Shown here: piece after piece, positions 1-64,000 of the stretch | How positions within the stretch are numbered: position 1 is the stretch's first letter | How the letters are laid out: every line of letters starts with the position of its first letter | DNA from: Oxynema aestuarii AP17 | GTDB taxonomy: Bacteria; Cyanobacteriota; Cyanobacteriia; Cyanobacteriales; Laspinemataceae | Assembly: GCF_012295525.1 (NCBI RefSeq) | Contig: NZ_CP051167.1 | Location: 5,877,299-5,941,298, forward strand | Direction of reading: 5' to 3' | DNA length: 64,000 bases | Position numbers and translations under genes: made by a program | The notes under the pieces: generated by a model | What the model saw: the letters and a program-made list of their open reading frames with translations, nothing else | Databases searched by the model: none | Told to the model about the DNA's origin: nothing

Positions 1-2564
1 GGAAAGGGGGGTGCTGGAGGATTTTCTCCAAGGGGTGAGTTCAAATTCACTCCCTCTAAGCCCCCCTTATTAAGGGGGGTTGGGGGGATTTCTCCCCCCA
101 GCAACTGCCGCATTTGCGACCAGTCCAGTTCGGTCACCGCGTCGGCCCTACCGTAGAATAACCAAGACAAACAGGCATTTTTCCCCGCCTCCGCGACGGC
201 GAAGGCGCGCCCGACCTCACCCCGTCGCACGCACAGATCCACCGTTAACTGCTTAAAATCGGCAAACTGGAGGGCGAGTTGGCGTTGCTTCCCGGGACTG
301 GGGCAACAGTCCACCAAACGGCGCACCAGATCGGTTCCCCGCCGTTGCAACTCCTGGGCCTGTTCGATTTCGTCGAAGCTCAGCAATAGGCGAATCAAGG
401 GGCGTAAAACTTCTAAATGTCTTTCGGGATAGGCGGTTTCCGTAAGGGTTTCGAGGGCGAGATTGTAATGTTCGAATGCAGTTCTTCTATCCGGATCGCG
501 GTTGGTGGCTTTTCGGCGCGATCGAAGGTCATAGAGATTGCCGATCGCAAAATGTAAAGTACCCCACCCTTCCGGATGGGTGTCTTTCTGGCAATACTTC
601 AACCCTTCTCGGTAAGTGAGCAATGCCCCTTCAAACCCTCTCTGGTTCAAATCTGGGTTGAGGAGAGCGAGGTCAGAGGGCAAATAGGGAGAATTTCGTC
701 TGTCTACCTGGTTTGCAGCCTGACCCCGCATAGCCCAAGCTTCCCACTTATCGCGTTTGAGGATTAAGGCTGCATCATATGAGGCGATCGCCTCCTCATA
801 TTGTCCTAAGTTATCCTGCGCTGCCCCTCGGTTGTTATAAGCCTCGGGGTAATCCGGTCGGAGGCGGATGGCTTCGTTGTATGAGGCGATCGCCTCCTCA
901 TATTGTCCTAAGTTATCCTGCGCTGCCCCTCGGTTGTTATAAGCCTCGGGGTAATCCGGTCGGAGGCGGATGGCTTCGTTGTATGAGGCGATCGCCTCCT
1001 CATATTGTCCTAAGTTACCCTGCGCATTCCCTCGGTTGAAATAAGCCTCGGGGTAATCCCGTCGGAGGCGGATGGCTTCGTTGTATGAGGCGATCGCCTC
1101 CTCATATTGTCCTAAGTTACGCTGCGCTGCCCCTCGGTTGTTATAAGCCTCGGGGAAATCCGGTCGGAGGCGGATGGCTTCGTTGTATGAGGCGATCGCC
1201 TCCTCATATTGTCCTAAGTTATCCTGCGCTGCCCCTCGGTTGTTATAAGCCTCGGGGTAATCCGGTCGGAGGCGGATGGCTTCGTTGTATGAGGCGATCG
1301 CCTCCTCATATTGTCCTAAGTTACGCTGCGCTGCCCCTCGGTTGTTATAAGCCTCGGGGAAATCCGGTCGGAGGCGGATGGCTTCGTTGTATGAGGCGAT
1401 CGCCTCCTCATATTGTCCTAAGTTACGCTGCGCTATCCCTCGGTTGTTATAAGCCTCGGGGTAATCCGGTCGGAGGCGGATGGCTTCGTTGTATGAGGCG
1501 ATCGCCTCCTCATATTGTCCTAAGTTACGCTGCGCTATCCCTCGGTTGTTATAAGCCTCGGGGTAATCCGGTCGGAGGCGGATGGCTTCGTTGTATGAGG
1601 CGATCGCCTCCTCATATTGTCCTAAGTTACGCTGCGCTGCCCCTCGGTCGTTATAAGCCTCGGGGAAATCCGGTCGGAGGCGGATGGCTTCGTTGTATGA
1701 GGCGATCGCCTCCTCATATTGTCCTAAGTTATCCTGCGCTGCCCCTCGCAGGGCATAAGCCTCGGGGTAATCCGGTCGGAGGCGGATGGCTTCGTTGCAT
1801 GAGGCGATCGCCTCCTCATATTGTCCTAAGTTATCCTGCGCTGCCCCTCGCAGGGCATAAGCCTCGGGGTAATCCGGTCGGAGGCGGATGGCTTCGTTGA
1901 ATGAGGCGATCGCCTCCTCATATTGTCCTAAGATATGCTGCATACCCCCTCGGTTGTAATAAGCCTCGGGGTAATCCGGTCGGAGGCGGATGGCTTCGTT
2001 GCATGAGGCGATCGCCTCCTCATATTGTCCTAAGTTAAACTGCTCCTTCCCTCGCTCAAACCACACCTGAGCCTCATCTTTCTCCTTCTCCCCCGCTTCT
2101 GAAACCTTCTCCTCCGGTTCTGCAACCTTCTCCCCCGGTTCTGCAACCTTCTCCCCCGGTTCTGCAACCTTCTCCCCCGGTTCTGAAACCTGGGCTAACA
2201 CTTCCCTACCAATTTTCGCGGCAAGTGCGCCCCATTCCTCCCCATAAAGTTCGCCAAACTGCACCATCCGCCGTGCTAGTTCTTGATGCTGGGTGGGATT
2301 GTCCGACAAGCGATTGGCGAAACCTTCCAACCAAGTCGTCCACTGCGAGGGTGCAATTCCTTTGGCGATGAGGAACCCCTTCATCTGTCCGCGACTGGCC
2401 CCCTGTTCCATCCAATCGAGCAAATGTAGAAATGTAGACTCCAATTCCGTCGCCGAGAAAGACGGACGCGGTGGTGAGGGCGGCGGAGTCGGGGTCGGTT
2501 TGTGCCACCATTGCCGCAGTCGGCGATAGAGTCCGGTCAGCCAGCGCCACAGTCGATGCAACAT
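1..2564 (-). CDS. TPR-repeat protein, probably the N-terminal two thirds of a TPR-CHAT-type protein; the C-terminus runs off the window start
   Basis: Reverse-strand translation from the ATG at ~2564 reads MLHRLWRW...FGELYGEEWGALAAKIG, then (EPGEKVA)x4, then about 12 canonical 34-aa TPR units (AEAYYNRG..LGQYEEAIASYNEAIRLRPDY), then a non-TPR region (…VAEAGKNACLSWLFYG…). That last region resembles the segment preceding CHAT domains. AGGA lies 9 nt upstream of the ATG and an in-frame TAG lies 6 codons upstream. The minus frame whose + triplets start at positions = 0 mod 3 has no stop in nt 1-330. The gene is absent from the ORF track because it has no in-window stop. Confidence 0.7.
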   Translation of the reverse strand, partial: MLHRLWRWLTGLYRRLRQWWHKPTPTPPPSPPRPSFSATELESTFLHLLDWMEQGASRGQMKGFLIAKGIAPSQWTTWLEGFANRLSDNPTQHQELARRMVQFGELYGEEWGALAAKIGREVLAQVSEPGEKVAEPGEKVAEPGEKVAEPEEKVSEAGEKEKDEAQVWFERGKEQFNLGQYEEAIASCNEAIRLRPDYPEAYYNRGGMQHILGQYEEAIASFNEAIRLRPDYPEAYALRGAAQDNLGQYEEAIASCNEAIRLRPDYPEAYALRGAAQDNLGQYEEAIASYNEAIRLRPDFPEAYNDRGAAQRNLGQYEEAIASYNEAIRLRPDYPEAYNNRGIAQRNLGQYEEAIASYNEAIRLRPDYPEAYNNRGIAQRNLGQYEEAIASYNEAIRLRPDFPEAYNNRGAAQRNLGQYEEAIASYNEAIRLRPDYPEAYNNRGAAQDNLGQYEEAIASYNEAIRLRPDFPEAYNNRGAAQRNLGQYEEAIASYNEAIRLRRDYPEAYFNRGNAQGNLGQYEEAIASYNEAIRLRPDYPEAYNNRGAAQDNLGQYEEAIASYNEAIRLRPDYPEAYNNRGAAQDNLGQYEEAIASYDAALILKRDKWEAWAMRGQAANQVDRRNSPYLPSDLALLNPDLNQRGFEGALLTYREGLKYCQKDTHPEGWGTLHFAIGNLYDLRSRRKATNRDPDRRTAFEHYNLALETLTETAYPERHLEVLRPLIRLLLSFDEIEQAQELQRRGTDLVRRLVDCCPSPGKQRQLALQFADFKQLTVDLCVRRGEVGRAFAVAEAGKNACLSWLFYGRADAVTELDWSQMRQLLGGEIPPTPLNKGGLEGVNLNSPLGENPPAPPF
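779..2045. repeat. About 12 tandem, near-identical 102-bp units, each encoding one 34-aa TPR on the minus strand
   Basis: The + strand ORF-track artefacts show M at exact 34-aa spacing (779, 881, 983, 1085…1799). Units differ only at a few positions (gttatcctg vs gttacgctg; cggttgttataagc vs cgcagggcataagc). Confidence 0.9.
2096..2192. repeat. 21-bp tandem repeat, about 4.5 units (ggttctgcaaccttctccccc), encoding (EPGEKVA)n in the TPR protein
   Basis: Direct reading of the sequence; perfect copies at about 2117, 2138 and 2159. Confidence 0.85.
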
Positions 2565-2851
2565 AGAGCTTTTCCTCTGCTATGCAGGACATTGAGACCC
2601 CCCTAAATCCCCCTTGGGACTTTCCTCGTTCTCCCCGCCATCCTCCCAACCATCCCCCCAACCCCCCTTTGAAAGGGGGGCGAAGGGGGAATAGGGGGCG
2701 GAGGGGGGATCGGCACCGTACCTCATCAGACGCCCAAGTGCTGTATTTATTTTATAAACCGTCTGTGAATAGCGCCAATAGATAAGGAGGCCGATGGATG
2801 CCGATTTTTACCGAAATCATACTATGGGAAGGATACGGCAGTGCCGTGTCC

Positions 2852-4411
2852 TTACAGGCGATCGCCCCAATCGGTTTCGGGACGCAGAACGGGGGGTTTA
2901 ATATCGCCGAGTCGTTGACCGCGTTCTAAAGCATATTCGATATACTTCTCCATCGGGCGGGAGACGCAACGGGCGACAGGGGGCGCGAGTTGACCCAGTT
3001 GGCGGGCGTAACGATATTGGGGATTGGTTTGTAAGGCCCGGTCTAAGTCCCGGGCGAGGTCTGCGGCCCGATCGCCCGCCGCCTCGTCCAGAAACAGAAT
3101 ATAATGAGGGCGATCGCGCAAGCACGGGGTCAGCATGGCGAAACCGCCAGGATGCAGGGGCTGCAGTTGCGCCCAGACGAAGGCTTCGGTCAATTTTTCC
3201 CCACACAAGTCGCTGACCAGTCCCGCCCGTCCGATAAATTCCAGTTGGGGCGTTTGTCCGTACCATCCCGTCACTCGCACTCGATCGCCCAAGTCGTAGC
3301 GATACAAACCGCCATCGGTGGTGACGACGACTCGATAGACCCCGCCACTTTCGACCTCGTGGACGAGGCGCGATCGCCCGTCCTCGCCGATAAATTCGTA
3401 AAAGCCGCTCTCTACGGCCAATACGGGCGACGGACACCCGGCGATCGGGATCGTCACTGCTGCCTCGGTTGCCAGCAACCCTTTTCCCTGGATCCACACG
3501 TGAGGAAAAGCCCCTTGCAAGGAACGCACAAAAGCGGCGGCACTGGCATCGGTCCAACAGCTAATCGTATCCAACTGCGGCCACAACTGGCGGGTATCGA
3601 TCGCCCCGGAGGCGAGCGATCGTGACACTAAGTGAGCGCGCTCCGGGTTCGGCGGCAGGGGCGGTAACCCGGGAACGGTGGTTCCCCGCGCCAAATCGCG
3701 CACCAGGCGATCGCCGTTTCCCTCGATTTCGGCGAGCAATTCCAGCAAAAACGTGGGACTCCACACGGAAATTAAGGCCAATTGGGGCGACGCCAGCAAG
3801 TATAAAGCCGTGAGATAGCGCCAGCGATCGATCGCGGCGATCGCGGCAATTTGCGGCGGAACGGCGAGCAACTGCACGATGTGAGGGGCGAGGCGATCGC
3901 CAAAATAGAGGGCGTCATTGCCCGTCGGAAGGGTCACCGGGCCGACAGTCGGGGATTGGGGGCGGGCGATCGGCGAAATCGCCCAATAGGTCGGACCGCA
4001 GGCGATTCCCGGGCGATGTGCGAGCAAATTGGCCAACCAGGGAAACAGCGCCCTCTGAAACGCCGCCAAACTCCCTCGGGTGTAGGGAATCAGCTTACTC
4101 CCGGAGGTACTGCCCCCGGTCACTTCAACGGCGATCGCCTCATCGGCGCACAAAACCCCGGTTTCCCCCGCCGCCATCCGAGCGATCGCCTCGGCGAGGT
4201 CCTCGTAGGTGTGAATCGGGACGCGATCGCGATAGTCCCGGTCGTCGGCGATCGTCCCAAAGCCGTACCGCCGCCCGATTTCAGTGGTTTGGTTGCGGGT
4301 GAGAAGGTCGTGGAGGCGCGATCGTTGCACGGCGATCGCGCGATCGGTTGCGTTCGAGAAATCGACCCAAAACGGATCGCAAGCGTCTCGAATAAATTGC
4401 CAGTTTTTCAC
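2852..4411 (-). CDS. GH3 (auxin-responsive promoter) family adenylate-forming protein
   Basis: 519-aa ORF with the VTGGSTSGSKLIPYT motif typical of the GH3 / acyl-adenylate superfamily, and a YEDLAEAIARMAAGETGVLCADEAIAVEVTGG N-terminal region. Confidence 0.6.
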   Translation of the reverse strand: MKNWQFIRDACDPFWVDFSNATDRAIAVQRSRLHDLLTRNQTTEIGRRYGFGTIADDRDYRDRVPIHTYEDLAEAIARMAAGETGVLCADEAIAVEVTGGSTSGSKLIPYTRGSLAAFQRALFPWLANLLAHRPGIACGPTYWAISPIARPQSPTVGPVTLPTGNDALYFGDRLAPHIVQLLAVPPQIAAIAAIDRWRYLTALYLLASPQLALISVWSPTFLLELLAEIEGNGDRLVRDLARGTTVPGLPPLPPNPERAHLVSRSLASGAIDTRQLWPQLDTISCWTDASAAAFVRSLQGAFPHVWIQGKGLLATEAAVTIPIAGCPSPVLAVESGFYEFIGEDGRSRLVHEVESGGVYRVVVTTDGGLYRYDLGDRVRVTGWYGQTPQLEFIGRAGLVSDLCGEKLTEAFVWAQLQPLHPGGFAMLTPCLRDRPHYILFLDEAAGDRAADLARDLDRALQTNPQYRYARQLGQLAPPVARCVSRPMEKYIEYALERGQRLGDIKPPVLRPETDWGDRL

Positions 4412-4485
4412 CTCGTTAAAATTGATACAACTTCACTTAATCTTTGCAACTATAACAGAGTTTTGTTCTCTCAAAATTCAATCTT

Positions 4486-4965
4486 ATGGCAGGAGTTCTT
4501 AAACTTAAGATTCACGAAAGTGGGGAAGAACTTAAAAATTTACTCGCCAAACAAAGCACGGCGCGCGGTCGAGAACGGATCCAAGCTTTGTATTTACTGA
4601 AAATTGGACAAGTTAAAACCCTCAAAGAATTGGCCATTTTGTTAGGTCGAGATACAGCCACCCTTTATCGCTGGTTTCAAAAATATAAAGCTAAGGGTTT
4701 AGACGGGATGTTAGAAGTTAAAAAAGGTCAAGGTCGCAAACCTGCAATTCCCTCAGAAGTGATGGATTCTTTGCGCGATCGCCTCCAAGAACCGAATGGC
4801 TTTCAAAGTTACGGCGAAGTCAAAACATGGCTGAAAGAAAAATTCGATATCGATGCGTCTTATAAGGTCGTTCACGAAGCCGTTCGCTACAAATTAAAAG
4901 TCAAGCTCAAAACTTCTCGTAAAAGGCGCCGCAAGCGCGATCGAGACGTCCAAAAGCGGGAATAA
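4486..4965 (+). CDS. IS630/Tc1-family transposase N-terminal HTH (orfA-like) protein, orphan with no DDE orfB
   Basis: 159 aa: …RIQALYLLKIGQVKTLKELAILLGRDTATLYRWFQKYKAKGLDGMLEVKKGQGRKPAIPSEV…YGEVKTWLKEKFDIDASYKVVHEAVRYKLKVKLK. This is the typical IS630 orfA HTH, the GL-D-PR-GRP linker and a basic tail. No DDE ORF follows. Confidence 0.6.
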   Translation: MAGVLKLKIHESGEELKNLLAKQSTARGRERIQALYLLKIGQVKTLKELAILLGRDTATLYRWFQKYKAKGLDGMLEVKKGQGRKPAIPSEVMDSLRDRLQEPNGFQSYGEVKTWLKEKFDIDASYKVVHEAVRYKLKVKLKTSRKRRRKRDRDVQKRE

Positions 4966-5060
4966 AGCCCCTCAAAAACGATCGCGTTTTCCAGACGCCC
5001 TCCCTCGTCTGAAAAATTGATTCGAGCTAAAAATAGGAGCAATAGCGGGCGATCGCCCGT

Positions 5061-5819
5061 TTAAAAAACCGACGTTTTTAAGTACGGATCTGCCGATTTC
5101 ATTCCTTCAAGAAATCCGCGTTTCGCGTGCGATCGCATATTCTCTTCGGTCAGTTCCATCAAACACACTAACTCGTCGCCGCGATCGTAATTGGGATTGC
5201 GTTCTAAAAAGTAACGAACGTCCGGTTTTTGTCGATATCCCGGCTTAATCTCCGCCCAAATTCCGCTTAAATGTCCCCGAGATGCCGGAAATTGAACTAA
5301 CCCGGTTTCCCGGCGATAGTTGTCGCCAAATTTTAAGATTGCTAAATAATCCATTAAGTCGCGCATCGCATCGGGGGTGGGAGATCTCCAGGTGGGATAA
5401 AAAGATTTCGCAAATACGGGTAAATAGCGATAGGTTCGATATCCTTTGACGATTAAAAACCAATAAAGCGGTAACTGAGGCAATTCAGCTTTAATTTGAC
5501 CCGCCAAGCGACACCACGCCAGGGGTAAGATTTGCTCTCCCCAGTAGGGGCGATCGATAATTGTATCACCGGAAAACAAAGCGCGTCTCGGTTGGTTTTC
5601 CCACTCGAAATCAATAATTTCTAGGGTGGTAAATCCTCGCAAGACTTGGGAACGATCTAATAAAAGAATGGCGCAGTGTTTGCGTGCTAAATCTTCCCTA
5701 AACAGAGACCAATTGGTGCCGCCGTAGTAGTTTTGATAAAGGTCGTACATTTGCCGACATTGTGCTTCGCAAAAGTCGGATTTGAAAATGACGCGATCGG
5801 TAAGTTTATTCATATTCAA
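5061..5819 (-). CDS. Hypothetical protein, 252 aa, W/Y-rich; no family recognised
   Basis: Clean ORF in a lower-GC region; no recognisable motifs (…PYWGEQILPLAWCRLAGQIKAELPQLPLYWFLIVKGYRTYRYLPVF…). Confidence 0.5.
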   Translation of the reverse strand: MNMNKLTDRVIFKSDFCEAQCRQMYDLYQNYYGGTNWSLFREDLARKHCAILLLDRSQVLRGFTTLEIIDFEWENQPRRALFSGDTIIDRPYWGEQILPLAWCRLAGQIKAELPQLPLYWFLIVKGYRTYRYLPVFAKSFYPTWRSPTPDAMRDLMDYLAILKFGDNYRRETGLVQFPASRGHLSGIWAEIKPGYRQKPDVRYFLERNPNYDRGDELVCLMELTEENMRSHAKRGFLEGMKSADPYLKTSVF

Positions 5820-6068
5820 TGAGAACGAGTTGCGGCATTCTCTAGTTCAAAAAAATGGCAAATTTCAAAAAAAATGGCAGATACATGAAAAAGGGATAGA
5901 CTTGACGATCGCCCTCCCCCTCTAAAAGGGTAAAATAAAGCTCGCGAGATTCAATTTAAAAGTTGTCAAAATTTGTCAAAATTAACGATTGAACTCGTGA
6001 TTTTAGGTTCCGTTCTCTCGCCCCGTTTTTACGAAGTCGATCCGAGTTCCGATTCCCGGAATCGGCGC

Positions 6069-6233
6069 CTAACTTTCCGAGGGGGAAGGAACCCGAATTT
6101 TGCGGATCAGTTCGCGAATGACATCGGTTTTCGTCCGTTTGTTGAGATCGCAGTAGGTTTCCAAGCGTTCGAGTTCGACTGCAGGGAGGCGAATGGTTAA
6201 AACTTTATCCGATAATCTTTTTTTATTAGACAT
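6069..6233 (-). CDS. Ribbon-helix-helix (CopG/Arc-like) small DNA-binding protein, about 54 aa
   Basis: Manual translation: MSNKKRLSDKVLTIRLPAVELERLETYCDLNKRTKTDVIRELIRKIRVPSPSES. The beta-strand LTIRLP followed by two helices is the RHH signature. Below the 60-aa ORF-track cutoff; coordinates +/-2. Confidence 0.55.
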   Translation of the reverse strand: MSNKKRLSDKVLTIRLPAVELERLETYCDLNKRTKTDVIRELIRKIRVPSPSES

Positions 6234-6797
6234 GATACTTCCAAAAGTAGTACAACTCTATTATGACGAGGGCTTCCACGAGCCGCAATAGCCCGACGCC
6301 TCGATGCGCCATCCCACGGCGGCGATCGCTCTCGACCCCATCGAACCCTGGGTGAGTTCAAAAGAGCGCATTTGTAGGCTTCCCGCTTTTATTTCAAAAT
6401 GTAAAATTAATGTCAATTAACTTTTATTTTTGTAAAGTTTTTCAACTCGATTGACGAGCCCTGGGCGGGTCAAAAGACAATCGACCCCAGCCTTGAATTG
6501 TGGGGAGCTAACGGGAATGGGATCCACAAAAGCTAGCTCGTTTGTACCCCGGGAACGATCGCGACACGGCGATCGCACTCCCCGATTGCTACCCGGCATC
6601 CGTTCGAGGCGATCGCCGCTTCAACGCTTGACGAGACAAGGATTTCGCAAGGATCGACCCCGCTAAACTCCGAGCGGCGATCGACCCCTTACCACGGCGG
6701 CGATCGCAGGGAGGCGATCGAAAAAAACGCCGACAAATTTTGTGTTATAGTTGCATCAGTTAATTTTTCCTTTATGACCATCGCATAATTCAATCAA

Positions 6798-7253
6798 ATG
6801 GCAAAGACCTTAAATTTAGATATCCAAGAAAGTGCCGAAGAACTTAAAGCCCTGCTCAAACAACAAACCAACGCCCAACGTAAAGAAAGAGTCCATGCTT
6901 TATATTTACTCAAATCCAATCAAGTCACCACATTAGAAGAACTCTCGAAACTGCTGGTCAGAGATACCTCAACCATTTATCGCTGGTTTCAAAAATACAA
7001 ACAAGAAGGGTTAGACGGATTGCTCAAGCTCTACGAACCCGCAGGCAGACCGATTACAATTCCCCAAGAAGCTTTAGATAAATTGCGCCTCAAGCTGCAA
7101 GAACCGGAAGCATTCAAAAATTATGGGGAGATTCAAATCTGGCTCAAAGAAGAATGCGGCGTCGAGGTCGATTATCACGTCGTCTATCGCGCCGTCCGCT
7201 ATAAATTTAAAGCCAAATTAAAAAGTTCTAAATCCAGCCGAAAAAAAAAATGA
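6798..7253 (+). CDS. IS630/Tc1-family transposase N-terminal HTH (orfA-like) protein, paralog of 4486..4965, orphan
   Basis: 151 aa, collinear with the 4486 ORF at roughly half identical positions (…ALYLLKSNQVTTLEELSKLLVRDTSTIYRWFQKYKQEGLDGLL…AGRPITIPQEA…YGEIQIWLKEE…VVYRAVRYKFKAKLK). No DDE ORF downstream. Confidence 0.6.
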   Translation: MAKTLNLDIQESAEELKALLKQQTNAQRKERVHALYLLKSNQVTTLEELSKLLVRDTSTIYRWFQKYKQEGLDGLLKLYEPAGRPITIPQEALDKLRLKLQEPEAFKNYGEIQIWLKEECGVEVDYHVVYRAVRYKFKAKLKSSKSSRKKK

Positions 7254-7359
7254 TCGCCGGGTTAGTTTAATAAAATAAACCGTCAGTCATCATCTTTGAG
7301 ATTGGATTGACAACCTATCGCCATTCCCATCTAGCGAATAGAGGAAGTTTACGATCGAA

Positions 7360-8247
7360 ATGTCTCAATTTATCAAAGGGGGGCAAGTCGCCTGGTTTCA
7401 CGACGAAGGACATCCCGCCGGAATCTTTCATACTTACGACCAGTTTAGCGGCATCGACGGGAGCGATCGCCCGCGCAAAATCCATATTTTCTTACCCCGA
7501 AACTACGAAACCAGCGAAGATCGCTATCCGGTGGTTTACATGAACGACGGTCATACCGCCTTTTTCCGGGCCGGATTGGCGCGTCAGTCCTGGCAAGTCG
7601 CCGAACGGTTGGGGGAATTGTACGATCGCGGTGCGATTCCGAAACTGCTCGTCGTCGCCGTGCATCCACTCGACCGCGATCGTGAGTATACACCCGATAT
7701 TACTCCCAGTCTCGAACCCTCCGGGTTGGAAACCTACGCACCCTATTTAGTCAATTCCGTCAAAGGATTTGTCGATCGCCACTACCGCACCCGACCGGAA
7801 AACTCACAAACGACCGTGGTAGGGGCGGGACGGGCCGGACTAGCCGCCTTTTACATCGCCTGTCGCTACGGCGATCGCATCGGCAATGGGGCGGCGATGT
7901 CCCCCTCATTTTTCGTCGGTTTGGAGCGCGACGAAGACCTGTTTACCTCCCTGTCGCGATCGCCCCTGCTCAAACTGACCGGATCGGCGTTGGCCGATCG
8001 CGCCCGTCGTCCCCGTCTGTGGCTGGATTGGGGCTTAGTCCGCGACGGCACGGATCACAACAGCGCCATCGAACGGCAGACGACCAAGCGCGGGCGAGAA
8101 ATGGCCGAGTTGTTGCAGTATAAATACGGCTATCTCCGCGATCGTGACTTATTCGTGCGGGAAGATCCCGAGGGAGAACATTGCGAGGCGTCGTGGTCGC
8201 GACGGTTTCCCGAAATGTTAAAAGCCTTCTACGAAAAGTCTCACTAA
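7360..8247 (+). CDS. Esterase-family (PF00756-like, enterochelin/siderophore-esterase-like alpha/beta hydrolase) protein; the nucleophile motif may be degenerate
   Basis: 295 aa; …IHIFLPRNYETSEDRYPVVYMNDGHTAF…LLVVAVHP… The expected GxSxG position reads GAGRAG. Confidence 0.5.
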   Translation: MSQFIKGGQVAWFHDEGHPAGIFHTYDQFSGIDGSDRPRKIHIFLPRNYETSEDRYPVVYMNDGHTAFFRAGLARQSWQVAERLGELYDRGAIPKLLVVAVHPLDRDREYTPDITPSLEPSGLETYAPYLVNSVKGFVDRHYRTRPENSQTTVVGAGRAGLAAFYIACRYGDRIGNGAAMSPSFFVGLERDEDLFTSLSRSPLLKLTGSALADRARRPRLWLDWGLVRDGTDHNSAIERQTTKRGREMAELLQYKYGYLRDRDLFVREDPEGEHCEASWSRRFPEMLKAFYEKSH

Positions 8248-8383
8248 ATATTAATCTTGGGGTGTGTCTACTTCCCCATTCAAGCCAACCGGGGACGAGG
8301 GGGCCGGGAACGATCGCATTTTGTCGTATACTACAAGACCTAGCGATCGCCTATCCGCTTTTCGACTGCTATCGTCCTTGCCC

Positions 8384-9562
8384 ATGATGCCCAACGATCC
8401 CTATATTTGGATAGACCGCGCCCTCGATGCCATTCACCGGGCGAATTGGTATCGATCGCCGCAAGCGATTAGCGCCCCCGGGGCCGTGGTGGAAATTCAA
8501 GGGCAACGGCTGCTCAATTTCGCCAGTAACGATTATTTAGGCTTGGCAGGCGATCGCCGTTTGGTAGAAGCCGCCGTCGCCGCCACCCGCACCTACGGAA
8601 CCGGAACCACCGGATCGCGCCTGATTACCGGACATCGACCCCTGCATCGGGAACTGGAACGGGCGATCGCCGATCTCAAGCAGACCGAAGATGCCTTAGT
8701 GTTCAGTTCCGGCTACTTGGCCAATCTCGGCACGATCGCCGCGTTAGTCGGCAAACGAGATTTAATCCTCGGCGATCGCTACAATCACTCCAGCCTCAAA
8801 AATGGGGCGATTCTCAGTGGGGCCACGGCGATCGATTATCCTCACGCCGAGCTGCCAGCCTTGCGCGAGCTGCTCTCACAACATCGAGACCAATATCGGC
8901 GCTGTTTGCTGGTCACCGACAGTATTTTTAGTATGGATGGGGATTTGGCGCCCCTGCCCGCCTTACTCGACCTCGCCGACGAGTTTAGCTGCATGTTGCT
9001 GGTAGACGAAGCCCACGCCACCGGGGTTTTAGGGGCAACGGGAGCCGGGGCGATCGAAGCGTGCGGCGGTCGGGAACGCCCCTCGATCCAAATGGGAACG
9101 TTGAGTAAAGCCCTCGGCAGTTTGGGGGGCTACGTGGCGGGTTCGCGTCAGGCGATCGACTTTTTGCGAAACCGCGCGCCGACCTGGATTTATACAACTG
9201 GCCTCTCCCCCGCAGATACGGCGGCGGCGATCGCCGCGATCGCGATCGTGCGCGACGAACCCGAACGGCGGGCCCGACTGTGGCAGAATGTCGCATCTCT
9301 CAAACAGGGACTGGAACGGGCCGGAATCGAAGGGGTGTTACCGTCCGATTCGCCGATTATTTGCATCCAGATGCGCGACGCCGCCACCGTTCTTGAAGCC
9401 GGACGACTGCTCAAAAAAGCGGGGATTTTAGTCGCTGCGGTGCGCCCCCCGACCGTACCGACCAGCCGCCTGCGCCTCACCGTGATGGCGAGTCACACTC
9501 CCGAACAGTGCGCGGCGCTGGTTGACCGCCTCAAAGGGTTGAAAGAACGGGGATTGGGGTGA
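8384..9562 (+). CDS. bioF: 8-amino-7-oxononanoate synthase (PLP-dependent)
   Basis: Class-II aminotransferase-like: [19 protein letters not shown], and the PLP-lysine motif [16 protein letters not shown]. The ORF-track ORF starts at 8264, but the likely start is MMPNDP (~8384), giving about 393 aa. Confidence 0.8.
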
Positions 9563-10779
9563 ATGGGGAGTGGGCGATCGCCCCGGGGCTAAAGGTCGAG
9601 CGCCAATTTATCCGGATTGAAGTCGAGATCGCGCTTAAGATCGTGATTAAATCCTCACAGCCATTAACAACCGTGAAATTCATTCAAAGTTTAGCGATCG
9701 CCCTGAGTCTGGCGATTTCCCTCGGCGGTCCCGTTCCCCAGGTGGGCGCCACTTTACCCGTCGGCGCGATCGCCCAAACCAGCGCCGGAGATTTCTTAGA
9801 AAGCGCGATCGAAAAGCTCGACCGTCGCGCTTACCAGGAGGCGATCGCCGATTTGGACAAGGCGATCGAACTCGATCCCGATTTAGTCTCGGCTTATGCG
9901 GCGCGCGGGATTGCCAAACATCACCTGCGAGATTTTGGCGGGGCGATCGCCGATTTTAGCGAAGTGCTAGAACGCAATCCCAGCGATGCTGAAATGCTGA
10001 CCCTGCGAGGGATTGACTATCTTTATCTGGGGGATTACGACCGGGCGATCGCCGACTTCGACCGGGCGATCGAGAGCGATGGCGAACAGGCAGATATCTA
10101 CATGCTGCGCGCCGACGCGCGATCGCAGAAACTGGCGCTGGAACAGGCCCCGGCGCAACGCTACGATGTCGTCATCGCCGATTACGACCGCGCGATCGCC
10201 CTCGACGGCGACAATCCCCGTTACTATCAGCGACGGGGACAAACTCGGGCTCGCTTGCGACAATCGGAAGCGGCGATCGCCGATTATACCCGGGCGATCG
10301 AGCTGCAACCGACCAACGCCAACCTCTACGTGTTGCGCGGTAACGCTTACGACGATGCAGCCAACTGGCAAAACGCCCTCGAAGACTATACCCGGGCGAT
10401 CGAACTCAATCCCGATTTAGGGGATGCGTATTACAATCGCGGCGTCGCTTACCGTCGCCTCAACCAGTGCGATCGGGCGATCGCCGACTATAGCAAAGCA
10501 CTCCAACTCGACCCCGACGATTTCGGCGCCTACCTCAATCGAGGGGTATGCCACGCCAGCATCAACCAACTCGATCGCGCGATCGCCGATTACAACCGGG
10601 CGATCGAACGAAATCCCAACCTCGGCGAAGCCTATTATAACCGCGCCCTCGCCCAACAGCAGCTCAACCAAATCGAAGCCGCCCGCGCCGACTTTGAAAA
10701 AGCCGCCGATCTTTATCAACAACAAGGACAAGAAACAAAACTGCGCGACGTGCTCAACGCCCTTCGTAACTTGCCCTAG
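9559..10779 (+). CDS. TPR-repeat protein, probably exported
   Basis: About 10 TPR units ([30 protein letters not shown]…, [29 protein letters not shown]…) with a hydrophobic N-terminal segment ([16 protein letters not shown]). Its ATG overlaps the bioF stop (GTGAATGG). Confidence 0.7.
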
Positions 10780-11035
10780 CCCTCGATCGCCTCTCGTCAG
10801 AACCCTTTTAAAAGTAACAGCAACTAACCGATCTATCTCCTATTCTTTCTGGTTGGCTATTCTCCTACAGCCGGGATTAAAATCAATAGGAATAGATTTG
10901 CATGTTCGTCGAATCAATTCTTCTGACTTCTGCTAAAATGAAATATGCTATGACATTGTAAACATCACATGAAACAAAAATCATCATAATTTCCACCATA
11001 ATTCAAATCTTAGCATTGATAATATCTCGTCGTGG

Positions 11036-12124
11036 TTGACAATGAAAAGAATTACCTTTGCAGATATTTTTGCTGGAATAGGAGGGTTTAGAATTGGCCT
11101 AGAGCGCTTGGGCTTTGAATGCCTTTATTCTTGTGAAAAAAACGAAGCTTGTCGGCAAGTTTACTTTGACAATTTTGGTGACTTGCCAGAAATGGATATC
11201 TCCGATATTGATTTTTCTAAAATTCCAGATGTCAATATTATAACGGCTGGGTTTCCCTGTCAACCCTTTAGTATTTGTGGAAAAAGAAAAGGATTTTCCG
11301 ATCGACGAGGCACTATTTTTTTCCATCTGTGTAATCTCTTACAAGCCAAAAAGCCGGATGTAGCAATTCTTGAAAATGTCAAACACTTGCTTCATTTAGA
11401 AAAAGGATCTGTTTTTGAAGAAATCATTACTACTCTGGAAGATTTAGATTACTTCGTTCGCTATAGTTTACTCAATGCCAAAGATTTTGGACTCCCTCAA
11501 AATAGGGAACGTGTTTTTATTGTCGCCTCCAAGCATAAGCCATTTAATTTTTCACGAATTAAACCAAAATTAAAGATTCCACAGCTTAAAGAATTCTTGT
11601 CAAAAACCGGAGACTTTCAATATATTGATGACTCTGAATATACTCTAATTAAGCATCCAAAACAACAAGATTCAGGATTGATCTTTGTTGGTTATCGTAA
11701 TAAAAGTATTTGGAAAAAAGGCATTCGTCCCCATACCGAACACTTATCTCGCGTTCACCGACAACCCAACCGAATTTATTCCGTGGAAGGGGTACATCCT
11801 ACTTTACCTTCACAAGAATCCTCCGGACGGTTTTTTATTTACTTACCAGAAGAGAATCGGGTACGTAAGCTAACCATTGAAGAATGTTATCGGATTATGG
11901 GGTTTCCAAAATCCTTTAAAAGAAATGCTAGTTTAAGTGAAGCCTATAAACAAATTGGAAACTCAGTGGCAACGAATGTTATTTATGAGTTAGGAAAAGA
12001 AATAATGGAACAAAAACTAACGGTTCCATGCTCAAAATTTAATAATAGAGCTCGAGGTTTTAAAAAATCAGAAAAACCGATTCAGCTTACGATACCAGGC
12101 TTGCGGTTAACTCACTGCAATTAA
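11036..12124 (+). CDS. DNA (cytosine-5)-methyltransferase, orphan (no adjacent REase or Vsr)
   Basis: Motif I FADIFAGIGGFRIG, motif IV GFPCQPFS, ENVKHLL, and C-terminal QIGNSVA. Lies in an AT-rich, HIP1-free island. Confidence 0.85.
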   Translation: MTMKRITFADIFAGIGGFRIGLERLGFECLYSCEKNEACRQVYFDNFGDLPEMDISDIDFSKIPDVNIITAGFPCQPFSICGKRKGFSDRRGTIFFHLCNLLQAKKPDVAILENVKHLLHLEKGSVFEEIITTLEDLDYFVRYSLLNAKDFGLPQNRERVFIVASKHKPFNFSRIKPKLKIPQLKEFLSKTGDFQYIDDSEYTLIKHPKQQDSGLIFVGYRNKSIWKKGIRPHTEHLSRVHRQPNRIYSVEGVHPTLPSQESSGRFFIYLPEENRVRKLTIEECYRIMGFPKSFKRNASLSEAYKQIGNSVATNVIYELGKEIMEQKLTVPCSKFNNRARGFKKSEKPIQLTIPGLRLTHCN

Positions 12125-12324
12125 AAAGTGCATGATTTTCGATCGTAAAAATATACGTAAAAATATAGAGATTTGAGGATCGTGGGCATTGCCCACCCTA
12201 CTTGTTTTGTTTTGTCTTAAGTTATAAGAAATTGGTGATTTTAGAACGTCGATCGCCAGTCATACCGAGGATTGACTGTTTTAGCGTTGAGGAGGCTGTT
12301 GCAGAGTTGATAACTCATCCATAA

Positions 12325-13722
12325 TTGCAAACTTGCGCTAGCGTAGAAAATGCAATTTCATGCGATCGCGAACTGTCCGTGTTTGAAAAGAACTGCTCGA
12401 TCCGACTCCTGACTTTACTGGGACTGCTACTTTCGCTCACCGCCTGCGCGAACACGCCGGGTTCCAAACAGTTAGAAGACTCCCTCGCCCCCGATCCCAA
12501 ACTGAAAGACAACCCCGAATTGCTCGGAGGTTCTACGCCGTCGCCCTCTCCCGGGGCCACTCCAACTCAACTCCCGGAAGATTTTCCGAGGGAAATTCCG
12601 CAATATAACAACGCCGAATTGCAAAGTGTCAGCCGCAGCACTTCGGAACGATCGTCGCCACAAACTGAGGAAACGCCTAGGGTAACGACCCTTTGGGAAA
12701 CGGGCGATCGCGGCGATCGCGTCCGGCAATTCTATCAAACCCATTTTGAAGAAAACCAGTGGGAAATTCTGCCGACACCTGCCACAGAAACCCAAGGCGA
12801 TCGCTCCGTGAGTGCGCGCAAAGATAACTTGCAAGTCACAGTGGAGATCGTCAGCCAACCGAGCGACACCCCCACCGAATTTAGCCTCACTTACGAGCTT
12901 GAGAGCGCCACCAGTACCGCTAAAACACCGGAAACCTCAAAAAGCTCGACAACAACTGAAAAGGCCACAGAGACAACATTAGAGACAATTACCGAACCCT
13001 TGCGCCCTTACGTGAGCGACTTGCAACAACTCGGGATCCTGTCCCTGAAAGCGACATCCAGCGACGCCGACGCCGACGCGTGGAATCAGGCGATCGCCCG
13101 AGCCCAATATGCCGAATGGCTGATCGCTGCCAACAATCGCTTTTTCGACAACCAACCGAGCAAACAAATTCGCCTCGCCACTCCCAGTACCCAACCTGCC
13201 TTTCAAGATGTTCCCGCCACCCATCCGCAATTTGCGGCGATTCAGGGATTGGCGGATGCGGGAATTATCCCGAGTTCGCTCACCGGAGAGAATACGGCGG
13301 TTAACTTCCGTCCGGACGCCCCATTATCGCGCGAAGATGCGATCGCCTGGAAAGTCCCCCTCGATTTTCGCCAAGGATTACCTAAAGCATCGGTAGAAGC
13401 GGTGCGAGAAGCGTGGGGGTTTCAAGATGTCCCGAAAGTCGATCCGGCGATTCTCCCGGCGATTTTGGCAGACTATCAAAATGGAGAATTATCGAACATC
13501 CGGCGCGCTTTCGGTTACACCCGTATTTTCCAACCGAAAAAAGAAGTAACGCGGGCGGAAGCGGCGGCGACCTTGTGGTATTTTGGCGATCGCAACGAGG
13601 GTTTATCCGCCACAGATGTTGTCAACCGTCAGCCGACCCCTCAAGCTAATCCCCAGACGGGCGATCGCACCAATGTTCGATCCTCCGAACCGCCAACCAC
13701 TCCAGAAAATCAAGAAAATTAA
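12325..13722 (+). CDS. Lipoprotein with C-terminal SLH (S-layer homology) domains
   Basis: Lipobox LLSLTAC; Pro/Thr/Ser-rich linker; SLH-like FQDVPATHPQFAAIQGLADAGIIP and FQDVPKVDPAILPAILADYQNGEL…RAEAAATLW. The true start may be internal. Confidence 0.6.
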   Translation: MQTCASVENAISCDRELSVFEKNCSIRLLTLLGLLLSLTACANTPGSKQLEDSLAPDPKLKDNPELLGGSTPSPSPGATPTQLPEDFPREIPQYNNAELQSVSRSTSERSSPQTEETPRVTTLWETGDRGDRVRQFYQTHFEENQWEILPTPATETQGDRSVSARKDNLQVTVEIVSQPSDTPTEFSLTYELESATSTAKTPETSKSSTTTEKATETTLETITEPLRPYVSDLQQLGILSLKATSSDADADAWNQAIARAQYAEWLIAANNRFFDNQPSKQIRLATPSTQPAFQDVPATHPQFAAIQGLADAGIIPSSLTGENTAVNFRPDAPLSREDAIAWKVPLDFRQGLPKASVEAVREAWGFQDVPKVDPAILPAILADYQNGELSNIRRAFGYTRIFQPKKEVTRAEAAATLWYFGDRNEGLSATDVVNRQPTPQANPQTGDRTNVRSSEPPTTPENQEN

Positions 13723-13770
13723 GCGATACTCGATCGGGTCGTTGATGAGGTCGTTGATGAGGTTCAAGGC

Positions 13771-14397
13771 GTGAATAAATGGCTGAATAAATGTCTGAAA
13801 ATTTGGCCGTTGCACCGTCAAAAAACGTGGCTGCTGTTGGCGATCGCCCTCCTGGCGATTCTCCTCGGCTATATTCCCCTTCGTTTGGCAATCACTCAAG
13901 TTCGAGTCAGCCAACCGCAAGCCATTTTTGTATTGGGTGGACATTACCGACGCATGACATTTGCCGCCGAATTTTGGCAGTCCCATCGCGATCTCGAGAT
14001 TTGGTTATCGGGAGTGACGCCGAAACCGTCTTTACAGAGAGTTTTTGCGAAAGCGAACATCCCCGATCGCGTCATCCATTACGAGCAATGTGCGACCGAT
14101 ACAGTGACTAATTTTACTTGCAATGTCGATCGCTTCGCTCGCGATAAGATGTGGCGAGTTTATCTGATTACTTCCGACTATCACATGCGGCGATCGCGCG
14201 CGATTGCGACCTTCATTTTCGGCAGTCGCGGCATCATTGCCACCCCGATCGTCGTTTCACACCAATCCCCAAAACCCCGAGAATCGATCTGGAAAGTCCT
14301 ACGCGATTGCGTGCGATCGATCCTCTGGTTGTTCACCGGGCGATCGGGAGCGAGTTTGAATCCAGATTTATCAAGAGAAATTACCATCAAAAGTTAA
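13771..14397 (+). CDS. DUF218 (YdcF/SanA/ElyC-like) family membrane-anchored protein
   Basis: N-terminal TM segment; DUF218 pattern IFVLGG…IWLSG…ATDTVTNF…YLITSDYHMRRSRAIA. Confidence 0.6.
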   Translation: MNKWLNKCLKIWPLHRQKTWLLLAIALLAILLGYIPLRLAITQVRVSQPQAIFVLGGHYRRMTFAAEFWQSHRDLEIWLSGVTPKPSLQRVFAKANIPDRVIHYEQCATDTVTNFTCNVDRFARDKMWRVYLITSDYHMRRSRAIATFIFGSRGIIATPIVVSHQSPKPRESIWKVLRDCVRSILWLFTGRSGASLNPDLSREITIKS

Positions 14398-14462
14398 CCG
14401 TTAAAATTCATAACCCGAGCATTACTTTCTAAATCTAAGAGACTGTTTGTAAAACCAATCTA

Positions 14463-14519
14463 GTAGGGGTTAGGTTACCAAACTCCTACTTCTCTAGAGT
14501 TTGGTGACCCAACCCCTAC
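14463..14519. repeat. Long near-perfect hairpin with a 23-bp stem (gtaggggttaggttaccaaactc / gagtttggtgacccaacccctac)
   Basis: Inverted repeat read directly; one mismatch and one G-U pair; 11-nt loop. No T-run follows. Confidence 0.7.
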
Positions 14520-14660
14520 AAGACACAATAGACTGTTGAGAGCGTTCGGATAACGCGATGGTAGCCACGTGTCGTTTGATGCTCCGGCGATTGCCGCCTC
14601 TCAAACCGGGCTGTTGATGTTTATTTTATAAACAGTCTCTAAAAGCTAAAATCTAAAATC

Positions 14661-15698
14661 ATGACCCACGATCGCCTATTCCAGCTCATTGAAGAACTCG
14701 TCTTGCATCACTCTCCCAGTGGGGTCGAAACCGAAATCGATAACTTACTCCTGCGCCGTTTTCAAGCATTAGGTTTAGACACGTGGCTGGATGAAGCAGG
14801 AAACGCGATCGCCAAAATACCCGGTCGAAATCCGCAACGGGCGATCGCCATTACGGGACATAAAGACGAAATTGGGGCGATCGTCAAAAGTCTCGGACCC
14901 GACGGACGCCTCGAAGTTCGCAAACTTGGCGGAACCTTTCCTTGGGTTTACGGCGAAGGGGTCGTCGATATTTTAGGCGATCGCCAAACCCTCAGTGGTA
15001 TTCTCAGCTTCGGATCCCGTCACATTTCCCACGAATCGCCCCAAAAAGCCCTCCAACAAGACATTGCCCTCCGTTGGGAAGATGCTTGGGTCGAAACCAA
15101 ATGCACCGCCGCCGAGTTACACGCCGCCGGGGTTCGTCCCGGAACCCGCGTCGTCGTCGGGAAACACCGCAAACGCCCGATCCGCCTCAAAGACTACATC
15201 GCCAGCTACACCCTCGATAACAAAGCCTCCGTCGCCATCCTCTTGCAACTCGCCGAACGAGTCAAACATCCCCCCGTCGATCTCTACTTAGTCGCCTCCG
15301 CCAAAGAAGAAGTCGGCGCCCTCGGCGCCCTATATTTCACCAATCGCCATCGCCTAGACGCCCTCATCGCCCTCGAAATTTGTCCCCTCGCCCCGGAATA
15401 TCCCATCGAAGACGGCGACGCCCCAGTGTTGCTGTCCCAAGACGGTTACGGCATTTACGACGAAGGCTTAAACGCCGAAATTCGCGCCGCCGCCGATCGC
15501 GCCGCCATTCCCCTACAATTGGCTGCGATTAGTGGTTTTGGCAGCGATGGATCCATCGCCATGAAATTCGGTCACGTCGCCCGCGCCGCCTGTCTGTCCT
15601 TCCCCACTCAAAACACCCACGGCTACGAAATCGCTCACCTCGGGGCGATCGCCCATTGCACTCGCATCCTCGAAAGCTGGTGCGAAACCGCCTCTTAA
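14661..15698 (+). CDS. M42 family (FrvX/glutamyl aminopeptidase-like) metallopeptidase
   Basis: 345 aa; N-terminal LIEELVLHHSPSGVETEI…AGNAIAKIPG; metal-ligand region ITGHKDEIGAIV; typical M42 length. Confidence 0.65.
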   Translation: MTHDRLFQLIEELVLHHSPSGVETEIDNLLLRRFQALGLDTWLDEAGNAIAKIPGRNPQRAIAITGHKDEIGAIVKSLGPDGRLEVRKLGGTFPWVYGEGVVDILGDRQTLSGILSFGSRHISHESPQKALQQDIALRWEDAWVETKCTAAELHAAGVRPGTRVVVGKHRKRPIRLKDYIASYTLDNKASVAILLQLAERVKHPPVDLYLVASAKEEVGALGALYFTNRHRLDALIALEICPLAPEYPIEDGDAPVLLSQDGYGIYDEGLNAEIRAAADRAAIPLQLAAISGFGSDGSIAMKFGHVARAACLSFPTQNTHGYEIAHLGAIAHCTRILESWCETAS

Positions 15699-15794
15699 TT
15701 TGGCATTCACCCAGCTAGAACGCTTAAAATCCTTGTCCGGCCTAGCTTTGAGCGAAGCGAACCCAAAAAATTCAAAAAAATTCCCGCTCGGGTG

Positions 15795-15800
15795 TTGACA
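15795..15800 (+). promoter_or_regulatory. Consensus -35 hexamer TTGACA upstream of tRNA-Glu copy 1; the spacer holds the perfect palindrome CTGAATtttATTCAG
   Basis: TTGACA about 45 nt upstream of the tRNA 5' end; the -10 candidate TACCTT is weak. Confidence 0.35.
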
Positions 15801-15844
15801 ACTGAATTTTATTCAGTTACCTTAACAAAGGTGCTGAAACACAA

Positions 15845-15917
15845 GCCCCCATCGTCTAGAGGCCTAGGACACCTCCCTTTCACGGAGGCGACGGGGATTC
15901 GAATTCCCCTGGGGGTA
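15845..15917 (+). tRNA. tRNA-Glu (anticodon UUC), 73 nt, CCA not encoded
   Basis: GCCCCCATCGTCTAGAGGCCTAGGACACCTCCCTTTCACGGAGGCGACGGGGATTCGAATTCCCCTGGGGGTA: 7-bp acceptor stem, D-loop TCTAGAGGCC, anticodon loop CTTTCAC, T-arm GGGGATTCGAATTCCCC. Confidence 0.92.
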
Positions 15918-15940
15918 CTTGAAACATTTCAGCATCGCTA

Positions 15941-15970
15941 AAGGCGCTTCCCACCGGGAGCGCCTTTTTC
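15941..15970 (+). terminator. Rho-independent terminator after tRNA-Glu copy 1
   Basis: AGGCGCTTCCC acc GGGAGCGCCT followed by TTTTTC. Confidence 0.6.
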
Positions 15971-16021
15971 AGTGGGGATCCAATCAAAAATCCCAATCCT
16001 AAAAAAAAGCAAAAAAAAGTT

Positions 16022-16027
16022 TTGACA
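16022..16027 (+). promoter_or_regulatory. Consensus -35 hexamer TTGACA upstream of tRNA-Glu copy 2
   Basis: TTGACA about 44 nt upstream of the tRNA; the -10 candidates TAGTGT / TAAAAG are weak. Confidence 0.3.
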
Positions 16028-16070
16028 TTTCCGAAATTTTCCGTTAGTGTAAAAGACGTGGCAAAGACAG

Positions 16071-16143
16071 GCCCCCATCGTCTAGAGGCCTAGGACACCT
16101 CCCTTTCACGGAGGCGACGGGGATTCGAATTCCCCTGGGGGTA
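16071..16143 (+). tRNA. tRNA-Glu (anticodon UUC), second identical copy
   Basis: The 73 nt are identical to 15845..15917. Confidence 0.92.
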
Positions 16144-16157
16144 CTAAGCCACAAAAA

Positions 16158-16202
16158 GAAGACATCCAGTTTTGGGTGTCTTCTTTTTTTCTTCTTTTTT
16201 TT
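16158..16202. terminator. Strong bidirectional rho-independent terminator between tRNA-Glu copy 2 (+) and rtcB (-)
   Basis: GAAGACAtccagttttgggTGTCTTC followed by TTTTTTTCTTCTTTTTTTTT on the + strand, with an A-rich run upstream for the minus strand. Confidence 0.7.
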
Positions 16203-16231
16203 GGAAGGAGAAAGCAGGAGGTCTCCCAGCT

Positions 16232-17413
16232 TCAGCCTTTCACGCACAACACCTGTTTGAGAGTGGCGACGACTTCGACTAAATCGGACTGCTGGGCCAT
16301 GACCCGATCGATGGGCTTGTAGGCGCCGGGAATTTCATCGATGACGCCTTTATCTTTACGACATTCTACCCCGTCGGTTTGAGCAACGAGATCGTCGAGG
16401 GTGAAAGATTTTTTCGCTTTGCTGCGCGACATCAGGCGTCCGGCGCCGTGGGAACAAGAGCAGTAACTTTCGGCATTACCTTTCCCTTTAACGATGTAAG
16501 ATTTCGCCCCCATCGAACCGGGAATAATACCGTAGTCGTTTTCTCGGGCGCGTACGGCGCCTTTTCGGGTGACGTAGACTTCGCGATCGAAATGAACCTC
16601 TTTCTCGGCGTAGTTGTGGTGACAGTTAACCACGAGTTTCGGTTGGAGGGGTTTGCCACCAGCGACCTGTTGTTCGACAATCCGCTTGAGGCGGTCCATC
16701 ATTACTTTGCGGTTGAAGCGGGCGTAATCTTGCGCCCACTGCAAATCGCGCCAGTAGGCGTCAAACTCGGGAGTCTTGGCGACGAAGTAAGCCAAATCGC
16801 GATCGGGAAGCTCGATCTGAGCTAATTTCGCTAGCTCTTTGGCGGTATCGATATGATATTGGGCGAGCATGTTGCCGATATGACGGGAACCGGAGTGCAA
16901 CATTAACCAAACGTTGTTGTCTTCGTCGAGACAGATTTCGATGAAGTGGTTACCGCCGCCGAGGCTTCCCATTTGTTTGAGGGCTTTACCTTCGAGACGG
17001 GCGACGCCGCGATGTAGATCTTTGAATTGGCGCCATCCCATCCAATTGGTCACGGAGGTTTCGACGTTTTTGTTTTCGTTGAAGCCGACGGGAATCGCGG
17101 CTTCGATCTGTTGGCGAATGGTTTTGAGTTTGCCGTCGAGACGATCGCCTGTAAACGGCATTTGTAGTGCCATCATGCCACAACCGATATCGACGCCGAC
17201 GGCGGCGGGAATCAAGGCTTCTTCCGTAGCGATGACGGAACCGACCAGGGCGCCTTTACCGAGGTGAACGTCGGGCATGAGGGCGACGTGTTTGAAGACG
17301 AAGGGTAAGGAGGCCACATTTTGGGCCATTTTCGATTCGAGATCGCCGAGTTGGTGTCCGGCCCAGGAGAGAACCGGACTGGGGGTTTTTAAGTTGAGGG
17401 TTTCGTAAGACAT
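16232..17413 (-). CDS. rtcB: RNA-splicing ligase RtcB
   Basis: 393 aa; RtcB signatures: VGVDIGCGM, GGGNHFIEI, NCHHNYA, and the C-terminal SCSHGAGR with catalytic His. Confidence 0.85.
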   Translation of the reverse strand: MSYETLNLKTPSPVLSWAGHQLGDLESKMAQNVASLPFVFKHVALMPDVHLGKGALVGSVIATEEALIPAAVGVDIGCGMMALQMPFTGDRLDGKLKTIRQQIEAAIPVGFNENKNVETSVTNWMGWRQFKDLHRGVARLEGKALKQMGSLGGGNHFIEICLDEDNNVWLMLHSGSRHIGNMLAQYHIDTAKELAKLAQIELPDRDLAYFVAKTPEFDAYWRDLQWAQDYARFNRKVMMDRLKRIVEQQVAGGKPLQPKLVVNCHHNYAEKEVHFDREVYVTRKGAVRARENDYGIIPGSMGAKSYIVKGKGNAESYCSCSHGAGRLMSRSKAKKSFTLDDLVAQTDGVECRKDKGVIDEIPGAYKPIDRVMAQQSDLVEVVATLKQVLCVKG

Positions 17414-17706
17414 GAGAACGGTGGAGAGTTGAGATTTTAGATTTTAGATTTTCTATGGTTGGGGTGGGCTTGGCGCGATCGCTCATTCACCGTGAGGACG
17501 ATCTCATCACAGCCTCGATAAGGTTTATAGGTGATTTTACTCCCTTAGAATTTAGGCCGATCGCCGCCCGCGTCCGCGACTATTTTTGTAGTTTTTCATC
17601 ATTTAAATTATCCAGGTCACATTAATACTACATTTATAATACACGATTCATACAAAAAGAGCCATCCGATCGCCGTGCGATCGCCAATGGCTCCACAATC
17701 GAGGAT

Positions 17707-17750
17707 CTAAAATCTAAAATCTAAAATCTAAAATCTAAAATCTAAAATTC
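17707..17750. repeat. Heptamer tandem array (AAAATCT)x6, STRR-like; an inverted partial array (AGATTTT)x3 lies at ~17427..17448
   Basis: Read directly from the sequence. Confidence 0.85.
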
Positions 17751-17764
17751 CCACAACTCCTCCC

Positions 17765-18409
17765 TCACTGGCGATCGAGCCAAATGGCGTGCAGTCCCGC
17801 CGCTTTAGCCCCTTCGTAATCTTCTTTATAACTATCGCCGATATGCCATGCCCGTTCGGGCTGACAGTCGTGTTTGCTCAACGCCACCTCGAAAATTTGG
17901 CGATCGGGCTTGGCGGCGCCGACTTCCGTGGACAGAGTAACCGAGGTAAAGAAATCGTCTAAATCGAGGGCTTGGAGGACGCGATAAAGCCGGGAGTCAA
18001 AATTAGAGAGAATCCCGAATTGAGTAGAACTTCCTTTCAAGCGTTCTAAAGTCCGGGGAACGTCGGGATAGACGAACCAGGGTTCAGCCGTAGCGAAATA
18101 AGCGAAAAGTTGCTTGAAAAACTCTTGAAAATTAGAAAATTGCTCGAACGCACCGATACGCTGAAACGTCGTCATCGAAATCGCTTCCCACCATTCAAAC
18201 TCTAACTGGGGAATTTGGCTGGGTTCGGCGTCGGGAAAAGCGGGGGGAGTCGAGGCGCGGAAACTTTCGGTAAAAGCGCGATCCAGGCGCTGGGAATCGA
18301 CGGTAACGCCGTAATCGCGGGCTAAACGGGCGTAAGTTTCGCCGACAGTCCCGCGAACGGCAAACAGGGTACCGACGGCATCGAAAAAAATAACTTGAGG
18401 CGCGTCCAT
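17765..18409 (-). CDS. HAD-superfamily hydrolase
   Basis: N-terminal FFDAVGTLF (motif I DxVGT); C-terminal WHIGDSYKEDYEGAKAAG (motif IV). Confidence 0.7.
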   Translation of the reverse strand: MDAPQVIFFDAVGTLFAVRGTVGETYARLARDYGVTVDSQRLDRAFTESFRASTPPAFPDAEPSQIPQLEFEWWEAISMTTFQRIGAFEQFSNFQEFFKQLFAYFATAEPWFVYPDVPRTLERLKGSSTQFGILSNFDSRLYRVLQALDLDDFFTSVTLSTEVGAAKPDRQIFEVALSKHDCQPERAWHIGDSYKEDYEGAKAAGLHAIWLDRQ

Positions 18410-18455
18410 GGGTCAGTTGTGAGAAATCAAAAAGGGGCGAATAGGGAGGAACAGA

Positions 18456-19679
18456 TTAATCGAGAGAAGAAACCGTGGCGCGGGTTTTAGCGATCGCCTC
18501 GCGCAGAGGTTGGGTCATCCAATTAAACGCAACTTTGAGCTGGTGGTCGAGGGTGGGTAAGCGATAGAGATACGCCAAACGACGGAAAACCACTGCCGCC
18601 TGACCGTCGATTTTGACTCCCAATCCGGTTAAGGTAGCGTTTTCGAGTCCTAACGTCATCATTTCGCCGAGATTTTGATATTTAAACGGCAGTAGGGGGC
18701 GATCGCTCATCGAAGCCCAGACATTCCACGCCACATAATCCGCTTGTTGGATCGCCACTTGCGCCGTGGCGGGGACGCTTTGACCGCTTGCGTCGTGACC
18801 GTCAGCCAGATCGCCGAGGGCAAAAATCTCCGGGCGATCGATCGCCTGTAACTCAGGAGTGACGCGCACTTGACCCCGTTGATTTTTCGCCAAATCCAGA
18901 GCGGCGATCGCCGGGGCTACCTTCGTGCCTACCGTCCACAAGACCACATCCACCGGGATTTCGTCGAGTTTACCTTTGTAGAGTAACGAAATCGTTTGCG
19001 GTCCGATCGCCTCGACCGTCGTTTCTAAATCGATCCAGATCCCGCGTTCGTCGAGGGCAGCTTTAGCCGTATTGCGGTTAAACTCCGTCGCCGCATTGAG
19101 AATGCGATCGCCTTGTTCTACCAGGCGCAAGCGACCCCGTTCGCCGAGGCGATCGGCCAATTTGCACGCCAATTCAACCCCACTGTACCCCGCGCCGACG
19201 ACCGCCACCCGAATTTTATCTTTCTCCGACGCTTCCAACAGGCGCAACCGTTCTTCGAGGCGGTACGCATCGTCAATCGTGCGAAACGGCAAAGCATATT
19301 CGCGACTACCGGGAACGAGATCCACCGGAGTTTCGCCGCCTAATGCCAGAACGAGGCGATCGTAAGGTAACTCGACATCTTCGAGGAGGCGAACGCGGCG
19401 ATTGTCCAGATCGATTCCCGCGACTGTCCCCTGATGAAAGTGCACGTTGGTATGGGACAGCAGTTCCGAAAACGGGGGCGCAATTTCCCAGGTTTGCAAT
19501 TCCCCAGAAATTAATTCGTACAGCAACGGGGCAAACAAAAACCGATCTCGACTGTCGATGAGAACGATCTCGGGTTTGTCCGATGGACTCCAAGGAAGCT
19601 GATGCAGGCGCAAAGCCGAGTATAACCCGCCAAAGCCCCCTCCCAGGATACAAATTCGCCGCGTAGTCTCTTGGGTCAT
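18456..19679 (-). CDS. ndbA: Type II NADH dehydrogenase (NDH-2, FAD/NAD(P)-binding oxidoreductase)
   Basis: RICILGGGFGGLY (dinucleotide-binding) and a second GxGxxG, VAVVGAGYSGVE. Likely start MTQETTRRICILGGG (internal to the 18456..19790 track ORF). Confidence 0.7.
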   Translation of the reverse strand: MTQETTRRICILGGGFGGLYSALRLHQLPWSPSDKPEIVLIDSRDRFLFAPLLYELISGELQTWEIAPPFSELLSHTNVHFHQGTVAGIDLDNRRVRLLEDVELPYDRLVLALGGETPVDLVPGSREYALPFRTIDDAYRLEERLRLLEASEKDKIRVAVVGAGYSGVELACKLADRLGERGRLRLVEQGDRILNAATEFNRNTAKAALDERGIWIDLETTVEAIGPQTISLLYKGKLDEIPVDVVLWTVGTKVAPAIAALDLAKNQRGQVRVTPELQAIDRPEIFALGDLADGHDASGQSVPATAQVAIQQADYVAWNVWASMSDRPLLPFKYQNLGEMMTLGLENATLTGLGVKIDGQAAVVFRRLAYLYRLPTLDHQLKVAFNWMTQPLREAIAKTRATVSSLD

Positions 19680-19983
19680 AATTACGTCACAAAGCCTTGC
19701 CAGCACGATCGTCTCTTCCAAGATAGCAGGGCGATCGCTACCCGTAGGGCTGGAGTAAAAGGAGGGTTGGAGAGGGGGCGATCGCCTCATCCGACCCCAA
19801 CGGCGAGCCCAACCTAGAGCAAATTTGGGATTTGACTCGCACCCGTTCGGAGGATCCCCCGAAAAATGCCCTCCACGAAGCTGATGCTGGCAATTGTGCC
19901 CATTCAGTGAAAATCGAGCCGTCTAAAGTGGAACGCTCGTGCCAAAATAAGGGTGTTATTTTTGCCCATTCTTAATTTACAAG

Positions 19984-21012
19984 ATGGCTCAGCTCAAAGA
20001 CATTGACCGCATTTCCTCTCTGAGCGCCGTTGCGCTCGACGAGAGTCTCACTCGCGAGATCCAGCAGCAATTGATCGAGTTAAAAATTCTCGATCCGCCC
20101 GTCGATGGCATTTTGGGACCTCTAACCACTGCGGCTTACCATCGCTTCCAAATTATCGCCGGGATTAAAGGGGAAGAGAATGCTCTCGGGCCGAGAACCG
20201 CTCGGGGTCTACTCGGAGCCAATCCGGATACGTTTCCTCGCAGCGCGATCGCCATCCGTGCGGTTAGAAATACCGTTTTTAAGCTAAGACCCTTACAATC
20301 AACCGATCTCAAACCCGAAGAACGTCTCGAAGTCAAAGACGGCGAGGGTTTTGTTTTAACCGATTACGAAGCAGGTCACCGCAGTCACTACCGCATTACT
20401 GTCAAGGAACCGATTAATAAAAGTTACGTTTGGTATGCCTTCGACCAACATGTCGAAATCCTTGAAAATGATAAGTTAGTCGCTACGCCATCGTACAAGC
20501 CGAAATCGGTTCAGCTCAACGTGCCGTATAAGTCCCAAAATGACAACTGGTACAATCCCGGCGGCTCTTGCAATGTCACTTCGATCGCCATGTGTCTCGA
20601 ATATCTGGGGGTTCCCAGATATGACTATCGCTTTAGCCAGTTTGAAGACGAGTTGTATCAGTGGTGTCTCGATCGCGGCTACAGTCGTCACAGTCCGGAA
20701 GATTTAGCCCGGGTCGTCCGCGACTACCGCCGCCGCGACGATTTTACCTACTGGGGGACGATCGAACGCTGTAAGGAACACCTGCGCGGTGGCAATCCTT
20801 GCGTGATTCACGGCTATTTCACCAGTTTCGGTCACATCATTGTTTTGGTCGGGTTTGACGACAACGGTTTTATCGTCCACGACCCTTATGGAGAATGGTT
20901 CCCCACGGGTTACGATCGCTGGCGATCGGGCGCCAATCTTCACTATTCTTACAATCTGATTAGCCGTCTGTGTATTGACGATCAGTTCTGGGTTCATTAC
21001 ATCAGCCGTTAG
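19984..21012 (+). CDS. Peptidoglycan-binding-domain protein with C-terminal C39-like (papain-fold) cysteine peptidase domain
   Basis: PG_binding_1-like LKILDPPVDGILGPLTTAAYHRFQ; the C-terminal NVPYKSQNDNWYNPGGSCNVTSIAMCLEYLG … IHGYFTSFGHIIVLVGFDD matches C39-like Cys/His motifs. Confidence 0.55.
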   Translation: MAQLKDIDRISSLSAVALDESLTREIQQQLIELKILDPPVDGILGPLTTAAYHRFQIIAGIKGEENALGPRTARGLLGANPDTFPRSAIAIRAVRNTVFKLRPLQSTDLKPEERLEVKDGEGFVLTDYEAGHRSHYRITVKEPINKSYVWYAFDQHVEILENDKLVATPSYKPKSVQLNVPYKSQNDNWYNPGGSCNVTSIAMCLEYLGVPRYDYRFSQFEDELYQWCLDRGYSRHSPEDLARVVRDYRRRDDFTYWGTIERCKEHLRGGNPCVIHGYFTSFGHIIVLVGFDDNGFIVHDPYGEWFPTGYDRWRSGANLHYSYNLISRLCIDDQFWVHYISR

Positions 21013-21239
21013 GATCGATCGTCCAGACCGAACCGACGCGATTGGCCAGGATAAGTTTTAACTCGGGCTAGGACTCGGACTTATCCCGGCGATCGCCCGG
21101 CGTAGGGAGTAGAATATCGTTCGGCGATCGGTCAACCCCTTAAGAATTCTTCACTCCTCTCTCCCTCTACTTCTTAGCTTGCTGTGGAGGCGGGCAAGAT
21201 GTCCGCCCCACGGATTTCTCAGTCCTGATTTTCCCCCTC

Positions 21240-21938
21240 ATGAGTAATAGCCATTTGATTATCTTGGGCCTCCTGTTATTGTTTGCGATCGCCCATAGCG
21301 GTTTAGCCGCCTTACGCCCAAAAGGAGAAAAGATCCTCGGTCCGAGACTGTACCGGATTGGCTTTGCTTTAGTCAGTTTGCCCCTCGCGGTTATCTTAAT
21401 TATCTATTTCTTCAATCACCGTTACGACGGCGTGCAGTTGTGGCAATTGCAAGGAGTTCCGGCGGTCCAACCGATCGTTTGGATTTTATCGGCGATTTCC
21501 TTTTTCTTCCTCTATCCGGCGACCTTCAACCTCCTCGAAATTGCTGCCGTCGCCAAACCCGAAGTTCACCTTTACGAAACCGGGATCGTCAGAATTTGCC
21601 GACATCCGCAAATGGTCGGTCAGGTGATTTGGTGTATTGCTCATACCTTATGGATCGGTAGTAGTTTTACCCTAGTCACCTCCTTGGGATTGGTACTACA
21701 TCACCTGTTCGGCGTCTGGCACGGCGATCGCCGCCTGGGCGCCCGCTACGGCGAAGCCTTTGAAGCGGTCAAAGCGCGTACCTCGATCGTCCCCTTTTTA
21801 GCGATCGCCCAAGGACGGCAAACCTTAGAGTGGAAAGAATTCATCCGTCCCGCCTATCTCGGCGTCACCGGGTTTATCGCCTTACTTTGGTGGGCCCATC
21901 CCCTGTTACTACGAGCGACCGCCAGCGTTCCCTGGTAA
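21240..21938 (+). CDS. NnrU-family (Z-ISO-like) integral membrane protein
   Basis: Polytopic protein; TGIVRICRHPQMVGQ matches the NnrU TGIYR.TRHP motif. Confidence 0.65.
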   Translation: MSNSHLIILGLLLLFAIAHSGLAALRPKGEKILGPRLYRIGFALVSLPLAVILIIYFFNHRYDGVQLWQLQGVPAVQPIVWILSAISFFFLYPATFNLLEIAAVAKPEVHLYETGIVRICRHPQMVGQVIWCIAHTLWIGSSFTLVTSLGLVLHHLFGVWHGDRRLGARYGEAFEAVKARTSIVPFLAIAQGRQTLEWKEFIRPAYLGVTGFIALLWWAHPLLLRATASVPW

Positions 21939-22243
21939 GGGTCTCGCCGAAGTGGGGTGCGAGGCGCTGCTCTAGGGGCGTTCGCCGCGCGATCGGCCAG
22001 TTTCCACTGAGGGCTTAAATGTTGCTACTTTGTGCAAACTCTGCATGGATTGAAGGCAGAATTTTCGCGAGAAAATTAAAAAGATCTCGCGAAAATTCTG
22101 CCCTCGCTCTCCGGACAAAATTTATGACCAACCCCGATAAAAAACTACATAAAATTGGTACCCTGGAATCACTCAAGCGATCCCAAATCGAGGTAGCATG
22201 ATCCCGGTATCGATCTGAAAAAACGATTCAACATCGAGGGATC

Positions 22244-22672
22244 ATGGTATTGTCGGTTAACGAGCAAACGTTTAAAAAAGAAGTTTTAGAAGCAACCTCC
22301 CTAGTTTTGGTTCATTTTTGGGCTCCGTGGTGCGGTCCGTGCCGGATGATCGAGCCGATCTTGAGTGCGTTCGAGCAAGAATGGGGAGAAAAGCTCAAGA
22401 TCGTCGGAATTAATGCAGACCTCAACTTAAAGCTCGCCAGTGCTTATCGGTTGAGTACCTTGCCCACCTTGATTCTGTTCGATCGCGGTCAAATCGTGCA
22501 TCGCGTCCAAGGATTGCAAAACCGCGACGAGTTATATGACGCCGTGCGTTCCTTCGTGACGCTCGATCGCTTTGCCCGTCGGCCCGAGTCGGTCTCGGAG
22601 GTCGCGCAGGAGGGACTCGGCGAAACGATCGCCCCCGGTTCGCTCCCCAATTTAGTCAGCACCCCGCTCTAA
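22244..22672 (+). CDS. Thioredoxin-family protein with about 35-aa C-terminal extension
   Basis: Active site WAPWCGPCR; the last about 8 codons and the stop lie inside the structured repeat (copy A). Confidence 0.8.
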   Translation: MVLSVNEQTFKKEVLEATSLVLVHFWAPWCGPCRMIEPILSAFEQEWGEKLKIVGINADLNLKLASAYRLSTLPTLILFDRGQIVHRVQGLQNRDELYDAVRSFVTLDRFARRPESVSEVAQEGLGETIAPGSLPNLVSTPL

Positions 22673-23090
22673 AGAGACGGGGCTTCGTGCCTCTCCTTTA
22701 GTAGGGGCGTTTCGCGAAACGTAGGTAGGGGCGTTTCGCGAAACGCCCCTACCCAGCCTAAACCCTTCGAGGGCTACGTTATCGGTAAGGGTTAAAGTTC
22801 CTACCTTGGGATCCGTCGCCAGTCCCCTGCTCTAGAACCAAGCCGTTAAACCGTCGTACTAGGGGTAAGACCGTGCGGTTTGGAAAGTACCGACCGATAA
22901 CATTGGCGAGGCGCTATGACGCCGTGTACTTTAGGTGGCTCCGGCTCACAGGAGCGAGGGAAAAGTGCACCTCTTTTTGCTCCCCCACGAGGGGACGGCG
23001 ATTAAAACCGCCCGTGTCGTTTTTCCTCCCTGCGCTAAAGCGACAGGGTTTCCAAACAAGAGCGAAGATTTTCCGTGAACATTAGTGCTT
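22647..23090 (+). ncRNA. Structured ~440-nt repeat, copy A; candidate novel ncRNA or MITE-like element
   Basis: About 90% identical to 37347..37775, with indels and compensatory stem changes (ccctg…caggg vs ccccg…cgggg). Contains perfect hairpins (gtaggggcgtttcgcg aaacgcccctac; agcccttcgagggct); copy A has a 28-nt internal duplication. The short internal ORFs differ by frameshifts and many nonsynonymous changes. Confidence 0.45.
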
Positions 23091-23499
23091 AGTCCCCGAC
23101 CAAACCTCAGTAATAAATGCACTAAGATTGACAAGCTCTCCAGGTTAGTGGTTCGGAAACGTCAGGGGTCTGTCTTTTCACCCTCCCGATCTCGCTGTCG
23201 AACTCGACTCGCTTCGAGTTCGACGAGGTAGGCGTCCGCTCTCAATAAGTCCCGAGATGCCACTAGAGATGAGATGGCAACGTTAACCCCACCCAGTCTC
23301 AATTGGGGTGGGGTTCTTAACGCCAGGCGATCGCGATCCCGAATGCCGACAACTGACAAACTGACGAGTAACTTCTGACTGACGAGATCCCAGCCCCAGA
23401 CAACCGTTCGCAGGATTTCCAACTCCCGACTGCCGAGTGTGTGTCAAAATGTTAACGATTCCCCGTACTAAATAAAGAAGTATTAACTAGGCATCAGAG

Positions 23500-25569
23500 A
23501 TGGAAGCAATCTATCAGTATGCCTGGCTGATTCCAGTCCTGCCATTGGCAGGAGCGATGCTGGTCGGTCTAGGTCTGATTTCTTATAACCAAGCGACAAA
23601 TCGCCTCCGGCAAATCAACGCCATTGCGATCGTGTCCCTTTTGGGTATGTCTACAGTCTTGTCTTTCGCCTTACTGTGGAGCCAAATTCAAGGACACGAA
23701 CCGTACCTTCGCACCCTCGAATGGGCGGCAGCCGGAAATTTTCACCTGACGATGGGCTACACCATCGACCACCTGTCGGCCTTGATGCTAGCCGTAGTGA
23801 CGACGATCGCCTTTCTGGTGATGGTCTACACCGACGGTTACATGGCTCACGACGGCGGCTACGTGCGGTTTTATGCGTACTTGAGCCTATTTAGCTCTTC
23901 GATGTTGGGGTTGGTCATCAGTCCCAACTTGGTACAAGTTTATATTTTCTGGGAACTGGTCGGCATGTGTTCCTACTTGCTGATCGGGTTCTGGTACGAT
24001 CGCCAAGCGGCTGCCGATGCCTGTCAAAAAGCCTTCGTCGTCAACCGTGTCGGCGACTTCGGCTTGCTGTTGGGAATGCTCGGACTCTATTGGGCGACCG
24101 ATAGCTTTGACTTTCAAATTATCGGCGATCGCCTCCAAGACCTGGTACAGTCCGGCAACCTCGGCGCCGGAATTGCCGCGATCTTCGCGATCTTGGTCTT
24201 CCTCGGTCCAGTTGCCAAGTCTGCCCAATTCCCCTTACACGTCTGGCTTCCCGACGCGATGGAAGGTCCGACGCCGATCTCGGCCCTCATTCACGCCGCT
24301 ACCATGGTCGCCGCCGGAGTCTTCCTGATCGCCCGCATGTATCCGGTGTTCGAGCCGATCCCGGTGGTCATGGACACGATCGCCTGGACCGGATGCTTTA
24401 CCGCCTTCCTCGGCGCCACGATCGCCCTGACCCAGAACGATATCAAAAAAGGACTCGCCTATTCCACCATTTCCCAACTCGGCTACATGGTCATGGCGAT
24501 GGGGGTCGGCGCTTACGGCGCCGGACTGTTCCACCTGATGACCCACGCCTATTTCAAAGCGATGCTCTTCCTCTGCTCCGGTTCGGTCATCCACGGCATG
24601 GAAGGCGTCGTCGGTCACGACCCGATTCTCGCTCAAGACATGCGCTTGATGGGCGGCTTACGCAAATACATGCCGATTACCGCCGCCACCTTCGCGATCG
24701 GAACCCTCGCCATTTGCGGGATTCCTCCCTTCGCCGGATTCTGGTCTAAAGACGAAATCCTCGGCGCCGCCTTAGAAGCCAACCCGGCCCTGTGGCTGAT
24801 CGGCTGGCTGACCGCCGGAATGACCGCCTTCTACATGTTCCGGATGTACTTCCTCACCTTTGAAGGCCCCTTCCGAGGCAACGAAACCCACATCCGCAAA
24901 GAACTGCTCGAAGAAGCCGCCAGCATGGAAGCCGAACCCGCCCTCGCCTTCGGTCCGGGCGCGATGGATCCGAAAGAACTCGAAAGCGGTCACGACAGTC
25001 ACGGGCATCATAGTGAATTCCCGCACGAATCTCCCCTGACGATGACCCTTCCCTTGATGGCCCTCGCCGTTCCGTCGATCTTCATCGGTCTGTTGGGAAT
25101 GCCGTTTGCCAACTACTTCGAGCAATTCATTCACGCCCCCAACGAAAGCCTCGCCGAAGTCCTCGAACATGCGGAAGAATTCGAGTTGAGTCACTTCGTG
25201 GTTGAAGCGGGCGCCTCGGTCGGCATCGCCTTAATCGGCATTACCGTAGCGTCGTTGATGTACCTCAGCCGCAAGATCGATGTCGGGGCGATCGCCGACA
25301 AAATTCGCCCCCTCTACAACTTCTCGCGCAACAAATGGTACTTCGACGAAATCTATAACTTGCTCTTCGTCATCGGTTCGCGCCGCTTGGCCCGTCAAGT
25401 CCTCGAAGTGGACTATCGCATCGTCGATGGCGCCGTCAACCTCACCGGATTGATCGCCGTCATTAGCGGTGAAGGCTTGAAATACTTCGAGAACGGACGC
25501 GCCCAATTCTACGCCCTGATCGTCTTTGTCGCCGTTCTTGGGTTGGTCATTCTCTCTGGAATCACCTAA
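23500..25569 (+). CDS. ndhF: NAD(P)H-quinone oxidoreductase subunit 5 (NDH-1 NdhF, F1-like by length)
   Basis: 689 aa polytopic protein; MEAIYQYAWLIPVLPLAG start and proton-pumping antiporter-like motifs throughout. Confidence 0.9.
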   Translation: MEAIYQYAWLIPVLPLAGAMLVGLGLISYNQATNRLRQINAIAIVSLLGMSTVLSFALLWSQIQGHEPYLRTLEWAAAGNFHLTMGYTIDHLSALMLAVVTTIAFLVMVYTDGYMAHDGGYVRFYAYLSLFSSSMLGLVISPNLVQVYIFWELVGMCSYLLIGFWYDRQAAADACQKAFVVNRVGDFGLLLGMLGLYWATDSFDFQIIGDRLQDLVQSGNLGAGIAAIFAILVFLGPVAKSAQFPLHVWLPDAMEGPTPISALIHAATMVAAGVFLIARMYPVFEPIPVVMDTIAWTGCFTAFLGATIALTQNDIKKGLAYSTISQLGYMVMAMGVGAYGAGLFHLMTHAYFKAMLFLCSGSVIHGMEGVVGHDPILAQDMRLMGGLRKYMPITAATFAIGTLAICGIPPFAGFWSKDEILGAALEANPALWLIGWLTAGMTAFYMFRMYFLTFEGPFRGNETHIRKELLEEAASMEAEPALAFGPGAMDPKELESGHDSHGHHSEFPHESPLTMTLPLMALAVPSIFIGLLGMPFANYFEQFIHAPNESLAEVLEHAEEFELSHFVVEAGASVGIALIGITVASLMYLSRKIDVGAIADKIRPLYNFSRNKWYFDEIYNLLFVIGSRRLARQVLEVDYRIVDGAVNLTGLIAVISGEGLKYFENGRAQFYALIVFVAVLGLVILSGIT

Positions 25570-25666
25570 AGTTGTTTCGGGTTCTTCGTTCGTTTTCGCG
25601 GCGAACCCCATTCCCCGGCGGACGGGGAACCTCGAACCGACGAACTATCATCCATCCTGAACACAT

Positions 25667-27238
25667 ATGGCTGATTTTCCCTGGCTGACAACTATTATTC
25701 TGTTACCGATCGCGGCGACCTTGCCCCTGCCGTTCTTGCCGGACAAAGACGGCAAAACGGTACGCTGGTACGCCCTGATCGTCGGGTTAATCGACTTTGC
25801 CTTAATCGTCTACGCCTTTTGCACCCAATACGAGCTGGGCAATCCAGACCTCCAACTTTTTGAAAGTTACTCCTGGGTCGCCCCCCTCGATCTGAATTGG
25901 TCCGTGGGCGCCGATGGCTTGTCGATGCCCCTGATTATCCTGACCGGGTTCATCACCACCCTGGCGATGCTCGCCGCGTGGCCCGTCACCCTCAAACCCA
26001 AACTGTTTTACTTCCTAATGCTGGCCATGTACGGCGGTCAAATCGCCGTGTTTGCCGTGCAGGACATGCTGTTGTTTTTCTTGGTTTGGGAACTGGAGTT
26101 AATCCCGGTTTACCTGCTGCTGTCGATTTGGGGCGGTAAAAAGCGCCTCTACGCAGCGACTAAGTTCATTCTCTACACCGCAGGGGGTTCCCTGTTTATC
26201 TTGATTGCCGCCTTGGCGATGGCCTTTTACGGCGATACGGTCACTTTCGACATGAGCGCGATCGCCGCCAAAGATTACGCCATTAACGCCCAATTGCTGC
26301 TCTACGCGGCCTTTTTCATCGCCTACGCCGTCAAGTTACCGATTTTTCCCTTACACACCTGGCTCCCCGACGCCCACGGCGAAGCGACGGCTCCCGTTCA
26401 CATGCTCCTCGCCGGAATTCTCCTCAAAATGGGCGGTTATGCCTTAATTCGCATGAACGCCGGGATGCTCCCCGACGCCCACGCGATTTTTGCTCCCGTG
26501 TTAGTCATTCTCGGCGTCGTCAATATCGTCTACGCGGCGCTGACTTCCTTCGCCCAACGCAACCTCAAGCGCAAGATCGCTTATTCGTCGATTTCCCACA
26601 TGGGATTCGTCCTCATCGGTCTCGGTTCGTTTACCGATTTGGGACTGAGTGGGGCCGTGTTGCAAATGGTCTCCCACGGGTTGATCGGGGCGAGTTTGTT
26701 CTTTATGGTGGGGGCGACTTACGATCGCACTCACACCCTGATGCTCGACGAAATGGGCGGCGTCGGTCAAAAAATGCGCAAGTCTTTCGCCATGTGGACG
26801 ACCTGTTCCCTGGCGTCTTTGGCCCTGCCGGGAATGAGTGGTTTTGTGGCCGAATTGATGGTTTTTGTGGGATTTTCGAGCAGCGACGCTTACAGCACCC
26901 CGTTTAAGGTGGTCGTCGTCTTCTTGGCGGCGGTCGGCGTCATTTTGACCCCGATTTACCTCCTCTCGATGCTGCGCGAGATGCTCTACGGTCCGGAGAA
27001 TAAGGAGTTGATCGAACACGAAGCTTTGGTCGATTCGGAACCGCGCGAGGTGTTTATTATCGCGTCGCTGTTGGTTCCGATTATCGGGATCGGCTTGTAT
27101 CCGAAGTTGGTCACCCAGATTTACGATGCGACCACGGTGCAGTTGACCGCGAGATTGCGCGACTCGGTGCCGAGTTTGGGTAAGGGGACTTCGATCGCCT
27201 CGACCCCTTTACAAGCGCCCGCGATCGGCGATCGTTAG
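25667..27238 (+). CDS. ndhD: NAD(P)H-quinone oxidoreductase subunit 4 (NDH-1 NdhD, D1-like by length)
   Basis: 523 aa; [15 protein letters not shown]… antiporter-like subunit. Confidence 0.85.
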
Positions 27239-27425
27239 CTATCTTGTTCGCAACCATCCGATAGCACGAGGACAGGTGACCCCGCCTGTCCTTTCGTGTT
27301 TCTCGTTCGGTCTTTTTTTATGTTTTACTTGCAATTTCTAATGGCGAAATTTCCCCGATCGCCCACTCCCCATCCAACCCTCAATCTAAACTCTAAACTC
27401 CAAGTTTCTAAACTCCAAATTTCCC

Positions 27426-29063
27426 TCAATCCACCTCTAACGGACCGATCCCGCGATCGGGGACGTAGTGACTCATCTCTTGCACTAATTCCGTATCTTT
27501 AGACGCCGTTCGCGCCCCTGCTTCCGCCGCCCAATGCTTGAGATCTTCGATTTGGCTGCGCACGATCGCCGCAAGCGGAACTGTTTCCTCAATTGCGCGC
27601 AAGATATCTTCCGTGGAAAAATCCCGGCGTTGTCCGTTCTCCACCCGCGCGAACGCTCGATGCATTCCATCGACGATCGCCTGTTCGATTTCGGCGCCGC
27701 TAAAATTCTTCGCCTGAGTCGCCAGCAAAGCTAAATCGAATTCTCGCAAGCGCGACGGGCGCAATCGTTGCAAGTGTACTTTAAAAATTGCTTGCCGTTC
27801 CTCGAAATTGGGCAAATTAATAAAGAAAATTTCGTCAAATCGACCTTTTCGCAGTAACTCCGCAGGCAAAATTCGCACGTTGTTCGCCGTCGCCACGATA
27901 AACACCGGGGCGCTTTTTTCCTGCATCCAGGTAATCAACGACCCGAACACCCGGCGCGAAGTCCCCGAGTCCCCGTCGGTTCCACTGGAAATATTGCCGA
28001 AGGCTTTGTCGATTTCGTCGATCCAGAGGATACACGGGGCGATCGCCTCTGCAAGCTGGATCATCTGTCTCACTCGCGATTCACTTTCCCCGACAATTCC
28101 GCCGAACAGGCGCCCGCTATCCAACCGCAACAAGGGTAAACGCCATTCGTGGGCGATCGTTTTCGCCGAGAGGGACTTTCCCGTTCCCTGAATTCCCACC
28201 AGCAACACCCCTTTCGGATTCGGTATTCCGTAGCGCCGCGCCTCCTCGGTGAACACGTCCCGACGCATTCGCACCCACTGTTTTAAATTCTCCAATCCCC
28301 CCACGCTTTTGAGGGATTCTCGGGCGGTGAAAAACTCTAAAATCCCCGTCTGGCGGATAGTTTGGCGCTTCTCATCGAGCACCCCTTCGATGTCGGTTTC
28401 GTTGACTTCCTGTTTCGCCGCCAGCGCCAGGGCTAACACGCGCTGAATCCGGGCGCGACTCAATCCCTGACAGGCTTTCACCAGTTGTTCCCGCGCCACG
28501 GGGCTGAGTTTGAGCTTGTCCGGAGAGACGAGACGGGAGAGGAGATAGTCGATTTCCCGTTCGTTGGGGAGGGGAAAGTCGATGACGGTGACTTCTTCGC
28601 GCAGTTCCTCGGGGATGGCGAGCTCGTGACTGGTGAGAATGGCGGTTTTGCGCGATCGCTTTAACTCCCGGGTTAAGTTGCGCAATTCGCGCACTACCGG
28701 GGTATTACTACTGACGTGGGGGTTTTTTAAAATCGGGTGCAAGTCGCGCAGGACGAACAGGGTGTTATCTTGCGGCGGCGCCTTCGCCACCCGGTCTAAC
28801 GCCGCCATCACCGACCCTTTCGCCGATCCGTTGTCACTCCAACCGCGCACTAAATCCCACCACAACAATTGTCGGCGATCGAGGCGTTTTGCCACTTGGG
28901 CGAGCACTTCTTCGACGGGTTCTTCTTCGACGGCGACGATATACAGCAAGGGATAGCGCGCCCGAATCATTAAATCCAGTCGGGAAATCAGGGGCGCGTG
29001 AGGACTGCTTTCACCGCCGAGTACGGCGTCGGAGGGGGTCGGGTTTTGGGGAGTTCGTTGCAT
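27426..29063 (-). CDS. ycf46: Ycf46-like AAA+ ATPase
   Basis: N-terminal RARYPLLYIVAVEEE domain plus a C-terminal AAA module (GVLLVGIQGTGKS Walker A, ILWIDEID Walker B, arginine finger). The track ORF extends to 29126; the likely start is the internal M at ~29063. Confidence 0.6.
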   Translation of the reverse strand: MQRTPQNPTPSDAVLGGESSPHAPLISRLDLMIRARYPLLYIVAVEEEPVEEVLAQVAKRLDRRQLLWWDLVRGWSDNGSAKGSVMAALDRVAKAPPQDNTLFVLRDLHPILKNPHVSSNTPVVRELRNLTRELKRSRKTAILTSHELAIPEELREEVTVIDFPLPNEREIDYLLSRLVSPDKLKLSPVAREQLVKACQGLSRARIQRVLALALAAKQEVNETDIEGVLDEKRQTIRQTGILEFFTARESLKSVGGLENLKQWVRMRRDVFTEEARRYGIPNPKGVLLVGIQGTGKSLSAKTIAHEWRLPLLRLDSGRLFGGIVGESESRVRQMIQLAEAIAPCILWIDEIDKAFGNISSGTDGDSGTSRRVFGSLITWMQEKSAPVFIVATANNVRILPAELLRKGRFDEIFFINLPNFEERQAIFKVHLQRLRPSRLREFDLALLATQAKNFSGAEIEQAIVDGMHRAFARVENGQRRDFSTEDILRAIEETVPLAAIVRSQIEDLKHWAAEAGARTASKDTELVQEMSHYVPDRGIGPLEVD

Positions 29064-29473
29064 TGAGGATCGGATGAAACCAATCCTATTGTAGGAACAG
29101 ACCGGGGAAGTCAGGAATAGGAGCAATGGACGACTTTAGCGATCGCCCTCGACTGGATAGCGATCTCGATTGGTTAGTTGATGTTTCCATAGATGCAAGT
29201 TTGTTCGCTCGGTTGCGCGTGCAACACTACTGAGCAGATCTTTTAACTTGCTCGATTAATTTGCGAACGGTAAATACTTTAAAAGAGCATTTACCCAAAC
29301 CTATATTCAATCAAATTAAATGAAGTGATTCCCATCATTTAAAACTTAACTTGAGTCGATTTTCAATCCGCCCACTTCATTGAAAACCCATTTCATCTCC
29401 ATTTCATATTTATTTGTCAGAGTAAGAACAACTTGCCAAAGTTCCTCGATACCTTACTCCCGACAACAAACCG

Positions 29474-31015
29474 ATGAAACCTCGAACTTCATGGCGTCGA
29501 TGGGGTGCGATCGCCCTCAGTACCGTGTTAGCCTTAAGCTTAGGTAGCCGCGCGATCGCCGAACGACGCAACCTCGTTTCCCACCCGCGCACCCCCTACC
29601 GCCTCGCCTTCTACAACCGCCACAACCGTAGCTATCGTGTCGCCGGGGCGCTGCACTTCGCCCACAGCAAACTGCACGACGTTTTATTACTCACTCCCTT
29701 CAAAAATCACAGCGCCGAAGACGCCAAACTCTACGCCGAAATTATCGATTTTTACAACAATCCGCCGCGTATCGAACCCTCCATGGAACTGTACGCCCCC
29801 TACAGCGCCCGTGCAACTTGGCGGTTATTTCTCACTATCGATTCGATTCACCTCCTCCACGAGATGACCGAGGATATTATGTCCGATGCGGATATTCCTT
29901 GGAACCAGAAAGGAAAAGCCCTCTACGAAGCCTACGAATACTACAAATCCACCTATTCCGACATCGCCCTCAGTCCCGCGCCCCTAGATGTCACCATGCG
30001 CCGCGCCGCCGTGATGATGAAGCCCTACTTCAGCCTCACGCGCAACTACTATCCCCAATCGAATAACTTTTTCTATGCAGCACACTGGTGGCACCCCGCC
30101 GTTTACGAATCGATGATGGTCAGTGGGAACGACAGCGAACAGGACGCCACGATGCAACGGATGGAAGACTTATTTCAAGCGCAAGTCGTCCCCGACCCGC
30201 CATTGAGGATGATTTTATCCCGCGAAGGAATGCCGCGTTACAGTCGCCTCTCTCCGGAAACGGCGAACATTTTCGATAACCTGCACATGCTGCACGGGAT
30301 TACATACGATATTTTCGCCTATGACGGATGGACTGTGGAAGAAAAACGCGCCGAACTCTATCGCGTTCTCGATGCAATGAGTTATCAGCCCGGAGATGAA
30401 AAATTGGTGCGTAAATTTACGACACCCAAGCCAGAAATTAACCCGTTAGTTTATGACCAGTGGGTGAAAAGTCCCGAAGGCGCGATGAGTCAGATGATGT
30501 TAGAAATGCTCGATGAAATGATGCCGATGATGGCGAATTCTTCTGGCGTACACGGACACCAGACTCACGCCAATAGGGAAACGTCGCAACCTCATGATTC
30601 CCACGATGAAGAGGGTGAAAATCATGACAACCATGACGGTCATCGCGGTCATGGGAATGATGAGAATCATCATCAAGATGACGATCGCGATCGTCAGGCT
30701 AACTCTAATCTTTCCGAGATGACAATGTCCGCAGAAATGCAGGAGATGCACGAGCAATTACGGACGCAATTAAAACTTAAGTTAACTCCCGGAATTCAAG
30801 AGGGCGAAATTCCCGGATCGTTTGCAGATGCAATGCACGCGATGATGCCAGGGATGGAGATGTCTTCTCATTCGATGAAGGCGGGAGAGTCCAATCCGAA
30901 GATGGTAGAAATGATGCTAGAAGGATGGCGTCAGAAATACGGAGATTTAGCGGATATTGAGGGAATTGATATGGAACGCGATCCGTCTCCCTCCGAGTTA
31001 TCTCGTAGAGAGTAA
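29474..31015 (+). CDS. Secreted protein with novel N-terminal domain and C-terminal His-rich plus Met-rich (MxxM) metal-binding-like tail
   Basis: Signal peptide MKPRTSWRRWGAIALSTVLALSLGSRAIA; His-rich stretch HGHQTHANRETSQPHDSHDEEGENHDNHDGHRGHGNDENHHQDDD; Met-rich motifs MMLEMLDEMMPMM, MHAMMPGMEMSSHSM, MVEMMLEGW. Confidence 0.7.
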   Translation: MKPRTSWRRWGAIALSTVLALSLGSRAIAERRNLVSHPRTPYRLAFYNRHNRSYRVAGALHFAHSKLHDVLLLTPFKNHSAEDAKLYAEIIDFYNNPPRIEPSMELYAPYSARATWRLFLTIDSIHLLHEMTEDIMSDADIPWNQKGKALYEAYEYYKSTYSDIALSPAPLDVTMRRAAVMMKPYFSLTRNYYPQSNNFFYAAHWWHPAVYESMMVSGNDSEQDATMQRMEDLFQAQVVPDPPLRMILSREGMPRYSRLSPETANIFDNLHMLHGITYDIFAYDGWTVEEKRAELYRVLDAMSYQPGDEKLVRKFTTPKPEINPLVYDQWVKSPEGAMSQMMLEMLDEMMPMMANSSGVHGHQTHANRETSQPHDSHDEEGENHDNHDGHRGHGNDENHHQDDDRDRQANSNLSEMTMSAEMQEMHEQLRTQLKLKLTPGIQEGEIPGSFADAMHAMMPGMEMSSHSMKAGESNPKMVEMMLEGWRQKYGDLADIEGIDMERDPSPSELSRRE

Positions 31016-31078
31016 TTGCTTGAAATATCTTTCCTGTAAATTGGCTATAAATTCGGATTTGGGGAGTTATTTAAAACA

Positions 31079-31864
31079 GTGAAAAGCATGAAATCTCGGT
31101 TGTGGCCGATCGCGCCTTCCGTGCTGGCTATTTTAACGGGAGTAATCGCAGGATTGGGAATCTCAAAAGGGGCGATCGCTGCCGACCATCTTAACTTAGA
31201 GGAAGGACTTCCCGCCGAAGTCGAAGATGCGTATCCCCTCGGTTTTGGTGGCTTTGAATTTCAAGGAGTGTTCCATTACGATCGCGTTGAAGGTGAAGAT
31301 ATTTTTACCCTCGATCCTCGTTTAGAATGGGGTTTTGCTCGCAACTGGCAGGCAAAACTATCAGTTCCTGTCGTCCTCGGATCGGAAGAAAATGATATTG
31401 GCGATATCTCTGCAGAAGTTTTTTATAACTTTAATACGGAGACGTTAAGCACTCCGGCGATCGCCCTTTCCGCAAGTGCCGATTTCCCTACAGGTTCCGA
31501 TAGTGAAGGTATCGATCCAACTTTAAAATTATTAGTCACAAAAAGTATTGGAACTGGCAACAATCTCGATCGCCTGCACTTAAATCTTGGTTGGACTTAT
31601 AATAGCGAACAGCAAGATAACGAGCGGCAAAATGCTCTTTCGGTTGCATTAGGATACAGTCGTCGGTTGGGGTCGGAAACTATTTTAGTTTCGGATATTG
31701 TTTTCGAGCAGGAAAAAGAGGAAGATGCCGAAATATACTTAATCGAACTCGGCGTTCGTCACCAACTCTCTCCCCTCAATGTTTTAGCCATTGGCGCGGG
31801 AGTCGGACTCGGCGAAGAATCTCCTGATTTACGCATAACTGCAGGATTTCAACAGTCGTTTTAA
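31079..31864 (+). CDS. Outer-membrane beta-barrel protein (transporter-like)
   Basis: Signal peptide; alternating amphipathic strands; terminal aromatic …ITAGFQQSF. Confidence 0.55.
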   Translation: MKSMKSRLWPIAPSVLAILTGVIAGLGISKGAIAADHLNLEEGLPAEVEDAYPLGFGGFEFQGVFHYDRVEGEDIFTLDPRLEWGFARNWQAKLSVPVVLGSEENDIGDISAEVFYNFNTETLSTPAIALSASADFPTGSDSEGIDPTLKLLVTKSIGTGNNLDRLHLNLGWTYNSEQQDNERQNALSVALGYSRRLGSETILVSDIVFEQEKEEDAEIYLIELGVRHQLSPLNVLAIGAGVGLGEESPDLRITAGFQQSF

Positions 31865-32092
31865 AGCAAAGTCAAGTATTTTATCGCCGTTCTTAAAGTC
31901 CTTCTTTATCTCCTCCAATCTGTCATTTCTGTTGGGATAGGAATGACAGATTGCCAATCTTGTCGGTCAGAGGTTCTGACTCGAAGATTGTAACAATTTT
32001 TTAACTCACTGCATTTATTGTCCTCAGTTTCTGAGGTATGCTTCTGAGATATACTCGCTCAGCAGATTTATTGCAGTTGCTTTGGTGATATC

Positions 32093-32371
32093 GTGTTGAT
32101 TAATAAAGCTAGATTGCGTCAATTGCATCGTACTCTAGCCCCCATCATGGTTTTTCCTCTTCTCCTGACTTTAATTACCGGATTTGCTTTTCAATTTGCC
32201 GCACTTAATGATAAAAGTAGCGAATTTCTCTGGTTACTCGATCTCCATCGCGGTAAATTTGGCAGAATTGATTTACAAATGATTTACCCTTTTCTTAATG
32301 GGCTGGGTTTATTAACTTTAGTGATGACTGGGGTATTGATGTGGTTGCAAATTCCACCGCGTCGAAGTTAA
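32093..32371 (+). CDS. PepSY-associated-TM-like small membrane protein
   Basis: 92 aa; two TM helices flanking DLHRGKFG. Confidence 0.4.
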   Translation: MLINKARLRQLHRTLAPIMVFPLLLTLITGFAFQFAALNDKSSEFLWLLDLHRGKFGRIDLQMIYPFLNGLGLLTLVMTGVLMWLQIPPRRS

Positions 32372-32619
32372 TTCAATCAAATAAAGAGCAATTATCAACC
32401 ATCGTTGTAACCCTAGAGAGATGAAATTTTAACCCGATTTTCCCCTAGATAAATGCGAGGTAGGTGGGTGAATTTTTTATGGTAATGATAGCTTAAATCG
32501 AAGGAGTAAAATGATAAAAATTAGACGGAATACTCGTTTTTTAGTTGAGAAAACTTGCAAGATGTCTGCACCACAGGTTTAATGCTTATGATTTTTGTAT
32601 GTTTCTTTCTTGCTGTTAT

Positions 32620-33318
32620 ATGAAACTACTGTTAGTTGAAGATGAACCCGATCTCGGATCTGCGATTAAACGCACTTTAACTCAGGAGGCTTATGTTGTC
32701 GATTGGTTGCAAGATGGATGCGAAGCCTGGAGCTATTTAGAAACGGATTGGACGCAATATACTCTGGCTATTGTTGATTGGTTGTTACCGGGTTTATCTG
32801 GTTTGGAATTGTGCAAGCGATTGCGTCGCCAAAATAGTCCGTTACCCGTGCTGATGTTGACGGCGAAAGATACGGAAGCGGATAAGGTGGAAGGGTTGGA
32901 TGCTGGCGCGGATGATTATTTAGTCAAGCCATTTGGGATGGCGGAGCTATTGGCGCGGTTGCGGGCGCTGCAGCGACGATCGCCTCAATTGCAAGTCCAA
33001 CCTTTACAAGTGGGAAATCTAAGGTTGGATTACACCAAAAAATCGTTATTTTATCGGGAAAGTTCGGGAAAAGATCGCGAAATTTCGTTAACGAATAAGG
33101 AGTTTCAGTTATTGGAATATTTTATGCGCCATCCCAACCAAATTCTCGATCGCGATCGCATTTTATCCCAACTGTGGGAGGTCGGTGCAGAACCGGAAAG
33201 TAATGTGGTCGCCGCTCAAATTCGCTTGTTACGTCGCAAGTTATCTCAATGTCAATATCCGGAGTTTATTGAGACGGTTTATGGATTGGGGTATCGCTTC
33301 AATTCCGATCGCTGCTAA
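32620..33318 (+). CDS. OmpR-family response regulator (REC + winged-helix)
   Basis: MKLLLVEDEPDLG, phospho-acceptor region IVDWLLPGLSG, LTAKD; C-terminal trans_reg_C LTNKEFQLLEYFMRHPNQ…YGLGYRF. The track ORF starts at 32545; MKLLLVEDE is the likely start. Confidence 0.8.
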   Translation: MKLLLVEDEPDLGSAIKRTLTQEAYVVDWLQDGCEAWSYLETDWTQYTLAIVDWLLPGLSGLELCKRLRRQNSPLPVLMLTAKDTEADKVEGLDAGADDYLVKPFGMAELLARLRALQRRSPQLQVQPLQVGNLRLDYTKKSLFYRESSGKDREISLTNKEFQLLEYFMRHPNQILDRDRILSQLWEVGAEPESNVVAAQIRLLRRKLSQCQYPEFIETVYGLGYRFNSDRC

Positions 33319-33556
33319 TGGTTGACGATCGTGTTAATTTTTGTAAAAAATACGATTTTGTCGCGATTTTTTTGGTTTTGGCTCTTGTTTTTGACCGTCG
33401 CTTCTGGTAAAATTTTATATTATAATCGGGATCTTGACAAAAAAATTAAATTTAGTTATATCTCCATTATCTAAAATAATAGCATGAAATCAAGTTTTCC
33501 GCGCAAGAATTTTCCCTACTTTTTTAGCCACCAAGCGCCCTACAATCTACAATCCT

Positions 33557-34939
33557 ATGAATCCCCATCCCTTATTCCAAAAAACGCGCTGGCGGTTGGC
33601 GTGTTGGTATGCCGGAGTTATGGGAATCATCTTGAGTTTGTCCGGGTTTGGGGTTTACGAGGCGATCGCCCACGCCCATCGGATGACCCTCGATCGCGAA
33701 TTGGAATCGGTCGCGGGAACCTTGCACGACACCTTAGAAACGGTATTAGAAACTCCAGGACAGCTAGAAAGCGACGCCCTGAGATTTTTACCGGAACTGT
33801 GCCTGAGTGGGGTTTCGTGCGCGATCGCCCCCGGAAAAGAACCGATTCTCGGATCCCTGACCCAAAATCACTACTATTTGCGCCTGCTCGATCGGTCAGG
33901 AAGACCGATCGCCGTCGCCGGAGTGCTACCGGAAGGCTTGCAGATCCCGCCACCGCAGGTCCGATGGCAGACGATCGCCGATCCGACCGCGACGGGGCGC
34001 TATCACCAACTCTCACAAATGCTGCACACCCGCGACGGCCAAAATTGGGGATACTTGCAATTGGGGCGATCGCTCGAAGAATGGGACAACTACCTGCGGG
34101 CCGTCCGCATCGTCCTCATCCTCGGTTTACCCGTCGCCCTCGGCTTTACCGTCGTCGCCGGATGGATTCTCGCCGGAGTGGCGATGCAACCGATTTACCA
34201 CTCCTACCGCCACATCCAACAATTTACCGCCGATGCGGCCCACGAACTGCGAACGCCCCTCGCCGCCATTCGCGCCACTGTCGAAACCACCTTGCGATCG
34301 CCCGTTTTGAACGAAAACGACGCCCGCGAAACCCTCAACAGCGTCGAACGGCAAAACCTGAGACTGTCCGCCTTAGTGACCGATTTACTGTTGCTCTCGC
34401 GACTCGATCGCCAACAAGCACCGGAAAAACGACAACGGTGCAGCCTCGACGACTCGATCTCCGACGTGGTCGAAGAACTCGCCCCGTTGGCGATCGCCGC
34501 CGAGGTGCAATTGCGCGCCCAATTCAACGGGGATCTCCCCTGTGACGTCTGGGGTCACGAATCCCAACTGTATCGAGTGCTGTCCAACTTGGTCGCCAAT
34601 GCGATTCAATATACCCCCGCCGGGGGCGAAGTCGTCGTGAAGCTAGACAGTACCCCCCACTGGGCGATCGTCCGGGTCGTCGATACGGGAATCGGTATTC
34701 CTCCCGAACAACGAGGGCGCATTTTCGATCGCTTCTACCGGGTTCGCAACGATCGCTCCCGCCATACCGGAGGATCGGGATTGGGATTGGCGATCGTGCG
34801 GGCGATCGTTCAAAGTCACCAGGGGACGATCGACGTGGAAAGCGCCATCGGTCGAGGGAGTACCTTTACATTGAAATTACCCCGCGATCGCAAAACGGCG
34901 GCGATTTCATCGCAATTTCATCCTTGTTTGACAGAATAG
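33557..34939 (+). CDS. Sensor histidine kinase with about 150-aa periplasmic sensor domain
   Basis: Two TM segments; HisKA H-box AAHELRTPLAAI; HATPase N (NLVANAIQYT), G1 (DTGIGI), G2 (GGSGLGLAIV). Confidence 0.8.
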   Translation: MNPHPLFQKTRWRLACWYAGVMGIILSLSGFGVYEAIAHAHRMTLDRELESVAGTLHDTLETVLETPGQLESDALRFLPELCLSGVSCAIAPGKEPILGSLTQNHYYLRLLDRSGRPIAVAGVLPEGLQIPPPQVRWQTIADPTATGRYHQLSQMLHTRDGQNWGYLQLGRSLEEWDNYLRAVRIVLILGLPVALGFTVVAGWILAGVAMQPIYHSYRHIQQFTADAAHELRTPLAAIRATVETTLRSPVLNENDARETLNSVERQNLRLSALVTDLLLLSRLDRQQAPEKRQRCSLDDSISDVVEELAPLAIAAEVQLRAQFNGDLPCDVWGHESQLYRVLSNLVANAIQYTPAGGEVVVKLDSTPHWAIVRVVDTGIGIPPEQRGRIFDRFYRVRNDRSRHTGGSGLGLAIVRAIVQSHQGTIDVESAIGRGSTFTLKLPRDRKTAAISSQFHPCLTE

Positions 34940-35009
34940 AACTCAAGACATCGTCGGGGCGATCGCCAATTCCATTATTGTCCATCTTGGAAGCACCGAC
35001 CGCAATCTC

Positions 35010-35345
35010 GTGAACACCGAATTCAAACCGTCTCCAATCCTTGCCCTGACTCTAGCAACGATCGCCTCGGGAGCGATCGCGATCCAGTCCCCCGAGGCGA
35101 TCGCCCACGCCCCGAAATATCACCAGCGCTCTGAAAGTGAATCGAGTCCCTCGACCTCCCCTAAACCCGCATCCCAGAACGGATCCGAACCCTCTCAAGA
35201 CCCGACAGCCACCGTCGCCAGCCCTCACTCACCACGGACCGAACAGGGGAACTTACACCCGGGATGGAAAGAATCGGTTTTGGGTCTCCTATTCGGCGGT
35301 TACGGTCTTTTAGTCTGGCTCAAACAGCACCTGCATCAACCATGA
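35010..35345 (+). CDS. Small Ser/Pro-rich protein with N-terminal signal and C-terminal TM (doubtful)
   Basis: ORF only; low-complexity composition; overlaps the start of the next gene. Confidence 0.25.
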   Translation: MNTEFKPSPILALTLATIASGAIAIQSPEAIAHAPKYHQRSESESSPSTSPKPASQNGSEPSQDPTATVASPHSPRTEQGNLHPGWKESVLGLLFGGYGLLVWLKQHLHQP

Positions 35346-36337
35346 ACCACTCTTGTTTCTTTCGGATCGCCCGCTCGACGGCGATCGCCCTGTTCGCCGG
35401 AACTCTTACCCTGGGATGTTCGCCACGTCCCGAACTGCAGACGTTTTATCCGGCGCCGATGCCTTCTCCCTCGGTCCCGGCGACGCCGACGCGATCGCCC
35501 GCCGAACTCGCAGCACTGACCCGCGCCCCCAACTGGCAGCAGGACAACCACGTTCACGCCCTCGGCGTCGATCCGGACAATCCCGAAGTTCTCTACATTG
35601 CCACTCATTACGGCTTGGTACGACGCAGCGAAGACGGACAGTGGTATTGGGTCGGCGACGATCGCTCGGATTATATGGGATTTGCCGTGGATCCGGGCGA
35701 TCGCGACCGCTTTTATATGAGCGGACACCCGCCGACCGGAGGGAATTTGGGATTTCGAGTCACCGAGAATCGCGGTAAAGATTGGAAAACCGAGTCGATG
35801 TCCGGAGTAGATTTCCACGCGATCGCCGTCGCCCCGGCAGATCCGAAAACGATTTACGGATGGGCGACCTCCGGAGAAGTCGGCTTTTTCGTTTCCCGCG
35901 ATCGCGGTCAAACCTGGACCGAACTGCGACCGATCGGCTTGGAAGAGATGCCCTTTAATTTAATCGTGGATCCCGCTCGCCCGGATCGGGTATTTGCTAC
36001 GACCCGGGCGGGATTGTACCAAAGCAATAATAGCGGTCGCAACTGGGCGTTAGTCCCCAACACCGACACGGCGCCGATCGTCGGTCTCGCCGTTCTCGAA
36101 GACGGGACGGAAAGTACCCTCTACGGCTATCGCTTGCTCGACTCGGCTCCGGGACTGTATCGCAGTAACAATGGCGGTCAAACTTGGGAAACCTTCGGGG
36201 AAGGCATTGAAGGCATCGTCGTGCATTTGGTGCAGGCGCCGGGAAATTCCCAAATCCTTTATGCCGCGAACCAGGACAATGGTATCTTCCAATCGAGAGA
36301 TCGCGGCGCCACCTGGACGGCGATCGCGACTCCCTAG
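35342..36337 (+). CDS. Lipoprotein with BNR/sortilin-like beta-propeller (Ycf48-like fold) repeats
   Basis: Lipobox LTLGCS; repeated S.D.G.TW motifs (SEDGQWYW, TENRGKDWK, SRDRGQTWT, SNNSGRNWA, SNNGGQTWE, SRDRGATWT). Confidence 0.6.
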   Translation: MNHSCFFRIARSTAIALFAGTLTLGCSPRPELQTFYPAPMPSPSVPATPTRSPAELAALTRAPNWQQDNHVHALGVDPDNPEVLYIATHYGLVRRSEDGQWYWVGDDRSDYMGFAVDPGDRDRFYMSGHPPTGGNLGFRVTENRGKDWKTESMSGVDFHAIAVAPADPKTIYGWATSGEVGFFVSRDRGQTWTELRPIGLEEMPFNLIVDPARPDRVFATTRAGLYQSNNSGRNWALVPNTDTAPIVGLAVLEDGTESTLYGYRLLDSAPGLYRSNNGGQTWETFGEGIEGIVVHLVQAPGNSQILYAANQDNGIFQSRDRGATWTAIATP

Positions 36338-36356
36338 CCACTGAGTCCCGATTGGG

Positions 36357-36806
36357 TTAACGGGAGGGCAACAGGTCTGCTCGATCGCCGCCCCGTGCTT
36401 GCACGCGCAACGGATCGAATCCAGGTCCGGCGATCGCCCGTGCGGGATCCGCGACCGACAGGCGATCGGCAACGGCGGGGGTCAGGGATTCGGAGATCGT
36501 GGTCTGTTCGACGAACGAGAGGCGATCGCGGCGATCGGGCAATGTTACGCTCCGAGAAGTCGGGAACGGGGAACGGTCAATCTCGCATTGCCCCGCCGGA
36601 GCGAAGGTGATGCGGGGAGAAAGGCGCTGTTCGGTTGTGGCGATCGGACGGATCTCGATCCGGATCTGAAGGGAGTGGCGGGACAATGCGGGTAAAAATA
36701 GAGTGGCCAGGACGATCGCGCTCGTACACAACGTCGCCTGGTACAGATTGCTCCAACTCATCCCCTTAGACCTCCATTGGGATGGCTTCATTGCTTCCAT
36801 CCCCAA
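36357..36806 (-). CDS. Hypothetical ORF (doubtful; possible small secreted protein if it starts at the internal MSWSNLY…)
   Basis: ORF only. Confidence 0.2.
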   Translation of the reverse strand: MGMEAMKPSQWRSKGMSWSNLYQATLCTSAIVLATLFLPALSRHSLQIRIEIRPIATTEQRLSPRITFAPAGQCEIDRSPFPTSRSVTLPDRRDRLSFVEQTTISESLTPAVADRLSVADPARAIAGPGFDPLRVQARGGDRADLLPSR

Positions 36807-37346
36807 TTGTTCCGATCTCGCGCCGCTAAATTCATCGGCATTTGAATAAAGTCTTGCTCAACGTTGACCGCCATCACCGATCTCGATCGAGCGGATCGAG
36901 TCTTATTTAAGTCAGTATATAACGCCTTTCGATCGGAAATCATCCCCGATTTCTTGGATTTTTGTAAAGTTTAGATGGCGATCGACCCGCAATTTTCGAC
37001 CTCCTCCATCCAGGGCAATTACTAATCGATGGCGATCGCCCTTTTTCGGCGGCGCCCTAGTTATTTGGCCGTTATTTGGCCGTCGATGGCGCCGCGCGAT
37101 CGACGGGAGCAAGGCCCGATTCCGTGAAATGGGGTCGAGTGACTGTAGGCAGATCGGGGAACTGTTACAATATTGAGCCGCGATCGCCCCTCTCCTAGGG
37201 CCACCCCCGGCCTTGAGGAAGGGCGAATTGCCACATCTTACATAAATTAGCTAACTTGAATGAGACATCGTTCAGGTTGATGGTAAAGATGGAATATTAT
37301 ATAGAAGTCCCCTCGATCGCATGTAGAGTTAACCGACAGAGGATTA

Positions 37347-37775
37347 GGGTCAGCACCCCGCTCTAAAGAGACGGGGCTTCGTCCCTCTCCTTTCGTAGGG
37401 GCGTTTCGCGAAACGCCCCTACCCAGCCTAAGCCCTTCAAGGGCTACGTTATCGGTAAGCGTTAAAGTTCCTACCTTGGAATACGTCGCCAGTCCCCTGC
37501 TCTAGAACCAAACCGTTAAACCGTCGTCCGAGGGGTAAGACCGTGCGGTTTGGGAACTACCGACCGATAACATTGGCGAGGCGCTATGACGCCGGGCACT
37601 TTAGGTGGCTCCGGCTCACCGGAGCAAGCGAAAACTGCACCTCTTTTCGTTCCCCCCACGAGGGGACGGCGATTAAAACCGCCCGTGTCGTTTTTCCTCC
37701 CCGGTCTGAAGACACGGGGCTTCTAAACTTACCGGAGATTTCGTGAGAATCCAATGATGTCCCTCGACTCCAAAT
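37347..37775 (+). ncRNA. Structured ~440-nt repeat, copy B; ends at or overlaps the start codon of the NB-ARC gene
   Basis: See copy A; its 3' part (…ggagatttcgtgagaatcc) runs into the ATG at 37754. Confidence 0.45.
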
Positions 37776-39151
37776 ACCAGGAATTTCTCGACGCACAGGC
37801 CAAACATCACGCTTTATCTCATGCGGAATGGGAAGCCCTCAATTTAGCCGTAACAGGTCACGAAATTAGTGCCATTGCCGAACAACTGCACGTCCGACCG
37901 GAAGCGATCCGCCAGCGACTGAGTCAAATCTACCAAAAATTTAACATTCAAGGACGCGGCCCGGTCAAACTGGCGAAACTGCAAAAACTCCTGCAGCAGC
38001 GCTACCAAGAACATTGTATCGCCCGCGAAGCGGAACTAGGAAGTTGCTGCTGCGATCGCCTCGGGAGCGCCATTCCCCAGGATTGGGGCAACGCGCCCGA
38101 TCTGAGTAGCTTTTACGGACGCGAGGCGGAACTGGCCACTCTAAAGCGCTGGATCGTTGGCGATCGCTGTCGCTCGATCTCCATTTTAGGACTGGGTGGC
38201 ATCGGTAAAACCAGCTTGGCGATCGCCGCCGTCAAAGAAGTTCTCGAAGCGGGAAACTTCGACACGCTCATTTGGCGATCGCTCTCCCACGCACCGACCC
38301 CAGAAACTTTACTCGACGACCTGTTGCTGCGTTTCTATCCAGAAACCTTCGATCCGCCTGCGGCGATCGCCACCAAAATGACCCTCGTCATCGAAGGGTT
38401 GCGATCGCGGCGCTGCTTAATCGTCTTGGACGACGTCGAAACCATTTTACGCCCTGGCGACCGTCTCGGACGCTACCAAAGCGGCTACGAGGTCTACGGA
38501 CAACTGTTTCAACGCGTCGGAGAATCGCCCCATCAAAGTACCTTCCTGATTCTCTCTCAAGAAAAACTGCGAGAAATCTCCTTACTCGCCGGACCGAATC
38601 AACCGGTGCGCTTGCTCAAACTCGACGGACTCAAACTCGAAGATGCCCGACAATTGCTCCAGGAAAAACACCTGAGCGGACAACCGGAACATTGGCAAGA
38701 GTTAATCGATAATTATCGCGGCAATCCCCTCGCTTTAAAAATTGTCGCCACGACGATTCAAGAAGTGTTTGGTTGCAGCGTGGATCGCTTTATAAAATAC
38801 AAAACCTTGGTGATTAAAGACCTGTTTCTCGAAGTACTCGAACGACAATTCGAGCGTTTATCTCCCTTGGAACAAAAAATTGTTTTTTATTTAGCACAGA
38901 ATCAATATCCGCATTCTTTAGAACAAATTCACCTGCAAATGAAAACCACGAACTTGAGTCATTCCGACTTAATCGAACCGTTGGAATCCCTAAGCGGGCG
39001 ATCGCTGATCGAAAAAACCAAAAATCACGAAACCCACGAACCCCTGTTTACCCTCCAACCCGTGATTCGCAAATATGCGATCAAATACCACCTCGCCGAA
39101 ATGGAAGTCAGCGAGAGTGAGGGCGCCGCGATCGAACCGACCCGGTTATAA
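37754..39151 (+). CDS. STAND-type NTPase: N-terminal LuxR/GerE HTH plus NB-ARC domain, with no C-terminal repeat sensor
   Basis: HTH LSHAEWEALNLAVTGHEISAIAEQLHVRPEAIRQRLSQIYQKF; P-loop ILGLGGIGKTSLAIA; Walker B CLIVLDDVE; GNPLALKIV (GxP motif). Confidence 0.75.
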   Translation: MMSLDSKYQEFLDAQAKHHALSHAEWEALNLAVTGHEISAIAEQLHVRPEAIRQRLSQIYQKFNIQGRGPVKLAKLQKLLQQRYQEHCIAREAELGSCCCDRLGSAIPQDWGNAPDLSSFYGREAELATLKRWIVGDRCRSISILGLGGIGKTSLAIAAVKEVLEAGNFDTLIWRSLSHAPTPETLLDDLLLRFYPETFDPPAAIATKMTLVIEGLRSRRCLIVLDDVETILRPGDRLGRYQSGYEVYGQLFQRVGESPHQSTFLILSQEKLREISLLAGPNQPVRLLKLDGLKLEDARQLLQEKHLSGQPEHWQELIDNYRGNPLALKIVATTIQEVFGCSVDRFIKYKTLVIKDLFLEVLERQFERLSPLEQKIVFYLAQNQYPHSLEQIHLQMKTTNLSHSDLIEPLESLSGRSLIEKTKNHETHEPLFTLQPVIRKYAIKYHLAEMEVSESEGAAIEPTRL

Positions 39152-39464
39152 GATCCAGCCGACGGCGATAGGAGGAGTCGCGCACGCGAAAGCGCCGTGC
39201 TAATCCTCCTCGTTCGACGCTCTCCCCTACGACTCTCCCCCCATATGCTGCGACGCACCAAGCCCCCGACTATACTTTACGATCGCGCGACCGTCGCATC
39301 TCCGCCGCCCCTACTTTTCGCCGCTCCCTACGGTTAGCCTCTCACGGTGGCTACTACTATTTTAAAAAGTTAGAATAGTTATATATTTTCAACCCCTTCT
39401 CGATGGTGTCGTTTCTCTAGCTAATTTTTCGGTGAAATGCTTTTGTAACCATTTCCCTTAATAT

Positions 39465-41156
39465 GTGAAATACTGTATCAATCCAGCCTGTCAACACCGT
39501 CAAAATTCCGATGCTGCCCTATCCTGTCAGGGATGCGGCACCGATTTGCTCGTGGGCGGACGCTATCGCCTGCTCCAGCCATTGCGATCGCTCGAAGGTC
39601 ATTACCCCACGGAACTGTTCGAGGTAGACGATCGCGGTACCCCCAAAGTAATGAAAGTGCTGGTACAACGGCGCCCGGAAGCGATCGAGATGTTCGAGCG
39701 CGAAGCCCTGACCTTACAATCCATCCAGGCTCCGGGGATTCCTCGGGTGGAACTCGACGGCTTCTTTAGCGTCTCCCTCCCCGACAGCACGCGCCCGGTG
39801 TACTGCTTGGTCATGGAAAAAATCGACGGCGAAACCCTAGAGCAGTGGTCCGCGCGTTGGGGCAAACTCCCCCAACGCCTCGCCCTCAACTGGCTCAGAC
39901 AGCTCATCGCCATTTTAGATTTACTGCACGGGAACGGCTGCTTTCACCGCGATATCAAACCCTCGAATATTATTTTGCAACCGGACGGTCAACTGGCGTT
40001 GATCGACTTCGGTTCCGTTCGCAACGTCACCGATACCTACCTGGCGAAACTCAAAGGTGGACTCGCCGTGACCAGCGTCATTTCCGGCGGCTATACCCCA
40101 CCGGAACAAATCGAAGGGAAAGCCCTCCCTCAATCGGATTTTTTCGCCCTCGGGCGCACCTTCGTCCACTTGCTTACAGGTCAATCCCCCGTCGATTTAC
40201 CCTCCAATCCCAAAACGGGGAGGCTGATTTGGCGCGATCGCGCCGAACAGGTTTCCAAACCCCTCGCGGATTTTATTGACGAGTTGATGGCGCCGTTGCC
40301 CCGCCAGCGCCCTCAAGATACCGCCAGTATCAGACGTTACTTGAGCCGTCGGGGTTTGTGGCTGCATAGTATATTGGGGATGCTGCGATCGCCCCAGATG
40401 AAATATAGCCTTCTCGGACTGTTGGCCTTCGCGCTCTTGTATCGGTTCTCTTTCCCTACCCAAGCGCAATATTACTACGATCGCGGTCTCGAAGCCTACC
40501 GACAGAAAGAGTACGAACGCGCCCGCCATTATTACGAACAAGCCCTTGAATTCCATCCTACCGATCCGAAAATTTATAATAATTTAGGATTGTTGTGCGC
40601 TAAGGAATTTGACTGGGCTTGCGCTCAAGAAAACTATCAAAAAGCCTTGGATCTCAATCCAGACAATCCATTCACTCAGTATAATTTGGGGGGACTTTAC
40701 GACGATTCCGGCAACTTCGAGCAAGCCGAACGCTTGTACCGTCTTGCTAGCGAATCCCCCAATCCGGTGACCGCCCACGCCTTGAGCGATTTAGCGCGGA
40801 TGCACATTTTACAAGGGGATACCGAAGCGGCGATCGCCTTGAGCGAACGGGGGTTAAAAGCAACCGACCGTCCTAAAGTTAGGGCGGCATTATATAAAAA
40901 TCTAGGTTGGGCGTTCTGGATCGAAAACGATTACGCCCGCGCCGAATCGCACCTGCGAGCGGCGATCGCCGCCAACCCCGAACGGAGCGACAGTTACTGT
41001 TTGCTCGCCCAAGTTCTCGAAGCTCAAGGCGATCGCGACCCCCCCCTCATGTATTGGCAAAATTGCCTAAAGCAGAACCCCCGCATTCAATTAGACCTGC
41101 TCGCTTGGCAAACCCTCGCCCGCCAACGACTGAACCAGGCGCGAGGCGATCGTTAA
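39465..41156 (+). CDS. Ser/Thr protein kinase with N-terminal zinc-ribbon and C-terminal TPR repeats
   Basis: CINPACQHRQNS…CQGCGT; catalytic loop HRDIKPSNIIL; DFGS; TPR units after a TM segment. Confidence 0.8.
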   Translation: MKYCINPACQHRQNSDAALSCQGCGTDLLVGGRYRLLQPLRSLEGHYPTELFEVDDRGTPKVMKVLVQRRPEAIEMFEREALTLQSIQAPGIPRVELDGFFSVSLPDSTRPVYCLVMEKIDGETLEQWSARWGKLPQRLALNWLRQLIAILDLLHGNGCFHRDIKPSNIILQPDGQLALIDFGSVRNVTDTYLAKLKGGLAVTSVISGGYTPPEQIEGKALPQSDFFALGRTFVHLLTGQSPVDLPSNPKTGRLIWRDRAEQVSKPLADFIDELMAPLPRQRPQDTASIRRYLSRRGLWLHSILGMLRSPQMKYSLLGLLAFALLYRFSFPTQAQYYYDRGLEAYRQKEYERARHYYEQALEFHPTDPKIYNNLGLLCAKEFDWACAQENYQKALDLNPDNPFTQYNLGGLYDDSGNFEQAERLYRLASESPNPVTAHALSDLARMHILQGDTEAAIALSERGLKATDRPKVRAALYKNLGWAFWIENDYARAESHLRAAIAANPERSDSYCLLAQVLEAQGDRDPPLMYWQNCLKQNPRIQLDLLAWQTLARQRLNQARGDR

Positions 41157-41216
41157 CCGACCGTCCACTTGCTTTCCTTATTTCCATCCATCCCATCTCT
41201 GGAGGCAGAATAGTCG

Positions 41217-42131
41217 ATGAAACTCACTGGCTACCTCGGTTTGTGCGTCCAAACCCTTTTCGGACTGATTCAGTTTTTCGAGATCGCCCAACCCTTGAGA
41301 GCGATCGAGCATTCTCCGTCCCTGGCGGGCAACCTAACGACCGATTCCTGTCAGCGAATCGGACGGGTCTTGAGAGCGAACGACAATTCCCTGATGTCCG
41401 CCGAAAATACTGCCCTATGCGTCGAAACCGTCATCCAAACTCCCCCCGGTCGTCAATTGAGCGCCCTTTGCTTTGAGAATCTCGAAACCGTCGTGATTCC
41501 GGCAGGTCAGACTTGGCACGGTGGCGATCTGTGTCCCCCGGTTGCTCTCGTCTGCGACGAGGAACGCGGCTGCGCCCCTGAAGATCCGCGCAGCCCGGAA
41601 GAGCTACAAGACAGTCCCAGAATTGTCAGCCCGTACAACACGGCCTCGATCGACGATCGCCCTACCTTCTCCTGGAAGCACATCGCGGGAGTCGATTACT
41701 ATATCTTGAGAGTAGAAGATTTAAGCGGTAGCGACCAGAACCGAGAAAGCCGCTACACCCCCTCCGCCATGACAACGGGGGATCCGATCGAATTTCAATA
41801 TCCTTTTGACAAGCCTTTAACCCCAGGCAATGAATATATCACCACGGTCGAAGGGATTAGCAATACCAGCGATCGCCGGATCGTCAGATCGAGGAGTTAC
41901 TTAAAAATGCTCGACCGCAAAACCCACAGCCAGATCGATCGCGCGATCGCCCAACTCGACCGTCTCGACCTTTCCCCCCGCGAACAACTGCTCGACCGCC
42001 ACGCCATTTATATTAGCCACGAGTTGTTCGATCTCGCGATCGTCATGCTCGAAAACTGGATCGCAGACCATCCCCACGATTCCGAGATCGTCGGCTTACT
42101 TGAAGACCTCAAAAAAAACCAACAGATTTAG
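41217..42131 (+). CDS. Hypothetical Cys-rich protein, possibly exported
   Basis: ORF with a hydrophobic N-terminus; no family recognised. Confidence 0.45.
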   Translation: MKLTGYLGLCVQTLFGLIQFFEIAQPLRAIEHSPSLAGNLTTDSCQRIGRVLRANDNSLMSAENTALCVETVIQTPPGRQLSALCFENLETVVIPAGQTWHGGDLCPPVALVCDEERGCAPEDPRSPEELQDSPRIVSPYNTASIDDRPTFSWKHIAGVDYYILRVEDLSGSDQNRESRYTPSAMTTGDPIEFQYPFDKPLTPGNEYITTVEGISNTSDRRIVRSRSYLKMLDRKTHSQIDRAIAQLDRLDLSPREQLLDRHAIYISHELFDLAIVMLENWIADHPHDSEIVGLLEDLKKNQQI

Positions 42132-42191
42132 ATGTAAAATCTACAATCTACAATCTACAATTCCCAATTTTTTACACAGTTACGATCGCTC

Positions 42192-44912
42192 TCAATGCCA
42201 GTCTCCCGCGAGAATAAATGCCGCCCAATAGTAAGGTAAATGATAGTTTTGGTCGCGATATTGGGGATCGTGTAAAAACGTTAGTTGAGTCTGACGCAAC
42301 GCCTCCGCTTTCGTGAGGTTTGACTGGCGCCAATGGCGGTAAAACTCGCGCATGAATAACGCCGTCGAACCGTCGGCGACCTTCCACAAACTGGCTAAGG
42401 TACTGCGCGCCCCGGCTTGAACCGCGACCCCGGCTAGACCCAAACCGCCGCGACGGTCAGATTTCGCCGTTTCACAGGCACTCAAGACCAGTAAATCGAT
42501 CGGAAAAAGACTACTTTCGATCCGGCGTCGGACGAAGCGATCGAATTGACGGACGTTAATCGGGTCGTCGAAGGCGAGAATAAAGGTCTTTTGAGGATCC
42601 GAACTGAATTCACCGTGAGTGGCAATGTGAACGATCGAAAAATCGGCGTGATTGATTTGTTTTTCAAAAGCATCGCGGGTAAAGTCTTCGTCCAAAAGAA
42701 TCTTGCTGTCGCCGATTTCTGCTTGTACTTCCTGTAATTCTCTCTTTACCGCCGGGAGTTCGTCGAAGTTCGTTCCAAAACTCGGACCGTTTCTAACTCC
42801 TGCCAATAAACCCCGGGGTTCGGACGAAGTTGGGGGCGGATTCGAGTCGAGCTGCGATCGCAAACTAAACGCCAAGCTATATTTTTCAATTAAATATTGG
42901 CCTTGTTCGTCTTGCAACATGGCCATCGGAATAGTTTGTAGCAAACTGTCAGTAACAAACACTAAAGTTCCCGAATCGGGCAAGAGATCGCGAGTGGGTT
43001 GAATTAAAAGTTGGTAGAGTTCGCGAGCGGCTTTAGCGATTTGTTCTTGGTTAATACGAGGATTCAGTGAATACTCTTCTATAAAAAAATTTAAAGATTT
43101 AATTTGTCGTTTGACCGCCTGCCATGGGACTGAGTAATAGTAAAATTGCCGTTCGGAAGCATCGGGAACCTTGACTACGATCGCGATCGAATTGTACTTT
43201 TCTAAGACGATCGCGTACAGAATGGCTGCAGGGTTGTCTTGGAGGTCGGAGTCGGGCTGACTTTCGATCGATAAATCACAACCGAGAAAATTTTCTAATT
43301 CGGCCAACCCGAAGCGATCGATGAGTTGAGCCACGGTTGCGAGTCGATCTTCAAAGGGTTCCCATTTCAAAAGGACAAAAATATAGTCTTCATAAATATC
43401 TCGGACGGTTTCTTGAAAAGAAAACTGTACTTCTCTTTCTAGGGAAAGTAAATCTTGGCGAACTTGCTCTACTTGTTCGACTGCCATTTCGTAAGCGGCG
43501 ATCGCCATGGGAATTTCTCCGAGACTGTAGGCGATATTTCCTAACTGTTGTTGCCAGCGATAGCTCAGTTCTGGAGCGGCGATCGCTTCCGACAGTACCA
43601 CCGCTCGTTCGGTCCATTCTCGGGCGAGATTCAAGTTACTGTGTTTCTGGTAGAACATCCCCATCAGACCGGAGGCATAAATCTCGGTCTGAGTATGGTT
43701 CAATTGGCGAGATGCGCCCAGAGCTAACTCGATTTGGGCGATCGCCTCGCGACTGTATTGGCGATCGCCCCATTGCATTAAAGTATGGGCAAAATTGAGC
43801 CGCGCGTAGATTTCCTCAATCGCCGATAAGCCGGAAAATAATAACGGATCGGCGACTAACTGCTCCACGGTCGGTTCGATTTGAGCGTCGAGCTGGCGCC
43901 ACTCCTGAGTCAGGATCGCATTGTCATCCTGTCCGGCACCTTCCTCCTTCAACCACTCGGCGATCTCGACGAGCAAACTCAAGGCATTGAACAGCGCTTG
44001 AGAGCGGGTGCCGTTGGCACTTTCCCACTCATTCTCCCTTCGTCCTATACGGCGATAACGCTCCAGGGTTCCCTTACCCAATTCGATCGCTTTGATGCGA
44101 TCGCTGGATTGTTCGGTACGGTCGTAAAAACTGCGCTGGCGATTGTATCGCGCTCGTTGGGTGTTCGCCAAGCTCAGTTCGATAATAGCGATCTCCCGAC
44201 CCGAGCTCCACGATCTCGCCAGTTTCAGGGCTTGTTGCAACACCGTTTCCGATGCTTTCAATTTGCCGATCTCGCGCAAGATTTCCCCCAAATTCTGTAA
44301 GGCGAGCTTCTCGATTGCCGTGGAAAGACCGCAGTGCGACTCCGTACAAGCCAACTCGAACCCATCCTCTGTTTGGGCTTCACACAAAAGATCGCCCCCC
44401 TCAATCGGGAGAATCCCAACTAATACTTTACAAGCACGACGATATTGACCTTGGGTTTGGAAAACTACACTTTGGTTGATCTGGCTTCCTACGATCCCGT
44501 CACGATCGCCCAACTGGCGATACAGTCGTTCCGCTTCTTGCCACAACTCTAAGGCTTTTTGGTAGTTGCCCCGGGCAAAGTATTGGTGTCCCTCCCGGGT
44601 TAACAGGCGAGCTTGACGCCGCCATTGGGAGGACGGCGCGATCGTTTGCACCCGAAGCAGTTCCGAAGTGAGCGGGTTCGGGACGAACGGCAATGCGATC
44701 GCGCGTTGAGTCATTCCTTCGCCAAAAATTGTCCAGAGGAACAGGGCGGTTCCTCCCGCGATCGAAATAGAACGTATCCTAGCGCACCCCCGACGCTCCA
44801 GCCAAGGTTCTAGCATCTGAAATTTATAACAACCCCTGAATTGTCTAGAATCAGTCAACAGCGCACTTCTGACCCCTACTTGGCGCGATCGCCTCAGAAG
44901 TGACCGAACCAC
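42192..44912 (-). CDS. TPR-repeat plus CHAT-domain (caspase-like protease) protein
   Basis: 906 aa; TPR units in the N-terminal two thirds; C-terminal CHAT with HIATHGEF (His) and LLVLSACETA (Cys) catalytic dyad motifs. Confidence 0.8.
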   Translation of the reverse strand: MVRSLLRRSRQVGVRSALLTDSRQFRGCYKFQMLEPWLERRGCARIRSISIAGGTALFLWTIFGEGMTQRAIALPFVPNPLTSELLRVQTIAPSSQWRRQARLLTREGHQYFARGNYQKALELWQEAERLYRQLGDRDGIVGSQINQSVVFQTQGQYRRACKVLVGILPIEGGDLLCEAQTEDGFELACTESHCGLSTAIEKLALQNLGEILREIGKLKASETVLQQALKLARSWSSGREIAIIELSLANTQRARYNRQRSFYDRTEQSSDRIKAIELGKGTLERYRRIGRRENEWESANGTRSQALFNALSLLVEIAEWLKEEGAGQDDNAILTQEWRQLDAQIEPTVEQLVADPLLFSGLSAIEEIYARLNFAHTLMQWGDRQYSREAIAQIELALGASRQLNHTQTEIYASGLMGMFYQKHSNLNLAREWTERAVVLSEAIAAPELSYRWQQQLGNIAYSLGEIPMAIAAYEMAVEQVEQVRQDLLSLEREVQFSFQETVRDIYEDYIFVLLKWEPFEDRLATVAQLIDRFGLAELENFLGCDLSIESQPDSDLQDNPAAILYAIVLEKYNSIAIVVKVPDASERQFYYYSVPWQAVKRQIKSLNFFIEEYSLNPRINQEQIAKAARELYQLLIQPTRDLLPDSGTLVFVTDSLLQTIPMAMLQDEQGQYLIEKYSLAFSLRSQLDSNPPPTSSEPRGLLAGVRNGPSFGTNFDELPAVKRELQEVQAEIGDSKILLDEDFTRDAFEKQINHADFSIVHIATHGEFSSDPQKTFILAFDDPINVRQFDRFVRRRIESSLFPIDLLVLSACETAKSDRRGGLGLAGVAVQAGARSTLASLWKVADGSTALFMREFYRHWRQSNLTKAEALRQTQLTFLHDPQYRDQNYHLPYYWAAFILAGDWH

Positions 44913-45051
44913 AGAATCGGTTCTTTACTCTAGTTGATGACTGGCTATCAATATTTTCTCAGGCTTTTTCTGGGCTGGGGAGAACTTGCAACCGTTTGAA
45001 ATGTGCGATATCGAGATCTTGCCGATTGAGAATCACGAAACCCAATCCCTC

Positions 45052-45255
45052 TCAACCATCGGGAAACTGCCAGCAGCACAAATGCTCGACATCCGAACTG
45101 CCACACTCCGGACAATCCGCCTCTTCTGAAGAATCCACCCATTCGGCATCGCAACGGCGACAGTGGCAGAAAATGTTATTGCGATTGGCCTGTTCGATCC
45201 CCTGTTGCCATTCTTTGAGACCTTCGGAGTCGAACATTTTGGGAATTTCAGACAT
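45052..45255 (-). CDS. Small zinc-ribbon protein (CxCxxC … CPEC), 67 aa
   Basis: MSEIPKMFDSEGLKEWQQGIEQANRNNIFCHCRRCDAEWVDSSEEADCPECGSSDVEHLCCW. The 4-Cys arrangement suggests zinc binding. Lies directly upstream of and co-oriented with the CHAT gene. Confidence 0.4.
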   Translation of the reverse strand: MSEIPKMFDSEGLKEWQQGIEQANRNNIFCHCRRCDAEWVDSSEEADCPECGSSDVEHLCCWQFPDG

Positions 45256-45396
45256 TTCTCGAACTCGGGTAGATTTTAGATTGTAGATCTAAGATTTTAA
45301 GTTTTAGAGTTTATTGATTAGATCTCAAATTTTAATTACAAATTGCAAAGCGGGCAAGGATGCCCGCCCCTTTTCTAACTCCTGGCTTCTGCCTCC

Positions 45397-47043
45397 CTAT
45401 ACCGTCAATTCCAAACAAGCGGCCAAATCTTCATCCGGCGTCGAAATTGCTTTGAGGCCATATTTTTTCGATAACAACCCAAACACATTCGGCGAAATAA
45501 ATGCGGGCAACGTCGGACCCAAGCGGATATTTTCGATGCCGAGATATAACAAGGTCAGCAAAATCGCCACCGCTTTTTGTTCGTACCACGAGAGAATCAT
45601 CGACAACGGCAACTGATTGACCTCGACCCCGAAGGCATTCGCCAATCCCAAGGCAATCTGCAGGGCCGAATAGGCATCGTTACACTGTCCCACGTCCATC
45701 AGTCGCGGAATGCCGCCGATCTCGCCGAGGTCTTTGTCGAAAAAGCGGAATTTTCCGCAAGCTAAGGTCAAAACTACGCAATCGGACGGCACTTTTTCGA
45801 CTAATTCCGTGTAGTAATTGCGGGTCGGTTTGGCCCCGTCGCAACCGCCGACGAGGAAGAAATGACGGATTTTACCTTGTTTGACTGCTTCGACGACTTC
45901 TCCCGCCACGCTTAAGACTGCATTGCGCGCAAATCCAGTCATCACTTGACGGGAATCGCCCGTTTCGGTAAAGCCGGGTAAATTTTGGGCGATCGCAATT
46001 AACGCCGCGAAATCGTCATTTTTGATATGAGGCAAGTCGGGCCACCCCACCGGACCGAGAGTATAGACTCGATTTTTATAACTCTCGTGAGGGGGCATCA
46101 AACAGTTGGTGGTCATCAGAATCGGACCGGGAAAGGCGGCGAATTCTTTGGTTTGATTCTGCCACGCCGTCCCGTAGTGACCGTACAGGTGCGGGTATTT
46201 TTGTTTCAAACCGGGATAACCGTGGGCGGGCAGCATTTCGCCGTGGGTGTAGATCGAGATGCCCGTTGCTTCGGTTTGTTGTAACAAGTGTTCCAGGGCT
46301 TTGAGGTCGTGACCGGAGACTAAAATCGCTTTACCGACGCGCGGACCGAGGGGAACGGCGGTGGGGACGGGATGACCGTAGGTTCCGGTATTGCCCGCGT
46401 CGAGGAGTTCCATGGTCCGCAGGTTAATTTCGCCGAGTTTGAGGGCGAGATCGACCCAATCGTCCAAGGTTAGATCGTTGCGGTCGAGGGCGGCTAAGGC
46501 TTCGTGACAGAAGGCGTAAACGCGATCGTCTTCTTGGGATAATTCTCGGGCGTGGTAGGCGTAGGCGGCGATCCCTTTGAGTCCGTAGAGGACGGTTAAT
46601 TTTAAGGAGAAGATATCGACGTCGATCGCCGCTTTGGAGATAAATTCGTATTCGAGGTCTCGTCCTTGTTGGATTAACTCGTCGAGTCCGGTGGCGGGTT
46701 GGAAAGTGGCGGCGCCTTCGGGAATCGTCGCTTGGGGGGCGATCGCCTGTAACTGCTGTTTTAAGCCGTCTCTCAAGGCGATCGCGCGATCGATATAATT
46801 GACGAAGCTTTGCGGGTCGAAATTGACGTTCGTTAAGGTGGCGAATAGGGTTTCGCAACTGAAGCGGTCGGCGTCGCGATCGATGATACCGTAGTCGCGG
46901 GCGGCGATCGCCACCTGTCCCAATCCGCGTAAACTATGAATTAATAAGTCTTGTAAGGCGTCGAGTTCGGGGCTTTTCCCACAGGCGCCCCACTGATAAC
47001 ATCCTTCGCCTCGGCTGGTTTGTTCGCATTGGGTACAATACAT
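45397..47043 (-). CDS. hcp: Hydroxylamine reductase / hybrid-cluster protein
   Basis: N-terminal MYCTQCEQTSRGEGCYQWGACGK cysteine cluster; 548 aa; Hcp/CODH-fold motifs. Confidence 0.9.
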   Translation of the reverse strand: MYCTQCEQTSRGEGCYQWGACGKSPELDALQDLLIHSLRGLGQVAIAARDYGIIDRDADRFSCETLFATLTNVNFDPQSFVNYIDRAIALRDGLKQQLQAIAPQATIPEGAATFQPATGLDELIQQGRDLEYEFISKAAIDVDIFSLKLTVLYGLKGIAAYAYHARELSQEDDRVYAFCHEALAALDRNDLTLDDWVDLALKLGEINLRTMELLDAGNTGTYGHPVPTAVPLGPRVGKAILVSGHDLKALEHLLQQTEATGISIYTHGEMLPAHGYPGLKQKYPHLYGHYGTAWQNQTKEFAAFPGPILMTTNCLMPPHESYKNRVYTLGPVGWPDLPHIKNDDFAALIAIAQNLPGFTETGDSRQVMTGFARNAVLSVAGEVVEAVKQGKIRHFFLVGGCDGAKPTRNYYTELVEKVPSDCVVLTLACGKFRFFDKDLGEIGGIPRLMDVGQCNDAYSALQIALGLANAFGVEVNQLPLSMILSWYEQKAVAILLTLLYLGIENIRLGPTLPAFISPNVFGLLSKKYGLKAISTPDEDLAACLELTV

Positions 47044-47109
47044 GACGCTTGTCTCCTGATTCGCTTTCCTCTGCTTATCCCCACTCTAGAATCGCGATCG
47101 CGGCGTGAC

Positions 47110-47125
47110 CTTGACTTAAGTCAAG
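47110..47125. promoter_or_regulatory. Perfect 16-bp palindrome CTTGACTTAAGTCAAG (TTGAC-N4-GTCAA, Crp/Fnr-type box) in the hcp / regulator divergent intergenic region
   Basis: Read directly; lies between hcp (-) and the Crp/Fnr gene (+). Confidence 0.55.
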
Positions 47126-47162
47126 AACTGATTTTTTCCAGGTTGTTTTCTCTCAATTTCCG

Positions 47163-47876
47163 ATGAAACCCGCCGAATCTTCTCTTGCCGAACTCGTCCA
47201 ATTTTTGGCGACCACCCAACTTTTTGAGGGTCTTCCTCTCGAAGACATCGAAGCGTTAGCGGCGATCGCGGTTCAAAAAATGTATCGCAAAGGTGAGATT
47301 TTATTTTGGGAAGGCGATCGTGGGATTGGCTTTTTTGTTTTAATTCGAGGTCGGGTTAAGGTTTTTAAACAATCGGCGGAAGGCAAAGAACAAATTTTAG
47401 GCATTTTTGCGACCGGGGAGCATTTCGCCGAAGTTCCCGCCTTTGACGGCCAAGCTTTTCCGGCTTCGTCGGCGACGTTGGAGCAAACTCACGTTTTATT
47501 TTTTCCGAGGGTTGCGTTTTTTCAGTTAATGCAAGATCGACCGACGTTAGCGATGAATTTGTTATCGGTTTTTGCTCGAAAGCTGCGCCGTTTTAGCCGC
47601 GCGATCGAGAGTTTATCGTTAAAAGAAGTTCCGCAACGGTTGGCGGCGTATTTACTTTATTTAAATGAGTCGTCGGGCGATCGCGCTACGATGGAGTTGG
47701 ATATTACCAAAGGACAATTAGCCGCTTTTTTAGGCACGATTCCGGAAACGCTTTCCCGGGTTTTCGCCCGTTTGGTCGCCGAAGGGGCGATCGCGATCGA
47801 CGGTTCGACGATTACCTTGTTAAATCGAGATAGGTTAATCGCTCTGGCTGAGGGTCGGGTTAAACTTAAAAGTTAA
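47163..47876 (+). CDS. Crp/Fnr-family transcriptional regulator (HcpR-like by context)
   Basis: cNMP-binding-like fold (…GEILFWEGDRGIGFFVLIRGRVKVF…) plus C-terminal HTH (ITKGQLAAFLGTIPETLSRVFARL). Confidence 0.75.
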   Translation: MKPAESSLAELVQFLATTQLFEGLPLEDIEALAAIAVQKMYRKGEILFWEGDRGIGFFVLIRGRVKVFKQSAEGKEQILGIFATGEHFAEVPAFDGQAFPASSATLEQTHVLFFPRVAFFQLMQDRPTLAMNLLSVFARKLRRFSRAIESLSLKEVPQRLAAYLLYLNESSGDRATMELDITKGQLAAFLGTIPETLSRVFARLVAEGAIAIDGSTITLLNRDRLIALAEGRVKLKS

Positions 47877-48308
47877 TGATTCTTCGATCTTTTTAAGTCA
47901 TAAGCTGCTTCTCTTTTAAAATGCACAGGTGTAAGGAAGCGATCGTGTTTCCTGCAACATCGGAACAACTATAGCAATCCTAAATGATTTGTAACCTATG
48001 TAGGGAGCAAGATGCTCCCACTCCCAGGGGTTTCAGGTGGATCGCCCTGACTCGACTGATTTAGGAATGCTATAGATGATAGTTTTAGGAACATTATTGA
48101 CTTAAATCATGTACAGTGATTCTCGCAAAGATGCGATAATTTGAGGGGAGGGAAGCTCGCACTCCTAGATCCATGGCGATCTATCTACCTCATACATCCG
48201 AGAAACACTATATTTTAAATGTTTAATAGCTTAAAAACCTCGGCAGGAGTTTATCGAGTTTGCTCCTGCCTACATCTGTTTTATCGATCGCCCTAACTTC
48301 TAAATCCT

Positions 48309-48575
48309 TCAAACTTCCGGACGAGAAGCGGCGAGTTCGGCTTTGGCTTCGGAAACCAGTTCTTTACTGCCTTCATAAGCGACAATACCGCCTTTAACTG
48401 CCGTTTTGGCGATCGCCTTACCTGCTTTTTTGACGGCGGGAATGGCGATCGGAGCGACGACGAGGGCGCCGAGTGTTCCTAATAAAATCCATCCCATCCC
48501 CGGCACCGGACAGCGAAGCCCAAACGGACAAGTTCTCGCTAATTCTTCGCCGAATTCATATTCCCATTTCATCAT
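48309..48575 (-). CDS. Small membrane protein, 88 aa, immediately upstream of and co-oriented with the P-type ATPase
   Basis: ORF with a TM segment WILLGTLGALVVAPIAIPAV and a CPFGLRCPVPGMGW motif; a terminator-like hairpin plus T-run lies downstream on the minus strand (~48240-48275). Confidence 0.4.
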   Translation of the reverse strand: MMKWEYEFGEELARTCPFGLRCPVPGMGWILLGTLGALVVAPIAIPAVKKAGKAIAKTAVKGGIVAYEGSKELVSEAKAELAASRPEV

Positions 48576-48609
48576 GTCTTTATCCTCAAATTAGTCCTCT
48601 TTTTACGGC

Positions 48610-50886
48610 TTAATTATCCCTACCTTTAAGTAAGGGGCGCAGTCCGTTGACCCCAGCCGCGATCGCCGATCCGTTATGGACCACCGCCGCCGCTAACGGA
48701 TGAAGTCCTACGGTCGTTGCTAACAATAAAGCCGCCACATTTGGAATCACCGAAAGTCGGGTATTTTCACCGATCAATTGCTGGGTTTGTTGGGCTAGGG
48801 CGATCGCCTTGACCAGACTCTCTAAATTGTTTTCCATCAACACCACGTCCGCCGTTTCCCGGGCCACTTCGGATCCTTCGCCAAAGGACACGGAAACATC
48901 CGCATAAGCCAACGCTGCCGAGTCATTAATCCCGTCGCCGACAAACGCCACCGTTTTTCCCGATTCGTGCAGTTCGCGAACCACCGCAGCTTTTTGTTCC
49001 GGGAAGGCGTCGGCGTGAATGTTCTCCGTGGCGATCCCCAATTGTGAGGCAACGGTAACGGCCCGTTGGCGGCAATCTCCGGTGAGAATGTGAATGTCGA
49101 TCCCTTGCGCCTGCAAGGCTTGAATCGTCCCTTTCGTTTCGGGACGTAAGGGGTCGGTATATTCGATCGCCCCGAGTAATTCACCATTGCTGGCGACGTA
49201 AATCGCCGCCGATCCGCGCAAGTCGGGATACACTTCATAGATCCGTTCTAGGTCGATCTGTTCCTTCGCCATGAAGCGATCGCAGCCGACGCGAACCTCT
49301 TCTCCCTCAATTATAGCCCGCACGCCGAGACCGACTTGATAATCCCAGCCATCGCGCTCTAACGCCTCTACCCCGCATTCTTGGGCGTAATTGAGCAGTG
49401 CACAGGCGATCGGATGCGTGAGGCGTCGTTCCGCAGTGGCGGCGAAAGCTAACAACCGTCGTGGGTCGGCACCGTGGATCGTTCTCACTCCAGTGACGAC
49501 GACATCTCCCTGAGTGAGCGTCCCGGTCTTGTCAAACACCACGGCATCTACGTGAGCCAGTTGTTCCAAACTGCGCCCGCTTCGGATGAGGATGCCGCGC
49601 CGTGCTGCCGCACTCATCGACGCCAGTACCGTAGTCGGCACGGAAACGCGAATCCCGGTCATAAAATCGAGGGTCAGAATTGCTGCGGCTCTCGCCATGC
49701 TTCCCGTCACGACTAAGACCCCGGTCGAGAACGCGAAGGCGGGCAAAATCGCTTTGTCGGCCAGTTGGGCCGCGTAGTTTTCCATGCGCGTATCGCCGAC
49801 GGGAGCCTCTCGGACGAGGGTGATACTTTGTCCGGCGCGAGTATCCAGACCGGTTTTCTCGGTCAGGATATACAAATGACCTTCGCGTACCAACGTAGAG
49901 GCATAGACCGGATCGCCGACCGATCGCCGCACGGGAACCGACTCGCCTGTGAGTTTTTGCTGGTCGATCGTGGCTTGACCCCGGAGGATCGATCCGTCGA
50001 TCGGGATTTGTTCGCCGGGATAGACGATGACTGTATCCCCGGGACGGACGCGATCGAGGGCGATTTGCACTTTCATCCCGTCCCGTTCTACCCAGACGAC
50101 GCGATCGAGGGAATCGATCAATTCCGAGGCGTGGCGGGTCGTACTGCGGGCGGTGCGATCGCGGATCAGGTCCCCGAGTTTGTGCAGTAACAAGATCGTC
50201 GAAGGGGTGAGCGGATTGCCCTGTAACGTCGTCAGGGTCAGGGCCATCAAGTCGAGACAGTCGATGTTAATCCGCTTATCTTGCCACAAACTTTCGAGGG
50301 CTTTTTGCGCTACGGGCAGACTTCCGACGGCGATCGTCCCGACCACGGCTAGGGTCGGAATCGGCAACCCCATCGGTCCGGCGAGCAAGGCGAGGAGGCT
50401 GGCGACCAGGGGCAATTTCAGTTCGGACCAGGCGCTTTCCGCCTCCCCGTCGCCGTCAGCTCCCGGCGCCGGGACGATCGCCGTCGCCGCCAAGTCGATC
50501 AAGTTGCCCAAATGCTGCTGCATCTCCTCTACGGAAACGCGATCGCCGTGATAGTGGAGGGCGACGGACATCGCCTGGGGTTTCATGCGGACCTCGGTGA
50601 TGTACTCGTCAGCTTCGAGCAACATTTGCAATCGGTAGACGTAATGAGCGTCGCAACCGAGGCGAGGTAACCGCAACCGCAACCGCCCGGGAATACTGTG
50701 AATCACTTGATGGGGAATCCCCGGGCGCGCAGTCCGTGTTGACGGAGTTTGAACGGGGGAAATCGGTGAGTGCAGCGCTTCGCTATTGTCAAGGGCTTGG
50801 TCGATGGATTTGACCAGTGCGAGTGACCCTTTTTGCCTTGCGACTTTTTGTTGAGACTTGAAATGGACTGCGAGGGCTGCTGCCAT
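48610..50886 (-). CDS. P-type ATPase, P1B-like (heavy-metal-type) architecture but without a canonical CPx motif or CxxC metal-binding domain
   Basis: TGES (KLTGESVPV), DKTGTLT, GDGINDSAAL, TGD motifs. TM segments flank the ATP-binding domain. The position aligned to CPC reads SVPTT. The N-terminus has an HMA-like region without Cys pairs (IHSIPGRLRLRLP). Confidence 0.7.
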   Translation of the reverse strand: MAAALAVHFKSQQKVARQKGSLALVKSIDQALDNSEALHSPISPVQTPSTRTARPGIPHQVIHSIPGRLRLRLPRLGCDAHYVYRLQMLLEADEYITEVRMKPQAMSVALHYHGDRVSVEEMQQHLGNLIDLAATAIVPAPGADGDGEAESAWSELKLPLVASLLALLAGPMGLPIPTLAVVGTIAVGSLPVAQKALESLWQDKRINIDCLDLMALTLTTLQGNPLTPSTILLLHKLGDLIRDRTARSTTRHASELIDSLDRVVWVERDGMKVQIALDRVRPGDTVIVYPGEQIPIDGSILRGQATIDQQKLTGESVPVRRSVGDPVYASTLVREGHLYILTEKTGLDTRAGQSITLVREAPVGDTRMENYAAQLADKAILPAFAFSTGVLVVTGSMARAAAILTLDFMTGIRVSVPTTVLASMSAAARRGILIRSGRSLEQLAHVDAVVFDKTGTLTQGDVVVTGVRTIHGADPRRLLAFAATAERRLTHPIACALLNYAQECGVEALERDGWDYQVGLGVRAIIEGEEVRVGCDRFMAKEQIDLERIYEVYPDLRGSAAIYVASNGELLGAIEYTDPLRPETKGTIQALQAQGIDIHILTGDCRQRAVTVASQLGIATENIHADAFPEQKAAVVRELHESGKTVAFVGDGINDSAALAYADVSVSFGEGSEVARETADVVLMENNLESLVKAIALAQQTQQLIGENTRLSVIPNVAALLLATTVGLHPLAAAVVHNGSAIAAGVNGLRPLLKGRDN

Positions 50887-51379
50887 GATTTCCCCCTAAG
50901 ATTTGTCAATTGAACTTAGGTTAACTGAAGGTTAATTTCTTCTGAATTCAGTTTAATTCTCTGGGCCATAGAAAAGCAATTTTGTAATAGTTTGTAAGCT
51001 TTGATTTTTATTAAAAATCATTTTCGTTAACGGGCGATCGTTCTCGTTTGCCTCCCCTTGAAATTTGGGGTCGCGACGGGGGACTTGACGGCACAAAGCT
51101 AGATTTATCGAGGGTTTTCAGCCAAGCTACCCCTAAATTTCAACCCCGGCAAAGGGCGATCGCCTCTGCGGAAAAATTGCCTCGATACAGGGCTGTGATT
51201 TACTTTTTTGCCAAAAAATAGAGAAGGATTGCAAGTAGAAAACTTTGTCAATAACGCCAAGATTACAGAGATTTTCTTAAAAATTCTATAAGTTTGGGGT
51301 TAGGTTCCAGGGATTTTAACCGAAGCGACTACGATTTACTCGACCCCCCAAACCTTGCCAGTTATCCCCAGTTTTCGGC

Positions 51380-52966
51380 TTAGTGTAATTTGGCGATCGC
51401 CGAGCGCTCTACCAGTAATTCCCCGGTTAAAATATCGCGAACTGTCACTAACAACACCCGCATTTCGTCAATTTCAAATTGAACGGCGATGCGATCGAAA
51501 CCAACTTGTCCGGGGGGGTCGAGATGGGCGATACACACATCGGGATCCCGTCCTTGTAGGGAGCGAAATTGAGTCTGTTTTTGCAGCGCCGTGCTGCTCA
51601 TTTGACCTTCGGGGTCGAAAATCACCTCGGCTGCGGTAATTTCGGCGACTTCGCCAATATCCAGGCGAATTTCCCGTTGTCCTTCCACGGCGACTTGCAA
51701 AACCAACGGGCGATCGCCTGCGGTGGGATAGGAGGTTCCTTGTTCAAAAATCGGCCAATAAGAATAACTTTTACTATACGGTTCCCACAGTCGGATCGCG
51801 TAACTGTGGCGCAAATAGTCTTCAATTTTAACGTGGCGTTCGAGGGCTAAAGCACCATGGGCGACCGCTTCAAACGGCTTGTCTATTTTGACTTTCTGCC
51901 GTCCGAAATAAGAAATTATCAACTGAGCGATCGCGGGAATCAAACAACTGCCGCCGACTAATAAAACCCGTTCGATCTCCCGTTTGCTAATCCCTTTACT
52001 CGTGGCGATCGCTAGCACTTCGTCGATCGCCTCGCGCAAGCGATCGAGTAAACCTTTGCGTTCTAAAAGCTCTTCTAACTGCTGGCGGCTCAATTCAATT
52101 TTATAGGCTTGAAAGGTTTCCTCGTCAAACCAACTTTCTCGAACCATTTCTGTTTGAGAAAGCCGAATTTTCAAACGTTCGGCAATTTCGAGTAACTGCA
52201 ACCACCCCATTTCGCCGACTTGCGATCGATTCGATCCGATCTGACGCAAATAATCTTCCACGATCCAGCGATCGATATCTTCTCCGCCGAGATAGGCGTC
52301 GAACTTGGCGATCGCTTGCGCCCGAACCGTGGACGGGTCGCGATCTCGGGCGCCCCATTCCACGGTGCGAACTAAGCTCAAATCCAGAGTTCCGCCGCCG
52401 AAATCGACGACCAGGACGACGGCGCCGGGTGTTTGCAGGGCATATCCCAACGCCGCCGCCGTAGACTCGTCTACCACTTGCACCGATCCGACGCCGAGAA
52501 CTTCCCCCATCCCTCGTATCCATTCTAAATAGCGGTCGAAGGCGCCGACGGGAACGGTAAAAATGGCGCGGGTCGGGTCGATTCCCAGGCGGTGCAGTTC
52601 TTCCCAGATGGCCAGAAAAAACCGTTGGGCGATCGCCTGCGGGGTGTAGGCGATGCCGTCGATTTGGCGCGGCGGCGGCTGGAAGTCGGCCACCAGAGCG
52701 CGTTTGAAGCTACGAAACAGGCGATCGGGGTCGGCGGCGTCCAAGCGGCGCGATCGCACCGCTTGACCGAAGGTGAGTTGTTGGTTCTCGCCGCAAAAAA
52801 CCAGGGAGGGAATCACGGGAATTTCGTGGCGATCGCCGGAGCCGCGATGGAGGACGAAGCTGCGCGAAAGTCCTTCAAATTTAAGGGTTTCTGGGGTTTT
52901 GCGGTCGGGGCTGAGAATGCTGACGACGGTGTTGCTCGTGCCGAAGTCGATCGCGACTGCTGTCAT
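51380..52966 (-). CDS. Noncanonical short Hsp70-family protein (DnaK-like ATPase, about 528 aa)
   Basis: N-terminal AIDFGTSNT (phosphate-1); LVVDFGGGTLD (phosphate-2); ERLK; LVGGSCLIPAI (adenosine motif). The substrate-binding domain is shorter than in DnaK. Confidence 0.8.
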   Translation of the reverse strand: MTAVAIDFGTSNTVVSILSPDRKTPETLKFEGLSRSFVLHRGSGDRHEIPVIPSLVFCGENQQLTFGQAVRSRRLDAADPDRLFRSFKRALVADFQPPPRQIDGIAYTPQAIAQRFFLAIWEELHRLGIDPTRAIFTVPVGAFDRYLEWIRGMGEVLGVGSVQVVDESTAAALGYALQTPGAVVLVVDFGGGTLDLSLVRTVEWGARDRDPSTVRAQAIAKFDAYLGGEDIDRWIVEDYLRQIGSNRSQVGEMGWLQLLEIAERLKIRLSQTEMVRESWFDEETFQAYKIELSRQQLEELLERKGLLDRLREAIDEVLAIATSKGISKREIERVLLVGGSCLIPAIAQLIISYFGRQKVKIDKPFEAVAHGALALERHVKIEDYLRHSYAIRLWEPYSKSYSYWPIFEQGTSYPTAGDRPLVLQVAVEGQREIRLDIGEVAEITAAEVIFDPEGQMSSTALQKQTQFRSLQGRDPDVCIAHLDPPGQVGFDRIAVQFEIDEMRVLLVTVRDILTGELLVERSAIAKLH

Positions 52967-52984
52967 GACAAATGTCTGGATGGT

Positions 52985-53509
52985 TTAGTCGATCCCTGGC
53001 GGTAAGGTCCGGCTGACTTTCGCCGGACACAAGATGCGATCGCCCTGACGGTACCCGATAAAGCGAATGTAAACCAGTTCCCCCGGTTGGATGCTGTCGG
53101 TATCGGCTTGATGCCATTGAGGATTGTAACCGACTCGTTCCCACGGCGTCCCGATCGCCTCGTATCCCCAGTTTTCTAAAACCGTTGCTAGGGGAGTAAA
53201 TAAAGCGATTAAATTTCGCGCCGGAAGGTCGGGTTTTTCCCGGGCGAATTGACACGCACTCGGGTATTGAGTCAGCAAACTTTGCAATTGCTCGAAGGTG
53301 TCTCGATGCACTTGTGCGGTAATCTGCTGTTGCTGGTCGGACAATTGGGCGCGCAAGCGATCGCATTGTCGTCGCAACTGCTCTACTTCGTCGGAGATCG
53401 CCGTTGGGTCGGGGGCGGCTTCGCTTTCTTTTTTTAACGTAGAAATTAGCGCCAAACTGATAACAAACAGAACCCCACCGAAGGCGAACAAATTCGGATC
53501 TTCAACCAC
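52985..53509 (-). CDS. GrpE-like nucleotide-exchange-factor protein
   Basis: Coiled-coil QLRRQCDRLRAQLSDQQQQ; C-terminal LENWGYEAIGTPWERVGYNPQWHQAD…PGELVYIRFIGYRQGDRILCPAKV resembles the GrpE beta-domain. Confidence 0.6.
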   Translation of the reverse strand: MVEDPNLFAFGGVLFVISLALISTLKKESEAAPDPTAISDEVEQLRRQCDRLRAQLSDQQQQITAQVHRDTFEQLQSLLTQYPSACQFAREKPDLPARNLIALFTPLATVLENWGYEAIGTPWERVGYNPQWHQADTDSIQPGELVYIRFIGYRQGDRILCPAKVSRTLPPGID

Positions 53510-53518
53510 GGAAATCCC

Positions 53519-53746
53519 TTATTCCTCCTGTCGGATCGAGGCGGTGCGATCGCCCGTCAAGTTTTCATACCCCTCTTGGCGATCGTGGTAGTATTCTGGC
53601 AATAACTCCCGCGATTTCACCTGACCGAGTGCCGCTTCTAATCCGGCGGTGATTTCCGTACAACGCGTCCCGGACCCCTCGATCGCGGTTTCGATCGTGT
53701 TGCCGTCTTTCCCAATCCGATATTCAATTTTTTGATATTCTGCCAT
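53519..53746 (-). CDS. DUF2997-like small protein
   Basis: MAEYQKIEYRIGKDGNTIETAIEGSGTRCTEITAGLEAALGQV…PEYY matches my recollection of the DUF2997 pattern (EI.FRIGKDG…G..G..C…LE.ALG). The track ORF starts at 53788. Confidence 0.45.
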   Translation of the reverse strand: MAEYQKIEYRIGKDGNTIETAIEGSGTRCTEITAGLEAALGQVKSRELLPEYYHDRQEGYENLTGDRTASIRQEE

Positions 53747-53833
53747 AGAGAGAACTCCAAAACTTTCTGTCCCCTTCGCCCTCGCCAACGAGGGTAGAGG
53801 CTGTCTCTAGTTTACGGAAGTTCTCAGGATTTT

Positions 53834-54193
53834 TCACGCCCAGAAGCCGCCTTCAGGAAAGAAGGGAACCGCTTTCCCCTGTTTTTTCTCCCGCTTGCGG
53901 TTGTGATTTTCCAGTTCGCCGTGGGCGTGAGTTAACAACTCAAAAACTGATTCCCGCGAGTGGTTGAGCTTGAAAAATTTGAGATCTCCCGCTACCGTTA
54001 ACGGGGCGACAAAGGCAATGGAAGCCACTAAACCTCTTTGAATCGGTTTCCAAGTCAACAGTGAAAACATTTTTAAAACGTCCCTAAAATCTAAAGTGCC
54101 AACCGCCTGCAAGGCGTTCGATCGGTGGGCTGCAGCTTTTTTAAATATTGATTGAAGAATTCTTATGATTAATATTAGGTTATCTCTATGCAC
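53834..54193 (-). CDS. Hypothetical small protein; the true start may be the internal MFSLLTWKPI…
   Basis: ORF only; operon position after the DUF2997-like gene. Confidence 0.3.
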   Translation of the reverse strand: MHRDNLILIIRILQSIFKKAAAHRSNALQAVGTLDFRDVLKMFSLLTWKPIQRGLVASIAFVAPLTVAGDLKFFKLNHSRESVFELLTHAHGELENHNRKREKKQGKAVPFFPEGGFWA

Positions 54194-54309
54194 CCTTCAA
54201 GGATGGCACAAAAATATTCACAATCCTTGACATTATTTTATAATATGAGTCGCACTTTTGGATGCAATTCAAGGTATAATAGAGAGTTGGCTCTCTCAGG
54301 AAGAGCGAT

Positions 54310-55104
54310 TTAGGGGGTTGGGTGAGCCTGGCACGGGATTTCCCAAGGGCGAAGCTGGCGGGTGGTTGGGGTATCGGGAATCGGCCACCCCACACAGGTC
54401 GGCTGACGGTAAATTCGTTGCAGGGTATTGAGGTCCCGTGGGGAAATTCCCGGCGGTCGGGAGACTTGCGAGAAATACATCACGTCGGTCTGGCGATCGC
54501 TGTGTCCCCAGATACCCAAAGCGTGACCGAGTTCGTGGCGGGCGGCAGCTTTGAGATAATCCCCGGTTTGAGTGGGACTCAGGAAAATTTCGCAGTGATG
54601 GGTGAGGATTCGCCTCCCGGAGTCGGGGCGATCGCCAATTTGGTAGCGGGTTTGCGCCGATCGCGCCCGCAACAGTTCCCCGGTGGGCGACAGGCGCACG
54701 GGAGGACGGCGCGACCAGATCGTAATATCGGCGCCTTCGGGGTCGCCAACGAGGGTTAAGGGAAAATAGGCGCTCCATTCGGCCACTACTTCGCCAACCC
54801 CCTCGTTCCAGTCGCGCGATCGCGGCAAGTTCGGCGCCAGGGGTTCGATATAAACGGTAACCGGAAAGCGGGACCAAACGAGATAGCCGACATCGAGGGG
54901 GACGACTTCGGAGAAATAGTCACCGCGATCGCTCTCGTCGTACCATCGAGCGAGGGCTGGGGGCAGGGGATGGGGACGGGCGACGATCGCCCCGGACGCC
55001 TCGGAACCGGGAACGCGCAGGGCCGCCGCCGCGATCGCCCAACTCCAACAAACGAGAGCGACCGCCAGGGCGGCGATCGCCGTTTTCTTCCTCAGCCAAC
55101 TCAT
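54310..55104 (-). CDS. Secreted matrixin-like (M10 metzincin) zinc metalloprotease
   Basis: HELGHALGIWGHSD (HExxHxxGxxH) followed by a Met-turn candidate DVMYF; N-terminal signal/TM MSWLRKKTAIAALAVALV. The track ORF extends to 55134. Confidence 0.7.
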   Translation of the reverse strand: MSWLRKKTAIAALAVALVCWSWAIAAAALRVPGSEASGAIVARPHPLPPALARWYDESDRGDYFSEVVPLDVGYLVWSRFPVTVYIEPLAPNLPRSRDWNEGVGEVVAEWSAYFPLTLVGDPEGADITIWSRRPPVRLSPTGELLRARSAQTRYQIGDRPDSGRRILTHHCEIFLSPTQTGDYLKAAARHELGHALGIWGHSDRQTDVMYFSQVSRPPGISPRDLNTLQRIYRQPTCVGWPIPDTPTTRQLRPWEIPCQAHPTP

Positions 55105-55137
55105 TGCACGAAGCCGCGATCGCCGACTTGGCAAAAC

Positions 55138-55368
55138 CTAGCCCAACCATCCGGCGCTTAACACGATCGTTGTTCCCATAAACACGATCGTCAGCCCCCA
55201 GGTAATCCGGTTGAGGCTCGTTTCCGCACTTTTGGCGCTGGTAAACAGTTGGGCTTGTCCGCCAATCCCACCAATACCGTCGCCTTTGGGGCTGTGCAGC
55301 AACACCAAAATAATTAAGGCGATCGCCGAAACCAGCCAAATAATTTCTGTCAGTTGGGTGATGGTCAT
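55138..55368 (-). CDS. secG: Preprotein translocase subunit SecG
   Basis: 76 aa, two TM segments; LLHSPKGDGIGGIGG glycine-rich loop typical of SecG. Confidence 0.75.
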   Translation of the reverse strand: MTITQLTEIIWLVSAIALIILVLLHSPKGDGIGGIGGQAQLFTSAKSAETSLNRITWGLTIVFMGTTIVLSAGWLG

Positions 55369-55485
55369 AATTGCTACTGCTCAACAATGCTCGTTATCGA
55401 TCTCGATCCGCCAGGGATCCAAACAGCCCGAGCCTCCCAAAACTAGGGAGGCATTACGAGTCACTCGCTCGGTTCGCGATCGCGC

Positions 55486-57084
55486 CTACAGCGAAATCTC
55501 GACGGGTTTGCGACTCGGTTGGAACTTAACCCGACTCGAAACAATCATAGAACGTCCGGTCATCTCTGGCGGTTGCGGCAGACCCAAAATCTCCAAGATC
55601 GTCGGGGCAATATCCGCCAGACAGCCGTCCTCGCGCAAGGCGACTTCCGTTCCGTGTCCCGGAATCTTCAAGCCTTCCCCTTCCACCAAGATAAAGGGAA
55701 CGGGATTGGTCGTGTGGGCGGTCCAGGGATTACCTTGTTCGTCTTGCATATATTCGGCATTGCCGTGATCCGCAATAATAATCGCCGTTCCACCCCGACG
55801 GGAGATCCCCGCCAGTAAGCGTCCGATATTGCGATCGACCGTTTCGATCGCCTGAATTGCCGCCTCAATTTGCCCCGTATGACCGACCATATCCGGGTTG
55901 GCGTAGTTGATCGCCACAAAAGAATAGATCCCGCGATCGATCGCGGCGAGGGCGGTGTCCGTCACCGTATCCGCCGACATTTCCGGCTGTCGGTCGTAGG
56001 TCGCCACCATCGGCGAGGGGATTAATTCGCGGTCTTCCCCTTCAAACGGTTCTTCCAGACCGCCATTAAAGAAATAGGTGACGTGAGCGTACTTCTCGGT
56101 TTCTGCGGTACGGAATTGTCGCAAACCGCGATTGGAAATTACCTCGCCGAGAATCTGACTGAGATTTTGTGGCTCGAAGGCGACCAACACCGGGAGTTCG
56201 CTGTCGTATTGGGTGAAGGTGACGAAGTTCAAGGGCTTAATCTGCTCGCGCTCGAACTCGTCAAAGGCCGGATCCACAAAAACTTGAGTGAGCTGTCTGG
56301 CGCGATCGGGTCGGAAGTTGAAGAAAATGACGCCATCCCCCGCTTCTACCGCCCCGGGGGCGATCCGCGTCGGCATCACAAATTCGTCGGTGATCTCTTC
56401 GGCATAAGATTGCTCTAACAACTCGATCGCCGATCGCCCGTCCCCCGGTCCGTCTTGGGTCATGACTCTATACGCTTTTTCGGCTCGATCCCAACGGCGA
56501 TCGCGGTCCATCGCGTAGTAACGACCGCTCACCGTGACGATTTTACCCACGCCAATACGCGCGATCGCCTCCTCGATTTGCCCGACCGTCTCTATCCCTG
56601 ACGTCGGCGAGGTATCTCGACCGTCCGTAATCGCGTGAATGCAAACGTCTGAAATCTGCTGTGCTTTTGCTAAATCCAGCAATCCGATTAAGTGGCTGAT
56701 ATGGGAATGAACCCCGCCTTCGGAACACAGACCGATTAAATGGAGTTTTCCTCCGCTTGCTTTGACCTCATGACAGACTTTCACGAGAGCGGGATTACTC
56801 AGCAAGGAACCATCTTCGACGGCATCCGTAATCCGCATCAACTCTTGTTTGACAATCCGTCCGGCCCCGATGTTCATGTGGCCGACTTCCGAATTGCCCA
56901 TTTGACCTTCTGGCAGCCCGACAGCTTTCCCCGAGGTTTTGATTAGGGTACTCGGGTAGGTCTCCCAAAGGCTGTCCATCACGGGTGTATTGGCAGCAGC
57001 AATGGCATTTCCTTCAGTTGAGTCACTGTAGCCCCAACCGTCTAAAATGACTAGCACCACCGGAGATATAGGTGCTTGCGCCAT
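55486..57084 (-). CDS. gpmI: 2,3-bisphosphoglycerate-independent phosphoglycerate mutase
   Basis: 532 aa; VLVILDGWG, SEVGHMNIGAGR (catalytic Ser), ADHGN. Confidence 0.9.
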   Translation of the reverse strand: MAQAPISPVVLVILDGWGYSDSTEGNAIAAANTPVMDSLWETYPSTLIKTSGKAVGLPEGQMGNSEVGHMNIGAGRIVKQELMRITDAVEDGSLLSNPALVKVCHEVKASGGKLHLIGLCSEGGVHSHISHLIGLLDLAKAQQISDVCIHAITDGRDTSPTSGIETVGQIEEAIARIGVGKIVTVSGRYYAMDRDRRWDRAEKAYRVMTQDGPGDGRSAIELLEQSYAEEITDEFVMPTRIAPGAVEAGDGVIFFNFRPDRARQLTQVFVDPAFDEFEREQIKPLNFVTFTQYDSELPVLVAFEPQNLSQILGEVISNRGLRQFRTAETEKYAHVTYFFNGGLEEPFEGEDRELIPSPMVATYDRQPEMSADTVTDTALAAIDRGIYSFVAINYANPDMVGHTGQIEAAIQAIETVDRNIGRLLAGISRRGGTAIIIADHGNAEYMQDEQGNPWTAHTTNPVPFILVEGEGLKIPGHGTEVALREDGCLADIAPTILEILGLPQPPEMTGRSMIVSSRVKFQPSRKPVEISL

Positions 57085-58265
57085 ACTCAGTCACCCTTTC
57101 TTTTGTGATTTCTCCGCAATGATAGCATCTCCTCCGGGTATCCTCCAATCGGCTCGGATTCGGCAGCGTCGGTTCCTACAGGTCGGGGAGGTCGGTTGGA
57201 GCGGCGAACTGTACGGTTCGGATCGGGGAGGGGGTTTGGGGTGGCGTCGTTTACACGGCTCGGCTGCTTTTCCCGATCTGGGGTGGACTCGTTCGTGGTT
57301 TTTTCAATTGCTTTAACCCGAAATATGGTGCGTCATCGAACGACGCGCGATCGCCTTCAAAAGTGAACCGATCGCGGCGATTTTTTGGTGCTTGCCGACT
57401 CGATTTCGGGGAAAACAGAATCCATTTTAAGGTTGAAATATCCAGATTAAAGCGTATTCCTTTCGAGGGCGATCGCTCTCTAAAAAATAGATAATTTTCT
57501 TCCGGCTCGATCGCCCGTCATTCTTGGCGTTTGGAAAGGAGGAGATCGGCGATCGCCACGTCGGATCCCACGGTTTTAAAATAGAGTCGTCGTTCGTTGA
57601 ATTCTCACGTGAAATAGCGCACCCGATCGGGTCGTTATTCGGCGATCGCGATCGGGCTAAAGGTAAGGGGCTTAGGGGAGTCGATCTCCCTCCCCTCCCG
57701 GCAATCTCCCGAGCGATCGCCCCCGAGATCGAAACCAACGGCGATCGCCGCCGCAACCGTTGCCAAAAAACACCCCACGATTTTATTTTGACTTGCAAAA
57801 CTATCGAGTTTTAAAAAGCTCGGAAAGTCCGGTTGAAACGGAATTTAAACCCGAACAAACCATGACCTCCGGTGCAAAAAATGAAGGGGCGATCGCCGGG
57901 GAGAGAGAGGGAGGAACCAGGGCGAGGCGATCGGCGCGAAACCTCAGCTAGCCGCCGATCGAAGCCGCCCCTCAACAGGAGCCAAACCCGATCGATTCGA
58001 TCGCAATCCTTACAGATCGGGAACGAGATCGATTCAGATTAATTGACAAAAATGATTAAAACTTCTAATCGATCGAAATTTTCCTCGATTCCTATTGGCG
58101 GGTTCGGTCTGAAATCGCCGCCAAGCGGTCATTTGCCGAGAGAAATCTTATCCGTTGTAACAGACGATCGCCCCCGATTGAAGGGGGAATCTTTAAGAAA
58201 TTGCGATCGCCCGGTACGATTCCGAGATAGGATCGATGTTAATTTTAATTACAGCCTCTTGTCTG

Positions 58266-58670
58266 ATGATGTCCATAAAGAAAATATTCTCCCGCCTGTT
58301 CGCCTTAGTTTTAGTGGTAGCGATCGCTTTAGTCGGTTGTTCCAGTAGTGGGAGCCTCACGGGAAACTACCAACAAGATACCCTCGCCTTAGTTGACAGT
58401 CTGCGAACGGCGATCGAACTACCGGAAGACGCCCCCGAGAAAAAAACTGCCCAAGCCGAAGCGCGCGATCGGATTAACGAATTTTTCTCCCGTTACCGTC
58501 GCGATCCTTCCGTTTCCAAACAGGTGTCATTTACTACCATGCGAACGGCGATCGACAGCTTGGCCGGACATTATAACTCTTACCCGAATCGTCCGATTCC
58601 GAGCAAATTAAAAAAACGACTCGAACAAGAATTCCGACAAGTTGAATCTGCAATCCAACGAGGCGCCTAA
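58266..58670 (+). CDS. psb27: Photosystem II lipoprotein Psb27
   Basis: Lipobox LVGCSS; LTGNYQQDTLALVDSLRTAIELPEDAP…INEFFSRYRR…FTTMRTAIDSLAGHYNSYPNRPIPSKLKKRLEQEF is collinear with Synechocystis Psb27. The track ORF starts at 58236. Confidence 0.8.
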   Translation: MMSIKKIFSRLFALVLVVAIALVGCSSSGSLTGNYQQDTLALVDSLRTAIELPEDAPEKKTAQAEARDRINEFFSRYRRDPSVSKQVSFTTMRTAIDSLAGHYNSYPNRPIPSKLKKRLEQEFRQVESAIQRGA

Positions 58671-59298
58671 AACTGACGGCGAGGGAAGCGCCCGAAGCAG
58701 CCGCTCGAGCGCCTTCTCTCCCTCGAATTCGTTCGTCCGTCATCGGCTCGACCCATTGAGAGCGAGCGTCCTGACCTCATTTGGTTCGACTCCCTCACAC
58801 CGAGCCAGTCTTCTCCATCACCACCTGCACCCATCGAGCGCACGGCTGAACTGCAGACCAAATAATCCGGTTTCGATCGCAAGCAGTGGGAACAGATCGA
58901 CAGGAACTCGGGGTGCCACCGTTCATCAATTCGATCTGTTCGATCGCGCAAAACAGCTTTTCCCTTGCTCGAAACCGCCACCGCAAGGGTGGCGATCGTC
59001 CATCGACCCCTCATTGTGGTTTGTCGCACTGGCGTCCGACCTCAATCGAGGTTCGTCCCTGGGGAACAGACTGACAAGATGAATCGTTTCACGATCTCTG
59101 GCATAACCGAACGACCCCATTAAATTTTCCCGTGTCCTTCTCGGATGCCCCCAATGCAGCAACTGGAGGCGATCGCGAACCTCCCCACCCCCACCGTTCG
59201 GACATCGACCCGATGGGTGCGATCGTTGTGGATTCCCAAATGCTGCGACGGCTGCGCGATCCGAGCGTCTGCCCAAATCACTCAATTGTCTAACTGCG

Positions 59299-60819
59299 AT
59301 GCAACACTGGCGATCTTTGTACGGCGCTCTCGCCGGACTCCTCATAAGTACCTCCCTCATCCCCCCGGCATTCAGTCAAGTCTCGAATGCCCAAGGTGGC
59401 CCGACCTGTCAAGCCACTGCCGAACAAATTGCCGAAAAAGATCGATTGCGGCAAGCCGCCCTCTCTGGCGACGAGACAGCCCGCCAAGCTTACCAAGCCT
59501 TTCTCGAAGCCGAAGGCAAACGCCTCGACGAATGCCGCAACAAAACCTGGCCCCAAGATCAAGCCCTCTGGTTGAGACTGTATCCGTGTGACGCCCAACC
59601 CGGACAACTTGACGCCTTACTCGATCGCGTCGTCAACAAAGGATACAACAAAGTTTTTGTCGAATATTTCTATGACGGACAGGTCTTATTACCTGCCACC
59701 GACAACCCCACCCCTTGGCCCTCGGTCATCCGCACCCCGGGCTACGAAAATGTCGATTTATTAGCGGAATCCATCGAAAAAGGCCGGGAACGTGGTTTAG
59801 AAGTCTACGCTTGGCTGTTTACCCTCAATTTCGGCTATACCTACTCCCAAATGGAAGACCGACAAGGGGCTCTAGCGCGCAACGGCGAAGGTCAAACTAC
59901 CCTCAGTATCAACCAAGACCCCGCCTTACACGACCAAGTGGGAGCCAGTCACGCCAATCATGCCTTTATCGATCCCTACAGTCCTCAAGCCAGACGGGAC
60001 TACAGTTGGCTGATTGACGAAGCCCTCGAACGTCAACCCGATGGCGTCTTGTTCGATTACGTCCGCTACCTGCGCGGTACGGGTCCGGCCTCTGTAGTCT
60101 CCAAACCTTCCGATTTGTGGATTTACAGTCAGGCGTCCCAACAAACCCTCCTGCAACGCGGCATGAATCAAAAGGGACGGGAATTAATTCGCCGTTTTAT
60201 CACTCAGGGATACATCAGTGTTGGGGATATCGAAGAAGTCGATAAAATGTATCCCAACGAAGTCGAACCCCTCTGGCACGGTCGCACCCCACCGACGACC
60301 AAAACCCTCGCCCCCCCTGCCCAAAGACAGCCGCTTTTGCAATGGGAACTGTGGTATCTCAGTGTAGCCCACGCCGTCCAAGGGGTTCTCGATTTTGTCG
60401 ATGCGGCTGCCGAACCGATTAAAGAGCAAGGACTTGCCGCCGGAACGGTCTTTTTCCCGGGGGGCAATCGCCCGGTCGGTGACAAAGGATTCGACTCTCG
60501 CCTCCAGCCTTGGGATCGCTTCCCCGCTTGGATGGAGTGGCATCCGATGGCCTATGCCAATTGCGGCGATCCCTCCTGTATTATGGATGAAATTCAGCGC
60601 GTCGTCAGCATGGCCCCTGAAGGCACACAGGTGATTCCCGCCTTAGCCGGGGATTGGGGACAGTCCGTGAGTAATCGTCCGTCTCTGGAAGCCCAAATGT
60701 TTGCCTTGCAACGTCAGTTTGGGTCTAAAATTAATTCGGTCAGTCACTTTGCCTATTCTTGGCAAGAACCGGACTCCGATCGCGATCGCAAATTCTGTCA
60801 GCTTCCATCGCCTCAATAA
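59299..60819 (+). CDS. Exported glycoside-hydrolase-like family 10 (GHL10 / DUF187) protein
   Basis: Signal peptide; VVNKGYNKVFVEYFYDGQVLLP; GLEVYAWLFTLNFG; FIDPYSPQARRDYSWLIDEALERQPDGVLFDYVRY. Confidence 0.55.
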   Translation: MQHWRSLYGALAGLLISTSLIPPAFSQVSNAQGGPTCQATAEQIAEKDRLRQAALSGDETARQAYQAFLEAEGKRLDECRNKTWPQDQALWLRLYPCDAQPGQLDALLDRVVNKGYNKVFVEYFYDGQVLLPATDNPTPWPSVIRTPGYENVDLLAESIEKGRERGLEVYAWLFTLNFGYTYSQMEDRQGALARNGEGQTTLSINQDPALHDQVGASHANHAFIDPYSPQARRDYSWLIDEALERQPDGVLFDYVRYLRGTGPASVVSKPSDLWIYSQASQQTLLQRGMNQKGRELIRRFITQGYISVGDIEEVDKMYPNEVEPLWHGRTPPTTKTLAPPAQRQPLLQWELWYLSVAHAVQGVLDFVDAAAEPIKEQGLAAGTVFFPGGNRPVGDKGFDSRLQPWDRFPAWMEWHPMAYANCGDPSCIMDEIQRVVSMAPEGTQVIPALAGDWGQSVSNRPSLEAQMFALQRQFGSKINSVSHFAYSWQEPDSDRDRKFCQLPSPQ

Positions 60820-60978
60820 TATATTTTCCCAAATTCAACCCTTAAGGGGGTCGATCCGAGGGAGACTGTAGGTCTCCCTTGGATTTTTGCGTGCAAACTT
60901 GGTCAAACGCCGATTTTAGGCTTAAATCTGGTAAATTATCAAGTGAATTACATTTCAAAAAGTTGACGCGATCGGCTC

Positions 60979-61416
60979 ATGCGCTTGACCCACAATTTCT
61001 TAAAAATTGAAACGGGCGAAGGAATTTGCATCTATAACATTACGCCGCAAATTCAAGAACTCGTCGAAAAACACGGCATCAGACAGGGAAATGTCACCGT
61101 TATTTCTCAGCATACCACCACGGCTTTAACCATCAATGAAGCCGAAGAACGATTGCTCGAAGATATTAAAACGTATCTCAAAAAATTAGCTCCCCCGGAA
61201 GATCGATATTTACATAACGACCTTCATTTACGCGACGTTCCCGAAGACGAACCGATTAACGCTCATTCTCATTTAATGGCAATGACCATGGGAACGACGG
61301 AAACTATCCCAATTCTTAACGGTAAATTAGCGTTAGGAACCTGGCAATCGGTGTTGTTATTAGAGTTAGACGGACCGCGCACGCGCAAGGTTTTAGTACA
61401 ATTCTGGGGAGAATAA
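60979..61416 (+). CDS. YjbQ / UPF0047 family (secondary thiamine-phosphate synthase-like) protein
   Basis: 145 aa; ITPQIQELVEK…GNVTVISQHTTTALTINEAE…HLMAMTMGTTETIPILNGKLALGTWQSV. Confidence 0.7.
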   Translation: MRLTHNFLKIETGEGICIYNITPQIQELVEKHGIRQGNVTVISQHTTTALTINEAEERLLEDIKTYLKKLAPPEDRYLHNDLHLRDVPEDEPINAHSHLMAMTMGTTETIPILNGKLALGTWQSVLLLELDGPRTRKVLVQFWGE

Positions 61417-61521
61417 ATCGATCGCCGATCGCGATCTAAAAAAATAAAGGTTCAACTCTAAAATCACAATGTCCAATTAAAATATAAAACTAAACTGCCC
61501 CATTAAAATTCTTGCGCTCTA

Positions 61522-62841
61522 ATGAATCACGTTCGCTCCTGGGTCGCGCGTTCTCCCCAAACCCTCCTGAAAGTCGGATCGATCGCCGTGCTGACGATCG
61601 CCGCCTTGGGAGTCGCCAGTTGTCAGGCTACACCGGAAGCAGGCTCCACCCCAGGGGGACGAGGCAACCCGGAACGCACCGAGAACAACCAACCGATCGC
61701 CGTCGATATTGCGCTCGCCGAACGGCAGCCCTTACGAGAACCGATCCAATATACCGGAACGACGCGCCCGGTAGAGGAAGTGAGCTTGCGATCGCGCGCC
61801 GAGGGACAATTACTCGACTTGAGAGCCGATGTCGGCGATTTCGTCACCCAGGGCGAAATTCTCGGACGCATTGACGATACCTTAGCCGTCGCCGACGTGG
61901 TTGAGGCGGAAGCGGAACTGGCGGCCCTGCAAGCGGAAGTCCAACGGTTGCAAGCGGCGGTCCGCGACGCGCGATCGCAAGTCGAAAGCATCCGCCTCGA
62001 CCTGGAACAAGCGGAAAACGACGCCGAACGCCTCCAGTGGCTTTACGAAGAAGGGGCCTTGTCCGAACAAGAAGCGGAACGAGCCCGAACCTTAGCGCGC
62101 ACGACCCGCCAAGATTTAGAAGCGGCGAGAGAGCGGATCGGCACCCAGGAAAAAGCGGTAGAAGCGGCTCAAAAGCGGGTTTTGGCCCAAGAAGCGGTGC
62201 TGGCGGGATTGCGATCGCGCCGAAACTACAGCGTGTTGACGGCCCCCGTCTCGGGTTCGGTGGTCGAACGGTTGGTGGATCCCGGGAGTTTCGTACAAAC
62301 AGGCGGCGAAATTCTCAAAATCGCCGATTTCAGCCGCTTGGAGGTCGTCGTCAACCTTTCCGAACTAAAACTCAATCAAATTCGTGCCGGACAAACGGTT
62401 AACGTGCGTTTAGATGCATTTCCCGAAGATAGCTTTTTCGGCGAGATTTCGCGGATTTCTCCCGCCGCCAACGCCGAAACCCGTCAAATTCCCGTAGAGA
62501 TTATCTTGGATAATACCGATCGCCGCCTCGCCAGTGGCTTGTTGGCGCGGGTGAGTTTTGAAGCGGGCCGCACCCAGTCGGTGGTGTTACCCGAAAGTGC
62601 CTTGCAGACTGGAGAAACCCGGGCGAGATCGCTGCGCGAAGGCAGTGAGGCGACGGTGTTCGCGATCGTCGAAAACGAGCAATCGCCTCGGGTTGAGGCG
62701 CGTCCGGTGGTCATTGGGGAGCGGGTCGATGGCAAAGTGGAAATTCGCGCGGGCTTGGAATCGGGGGAACGGGTGGTCGTCAGAAGTAGTAAACCCTTGA
62801 AGGACGGCGATCGCGTGCGCCCCAGCATCCTGTCCGAATGA
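61522..62841 (+). CDS. Efflux RND periplasmic adaptor (membrane-fusion protein, HlyD family)
   Basis: N-terminal lipoprotein-like signal (LTIAALGVASCQA); long coiled-coil hairpin (AEAELAALQAEVQRLQAAV…); beta-barrel and MP domains (VLTAPVSGSVVERLVDPGSFVQTGGEILKIAD). Confidence 0.75.
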   Translation: MNHVRSWVARSPQTLLKVGSIAVLTIAALGVASCQATPEAGSTPGGRGNPERTENNQPIAVDIALAERQPLREPIQYTGTTRPVEEVSLRSRAEGQLLDLRADVGDFVTQGEILGRIDDTLAVADVVEAEAELAALQAEVQRLQAAVRDARSQVESIRLDLEQAENDAERLQWLYEEGALSEQEAERARTLARTTRQDLEAARERIGTQEKAVEAAQKRVLAQEAVLAGLRSRRNYSVLTAPVSGSVVERLVDPGSFVQTGGEILKIADFSRLEVVVNLSELKLNQIRAGQTVNVRLDAFPEDSFFGEISRISPAANAETRQIPVEIILDNTDRRLASGLLARVSFEAGRTQSVVLPESALQTGETRARSLREGSEATVFAIVENEQSPRVEARPVVIGERVDGKVEIRAGLESGERVVVRSSKPLKDGDRVRPSILSE

Positions 62842-63209
62842 GCGATCTGGACTCGGAACACAGGGCGATCGCCCGGATATTGATGTAGATCGCGCATCGA
62901 TTATATCTGCTTTTTGCATAATAATGCCCGATTTTGCTACTCTCGCTACAACTTTTCGCAGGTAAAAATGGGATTTCTACAAATATTAAGACGGGGTTAA
63001 AACGATTCTTGAGGAATCGATAACCTTTTGCTCGAAAGGTTACCAAGATTTCGATCGTTCGGCGATCGTGGACGGCGGTTCGCCAAAGCGATCTCAAACT
63101 AATTTTTAACAGCAAAACCGTTGAATCATTGGTGACCCAGTCAGCATAAAGCTGCCTTTATTTTTGTAGACTTCCTCTCATTTACACTGTAGAAATTTGT
63201 CGCCCTGCA

Positions 63210-64000
63210 ATGTCACAATTCTCCCTAAAGTCTTTGGCCACTCCTCTCTCGATCGCCGGGTTTGCTCTTCTAGGTGCGACTGTTTATCTCGATGGGGCGA
63301 TCGCCGCTCCCCCCTCGCTTCACCGTGCAACTGAATCGCAAAATCTGTTCCGACAAGGCGATCTCAACTCCCCCATCAGCCAGGAATTCGCTCCCCTCGA
63401 TCGCGTCAACTCCGTCAGCGACTTGAGCGATGTTAGCCCCAACGATTGGGCCTTCCAAGCCCTCCAATCCCTCGGCGAACGCTATCAATGTTTGCTCGCC
63501 TATCCCGACGGCAGCTATCGCGGCGATCGCGCCCTCACCCGCTACGAATTCGCCGCCGGACTCAATACCTGCTTAGACCGCATCCAAGTCCTCATCGAGG
63601 AAAACATTAGCGCGCTTTCCCCCGAAGACCTCGCCCAACTGCGCCGTCTTCAAGAAGAATTTGCCGCCGAACTCGCCACCCTCCGAGGTCGGGTCGATGC
63701 CCTCGAAGTTCGCACCGCCGAACTCGAAGCCAATCAATTTTCCACCACCACCAAACTCGTCGGCGAAGCCATCTTTAACCTCGCCGACAGTTTCAGCGAA
63801 AACGACGAGAGCCAATTCGCCTTCAGCCAACGGGTTCGCCTCAACTTCGTCACCAGCTTTAGCGGTAAAGATAGCCTCATTACCCGCCTCGAATTCGGCA
63901 ACATCGGCAACTCTTTCGCCGACGAAATCGGCACCAATGAAGGGCGCTACGCCTACGACGGCGCCGGAGATAATGTCGTGCGCCTCAACCGACTGCACTA
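63210..64000 (+). CDS. SLH-domain outer-membrane porin (OprB/SomA-like), N-terminal part; continues past the window end
   Basis: Manual translation from the ATG at ~63210: signal peptide, SLH motif (VSPNDWAFQALQSLGERYQCLLAYPDGSYRGDRALTRYEFAAGLNTCLDRI), coiled-coil (LAQLRRLQEEFAAELATLRGRVDALE), then beta-barrel start (TTKLVGEAIFNL). No stop before 64000. Confidence 0.7.
   Translation, partial: MSQFSLKSLATPLSIAGFALLGATVYLDGAIAAPPSLHRATESQNLFRQGDLNSPISQEFAPLDRVNSVSDLSDVSPNDWAFQALQSLGERYQCLLAYPDGSYRGDRALTRYEFAAGLNTCLDRIQVLIEENISALSPEDLAQLRRLQEEFAAELATLRGRVDALEVRTAELEANQFSTTTKLVGEAIFNLADSFSENDESQFAFSQRVRLNFVTSFSGKDSLITRLEFGNIGNSFADEIGTNEGRYAYDGAGDNVVRLNRLH

Follow-up and report, generated by a model that had tools for sequence, protein, structure and literature searches.

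The window analysed here, a 64-kb stretch of Oxynema aestuarii AP17 DNA, carries two genes, HTH-A and HTH-B, that descend from the OrfA of IS630-family insertion sequences (IS) and that are conserved, selected host genes and not broken fragments. Both are under strong purifying selection, their orthologues hold fixed syntenic positions in several cyanobacterial lineages, and a relic of the IS left end is kept, in register, upstream of HTH-A. We give slightly better than even chances to the explanation that the two genes encode domesticated IS630 OrfA DNA-binding domains that work as local, autoregulated regulators. This explanation, the best one as a whole, supposes that orfB, the right end and mobility were lost, and that a bipartite paired-like HTH with a GRKP/GRP linker and a basic tail was left.

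Results

Two stand-alone genes derived from IS630 OrfA

The locus contains the following features (positions in the window).

2852–4411, minus strand: GH3-type adenylating (acyl-acid amido synthetase-like) enzyme (Pfam GH3, GH3_M and GH3_C), divergent from HTH-A
4412–7359, no strand: compositionally distinct tract of ~2.95 kb, which holds HTH-A, GNAT, RHH and HTH-B
4412–4485, no strand: divergent intergenic region between GH3 and HTH-A (74 bp, AT-rich with 28% GC), with the relic IS end and, presumably, the promoters of the two genes
4425–4437, plus strand: relic outer box of an IS630 left terminal inverted repeat, ATACAACTTCACT (MAFFT alignment with true IS left ends)
4445–4457, plus strand: 13-mer TGCAACTATAACA, at the position of the inner TGATAC box of the IS end; candidate operator/-10 for HTH-A and, on the opposite strand, for GH3
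4486–4965, plus strand: HTH-A, stand-alone IS630 OrfA-derived bipartite HTH protein, 159 aa
5037–5058, minus strand: terminator-like hairpin with a T-run, just past the GNAT stop codon
5061–5819, minus strand: predicted GNAT-fold acyltransferase-like protein (AF2/Foldseek), 252 aa, of a widespread family, convergent with HTH-A
6069–6233, minus strand: small ribbon-helix-helix (RHH, CopG-like) protein, 54 aa (Pfam RHH_1, E = 8e-4, just under the cut-off)
6743–6755, minus strand: inverted 13-mer, + strand reading TGTTATAGTTGCA (extended -10-like), 43 nt upstream of HTH-B
6798–7253, plus strand: HTH-B, second stand-alone IS630 OrfA-derived HTH protein, 151 aa, of a separate orthologous group

An earlier note on this DNA had described two paralogous plus-strand genes encoding the N-terminal HTH part of an IS630 transposase, about half identical to each other. 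This description was confirmed together with its coordinates: 75 of 135 residues (56%) are identical between HTH-A and HTH-B (BLASTP, E = 1e-54), and each is present as a single copy within the window. The note had also proposed a profile search of both ORFs, which recovered the IS630 N-terminal part. Both proteins match Pfam HTH_32 and HTH_23 above the curated cut-offs, and both match NCBIfam NF033545 (IS630 family transposase) below its full-length cut-off, covering only positions 2–129 (HTH-A) and 5–120 (HTH-B) of 299. The N-termini of full-length IS630 transposases of 306–358 aa are 41–51% identical to HTH-A/HTH-B, and the range becomes 41–57% when OrfA proteins are taken together with the full-length N-termini. 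The 95 homologues found for HTH-A are all 91–191 aa long, and those of HTH-B at 60–75% identity measure 146–199 aa. The AF2 model of HTH-A displays two helical subdomains, and the protein has a GRKP linker and a disordered basic tail. Its best TM matches in Foldseek are the Pax paired domain, the SETMAR DNA-binding domain bound to its terminal inverted repeat (TIR) and Mos1, all with E-values that are not significant (0.02–0.4). The OrfA of two-ORF IS630 elements (Nostocales copies) shares the bipartite HTH and is of the same length up to a KLKxKLK motif.

Loss of the catalytic half

Unlike IS630 OrfA genes, HTH-A and HTH-B have neither an orfB/DDE_3 partner nor a slippery site leading into a second frame. 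With the DDE_3 orfB of a true relative as tblastn query, no match was obtained in the 64-kb window at E ≤ 1e-3, and the C-terminal halves of seven full-length IS630 transposases gave none in 4000–8000, even at E ≤ 10. These searches uphold the earlier view that no DDE orfB lies beside either gene; the gaps to the next gene are 95 bp after HTH-A and 106 bp after HTH-B. True two-ORF IS630 copies measure ~1.14 kb and combine a DDE_3 orfB with inverted ends. Duplicates inside one genome share the ~1.14 kb with its inverted ends and are 99.5–99.9% identical in three genomes; one locus (L015) has an A8 slippery run.

Terminal inverted repeats had been reported as not detectable, which holds for any element-bounding pair but not for the left end, given the relic upstream of HTH-A. 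The minus strand yielded no right-end match, and nothing comparable to the relic was seen around HTH-B. The relic end is preceded by TTG and not by TA, and without a right end no target-site duplication is definable. In contrast to IS630 copies, HTH-A and HTH-B show neither a right end nor a demonstrable TA duplication, and they are single-copy within the window; they occupy fixed syntenic positions under strong purifying selection.

Orthologues, synteny and selection

In the set of loci retained after the genome scan and the look-ups of gene context, no homologue at least 58% identical to HTH-A is accompanied by a DDE ORF, whereas nearly all relatives at 57% identity or less have a DDE_3 orfB ~80 bp downstream. 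A-type genes fall into at least six lineage-specific groups of conserved synteny. The B-type orthologues of Laspinema and Phormidium pseudopriestleyi sit in a DUF1997-HTH-CheB/CheR arrangement, also without a DDE ORF. The GC content of the HTH genes in other genomes tracks that of the host locus. A neighbour-joining tree of the family is crude and separates neither one domestication from several nor an A/B duplication from independent origins.

The gene order of the tract is kept in Oxynema sp. CENA135. Compared with this species, dN/dS is 0.056 for HTH-A and 0.026 for HTH-B at a dS of ~0.2; over all pairs with unsaturated dS it ranges from 0.026 to 0.23 (0.05–0.23 for the other pairs); for the stand-alone orthologues, values of 0.03–0.18 were obtained. 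The paralogues bracketing a small cassette, which the earlier note had emphasized, are a real arrangement here but one specific to Oxynema, as other genera keep A-type and B-type genes at unrelated loci.

Enzyme and RHH neighbours

Both minus-strand proteins reported between the HTH genes, an RHH protein and a 252-aa protein of unknown family, are present. The latter has indeed no Pfam or NCBIfam match, but its AF2 model (pLDDT 94) predicts a GNAT fold. Foldseek against the PDB returned 128 matches at E ≤ 1e-3, led by AAC(2')-Ia, NatD and YhbS and also including AtaT, with E-values down to 2e-6. More than 1,190 homologues occur in several phyla and are about 50% identical across phyla. Elsewhere the family is embedded in operons with GH3, oxygenase and membrane-protein genes, and GH3 is its usual operon partner, while in Oxynema GH3 lies on the other side of HTH-A. 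The Oxynema GH3 is 46–50% identical to the GH3 genes directly following GNAT-252 homologues in metagenome contigs, and a cyanobacterial locus (L186) has GNAT and GH3 in one operon. In L035, remnants of GH3 next to HTH-A point to GH3-A-GNAT as the ancestral order and not to a chance landing site. The convergent HTH-A/GNAT pair recurs at no fewer than 13 loci without any B copy.

These observations bear on the first interpretation offered for the locus, a decayed composite transposon in which two IS630 copies once flanked the RHH and 252-aa genes as cargo and then lost their catalytic parts and ends. Such an origin would account for a pair of related IS630-type genes that lie in the same orientation around two other genes, for the foreign composition of the tract and for the A10 run that ends HTH-B and resembles an IS slippery site. 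We nevertheless regard it as very unlikely, being contradicted on several counts. Values of dN/dS of 0.03–0.06 indicate that both genes are maintained, stand-alone orthologues are syntenic and free of a DDE ORF at 58% identity and above, and no DDE remnant was found even at E ≤ 10. Moreover, A and B share only 56% of residues, and each is a member of its own orthologous group and stands alone at its own syntenic locus in other genera; the supposed cargo GNAT has its partner GH3 outside the supposed element and accompanies HTH-A where B is absent.

RHH orthologues (69–76% identical) are found convergent to A-type HTH genes at L009/L033, L012, L014 and L023, with GNAT present or absent. At the DNA level, the RHH genes of the two Oxynema species show 99.4% identity. 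The gene is a lineage-specific companion of A-type HTH genes in one subclade. On the map, its pairing with a GNAT-fold protein resembles the type II toxin-antitoxin systems AtaRT, TacAT and KacAT, with the RHH gene upstream of the GNAT-fold gene on the same strand and a weak fold match to the AtaT toxin (ranks 38–44, E ~1e-4); the HTH genes would then be unrelated neighbours. This assignment is highly improbable in view of gene spacing, protein size, independent gene distribution and GH3-operon context. The 249-bp gap between RHH and GNAT is the least conserved DNA of the tract, and PADLOC returned no match. RHH occurs without GNAT in L012, L014 and L023; conversely, all 80 metagenome loci and those of the Laspinema group have GNAT but no RHH. 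The GNAT protein itself, with 252 aa, its conservation across phyla and its GH3/oxygenase/membrane-protein operons, also departs from such toxins.

The hairpin past the GNAT stop codon is the only terminator-like site in 4200–7500 and explains a sub-threshold Rfam RAGATH-25 match.

A relic of the IS left end upstream of HTH-A

In a comparison of O. aestuarii with Oxynema sp. CENA135, the 74-bp stretch that separates GH3 from HTH-A shows 100% identity, whereas flanking coding DNA is 94–96% and other intergenic DNA 78–93% identical. This stretch contains the sequence ATACAACTTCACT-N7-TGCAAC, composed of an outer box (ATACAACTTCACT) and an inner box (TGCAAC). When aligned by MAFFT with left ends taken from true IS copies (ATACCATTTCACT), this relic is gap-free and in register, with invariant columns A50–T62, and these homologous left ends lie at the same distance from the ATG as the relic. 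The inner boxes differ, TGCAAC in the relic versus TGATAC in the IS end. Of 31 stand-alone loci examined, 12, belonging to several synteny groups, have a TTCAC-N8-TGCA core at -54 to -59, compared with a background of 0.003 per 120 nt; true IS copies carry TTCAC-N8-TGAT instead, at about -52. The core is absent from many A-clade members (Thermostichus, L003, L006, L038–40 and L043), where the neighbours are unrelated genes, while the Laspinema group has kept the upstream element though GH3 is absent.

A second sequence of interest is the 13-nt motif TGCAACTATAACA, which has perfect copies at 4445–4457 and, inverted, at 6743–6755. Among all fetched loci, the 11-mer TGCAACTATAA is confined to the regions preceding A-type genes and, in inverted orientation, to that preceding the Oxynema HTH-B. 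The inverted copy before HTH-B is kept in CENA135 and was not seen upstream of the B-type orthologues of Laspinema or Phormidium. Plausible -10/-35 elements overlap with the 13-mer as well as with the relic end, and promoter function alone could explain the conservation of both sequences.

The same sequences invite the view that the A-GNAT-RHH-B tract, or an HTH gene with its relic end, is a non-autonomous module moved by recombination or by IS630 in trans, with the HTH genes persisting by travelling along. The tract is compositionally foreign, so the module has undergone some horizontal movement: its genes have a GC content of 41–45% and a GC3 of 39–49%, compared with a GC3 of 64–69% in the flanking GH3, esterase and aminotransferase genes. 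The lower-GC segment noticed earlier between the HTH genes is real, but it also takes in both of them. In addition, Oxynema shares no flanking synteny with other genera, the upstream cis element accompanies the gene into different contexts, and the two 13-mers form a perfect inverted repeat. However, these 13-nt arms lie inside the tract and not at its edges, with no TA or other duplication adjoining, no right-end relic was found, and the copy before HTH-B is specific to Oxynema. Within lineages the genes are syntenic across species and genera with the composition of their host, and the GH3 relics of L035 speak for an ancestral gene order. We therefore consider mobility of this kind distinctly unlikely as the reason for the persistence of the HTH genes.

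Discussion

The earlier note had offered domestication of the HTH domains as regulators as its second interpretation. Its evolutionary side is borne out by the conservation of the genes and of the cis element, and the regulator role is suggested by position and conservation. The IS630 family includes ISY100 of Synechocystis. The N-terminal two-HTH domain of ISY100 binds its inverted repeats (PMC2170065) and, by analogy, HTH-A may still bind the relic end. From there it would repress or tune its own promoter and the divergent GH3 promoter. Lying between the members of the GH3/GNAT enzyme pair, HTH-A would act as their local regulator, and judging from gene arrangement it probably regulates both. 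HTH-B, with the inverted inner-box 13-mer in its promoter, is probably tied into the same circuit, and the RHH protein may be a second small regulator of the module. A role specific to GH3/GNAT is not general in the family, since many A-clade members have no motif and lie beside unrelated genes.

Small DNA-binding products of an upstream reading frame are familiar from insertion sequences. In IS elements that use frameshifting, the upstream ORF can serve as a regulator by itself (PMC5009743), and IS1 InsA and IS3-family OrfA bind the ends of their own element. InsA and OrfA, however, function as parts of an element that is intact and mobile; around HTH-A and HTH-B no such element survives, and it is the host that maintains the gene.

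Eukaryotes offer well-documented cases of domesticated transposase DNA-binding domains, among them Pax, CENP-B and SETMAR. In these Tc1/mariner- or pogo-derived proteins, an end-binding paired-like HTH was likewise kept after transposition was lost; the likeness to SETMAR extends to a retained TIR-derived site and to the TM match of the HTH-A model with SETMAR and Pax5/6. HTH-A and HTH-B differ from them in coming from bacteria and in standing alone, at ~150 aa, unfused to any partner domain, and the one candidate cognate site of HTH-A is the single relic beside its gene. With the non-significant Foldseek E-values, the comparison is one of analogy and shared fold class, not of orthology. To our knowledge, clear bacterial cases with evidence from orthology, synteny and selection are scarce, and our literature search for IS630-domain domestication in cyanobacteria found none.

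In other IS families, transposase binding or synapsis is blocked by truncated transposases and OrfA proteins. The free HTH proteins might accordingly be selected for trans-acting immunity against IS630 elements, whether incoming or resident, by binding their inverted repeats and blocking the same steps, and not for regulation of neighbouring genes. The proteins are essentially the end-binding domain of the transposase, and OrfA-type products can regulate transposition alone (PMC5009743). Immunity would also explain conservation across very different gene neighbourhoods. The lack of IS630 DDE sequence in the 64-kb window is in its favour, and so is the finding that, among the best 80 of 115 matches, no genome has both a stand-alone gene and a true two-ORF element. 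This non-overlap comes from record titles and not from a computation, with one representative genome per species, and it follows taxonomy (Nostocales versus Oscillatoriales and Thermostichus). The cis element has diverged from the IS end (TACCATTTCAC-type; TGCAAC versus TGATAC), which suggests a private site, and the tight conserved pairing with GNAT, GH3 and RHH is not predicted by immunity. Altogether, we find this role rather unlikely, and local regulation remains the reading that we prefer.

A broader and speculative view, for which the odds are similarly low, is that of an old, vertically kept cyanobacterial family of free-standing IS630 end-binding proteins, with two to three paralogues per genome recognising TIR-derived sites. 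These proteins might control a small regulon or provide a heritable dominant-negative immunity that excludes the cognate IS630 subfamily. If true, they would be a bacterial counterpart of SETMAR or of KP-type repressors, of which we found no bacterial report.

Whatever its function, the in-register IS-end relic is a directly testable candidate operator. The 252-aa orphan is now placed, by structure prediction, in the GNAT fold and linked to a widespread, uncharacterised operon of GNAT, GH3, oxygenase/desaturase and membrane-protein genes. Finally, homologues of HTH-A are currently annotated either as 'putative transposase', a label that inflates mobile-element counts, or as generic 'helix-turn-helix domain-containing protein', and both labels hide a conserved host gene family.

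HTH genes without a catalytic half

In the filamentous cyanobacterium Oxynema aestuarii, the region holds the following genes, delimited by ORF calls and, except for the 252-aa protein, also assigned by family matches.

2852-4411, minus strand: GH3-type enzyme (GH3)
4486-4965, plus strand: HTH-A, 159 aa
5061-5819, minus strand: 252-aa protein (GNAT)
6069-6233, minus strand: 54-aa ribbon-helix-helix protein (RHH)
6798-7253, plus strand: HTH-B, 151 aa
7360-8247, plus strand: esterase

HTH-A and HTH-B are identical at 75 of 135 positions (56%, E=1e-54), and each passes the cut-offs of Pfam HTH_32 and HTH_23. Against the NCBIfam IS630 transposase model, both cover just the first ~130 of 299 positions, and no DDE-type sequence was found in window 4000-8000, even at E<=10. 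Since the spacers 3′ of HTH-A and HTH-B measure just 95 and 106 bp, there is no space for a DDE part behind either gene. These results confirm the earlier note, which had described two plus-strand genes for the N-terminal HTH part of an IS630 transposase without DDE. A weak DDE-like match at 27.9-28.6 kb was rejected, as it sits in an AAA ATPase gene and is no transposase. The 3′ end of HTH-B (7235-7253) carries an A10 run (CGAAAAAAAAAATGA) that recalls the A8 slippery run at the orfA/orfB junction of a true relative (locus L015, 6476-6486), and no second reading frame follows it.

The HTH-A model (pLDDT 82) shows one helical subdomain at residues 13-75 and another at 90-136, with KKGQGRKPAIP as the linker; the basic tail behind them is disordered. 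By TM-score, the model comes closest to the Pax5/Pax6 paired domains, the SETMAR DNA-binding domain on its TIR, and Mos1, with non-significant E-values that probably reflect two subdomains free to move. A search of PDB sequences with the HTH family profile returned no solved relative.

Stand-alone genes and true IS630 copies

The word-indexed search returned 95 homologues of HTH-A, of 131-191 aa except for a few fragments; none exceeds 191 aa and none is a full-length transposase. Homologues of HTH-B form a separate set (146-199 aa, 60-75% identity). Searched with a profile, 1.8 billion representative proteins yielded 3,007 relatives, mostly of 140-180 aa, among which full-length IS630 transposases (306-358 aa) are scattered; across their N-terminal 150 residues, these share 41-51% identity with HTH-A or HTH-B. 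In some representative proteins (P0255, P0286, P0291, P0296 and P0279; 413-1312 aa), the IS630 HTH profile matches 3-17 times in tandem; they may be fused arrays of HTH modules, or IS copies that were concatenated or wrongly assembled.

The genomic comparison covered the best 80 of 115 genome-collection matches, together with loci from context look-ups (L-numbers), which form two clean classes with a boundary at 57/58% identity to HTH-A. At 58% and above (Oscillatoriales, Pleurocapsales, Thermostichus and others), none of the loci kept has a DDE ORF. At 57% and below (mostly Nostocales), a DDE_3 orfB lies ~80 bp downstream in nearly all loci. Within-genome duplicates of this second class are 99.5-99.9% identical in three genomes and 88% in a fourth, with ~1.14 kb in common, and such copies within single genomes show the class to be true IS630 elements. 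Their left ends have the sequence TACCATTTCACTAAAA..TGATAC and their right ends, inverted, TACCAATTCACGAAAA..TGAT. In a neighbour-joining tree, the stand-alone orthologues of HTH-A (A-type) form one clade adjoining a few full-length transposases, and those of HTH-B (B-type) are placed elsewhere, adjoining a different full-length transposase; as the method is crude, the tree was not used to count domestication events. The analysis shows that the HTH genes descend from IS630 orfA; both their catalytic part and their right end are gone.

Synteny and selection

The stand-alone genes have orthologues in other genera and act like host genes. A-type genes occupy conserved neighbourhoods, each specific to a lineage.

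Neighbourhoods of A-type genes
Laspinema, Oscillatoria, Phormidium pseudopriestleyi: XRE - 282-aa protein - (R-M genes) - HTH - GNAT - caspase/WD40 - PdxJ
L012, L023, L014: 200-aa protein - HTH - RHH - sugar ABC transporter
L003, L032, L041: YidD - HTH - AMIN-amidase - racemase
L006, L036: LysM-M23 - HTH - NUDIX
L038, L039: HTH with a neighbour pair common to these two loci
Thermostichus, Synechococcus: SMC-like - Mre11-like - HTH - RskA

The B-type orthologues of Laspinema palackyanum and Phormidium pseudopriestleyi lie between DUF1997 and CheB/CheR genes, with no DDE sequence at these loci, and the order GH3 - HTH-A - GNAT - RHH - HTH-B - esterase recurs in a second Oxynema species (CENA135). 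Between the two Oxynema species (dS ~0.2), dN/dS (Nei-Gojobori) is 0.056 for HTH-A and 0.026 for HTH-B; other orthologue pairs give 0.05-0.23. In other genomes, the GC content of the HTH gene follows its locus (e.g., 54-56% in Thermostichus). Taken together, synteny, dN/dS and GC tracking exclude decaying pseudogenes and, with the tree, support domestication. The earlier note had proposed either a decayed composite element or HTH domains domesticated as regulators. The former, a less likely reading, is contradicted by the conserved synteny and by dN/dS values of 0.026-0.23, while synteny and selection speak for domestication, with a probable role as regulators. The main rival explanation is that the HTH proteins persist because they inhibit IS630 transposition; it is established that IS630 elements with a frameshift exist and that the product of their upstream ORF is able to regulate alone (PMC5009743).

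Literature searches turned up no account of IS630 HTH genes domesticated in bacteria, and source annotation labels the homologues 'putative transposase' or 'helix-turn-helix domain-containing protein'. In eukaryotes, domestication of transposase DNA-binding domains is well known.

Some stand-alone HTH genes have defence- or repair-type neighbours, namely NUDIX and Wadjet JetABCD-like genes at L006/L007 (8459-15576) and SbcCD-like and NurA/HerA-like genes at L008 (1-6729). A defence-system role was rejected, since proximity to Wadjet or SbcCD-like genes is confined to two lineages; with none in the others, it may be a coincidence. PADLOC gave no match for HTH-A, GNAT or RHH, and just weak HTH-type matches for HTH-B. 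Besides, in some genomes of the Phormidium/Laspinema group (L009 5107-6664; L025, L031, L057), a pair of genes for a NotI-like restriction enzyme and a D12-class methyltransferase is variably inserted directly upstream of the A-type gene, which suggests that the site is an insertion hotspot.

A relic IS left end upstream of HTH-A

The 110 nt 5′ of GNAT-paired A-type genes are strikingly conserved among genera whose synonymous sites are saturated. A MAFFT alignment of A-type upstream DNA with the left ends of true IS copies is gap-free there and keeps the start-codon register (IS ATACCATTTCACT...TGATAC versus A-type ATACAACTTCACT...TGCAAC), with eleven invariant columns in its first block. This in-register relic of a left end consists, upstream of HTH-A, of two boxes.

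4425-4437: relic outer box
4445-4450: relic inner box, the start of a 13-mer (4445-4457)

An earlier register (TTTCAC...TAAAA...TGATACA with a 3-4-nt insertion) was dropped in favour of this simpler one. The core TTCAC-N8-TGCA is found at -54 to -59 in 12 of 31 stand-alone loci, against a background of 0.003 matches per 120 nt. These loci are spread over several synteny groups (Oxynema, Phormidium CCY1219, the L012 group, the Laspinema group, Microcoleus L032, L041 and Stenomitos L037). True IS copies carry TTCAC-N8-TGAT at about -52, and matches of a relaxed pattern search are nearly confined to true IS ends and A-type upstream regions. Between GH3 and HTH-A, the 74 bp of intergenic DNA are 100% identical in both Oxynema species, which elsewhere share 94-96% identity in coding DNA and 78-93% in other spacers. 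Since the N-terminal domain of the ISY100 transposase, with two HTH motifs, binds its own inverted repeats (PMC2170065), the relic end is by analogy a natural candidate binding site of HTH-A. By binding there, HTH-A would control two promoters, its own and the divergent one of GH3.

A candidate right-end relic, GAAAAATTGATTCGA (~5010-5025), resembles the inner box of the IS right end and was rejected: its orientation is wrong, chance alone accounts for it (9 matches versus 5.6 expected), and it shows no conservation in orthologous loci. Across all ~1.7 Mb of fetched loci, the 11-mer TGCAACTATAA is confined to two settings, 5′ of A-type genes and, inverted, 5′ of Oxynema HTH-B; it is absent 5′ of B orthologues in other genera. 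The 13-nt inverted repeat was rejected as element ends: its arms lie inside the low-GC tract with no TA or other duplication beside them, and the B-side arm is Oxynema-specific. The absence of terminal inverted repeats, claimed earlier, holds for a pair bounding an element (the 13-nt arms are rejected and there is no right end), but a left-end relic is kept. As for promoters, assigned by eye only, the minus-strand reading of the 13-mer (TGTTATAGT) is an extended -10 lookalike ~34 nt upstream of the GH3 start, and the copy upstream of HTH-B, read on the plus strand, could be the HTH-B promoter. A consensus scan 5′ of HTH-A and HTH-B gave no convincing sigma-70 site.

The GNAT/GH3 partnership

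Neither Pfam nor NCBIfam has a model that matches the 252-aa protein. Its homologues, over 1,190 in number and ~45-65% identical, come from cyanobacteria, Gammaproteobacteria, Neisseriaceae and Acidobacteria. Its AlphaFold model (pLDDT 94) adopts a GNAT fold matching AAC(2')-Ia, NatD, YhbS and, more weakly, AtaT. In 80 metagenome loci, a Rieske-type oxygenase and a membrane protein are typically encoded 5′ of the GNAT gene, and in at least 49 of them a GH3-type gene (46-50% identity to that of the window) directly follows it. One cyanobacterial genome (L186) has membrane protein - GNAT - fatty-acid-desaturase-like - GH3 without an HTH gene. Such a widespread operon (L107-L185, L186), made of a Rieske-type oxygenase or fatty-acid-desaturase-like gene, a ~215-aa membrane protein, GNAT (240-260 aa, GNAT-fold, no Pfam model) and a GH3-type adenylating enzyme, ranges over cyanobacteria, Proteobacteria and Acidobacteria.

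Because GNAT and GH3 are partners elsewhere, HTH-A in Oxynema sits, on the opposite strand, between two members of a functional gene pair. GNAT is thus not the transposon cargo between the HTH genes that had been suspected, its partner GH3 lying beyond HTH-A. At least 13 loci, L035 among them, retain HTH-A and GNAT as a convergent pair. Just 5′ of the A-type gene at L035 (5470-5801, minus strand), collinear fragments on the expected strand resemble GH3 residues 45-87 and 393-423, the best segment being identical at 16 of 31 positions across the conserved GR.G..D.CGEKL motif. Together the fragments resemble a pseudogene of GH3 that has undergone large deletions, and their survival suggests that GH3 - HTH-A - GNAT is the ancestral order of the subclade, with GH3 lost later in the Laspinema group.

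RHH may be a second small regulator; in four further lineages, small genes with 69-76% identity to it converge on A-type HTH genes. A toxin-antitoxin pair, among the less likely rivals, would join RHH and GNAT; this is unlikely, since RHH occurs with or without GNAT and has no match in the GNAT metagenome loci. The sole Rfam match in 3800-8000, to RAGATH-25, was rejected, being sub-threshold (19 bits versus 49) and on the GNAT terminator hairpin.

The RHH/HTH-B spacer (6234-6797, 564 bp) contains several GCGATCGC (HIP1) sites and ORFs with no Pfam match; its GC content of 50% is above that of surrounding genes, and it is 93% identical in CENA135. The HTH-B/esterase spacer (7254-7359 versus L104 6457-6729) is the most variable regional DNA between the Oxynema species (167 gap columns), CENA135 having ~165 extra bp with a small called ORF.

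Composition and origin of the tract

GC3 is 39-49% in tract 4412-7359 and 64-69% in its neighbours, a contrast that points to horizontal acquisition or replacement of the tract in the Oxynema lineage, at a time when the two sequenced species had not yet diverged. A role of the HTH genes as part of a mobile island is among the less likely readings. GH3 has a host-like composition; one speculative possibility is that the HTH-A/GNAT side was replaced via recombination anchored in GH3.

A C-5 cytosine DNA methylase (11036-12124) is encoded in a second low-GC tract (10800-12400, 35-38% GC). In CENA135, a SacI-like restriction enzyme gene (L104 11521-12456) comes after the orthologous methylase, and this tract is probably a horizontally acquired R-M island.

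Follow-up and report, generated by a model that had tools for sequence, protein, structure and literature searches.

EcoT38I and SacI are type IIP restriction-modification (R-M) systems, of which the first recognises GRGCYC and the second GAGCTC. Both words are subsets of GDGCHC, the site of Bsp1286I (PMC3459991). It is well established that R-M systems decay to solitary methylases and that restriction sites are avoided. Direct repeats are known to flank R-M units above chance frequency (PMC2853133). In cyanobacteria, the CGATCG methylases are common and widely conserved orphan enzymes (PMC4390886).

Here we analyse a stretch of 64,000 nucleotides from the cyanobacterium Oxynema aestuarii AP17, hereafter called the window, in which a short AT-rich block between a TPR gene and an SLH gene carries a solitary C5 cytosine methylase (M). 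A first-pass annotation, made from the letters of the window, had read this block as the recent acquisition of an orphan methylase, possibly with an epigenetic role. We propose instead, at a probability of roughly 0.85 as judged from sequence comparison, that the block arrived by horizontal transfer as a small type II R-M island, which then lost its restriction gene (R). Loci of other genomes and contigs used for comparison are designated by L numbers.

Results

Composition and boundaries of the AT-rich block

The GC content of the block is 0.3625 at 10790-12320 and 0.361 at 10800-12320 as compared to 0.527 for the whole window, and the lowest-GC 1.5-kb stretch of the window starts at 10801 (GC 0.359, z = -3.8). 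The estimate made by eye in the first-pass annotation, below 40%, thus corresponds to a computed value of about 36% against 52.7%. The sole real open reading frame (ORF) of the block, at 11042-12124 (+), has a GC3 of 0.27 against 0.55-0.66 in six neighbouring high-GC genes. A GC content or codon usage matching that of the genome, which had been named in advance as the result that would speak against acquisition, is not what we observe in the comparison with the window, and the view of the block as foreign DNA is upheld by its composition. The octamer HIP1 (GCGATCGC) is, as first noticed, absent from the block and more widely from 10579-12362, although this 1783-bp gap is weak evidence: it ranks second among 185 HIP1 gaps, seven gaps in the window exceed 1.5 kb, and a Poisson model expects about one of 1783-bp size. 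The strong signal is the composition.

HIP1 also occurs in the window at an exact spacing of 102 bp, with 13 consecutive copies at 784-2015 and runs at 9841-10586 inside the TPR gene (9559-10779). Each of the corresponding 34-residue repeats encodes AIA(D) from GCGATCGCC, and part of the local HIP1 density is therefore carried by protein repeats. A second low-GC stretch, at 30600-32500 (0.40-0.42 across about 2 kb), is associated with an ORF without Pfam match (29474-31015) and an ORF with a Phenol_MetA_deg-like domain (31079-31864), and could likewise have been acquired.

The left edge of the block is marked by a 9-bp sequence, TCGATCGCC, at 10783-10791 (+), 4 nt past the TPR stop codon (10777-10779). 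It is followed by an AT-rich segment without ORF of note (10792-11041, +), presumed to be the promoter region of the methylase gene, in which a -35/-10-like match at 11016-11043 is weak. Beyond the methylase gene lie a 92-bp filler (12125-12216, +), the AT-rich right end of the island (12217-12248, +) and a second, direct copy of TCGATCGCC at 12249-12257 (+), the GC content climbing from 12249 onward. The same direct repeat brackets the AT-rich DNA in the sister species represented by Oxynema sp. CENA135. An empty site would be expected to read ...CCCTCGATCGCCAGTCATACC... across the TPR-SLH junction. Insertion at the 9-bp repeat is only suggested, because a repeat match of at least 9 bp at equal spacing arises at 1.6% of control positions in this HIP1-rich genome and no empty TPR-SLH site was found when the flanking SLH protein was scanned in genome and metagenome contigs, which yielded 37-38% relatives without synteny. 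Around the island, terminal inverted repeats or a transposon structure were represented by just short, low-identity pairs, and the non-coding flanks of the island had no homology with other loci of the methylase family except a 23-nt hairpin-like match in L009. Elsewhere in the window, an 83-bp direct repeat (15837-15919 and 16063-16145, about 97.6% identity, 226 bp apart) lies intergenically, between the genes for the M42 peptidase and RtcB.

No phage, integrase or transposase gene was found inside the 1.5-kb block or inside the corresponding 2.6-kb island of CENA135, and the flanks of the methylase gene, 256 bp upstream and 200 bp downstream, are too short to encode a Vsr or a transposase. 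The lack of an adjoining restriction endonuclease, Vsr or mobility gene, as initially reported, thus holds for the flanks in this genome. The nearest mobility-like ORF, at 6798-7253 (+), lies 3.5 kb off with three high-GC genes between. Together with 4486-4965 (+) it forms a set of two diverged HTH_32/HTH_23 ORFs (151-159 aa, about 66% nucleotide identity) of a type seen in transposase N-termini. Both are kept in CENA135, the GC content of the second copy is 41%, and neither adjoins the methylase island.

The methyltransferase

The ORF at 11042-12124 (+) encodes an intact C5 cytosine DNA methyltransferase of 360 aa, identified by Pfam and TIGRFAM profiles and by its motifs. We place its start at the ATG at 11042, the TTG at 11036 being a mechanical start. 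PF00145 is matched over profile positions 2-323/324 (E 2.6e-82, 277.3 bits against a cut-off of 22) and TIGR00675 with an E-value of 1.5e-79 (268 bits against a cut-off of 100.65). All on the + strand and in canonical order, the enzyme contains motif I FAGIGG (aa 10-15; 11069-11086), motif IV GFPCQPFS with its PCQ (aa 70-77; 11249-11272), motif VI ILENV (aa 109-113; 11366-11380), motif VIII QNRERVF (aa 153-159; 11498-11518), motif IX RKLTIEECYRIMGFP (aa 275-289; 11864-11908) and motif X IGNSV (aa 305-309; 11954-11968). The variable, target-recognition region spans about 11525-11863 and a conserved C-terminal tail contains QLTIPGL at 12083-12103. The full-length PF00145 match and the complete set of motifs agree with the methylase having been called complete from the start. 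Its description as Dcm-type is loose: with the profile of the E. coli Dcm subfamily (NF007772) it scores 113.7 bits, where the cut-off is 710.

Among proteins of solved structure, M.HhaI is the closest (E 1.9e-61, 41% identity). Homologues number in the thousands, and the best 120, at 56-73% identity, come almost exclusively from cyanobacteria, among them Baaleninema, Jaaginema, Geitlerinema, Spirulina, Nostoc, Microcoleus and others, with contig P0001/L007 at 96%. No exact-sequence database record was found for the window methylase in either its 362-aa or its 360-aa form.

The window methylase differs from the copy in CENA135, which is accompanied by R, at 12 amino acids, none of them in catalytic motifs. 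The G136D change is specific to the window and affects a residue at which 89% of the family has G. Such a change, combined with the disappearance of the partner and hence of the original function, is what might be seen in a dead gene drifting to loss. We nevertheless regard this as unlikely: the ORF retains its full length and every motif, M.HhaI too carries D at the residue aligned with position 136, the gene differs from that of the close relative L014 by 3 nucleotides, its dN/dS against the more distant L007 is 0.078, and the allele lacking R is conserved in four independent assemblies. The 3 differences from L014 are too few for a selection test, and the dN/dS of 0.078 is no proof of selection during the orphan period, because the history separating the window from L007 is mosaic and includes R+ ancestry. 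The methylase is presumably still active.

The partner endonuclease family

Some homologues of the methylase are 500-584 aa long and read into a second domain, and in-frame M-R fusions occur in several cyanobacteria. In Jaaginema the partner is a separate gene of 369 aa which starts 3 nt past the methylase stop. The partner family comprises 2781 homologues, some of them named "restriction endonuclease, SacI family" by NCBI, and D248...E263-x-K265 is invariant across an alignment of 50 of its members. The AlphaFold model of the partner has a pLDDT of 90, and the partner has both the core fold and the D...(D/E)xK motif of a PD-(D/E)XK nuclease. Because the partner adjoins or is fused to the methylase and has a nuclease motif, we consider the methylase family to supply the modification enzyme of a type II R-M module. 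The attribution of the partner to the EcoT38I/SacI type was made by fold comparison alone: searches of PADLOC, NCBIfam and PDB sequences for a name were without result, and against the Pfam profile RE_SacI (PF09566, cut-off 19.3) the partners of Jaaginema (22.5 bits), Flavobacterium (20.3) and Capnocytophaga (19.1) are all marginal, while for CENA135 the profile search gave no match and a weak precomputed match is on record.

On a plasmid of Staphylococcus epidermidis, this type of methylase and its nuclease domain are joined in one protein of 706 aa, whose variable region is 72% identical to that of the window methylase. In this plasmid (NZ_CP093209.1, L021) the fusion ORF, at 3001-5121, lies between two IS257 copies and beside blaZ. 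The M-R module is, by this arrangement, evidently mobile in Firmicutes as a one-gene R-M fusion. Such a mobile homologue flanked by IS257, the low GC of the block and the transposase-type HTH ORF upstream could all be reconciled with an anti-restriction methylase derived from a phage or a plasmid and left by a decayed mobile element. We consider this origin very improbable, as no relative was found in IMG/VR, the best phage matches reach at most 37.5% identity with a variable region that has no phage match, and neither the block nor the CENA135 island contains a gene of the phage, integrase or transposase kind.

A cognate endonuclease for the methylase was not found within the 64-kb window. 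The check for a degraded endonuclease in the flanks, proposed at the outset, was carried out by tblastn (best E 1.3) and by searching the six-frame translation with a profile HMM of 113 partner endonucleases, which gave negative scores only; neither detected a remnant of R in the window. An endonuclease beside M, as in a complete type II R-M system, is thus missing from the window and present at the CENA135 locus.

The orthologous locus of Oxynema sp. CENA135

The SLH protein next to the block is 95% identical to a homologue from Oxynema sp. CENA135 (O. mangrovii). There the gene order (L019/L020) is HTH, esterase, BioF, TPR, M (360 aa), R (376 aa), SLH, DUF218, M42 peptidase and RtcB, and is syntenic with the window apart from R. 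The alignment of L019 3793-8657 with window 7270-12124 (95.4% identity) stops exactly at the methylase stop codon; it includes the upstream segment, which is about 95% identical with roughly 14 mismatches in a 286-column alignment. Homology restarts at 12217 and extends over L019 9893-20318 and window 12217-22656 (95.6% identity). Between these points, 1235 bp of CENA135 containing the entire endonuclease gene (L019 8673-9803, about 15 nt 3' of M) are set against 92 unrelated bases in the window (12125-12216). The left and right junctions of the island are identical in the two genomes, and in CENA135 the GC content is 0.35 for M and 0.30 for R. The average nucleotide identity of O. aestuarii AP17 and CENA135, published as 95.78% (PMC12895190), equals the identity measured here. 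The filler contains a 12-bp duplication, CGTAAAAATATA in tandem at 12144-12167, followed by a G+C-rich terminator-like hairpin (GTGGGCATTGCCCAC, 12182-12196) and a T-rich run. Compared to shuffled sequences, the RNA structure of the filler has no extra stability (z -0.27).

The finding of a cognate endonuclease in the flanks had been put forward as the result that would overturn acquisition as an orphan. It applies in part: no such gene exists in this window, and one is present at the orthologous locus of CENA135, where M stands with an intact R, so that the claim of an acquisition as orphan does not hold. It is true that the window has no endonuclease remnant, that the composition of the block is strongly foreign and that its gene is intact, all of which would suit a lone methyltransferase gene that arrived recently and on its own, never had a partner at this site and perhaps has an epigenetic role. 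Against it stand the M and intact R bordered by identical left and right junctions at the orthologous site, the sharing of the island by lineages about 4.5% apart, the equally low GC of M and R, and a family in which M nearly always comes with R; we give this account very little credence. It is highly probable that the block is an R-M relic from which R was deleted.

As to the direction of events, we infer a loss of R rather than a gain. Formally, M and the filler could be ancestral and R could have been gained later in CENA135, a reading against which the family-wide adjacency of M and R and the shared low GC of the two genes both argue. The loss of R first is the tolerated order, because M without R is viable and R without M is not.

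Distribution of the allele lacking R

The island lacking R is also found in L014 (a 6.3-Mb contig) and L015, which were reached via RtcB and each share about 99.5% identity with the window, and in L007, a 95% relative, making four independent assemblies with the window. Over its 92 positions the filler shows no difference in L007, L014 or L015. In L014 we also noted a cross-match (4357-4759 to window 37728-37349) which points to two copies of an approximately 400-bp segment in the window, at about 23050-23460 and 37349-37728, with about 86% identity and in opposite orientation.

L007, a short metagenome contig that is possibly chimeric, has flanking segments nearly identical to those of the R+ CENA135 and about 5% different from the window, with a filler and surroundings identical to the window. 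In a three-way comparison, the window equals CENA135 and L007 deviates at 11000-11300, whereas at 11600-11900 and 12350-13100 L007 equals CENA135 and the window deviates. This pattern suggests recombination among Oxynema lineages, possibly with transfer of the R-less allele. That methylase and filler constitute a polymorphism passing between Oxynema lineages by homologous recombination is an idea we advance tentatively and hold to be improbable, albeit conceivable. If true, it would mean that a population disarms restriction by allele replacement and keeps the methylase as a "vaccine" against its R+ kin. Left of the methylase promoter, positions 1-269 of L007 match neither the window nor CENA135 and end in a truncated ORF (...LIDDFYIPCLAKATLYRRAVGFFSSS...) which may resemble the N-terminus of a helicase/PLD-type defence protein. 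This segment reflects an assembly chimera or else DNA rearranged where the island begins on its left side.

Among the family loci compared, R is intact in Jaaginema and CENA135. It has lost about 200 codons in frame in L001, L002 and L004, is frameshifted in L005 and is cut off before its catalytic half in L006, while both Geitlerinema sp. FC II (L008) and the window lack it. R thus decays repeatedly in this family while M is retained. The GC content of M lies below that of the host in 7 of the 7 loci measured (0.31-0.40 versus 0.40-0.53). Low GC is hence a property of the family and does not date the transfer. As the junctions are identical in lineages about 4.5% diverged, the entry of the island predates the split of these lineages, and the recent acquisition suggested at first is not supported.

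Predicted specificity of the methylase

In the window, each of the nine words covered by GDGCHC was observed 1-3.5 times, where 17-21 were expected from composition. Their total was 20 as compared to 167 expected from composition and 60 under a Markov model (z -5.2), and GDGCHC ranks second in depletion among 160 degenerate palindromes tested. For the remaining seven GNGCNC words, which have C in second or G in fifth position, the total was 148 for a composition expectation of 141. Since the nine words are depleted and the seven others are not, GDGCHC is the predicted target rather than CGATCG or HIP1. Five other carrier genomes, picked solely for carrying a methylase of this family, together have 2 GDGCHC sites against 123 expected in 78.7 kb, and about 59 of the remaining GNGCNC words against 85 expected. 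In a small set of three control loci not picked via the methylase (39.6 kb), 21 GDGCHC sites were observed against 51 expected. GAGCTC alone, with 3 copies in the window against 6.1 under the Markov model, is not decisive, and words containing GCGC, the site of M.HhaI, are not avoided in the window.

The avoidance of GDGCHC agrees with the EcoT38I/SacI-type fold match of the partner. We therefore assign to the methylase, with moderate confidence, a GDGCHC specificity of the Bsp1286I/SduI/NspII type. No paper tying this methylase family to GDGCHC was found in the literature. Site avoidance is correlative and could owe something to further restriction systems of these genomes. CMGCKG, the NspBII/MspA1I site, is the most depleted of the 160 palindromes in the window (0 observed against 77 from composition and 42 under the Markov model), and CTCGAG, TTCGAA, GTCGAC, CCGCGG, GCCGGC and GGCC are likewise strongly depleted; these palindromes suggest that this genome has, or once had, several restriction systems.

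The first-pass annotation had raised a link between the methylase and CGATCG within HIP1. The window does hold 420 copies of CGATCG, against 17 expected from composition, and 186 copies of HIP1, and orphan CGATCG methylases are common in cyanobacteria (PMC4390886), as would befit a HIP1-related housekeeping enzyme like M.Ssp6803I/DmtC. Such an enzyme would hardly be expected in an AT-rich, island-borne gene that is not native, from a family paired or fused with an EcoT38I/SacI-like endonuclease, or in carriers where it is GDGCHC that is avoided and CGATCG that is hugely over-represented. Given the type of the partner and the words avoided, the HIP1 link finds no support, and we regard a CGATCG specificity as exceedingly unlikely.

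Discussion

The scenario that we favour, acquisition of a complete R-M island followed by loss of R, would unfold as follows. An AT-rich unit of M and a PD-(D/E)XK endonuclease would have entered the TPR-SLH spacer of an Oxynema ancestor once, before the divergence of the lineages of the window and CENA135. In the window lineage, the 1235 bp with the endonuclease gene would then have been swapped for 92 bp bearing the terminator-like hairpin. The remaining intact methylase would no longer be part of a defence or addiction module, would most likely still modify the inner cytosine of GDGCHC sites, and by this methylation could keep the chromosome immune to isospecific enzymes of related strains.

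What is new here is limited to the R+/R- pair of sister genomes, the possible recombinational spread of the R-less allele and the testable assignment of GDGCHC to an M-R family that is widespread in cyanobacteria. The locus offers a clean and datable case for the origin of an orphan methylase, with the full pair and M alone at the same site in sister cyanobacteria. It predicts that DNA of the window strain carries m5C in GDGCHC and resists Bsp1286I, SduI and SacI, and that strains like CENA135 restrict unmethylated GDGCHC sites, which would be relevant to the transformation or methylome typing of Oxynema and its relatives. If the assignment is true, this family would supply the gene for the classical cyanobacterial GDGCHC (NspII-type) activity.

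Among known systems, the locus resembles the type IIP systems EcoT38I (GRGCYC) and SacI (GAGCTC) by the fold of its partner family and, by the predicted specificity of its methylase, Bsp1286I/SduI/NspII (GDGCHC). The partner endonuclease shares only 12% identity with EcoT38I across 181 aligned residues, and this window, unlike the EcoT38I and SacI systems, has no endonuclease. M.HhaI has the same motif order and size class, with 47% identity over motifs I-VIII and 53% over motifs IX-X, but only 26% in the variable target-recognition region. The methylase of the window further differs from it by a shorter recognition loop 1 and by a conserved tail of about 35 aa linking to the endonuclease gene. 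As an m5C methylase that stands alone in these 64 kb and was retained after the loss of restriction, it resembles the orphan methylases derived from decayed R-M systems. In contrast to E. coli Dcm/Vsr, it has no Vsr partner and falls outside the Dcm subfamily, and in contrast to Dcm and general orphan methylases it is not a core gene, the R+ allele persisting in the sister species. With M.Ssp6803I/DmtC (CGATCG) and DmtA (GATC) it has in common its solitary position and a cyanobacterial host rich in HIP1 (PMC4390886), whereas it differs from these DNA methylases in being island-borne and AT-rich, in belonging to an endonuclease-paired family and in having a predicted target unrelated to HIP1.

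Follow-up and report, generated by a model that had tools for sequence, protein, structure and literature searches.

Two structured repeats in Oxynema aestuarii are very likely protein-less, PATE-like derivatives of an IscB-type insertion sequence

A 64-kb stretch of the genome of the cyanobacterium Oxynema aestuarii AP17 (contig NZ_CP051167.1; called the window throughout) contains two copies of a structured repeat. We consider it highly likely, with a probability of about 90%, that both copies derive from an IscB-type (ISC) insertion sequence of the IS200/IS605 superfamily, that they are non-autonomous and without a protein gene, and that they resemble PATEs (palindrome-associated transposable elements). 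Elements of this type have already been described, and the RNA that they carry, HEARO or omega RNA, is a known RNA and not a new one. A false lead is thereby removed: what appeared to be a novel structured RNA of 440 nt is the known IscB omega RNA within a known type of transposon relic. Two copies were seen in the part of the genome that was covered, which is the window and a few kb elsewhere.

A repeat search of the window detected the two direct copies (copy A and copy B) in the form of three collinear blocks spaced 14,670-14,694 nt apart, and MAFFT aligned them across about 420 columns. In the global alignment they are 91.6% identical (360 matches, 33 mismatches) and differ by four indels of 24, 1, 1, and 2 nt. 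This agrees with an earlier sequence-only reading of the window, which had described two copies of about 90% identity with several indels at 22647-23090 and 37347-37775. While the repeats themselves stand, their exact ends had to be revised, because empty sites in other genomes place them at 22655-23074 and 37349-37742. An internal duplication that had been noticed in copy A is also present, but it is a 24-nt tandem repeat rather than one of 28 nt, with repeat units at 22701-22721 and 22725-22745.

Both copies are exact and recent insertions which occurred immediately 5′ of GTGA(A/G). The empty site of copy A is found on contig L033 and reads ...CCCCAATTTA|GTGAACATTAG... or, in a longer version, ...CGCTCCCCAATTTA|GTGAACATTAGTGTTTAG..., which is the window sequence minus 22655-23074. 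That of copy B is found in Oxynema sp. CENA135 (contig L034) and reads ...GAGGATTAAG|GTGAGAATCCAATGATG..., which is the window sequence minus 37349-37742. A check for target-site duplications, which the sequence-only reading had proposed as an indication of mobility, revealed none at either copy when these two empty sites were inspected. The flanks in the empty-site relatives are about 95% identical to those in the window, and as the elements are absent from such very close relatives, the insertions are recent ones without conservation at the two loci. The target motif RTGA(A/G) lies beside all ten related elements which have a clean distal end, both window copies counted. At the opposite end, the omega-RNA end, the related elements always start with GT(C/T)AGCA and the flank is not conserved.

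The features of the two copies and of their surroundings are as follows (window coordinates and strand).

22244..22672, + strand: host thioredoxin gene, with its last five codons and stop supplied by copy A
22639..22654, + strand: left flank TTCGCTCCCCAATTTA within the thioredoxin coding sequence, putative guide-equivalent position of copy A
22655..23074, + strand: copy A, iscB-less ISC (IS200/IS605-superfamily) derivative of 420 bp, consisting of omega-RNA end, short linker and distal end; boundaries from the empty site on L033
22662..22682, + strand: subterminal hairpin at the omega-RNA end of copy A, CCCCGCTC TAAA GAG A CGGGG, 8 bp with a bulged A; also in the HEARO consensus
22700..22723, + strand: tandem duplication of 24 nt, in copy A only, seen as a 24-nt gap in the A/B alignment
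22724..22920, + strand: HEARO (RF02033) match in copy A, 106.4 bits against a gathering score of 83; the palindrome is modelled as a substitute for P1
22725..22752, + strand: perfect palindrome of 28 nt, GTAGGGGCGTTTCGCGAAACGCCCCTAC, replacing the 3′ strand (GCTGAC) of HEARO P1 in copy A according to the alignment with relatives
22994..23018, + strand: small hairpin GACGGCG-ATTAAAA-CCGCCCGTGTC and T-run in copy A; matches L016 4460-4480 and the sequence after the iscB stop in L023
23028..23048, + strand: distal subterminal hairpin of copy A, CCCTGCGC TAAA GCG A CAGGG; stem with compensatory changes
23075..23079, + strand: target motif GTGAA in the distal flank of copy A, defined by the empty site; TnpA target site and presumed IscB TAM
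37333..37348, + strand: left flank CCGACAGAGGATTAGG, putative guide-equivalent position of copy B
37349..37742, + strand: copy B, iscB-less ISC derivative of 394 bp; boundaries from the empty site on L034
37349..37590, + strand: HEARO (RF02033) match in copy B, 107.6 bits against a gathering score of 83; P1 pairs flagged as non-canonical
37356..37376, + strand: subterminal hairpin at the omega-RNA end of copy B, identical to that of copy A
37395..37422, + strand: identical 28-nt palindrome in place of the P1 3′ strand in copy B, from sequence and predicted folds
37665..37689, + strand: small hairpin and T-run in copy B, identical to those of copy A
37699..37719, + strand: distal subterminal hairpin of copy B, CCCCGGTC TGAA GAC A CGGGG
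37743..37747, + strand: target motif GTGAG in the distal flank of copy B, defined by the empty site
37754..39151, + strand: host NB-ARC / LuxR-type gene, with its ATG located 11 nt downstream of copy B

Copy A is sense-oriented at the end of the thioredoxin gene, and copy B is sense-oriented in the leader of the NB-ARC gene, the orthologue of which in Oxynema sp. CENA135 is 97% identical. It had been proposed that copy A supplies the end of the thioredoxin gene, including its last eight codons. This holds for the stop codon, but only five codons come from the element. The thioredoxin, which is 100% identical to a protein that NCBI assigns to O. aestuarii, ends with ...PNLVSTPL here, compared to ...PNLVNISV in the 94%-identical orthologue from the empty site (P0002, contig L033). 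Scans for promoter and terminator consensus sequences around both copies gave nothing beyond shuffled expectation. With these data, a pair of recent O. aestuarii insertions is documented together with their empty sites, one having rewritten the C-terminus of a thioredoxin while the other is located closely upstream of an NB-ARC regulator gene.

When the window was scanned against Rfam with curated thresholds, HEARO (RF02033) was matched over the whole model (positions 1-211) in both copies, with E-values of about 1e-21. As both matches are above the gathering score, the RNA part of the repeat is not new. The sequence-only reading had taken it for a candidate novel ncRNA and had itself suggested a comparison with Rfam, where a hit to a known family would speak against novelty; as such a hit was obtained, this candidate is withdrawn. 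A scan with permissive thresholds did not reveal a better family than HEARO for either copy. Group I/II introns, riboswitches, and other Rfam families did not match with curated or with permissive thresholds. HEARO was described as an RNA upstream of HNH-endonuclease ORFs (Weinberg et al. 2009, as cited by Meers et al.) and is now known as the omega RNA which guides the nuclease IscB (Meers et al.; review PMC13565253, 2026; Goltsman et al.). The empty sites put the element boundary exactly at GTCAGCA, which is position 1 of the model.

A search of a plasmid collection matched the HEARO core alone, at 71-77% identity, in plasmids from Nostocales. In two of these, from Scytonema NIES-4073 (L016) and Anabaena cylindrica PCC 7122 (L018), a gene for a 427-aa protein follows about 25-35 nt after the HEARO match. 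It is annotated as "HNH endonuclease" in L016 and as "RNA-guided endonuclease IscB" in L018. A metagenome scan with the core pattern resulted in 14 further cyanobacterial loci, and all of those which are long enough are HEARO according to Rfam. One of the metagenome contigs (L023) codes for a complete IscB of 424 aa (Pfam RRXRR and HNH), while iscB is cut by the contig end in L020 and is truncated in L028. The full elements (L016, L018, L023) have a common layout, with HEARO followed by iscB and then by the distal end. In L016 and L023, the iscB stop is followed by a small hairpin (GACGGCG...CGCC) with a T-run, a bulged hairpin, TTTCC, and a short tail, and the small hairpin is directly 3′ of the stop codon in full-length elements. 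The last 80 nt or so of copies A and B align with the sequence just past the iscB stop of L016 and L023, and thus the distal end of an IscB element makes up the 3′ part of the repeat, and the omega-RNA end of that element makes up the 5′ part.

A linker of about 70 nt is found in both copies where an iscB gene of about 1.27 kb would stand. It gave only weak, gapped alignments to iscB (tblastn) and to L020, L023, and L028 (Smith-Waterman). In the window, tblastn with two cyanobacterial IscB proteins did not detect an IscB (best E-value 0.18), and HEARO is not directly upstream of an iscB ORF (RRXRR + HNH + RuvC) in the two copies, which are followed by host genes instead. TnpB and TnpA were also not detected by tblastn in the 64 kb, the TnpA query being an approximate IS608 sequence. 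No match with the name Oxynema is among the best 120 of more than 7,998 matches to the IscB from L023 in a protein collection, which neither supports nor opposes the presence of the protein in this genus.

A scan of genome contigs with the 19-mer CGATAACATTGGCGAGGCG resulted in 11 loci, of which one is HEARO (L013) and the others are chance matches. The sample of related HEARO loci is small (n=15) and was selected by pattern. Within this sample, iscB is present in three loci (L020, L023, L028) and is absent from ten which either extend far enough or show a distal end (L013, L019, L021, L022, L024, L025, L026, L029, L031, L032). Two loci end too early for a judgement, which leaves 13. Because the same short linker occurs at different loci (in L019 and L025, and likewise in copies A and B), the short form itself must have been transposed. 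Orphan omega RNAs outnumber those linked to IscB (10 versus 3 of the judged loci). This may deserve a systematic look, as may an association with start codons.

The target motif RTGA(A/G) includes a start codon. Ten relatives have a distal end that is clean or nearly so, and in eight of them a plausible host gene starts with the ATG or GTG that flanks the element. Pfam supports seven of the flanked genes (tatA, pgk, pdxH, and genes for a response regulator, a phycobilisome linker, a P-type ATPase, and a CYP38-like protein), while the eighth codes for an apparent secreted protein. Many of the related elements have GGAG(G) within their last 7-12 nt. A tentative idea, which we regard as doubtful, is that the iscB-less omega-RNA mini-elements of this cyanobacterial lineage are more than dead relics and represent mobile cassettes which insert directly before start codons and bring their own ribosome-binding site. 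If this were true, such cassettes could occupy sites that would otherwise be lethal, and the guide-plus-omega RNA would reside in leaders of expressed genes, available in trans to IscB. The copies in the window do not display this pattern, copy A being located within the 3′ end of a gene and copy B having its GGAG too far from the ATG. Kapitonov et al. do not use the term "start codon".

Both ends of the element carry a subterminal hairpin of the same shape. It comprises 8 bp and a loop of 4 nt, and, counted from the loop, the third pair is followed by one bulged base. The ends themselves (GTCAGCA... and ...GATTTTCC) are not inverted repeats. The elements thus have imperfect subterminal hairpins at both ends without terminal inverted repeats, as is typical for ISC and PATE-like elements. 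The sequence-only reading had pointed to a paired change in one stem, from ccctg/caggg to ccccg/cgggg. This change is real (23028-23048 versus 37699-37719) and involves three pairs, not one, each of them changed on both sides. When ten distinct hairpins from both ends of related elements were compared, 92.5% of the cells were found to pair, and double changes occur at seven of the eight pairs. None of 500 shuffles reached the observed values, and sliding the partners reduced the pairing to 35-45%. However, the covariation, which the sequence-only reading had taken as the mark of a selected RNA structure, does not point to the functional core of the RNA. It is located in the subterminal hairpin of the transposon, which has the same bulged form at both ends.

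The TnpA transposases of IS608 and ISDra2 bind imperfect hairpins on single-stranded DNA and read an extrahelical base. On the complement of the omega-RNA strand, which is the top strand of the transposon in IscB elements (Meers et al.), the bulged base would here be a T. Recognition of the two bulged hairpins by TnpA would account for pairing having been kept through double changes. Most simply, the covariation reflects a DNA hairpin that is needed for transposition and not a new functional RNA. Compensatory changes can therefore originate from a DNA hairpin read by a transposase instead of from a functional RNA.

The final 47 nt of the element contain 13 of the 33 mismatches between the copies, while the preceding 46 nt are identical. 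The distal end of copy A is similar to that of L023, and the distal end of copy B is similar to those of L019 and L021. This cluster of mismatches is not accounted for by simple divergence from a single parent capable of insertion. It would be explained if ends had been exchanged between subfamilies or if different TnpA variants had exerted selection.

The RNA part of both copies, when compared with that of the relatives, is probably a decaying passenger of the transposon relic. The HEARO P1 stem has the form GUCAnnnn / nnnnUGAC; it is the closing stem of the 5′ domain and connects the scaffold with the guide. It consists of GUCAGC paired with GCUGAC in the relatives. The palindrome which takes the place of its 3′ strand occurs at just these two places within the window. 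GTCAGC is opposite to CCCTAC, where three of six positions pair, and the HEARO form of P1 is not present. This stem is formed in the predicted fold of L020 and is absent from those of copies A and B. In a position-by-position reading of the cmscan alignments, 11 differences between A and B were counted within 22724-22920. At paired positions, one change breaks a pair in A, three break a pair in B, and one converts G-U to A-U; in these alignments, there is no double compensatory change in the HEARO core between A and B. The Rfam scores are 106-108 bits, compared to 135-168 bits for the four full-length matches beside an intact or end-cut iscB (L016, L018, L020, L028) and 93-157 bits for the other orphan loci. 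It is the replacement of P1 by a self-pairing palindrome, together with core differences that are mostly pair-breaking and low Rfam scores, which leads us to regard the RNA as decaying, a conclusion drawn from two recently diverged sequences. As a counterpoint, both copies still score above the Rfam threshold, and P1 could be functionally replaced by the palindrome, which is how cmscan modelled copy A. Use of the RNA from these two copies as a guide by IscB is unlikely.

A different view would be that copies A and B are working stand-alone omega-RNA genes, the RNAs being loaded in trans by an IscB encoded elsewhere, which cuts the empty site upon excision by TnpA. The mini-elements would thereby be kept without the cost of a nuclease gene. 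Such use has been proposed for PATE-borne omega RNAs (Meers et al.), and it would be consistent with the score of the scaffold, with orphans being the majority among the relatives, and with host transcription that would enter both copies in sense, as is required for the biogenesis of IscB omega RNAs. In addition, the arrangement of flank and GTGA(A/G) mirrors the order of a target and its 3′ TAM, and GTGAGA fits the TAM of OgeuIscB (NWRRNA). However, the guide-adjacent P1 (GTCAGC/GCTGAC) has been lost from both copies, the substitutions in the core break pairs, the scores are low for the family, and an IscB was not found in the window. We thus consider trans use of these two RNAs to be rather improbable.

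With much lower probability still, the copies may have been domesticated as a 5′ leader or a 3′ tail which regulates the adjacent host genes, at the 3′ end of the thioredoxin gene and in the leader of the NB-ARC/LuxR gene. Copy B stops only 11 nt before the NB-ARC ATG, copy A rewrites the thioredoxin C-terminus, and the distal ends of relatives abut the start codons of real genes, often with a GGAG. Against such a role, both insertions are absent from very close relatives with flanks of about 95% identity and are therefore recent and not conserved, and the GGAG of copy B, with 19 nt between it and the ATG, is too distant to act as a ribosome-binding site.

That the repeat represents a new structured ncRNA family unrelated to known ones can practically be dismissed in spite of strong predicted folds (z = -4.4 and -6.0) and of the compensatory changes, because these changes reside in a transposon-end hairpin, the full-length relatives carry iscB, and the match to RF02033 over the whole model has already refuted it. 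There is hardly more to be said for a small protein-coding gene, as the ORFs of 67-70 aa (22873-23085 and 37543-37746), although open in both copies and with 34 N-terminal residues in common save a few substitutions, begin within the conserved HEARO core, diverge by a frameshift, and lack an equivalent in the relatives.

Among seven related elements, ORFs of at least 30 aa occur in other frames or at other positions, and two of the elements have none. Hence, there is no conserved protein-coding ORF among the nine elements, and the copies are without a gene, as expected for a PATE-like element. The sequence-only reading had recognized the common N-terminus with subsequent frameshift divergence and had considered the ORFs to be non-coding. 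Both statements are borne out, the latter by the seven relatives which do not have an ORF of matching frame or position.

Taking up again the interpretation as protein-less ISC derivatives, each copy is composed of four parts. The omega-RNA end (the transposon right end in the sense of Meers et al.) begins with GTCAGCA and has a bulged 8-bp hairpin. It is followed by the HEARO / omega-RNA gene and by the linker of about 70 nt at the former iscB site. The distal end has the small hairpin with its T-run, the second bulged hairpin of 8 bp, and a terminal stretch of about 26 nt. The copies would have been mobilized in trans by a Y1 (HUH) TnpA through single-strand "peel-and-paste" transposition, with helper enzymes being assumed. 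Transcription entering from the host genes, as read-through from the thioredoxin gene in copy A and as part of the NB-ARC gene leader in copy B, would produce an RNA in which the left flank, as a guide, forms the 5′ part and is fused to the omega scaffold. In principle, this RNA could guide an IscB that is produced elsewhere to cleave the empty site once the element has been excised, by which the element would be restored.

HEARO has been described to adjoin the transposon right end, with the guide being 5′-adjacent to the scaffold and outside of the boundary, so that transcription of the omega RNA must begin outside the element (Meers et al.). IscB elements tend to match the orientation of the upstream gene, and protein-less PATEs which carry omega RNAs exist (Meers et al.). 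As both copies in the window are sense-oriented relative to their host genes, they fit this picture.

The copies share with classical MITEs, which are miniatures of DDE-transposon families, that they are short, non-coding, repeated, and structured. They differ in the absence of terminal inverted repeats and of target-site duplications and in the chemistry of transposition. A classical MITE is ruled out by ends which are not inverted repeats and by empty sites without a duplication. Of the "structured MITE" that the sequence-only reading had offered as its second option, a structured, mobile, non-coding repeat is what remains.

With HEARO RNAs, the omega RNAs of IscB in the OMEGA system, copies A and B have in common the pseudoknot, the central stems, and the conserved GAUAACAUUGGCGAGGCG segment, and their RNA begins with GUCA at the transposon boundary. 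They are distinct from these RNAs in lacking the canonical P1 (GUCAGC/GCUGAC), in having several mismatches in core stems and low bit scores, and in not being followed by iscB.

Cyanobacterial ISC transposons have 5′-GTCA termini and subterminal hairpins, use N|ATGA or GT|GA targets without duplication, and are mobilized in trans by Y1 transposases (Kapitonov et al. 2016). The 5′-GTCA, the imperfect subterminal hairpins, the insertion 5′ of (A/G)TGA, the lack of a target-site duplication, and the cyanobacterial host connect the copies to the ISC transposons of Kapitonov, Makarova and Koonin (2016). The latter have a size of about 1.3-1.7 kb, whereas copies A and B have only 394-420 bp and the iscB ORF is gone.

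The resemblance to PATEs includes the two hairpin ends, the absence of a gene, the presumed mobilization in trans by TnpA, and the possible presence of an omega RNA. While the examples of Meers et al. are related to ISGst1 and ISGst5 from Geobacillus, the elements in the window are cyanobacterial and derived from an IscB element.

Within the window, copies A and B, the two iscB-less ISC derivatives, are the only carriers of a palindrome that takes the position expected for the 3′ strand of P1, the stem joining guide to scaffold:

22725-22752 (copy A) and 37395-37422 (copy B): perfect 28-nt palindrome GTAGGGGCGTTTCGCGAAACGCCCCTAC

The two copies part company at their distal ends, away from the omega-RNA end. 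The final 47 nt (23028-23074 in copy A, 37699-37742 in copy B) differ at 13 positions (28%), whereas the 46 nt just before them are free of differences and the remainder differs by about 5%. This pattern suggests that transposon ends have been swapped between subfamilies.

Two related cyanobacterial HEARO loci are degraded or altered:

L022 5140-5217, minus strand: match to a group II intron domain (RF00029, 56 bits)
L017 3186-4462, Nostoc sp. C052 plasmid pC052_A: frameshift-split iscB downstream of a well-scoring HEARO (145 bits)

The intron match overlaps the 5′ portion of an orphan HEARO, one without iscB, and the usual GTCAGCA end is absent there; an intron may have inserted into this end or taken it over. 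In the plasmid locus, the frameshift near residue 316 breaks the gene, and the annotation gives no CDS. This iscB is a pseudogene, representing an intermediate stage from the full to the orphan element.

The neighbourhoods of the empty sites also differ from the window. In Oxynema sp. CENA135, whose genome holds the empty site for copy B, the region about 2 kb upstream of that site contains:

L034 1-538: TnpB gene (OrfB_IS605 / Cas12f1-like)

This gene adjoins a shortened BNR-repeat gene, while the window has at the equivalent position a longer BNR gene (35264-36337) and no TnpB. Given this difference, IS200/IS605-family elements are active in the genus Oxynema. In the relative with the empty site of copy A, the thioredoxin-ndhF spacer (L033 3470-3525) has about 55-80 bases more than the window at about 23130, a further small indel polymorphism of this spacer.

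The window contains other repeats and duplications. A 102-nt unit occurs in 13 tandem copies of about 90% identity at 635-2171, partly within an ORF (1085-1900), and a second, more divergent set of 102-nt (34-aa) repeats (9801-10619) lies inside ORF 9559-10779; both probably encode TPR-like repeat proteins. Two near-identical tRNA genes (15845-15917 and 16071-16143, 57.1 bits each) are spaced 226 nt apart, and their duplication extends into the flanks (83 nt, 98% identity). An A/T-rich inverted repeat of 47 nt (42112-42158 / 45269-45315, 72% complementary) encloses a 906-aa ORF on the minus strand (42192-44912).

Distal ends were compared for start codons in nine of the related loci (L019, L022-L026, L029, L031 and L032). 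Among these relatives, the target motif RTGA(A/G) bordering the element contributes its RTG as the start codon of a genuine host gene, coding for TatA, PGK, pyridoxamine-phosphate oxidase, a response regulator, a phycobilisome linker, a P-type ATPase or a CYP38-like protein, and the Pfam domain of each such protein starts at or near the N-terminus. The words "start codon" do not occur in the text of Kapitonov et al. 2016 on ISC elements. Many elements of the compared set carry GGAG(G) within their terminal 7-12 nt, and such an element may bring a ribosome-binding site to the gene downstream of its insertion point.

Follow-up and report, generated by a model that had tools for sequence, protein, structure and literature searches.

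The window analysed here, 64,000 nucleotides of the genome of the cyanobacterium Oxynema aestuarii AP17 (contig NZ_CP051167.1, positions 5,877,299 to 5,941,298), contains a gene for a 513-aa protein that has no Cys and is 100% identical to the Oxynema aestuarii hypothetical protein WP_168571349.1. It is followed on the same strand by genes for an outer-membrane barrel, a small membrane protein and a two-component system (Table 1). The N-terminus of the protein is Sec-signal-like (...SRAIA followed by ERRN), and hydrophobic N-termini are found across the whole family. Tat export was considered for the RR pair at residues 8-9, but a twin-arginine-like N-terminus occurs in only 6 of 116 family members, and export is therefore most likely through the Sec pathway. 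An earlier sequence-only reading had described a secreted protein with three Met clusters and a His-rich acidic stretch, encoded in a string with an outer-membrane barrel and a two-component system; the three clusters, the stretch and the neighbouring genes are all present, and a Sec-type signal peptide is predicted.

Table 1. Features at the locus, with positions given in the window
Feature	Position	Strand	Basis or remark
Tandem box ATTTCAT-CTCC-ATTTCAT, putative CopR-type response-regulator site	29390..29407	+	67 bp upstream of the start codon
Putative -10-like hexamer TAAGAA	29423..29428	+	15 nt after the box; spacing as in the pSYSX copB promoter
Gene under study, 513-aa secreted protein, unnamed family	29474..31015	+	Exact open reading frame
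Signal peptide, aa 1-29, predicted cleavage between AIA and ERR	29474..29560	+	Sequence reading
Helical-domain repeat 1, aa 42-165, with H61, H64, H68, D69, D123, H126, H129, E130, D134	29597..29968	+	hhalign against repeat 2; invariant residues
Helical-domain repeat 2, aa 183-305, with H204, W205, H207, Y211, E212, D268, N269, H271, H274, D279	30020..30388	+	hhalign; invariant residues
Met block 1, aa 337-357, AMSQMMLEMLDEMMPMMANSS, predicted helix	30482..30544	+	8 Met in 21 aa
His/Asp/Glu-rich disordered insertion, aa 358-415	30545..30718	+	11 His in 58 aa; pLDDT <50
C-terminal Met-rich helical region, aa 416-513	30719..31012	+	14 Met in 98 aa; family-wide conservation
12-stranded outer-membrane barrel, Phenol_MetA_deg / COG4313 / FapF family, obligate partner	31079..31864	+	Predicted mature N-terminus A-D-H
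92-aa two-helix membrane protein, PepSY_TM-like	32093..32371	+	PF03929 at 1.6e-7
OmpR-family response regulator (CopR/NrsR type)	32545..33318	+	NF041734 RppA, 402 bits (cut-off 250); likely start ATG at 32620
Sensor histidine kinase (CopS/NrsS type)	33557..34939	+	NF041735 RppB, 656 bits (cut-off 400)
Second exact box ATTTCAT-CGCA-ATTTCAT	34904..34921	+	At the 3' end of the kinase gene; ORF 35010 follows after about 90 bp
Probable further regulon members: 111-aa secreted ORF (35010-35345) and F510_1955-family BNR beta-propeller (35264-36337)	35010..36337	+	NF045728, 228 bits

A homologue search returned 543 matches at 55-82% identity from more than 10 phyla, none of them named, and a relative of the protein is encoded in 299 of 185,579 species genomes. 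The carriers belong to Cyanobacteria, Planctomycetota, Nitrospirota, Acidobacteriota, Bacteroidota, Proteobacteria and other phyla, and include Methylobacter, Nitrospira and Brocadiaceae. Conservation of this degree across phyla marks a genuine family under strong constraint. The UniRef names 'DUF1570' and 'DUF1800', carried by three members, lack Pfam support even at E ≤ 10 and were for this reason treated as unreliable automatic names. No published description of the family was found in the literature searched, including a 2025 review on cyanobacterial copper handling.

The barrel gene lies directly 3' of the orthologue in 77 of the 81 loci compared, and upstream of the relative in a distant branch of the family; at least 10 distant members are fusions of the two proteins. 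In some relatives the fusion partner is a PQQ-type beta-propeller or the membrane domain DUF2231. On this genomic evidence, the barrel is the obligate partner of the protein. The neighbours of the two-gene module in the 81 loci include YHS/HMBD P1B-ATPase (24 loci), the copper storage protein Csp (14), CusA (14), multicopper oxidase (10), DUF305 (8), HMBD-CusB (7), MerR (7) and CsoR (3); at least one of these copper-type neighbours was found in 44 of the 81 loci, and about 40% of the loci have no copper gene within 8 kb. Three contexts of the distant branch were looked at, none of which is a copper island. Because the protein is paired with the barrel and the module is found mostly in copper-resistance gene clusters, it is probably a hitherto undescribed part of the handling of toxic copper.

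The AlphaFold model of the protein is all-alpha, with pLDDT above 90 throughout the helical domain. The sequence-only reading had not recognised this N-terminal domain, and searches of Pfam, NCBIfam and PDB sequences likewise gave no match; against PDB sequences, both single-sequence and profile searches with the protein returned nothing below E = 1. It does, however, match itself, as repeat 1 aligns with repeat 2 over 119 columns (hhalign probability 99.5%, E 1.1e-22). The core conserved in the superfamily consists of six His (H64, H126, H129, H204, H271 and H274) and the acidic residues D134, E212, D268 and D279; the six His as well as D134, E/D212, D268, N269 and D279 are retained in at least 92% of 39 distant relatives, and H61, H68 and H207 are additional His residues of the copper-island family. 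The domain is a tandem duplicate of a helical unit of ~120 aa built around a conserved six-His core, and this core suggests that metal chemistry takes place in the domain in addition to the tail. Helix positions and pseudo-symmetry indicate that the six core His may be clustered in space.

The known families compared with the protein gave no match. DUF305/CopM (PF03713), which had already been set aside from the sequence, gave no Pfam match at E ≤ 10 and an hhalign probability of 0.1-0.2% against 8 neighbouring DUF305 proteins. The multicopper oxidases (CueO/PcoA; PF07732, PF07731, PF00394) gave no Pfam match, and the all-alpha model is not a beta-sandwich; true multicopper oxidases are encoded by the separate neighbour genes in 10 loci. 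For Csp (PF03860) the hhalign probability was at most 0.1%, and the protein has zero Cys. No fold or sequence match to tyrosinase/hemocyanin, hemerythrin or ferritin-like di-iron proteins was found.

The C-terminal part had been read as one His- and Met-rich tail of 150 aa. Its enrichment is real, since none of the window's 31 other ORFs of 250 aa or more exceeds 6 His in 58 aa, 4 Met in 21 aa or 9 Met in 98 aa; it extends, however, over some 177 aa (residues 337-513) and is not a single unit, as conserved Met parts that are predicted to be ordered (pLDDT above 90) stand against a lineage-specific disordered His tract. Met block 1 is kept family-wide (median 8.5 Met) and is modelled as a helix over residues 337-356 with pLDDT of about 92-94, and the C-terminal region has the conserved motifs KLKLTPG..GE..GS, LMPDM and MVEAML.GW, with pLDDT of 86-95 over residues 421-500. 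Residues 358-415, on the other hand, comprise 19% His and 26% Asp+Glu, and the insertion at this site varies by lineage from a median of 24 aa with 1 His up to 110 aa, with at least 5 His in 20 of 106 family members. The His tract is thus, by this comparison, dispensable in most of the family, and in the model the Met motifs belong to the fold and not to a loose tail. Met- or His-rich tails are again present in the distant relatives. MxxM and MMxxM clusters in periplasmic proteins, such as the Met-rich inserts of CueO/PcoA and the CusF/CopC-type proteins, are generally regarded as sites that bind or recruit Cu(I)/Ag(I). Unlike in those proteins, the Met clusters found here are carried on amphipathic helices that are conserved and, by prediction, pack against the novel helical domain, and they are placed neither in a T1-site loop nor in a small beta-barrel.

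The product of the barrel gene scores above the PF13557 gathering score, and its 12-stranded barrel can be superposed on both 4rl8 and 5o65. Its closest structural relative is FapF, and homology to PcoB/CopB was found neither by profile match nor as the closest structural neighbour. Unlike the known FapF/COG4313 (PF13557) members, which have been linked with amyloid subunit export or hydrophobic-compound uptake, it belongs to a subfamily tied to copper islands and having an invariant N-terminus, X-D-H-x-NLEEGLPxxVEDAYP. X-D-H comes right after a canonical A-x-A site, where cleavage is predicted, in 115 of 120 barrel homologues; Tyr replaces the ATCUN-like His in the barrels of the distant branch, and two homologues carry a fused CopZ-type HMA domain. 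As FapF exports polypeptides rather than ions, one may ask whether the barrel is a secretion pore that releases the Met/His-rich protein to the surface or the medium for extracellular copper sequestration. We consider this improbable, as a helical protein of ~45 kDa would have to pass unfolded through a 12-stranded pore and no Fap-like accessory genes were seen in the neighbour survey. Furthermore, the barrel's own invariant, metal-site-like N-terminal motif and the HMA domain on two homologues point to ions, and an even number of strands would, most simply, put a C-terminal fusion in the periplasm.

The tandem box upstream of the gene has half-sites identical to those in the copM and copB promoters on Synechocystis pSYSX, to which CopR has been reported to bind (PMC4284471). 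Only two exact copies of the tandem box occur in the 64 kb. In 15 of 19 cyanobacterial loci the orthologue is preceded, at 70-140 bp, by a box with at most one mismatch, where chance would give 0.02 exact matches in 1.6 Mb; at other loci the variants TAGTAA, TGGAAT and TAAAAA take the place of the -10-like TAAGAA. From the motif and its conservation, the gene is a candidate member of the CopR regulon. The regulator and the kinase of the window both exceed the RppA/RppB equivalog cut-offs and so belong to the CopRS/NrsRS family; the former is 66% identical to pSYSX CopR from residue 26 onward, the latter 50% identical to CopS over its full length. Of 19 cyanobacterial loci, 17 have an RppA/RppB-type two-component system with the module, and orthologues of the PepSY_TM-like protein lie near it in 10 cyanobacterial loci.

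These regulators also bring in a nickel/cobalt module, in which an NrsRS-type sensor would respond to Ni, and the His-rich acidic tract and the ATCUN-like N-terminus of the barrel would bind periplasmic Ni(II). The NCBIfam names RppA/RppB are those of a pair first described as Ni-responsive (PMC4284471), and both Ni(II) and Cu(II) bind to ATCUN motifs and to His tracts. Moreover, the Ni-inducible nrsB promoter has the same -10 region and a related box (TTTTCAC-N4-ATTTCAT, different at 2 positions from the copM/copB-type box), and sensor-domain identities among the kinases compared do not separate CopS-like from other RppB-type kinases; the inducing metal could therefore be nickel or both. However, the copper-responsive pSYSX copR-copS pair is itself named rppA-rppB by PGAP, so that the current RefSeq naming masks copper versus nickel sensors. 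The box in the window has exact CopR-type half-sites and lacks the GGGGAAGGAG element, the counterpart of the published RppA motif. That motif, AAMAWCTCYYWCCCC, gave 38 matches against 32 expected and none upstream of the gene, and control of the RppA/NrsR type through it is accordingly unsupported. In addition, Met-rich motifs usually mark Cu(I)/Ag(I) sites and not Ni sites, the genes near the module in the different phyla are specific to copper (Csp, multicopper oxidase, CusBA with HMBD, CsoR/MerR), and no nrsBACD-like, NikR or RcnA genes were seen beside the module. A nickel/cobalt module is therefore unlikely. The earlier proposal of a periplasmic Cu or Ni/Zn-binding protein is upheld, with copper as the best-supported metal by the neighbours, the CopRS-like regulators and the tandem box.

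We put at roughly 60% the probability that this protein is the periplasmic member of a two-gene module for copper handling, which would work as follows. Once the Sec signal has directed the protein to the periplasm, the six-His core and the carboxylates would form a metal centre, most simply a binuclear one with three His per metal. The Met-rich helices, present in every family member, would pack onto this core, capture Cu(I) and hand it to the His/carboxylate centre, at which copper could be held or oxidised; the optional disordered His/Asp/Glu tract would add Cu(II) buffering or capture in some lineages, Oxynema included. The protein would act together with the adjacent barrel, whose flexible N-terminus begins with the ATCUN-like X-D-H and the invariant acidic motif, and the pair may move copper out of the periplasm, as has been proposed for PcoA-PcoB. 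The module, the small membrane protein and the CopRS-type system appear to form one autoregulated operon under the CopR-type box, with a logic as in copMRS, although the single operon is provisional because gaps of 228-248 bp separate some of the genes.

Periplasmic copper detoxification is known mainly through multicopper oxidases, Cus-type pumps and CopC/CusF-type chaperones, and in cyanobacteria through CopM. The module resembles PcoA-PcoB (E. coli pco and the two-gene pcoAB operon of Caulobacter vibrioides), in which a Met-rich periplasmic copper protein is encoded beside a 12-stranded barrel with copper-binding residues in its flexible N-terminal region. The resemblance extends to the two-gene arrangement and the copper-resistance context, and for PcoA-PcoB a hand-off from the periplasmic protein to the barrel has been proposed; in Caulobacter vibrioides, pcoAB encodes a periplasmic protein and a 12-stranded barrel with a His/Met N-terminal tail (PMC12509749). 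CopM of Synechocystis copMRS, a DUF305 protein whose binding of copper, periplasmic or extracellular, makes the cell copper-resistant (PMC4335983), is likewise secreted, helical, Met/His-containing, encoded upstream of a CopR/CopS-type system and preceded by the same type of tandem box. Unlike CopM, to which it has no sequence relationship, the present protein is ~2.5 times larger, with a duplicated domain, a six-His core and an obligate barrel, and because DUF305 co-occurs in 8 loci the two are not interchangeable. Csp, a neighbour in 14 loci, is also a helical bundle lined by one kind of metal-ligand residue, but Csp uses Cys and binds many Cu(I), whereas our protein has no Cys and no profile similarity to it.

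A more specific version, which we offer as a tentative possibility, is that the duplicated helical domain, a fold without a solved relative, is a periplasmic copper enzyme or copper store of a new class. A His6(+3)/carboxylate multinuclear copper centre, supplied by the Met-rich helices, would oxidise or park Cu(I), and the protein would dock on the FapF-type barrel, whose ATCUN-like N-terminus would take up the Cu(II) produced for an energy-independent exit from the periplasm; it would amount to a non-homologous reinvention of PcoA-PcoB in more than 10 phyla. The small His-bearing membrane partners, PepSY_TM-like in cyanobacteria and DUF2231 in the distant branch, might provide a link to membrane electron transfer. 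The conserved module, present in roughly 300 species-level genomes, joins a protein without a named family or solved fold to a channel family not previously linked to metals. If the copper-handling reading is true, it adds a component to bacterial copper handling, a metal-binding fold and a function for this COG4313/FapF barrel subfamily, and further CopRS regulon members are predicted for cyanobacteria.

The six invariant His and the carboxylates in a pseudo-symmetric bundle correspond to the ligand count of type-3 copper and di-iron centres, and 55% identity across phyla is typical of enzymes. A periplasmic metalloenzyme, e.g. a binuclear-copper or di-iron oxidase, might thus act on an organic substrate delivered by a COG4313-type channel, the copper link being one of cofactor supply or a side reaction. 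The channels of this group are named after a phenol-degradation context, and the fusions to a PQQ-type beta-propeller or DUF2231 would also fit. We doubt this explanation, as it finds no counterpart in the folds or sequences of the oxidase and di-iron families compared above, no recurrent catabolic genes were seen in the neighbour survey, and neither Met-/His-rich tails nor a CopR-type promoter would readily be expected of an enzyme with an organic substrate. The least likely alternative is copper acquisition, with the barrel importing copper and the periplasmic protein receiving it for cuproenzyme assembly, which would suit the high copper demand of carriers such as Methylobacter, Nitrospira and Brocadiaceae, the storage function of the Csp neighbours and the copper uptake reported to be facilitated by E. 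coli PcoB (PMC9210255), but which is opposed by the recurrent efflux, detoxification and copper-excess sensor genes (CusBA, P1B exporters, multicopper oxidase, MerR, CsoR) and by the Synechocystis CopRS regulon being induced by copper excess and conferring resistance (PMC4335983, PMC4284471).

Elsewhere in the window, a P1B-ATPase gene (48610-50886) was rejected as a part of the copper-handling module, since its scores are those of the Zn/Cd type and 17 kb separate it from the module. The genes that follow the second exact box may be regulated by it, as suggested by its position, and homologues are found in metal islands on cyanobacterial plasmids.

The open reading frame (ORF) proposed to encode a secreted metal-binding protein, hereafter the target, is real, and its 513-aa product is 100% identical to an Oxynema aestuarii hypothetical protein. 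Its N-terminus reads as a Sec-type signal peptide with predicted cleavage between …SRAIA and ERRN. The His-rich acidic and Met-rich composition pointed out by the sequence-only reading stands out against the window's own proteins: residues 358-415 contain 11 His in 58 aa with 26% Asp+Glu (background maximum 6 His), residues 337-357 contain 8 Met in 21 aa (maximum 4), and residues 416-513 contain 14 Met in 98 aa (maximum 9), while cysteine is absent. Searches of Pfam, NCBIfam and PDB sequences with the protein returned no match, so that its N-domain is indeed unrecognised there, and a barrel gene and a two-component system follow downstream as had been described. No connection to the module, i.e. 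the target and its barrel partner, was seen for the ORFs lying upstream.

Features of the window
Feature	Position	Strand	Remark
Putative NdhF-like and NdhD-like ORFs	23500-27238	+	upstream of target; read from translations
AAA+ ATPase, 566 aa	27426-29126	-	divergent, upstream of target; N-terminal half unannotated
CopR-type box	29390-29407		67 bp ahead of target ATG
Target	29474-31015	+	
Phenol_MetA_deg barrel	31079-31864	+	downstream of target
PepSY_TM-like membrane protein, 92 aa	32093-32371		downstream of target
Response regulator	32545-33318	+	downstream of target
Regulator-kinase gap	33319-33556		238 bp
ORF, 353 aa	33484-34545		other frame, overlaps kinase gene; probably spurious
Histidine kinase	33557-34939		downstream of target
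Second CopR-type box	34904-34921		within 3' end of kinase gene
Ser/Pro-rich secreted ORF, 111 aa	35010-35345		
F510_1955-family BNR beta-propeller protein	35264-36337		annotated 'glycosylhydrolase'
Hybrid-cluster protein (hydroxylamine reductase)	45397-47043	-	
P1B-ATPase	48610-50886	-	above Cd/Zn-type subfamily cut-off, below Cu-type
RND adaptor subunit	61522-62841	+	

A search with residues 30-350 identified 543 relatives (55-82% identity) in Cyanobacteria, Acidobacteriota, Gemmatimonadota, Methylobacter, Planctomycetota, Verrucomicrobiota and other groups, every one labelled hypothetical and none with a Pfam domain; a relative is encoded in 299 of 185,579 species genomes. An 18-sequence alignment told apart three parts that the sequence-only reading had merged. 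These are an N-domain (residues ~42-336), in which ~90 positions are invariant and four motifs of paired His are among them, Met-rich segments, and a His/Asp/Glu tract. The Met-rich segments are common to every family member (median 8.5 Met in the first block and 11 in the last ~81 aa). The tract is the site of a variable insertion (median 24 aa with 1 His), which reaches 110 aa in cyanobacterial and some acidobacterial members, is Met-rich instead of His-rich in some, and has at least five His in 20 of 106 members. The AlphaFold2 model is confident and all-alpha (pLDDT 82.9, pTM 0.81), with pLDDT >90 for the Met-rich helices 337-356 and 420-489 and disorder limited to residues 24-41, 358-405 and 407-412. 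The Met-rich helices are both conserved and predicted to be ordered, and the His tract is optional.

Profile-profile alignment revealed that the N-domain is an internal duplication of residues 42-165 and 183-305 (probability 99.5%, E 1.1e-22, 119 columns), which pairs D123/H126/H129/D134 with D268/H271/H274/D279, and H61/H64/H68/D69 with H204/H207/Y211/E212. When 1.84 billion representatives were searched exhaustively by profile, 335 relatives emerged, the distant ones retaining the N-domain alone. Among 39 distant relatives, at least 92% retain any given one of H64, H126, H129, H204, H271, H274, D134, D268, N269 and D279; position 212 is E or D in all 39, and H61, H68 and H207 are replaced by D, Y and Q. 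The target is secreted and under strong constraint, and its helical core is duplicated and bears a conserved His/carboxylate set, in which six His (one plus two per repeat) and the carboxylates would give the number of ligands that a binuclear centre has. Membership tests for DUF305, multicopper oxidases, Csp, type-3 copper proteins and di-iron bundles all failed, and neither Pfam, NCBIfam and RefSeq annotation nor the literature that could be searched gave a name for the family. The family is therefore new, as its fold probably is too, and its proposed job is of a known kind, i.e. periplasmic and outer-membrane copper resistance.

Eighty loci were fetched from reference genomes and 81 were counted, in 77 of which a barrel HMM placed the barrel directly downstream of the target orthologue on the same strand; two of the other four stop within 150 bp of the target gene. 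Distant-branch loci instead have a homologous barrel directly upstream (E 4e-38 and 3e-19), or fused N-terminally to the helical domain (at least 10 proteins), hence the partnership predates the close family. The barrel is a COG4313/FapF family member by membership test, and failed the test for PcoB. Its predicted mature part starts, right after a canonical A-x-A signal-peptidase site, with an invariant motif, X-D-H-x-N-L-E-E-G-L-P-x-x-V-E-D-A-Y-P, and would form an ATCUN-type Cu(II)/Ni(II) site if cleavage occurs at the predicted position. Of 120 homologues, 115 show this arrangement and 109 have Ala at -1; in distant-branch barrels the start reads T-D-Y-x-N-L-D-D, with Tyr replacing the ATCUN-like His. 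The partner of the target is thus an obligate one, a 12-stranded barrel whose conserved N-terminus resembles a metal site. Secretion of the target through a FapF-like pore would agree with the family of the barrel, and is judged unlikely given this N-terminus. Two barrel homologues (P0379 and P0387) carry a CopZ-type HMA domain at the extreme N-terminus, ahead of a signal-peptide-like hydrophobic segment; since such an arrangement is unusual in an outer-membrane protein, the two could be either genuine fusions or products of merged gene calls.

All genes within ~8 kb of the module were clustered over the 81 loci, and cluster representatives were annotated. The neighbours include YHS/HMBD P1B-ATPases (24 loci), histidine kinases (22), response regulators (19), Csp copper-storage proteins (14), CusA-type RND proteins (14), multicopper oxidases (10), PepSY_TM-like small proteins (10), DUF305 (8), HMBD-CusB (7), MerR (7), OEP (5) and CsoR (3). 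Dedicated copper markers, one or more per locus, occur at 44 of the 81 loci, and at 30 of the 51 having at least 5 kb on both sides; ~40% of these ~8 kb neighbourhoods contain no copper genes, nor were any seen near three distant-branch loci. Representative gene orders are CusB, CusA, HMBD-ATPase, target, barrel (Methylobacter); MerR, Csp, DUF305, target, barrel (a metagenomic contig); target, barrel, DUF305, Csp, ECF sigma factor, YHS/HMBD ATPase (a further locus); and target, barrel, DUF411, histidine kinase, response regulator (Rivularia PCC 7116). A mobilizable plasmid of Methylobacterium fujisawaense (NZ_CP155007.1, 36547-38902) carries a target-barrel pair too, both labelled hypothetical, near IS21 elements, with no copper genes within 10 kb. 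The 92-aa protein has two helices and PepSY_TM-like LHR and LHRG motifs, and 10 cyanobacterial loci keep it close to the module; its place is taken in the distant branch by a DUF2231 membrane domain that adjoins or is fused with the helical domain. Both are small His-bearing membrane proteins. The P1B-ATPase, hybrid-cluster protein and RND adaptor of the window lie 14-30 kb away from the module.

The two-component system of the window is assigned by NCBIfam to RppA (402 bits) and RppB (656 bits), names that go back to the Ni-responsive NrsRS of Synechocystis. The copM-copR-copS-copBAC locus of the Synechocystis plasmid pSYSX (CopR/CopS at NC_005232.1, 35381-37418) is likewise annotated DUF305, rppA, rppB and RND in RefSeq/PGAP; therefore, the equivalog models NF041734 and NF041735 conflate copper and nickel sensors. 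That this pSYSX locus responds to copper is documented (PMC4335983, PMC4284471), and the kinase and regulator of the window are 50% (full length) and 66% identical to CopS and CopR, respectively. The copM and copB promoters contain ATTTCAT-cctg-ATTTCAT and ATTTCAT-cttg-GTTTCAT, the latter followed by …TAAGAAC; the box ahead of the target reads ATTTCAT-ctcc-ATTTCAT, with TAAGAAC at the spacing of the copB promoter. The exact pattern occurs twice in the 64-kb window, and ~42 times in 1.6 Mb of examined DNA versus 0.02 expected. With at most one mismatch allowed, 15 of 19 cyanobacterial loci have it 70-140 bp ahead of the target orthologue; where the two-component system forms a transcription unit of its own, the box always precedes the regulator gene as well. 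A regulator encoded after the barrel in the same orientation, which is the window's arrangement, has no second box ahead of it. This would fit one autoregulated operon like copMRS; the 228-248 bp gaps in the gene string leave room for internal promoters. Synechocystis copR and copS overlap, instead of being spaced as the window's pair is.

The metal could alternatively be nickel: the Ni-inducible nrsB promoter has TTTTCAC-ctga-ATTTCAT and shares the -10 region (supplement of PMC5114575), so that the copper and nickel regulators use paralogous sites, and sensor-domain identities do not tell copper from nickel kinases. The box of the window is an exact CopR-type match without the GGGGAAGGAG element matching the published RppA motif; copper is thus favoured, nickel being possible at the sensor level, and a nickel system as a whole is improbable. 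The sequence-only interpretation is upheld and narrowed to copper, and we put the probability that the module belongs to copper homeostasis at about 0.8.

For the mechanism, our confidence is at best somewhat above even: the Met helices would recruit Cu(I), the His/carboxylate core may bind and possibly oxidise copper, and the barrel would let copper leave the periplasm. Among working analogies Caulobacter pcoAB comes closest: its periplasmic multicopper oxidase acts jointly with a 12-stranded barrel in copper efflux, and the barrel's N-terminal tail, rich in His and Met, stabilises the oxidase (PMC12509749); CopM in copMRS is a second analogy (PMC4335983). An organic-substrate oxidase might also use such a core, and is about as improbable as the nickel system in view of the Met- and His-rich tail of the target and its CopR-type promoter. 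Copper uptake, in which the barrel would import the metal, is the least probable alternative beside the resistance genes of these islands.

The second exact box lies ~90 bp ahead of the Ser/Pro-rich ORF and the BNR protein. Homologues of the latter on cyanobacterial plasmids adjoin DUF305, RND, multicopper oxidase and MerR-type genes; it is therefore probably another uncharacterised metal-stress protein, and its name may be misleading.
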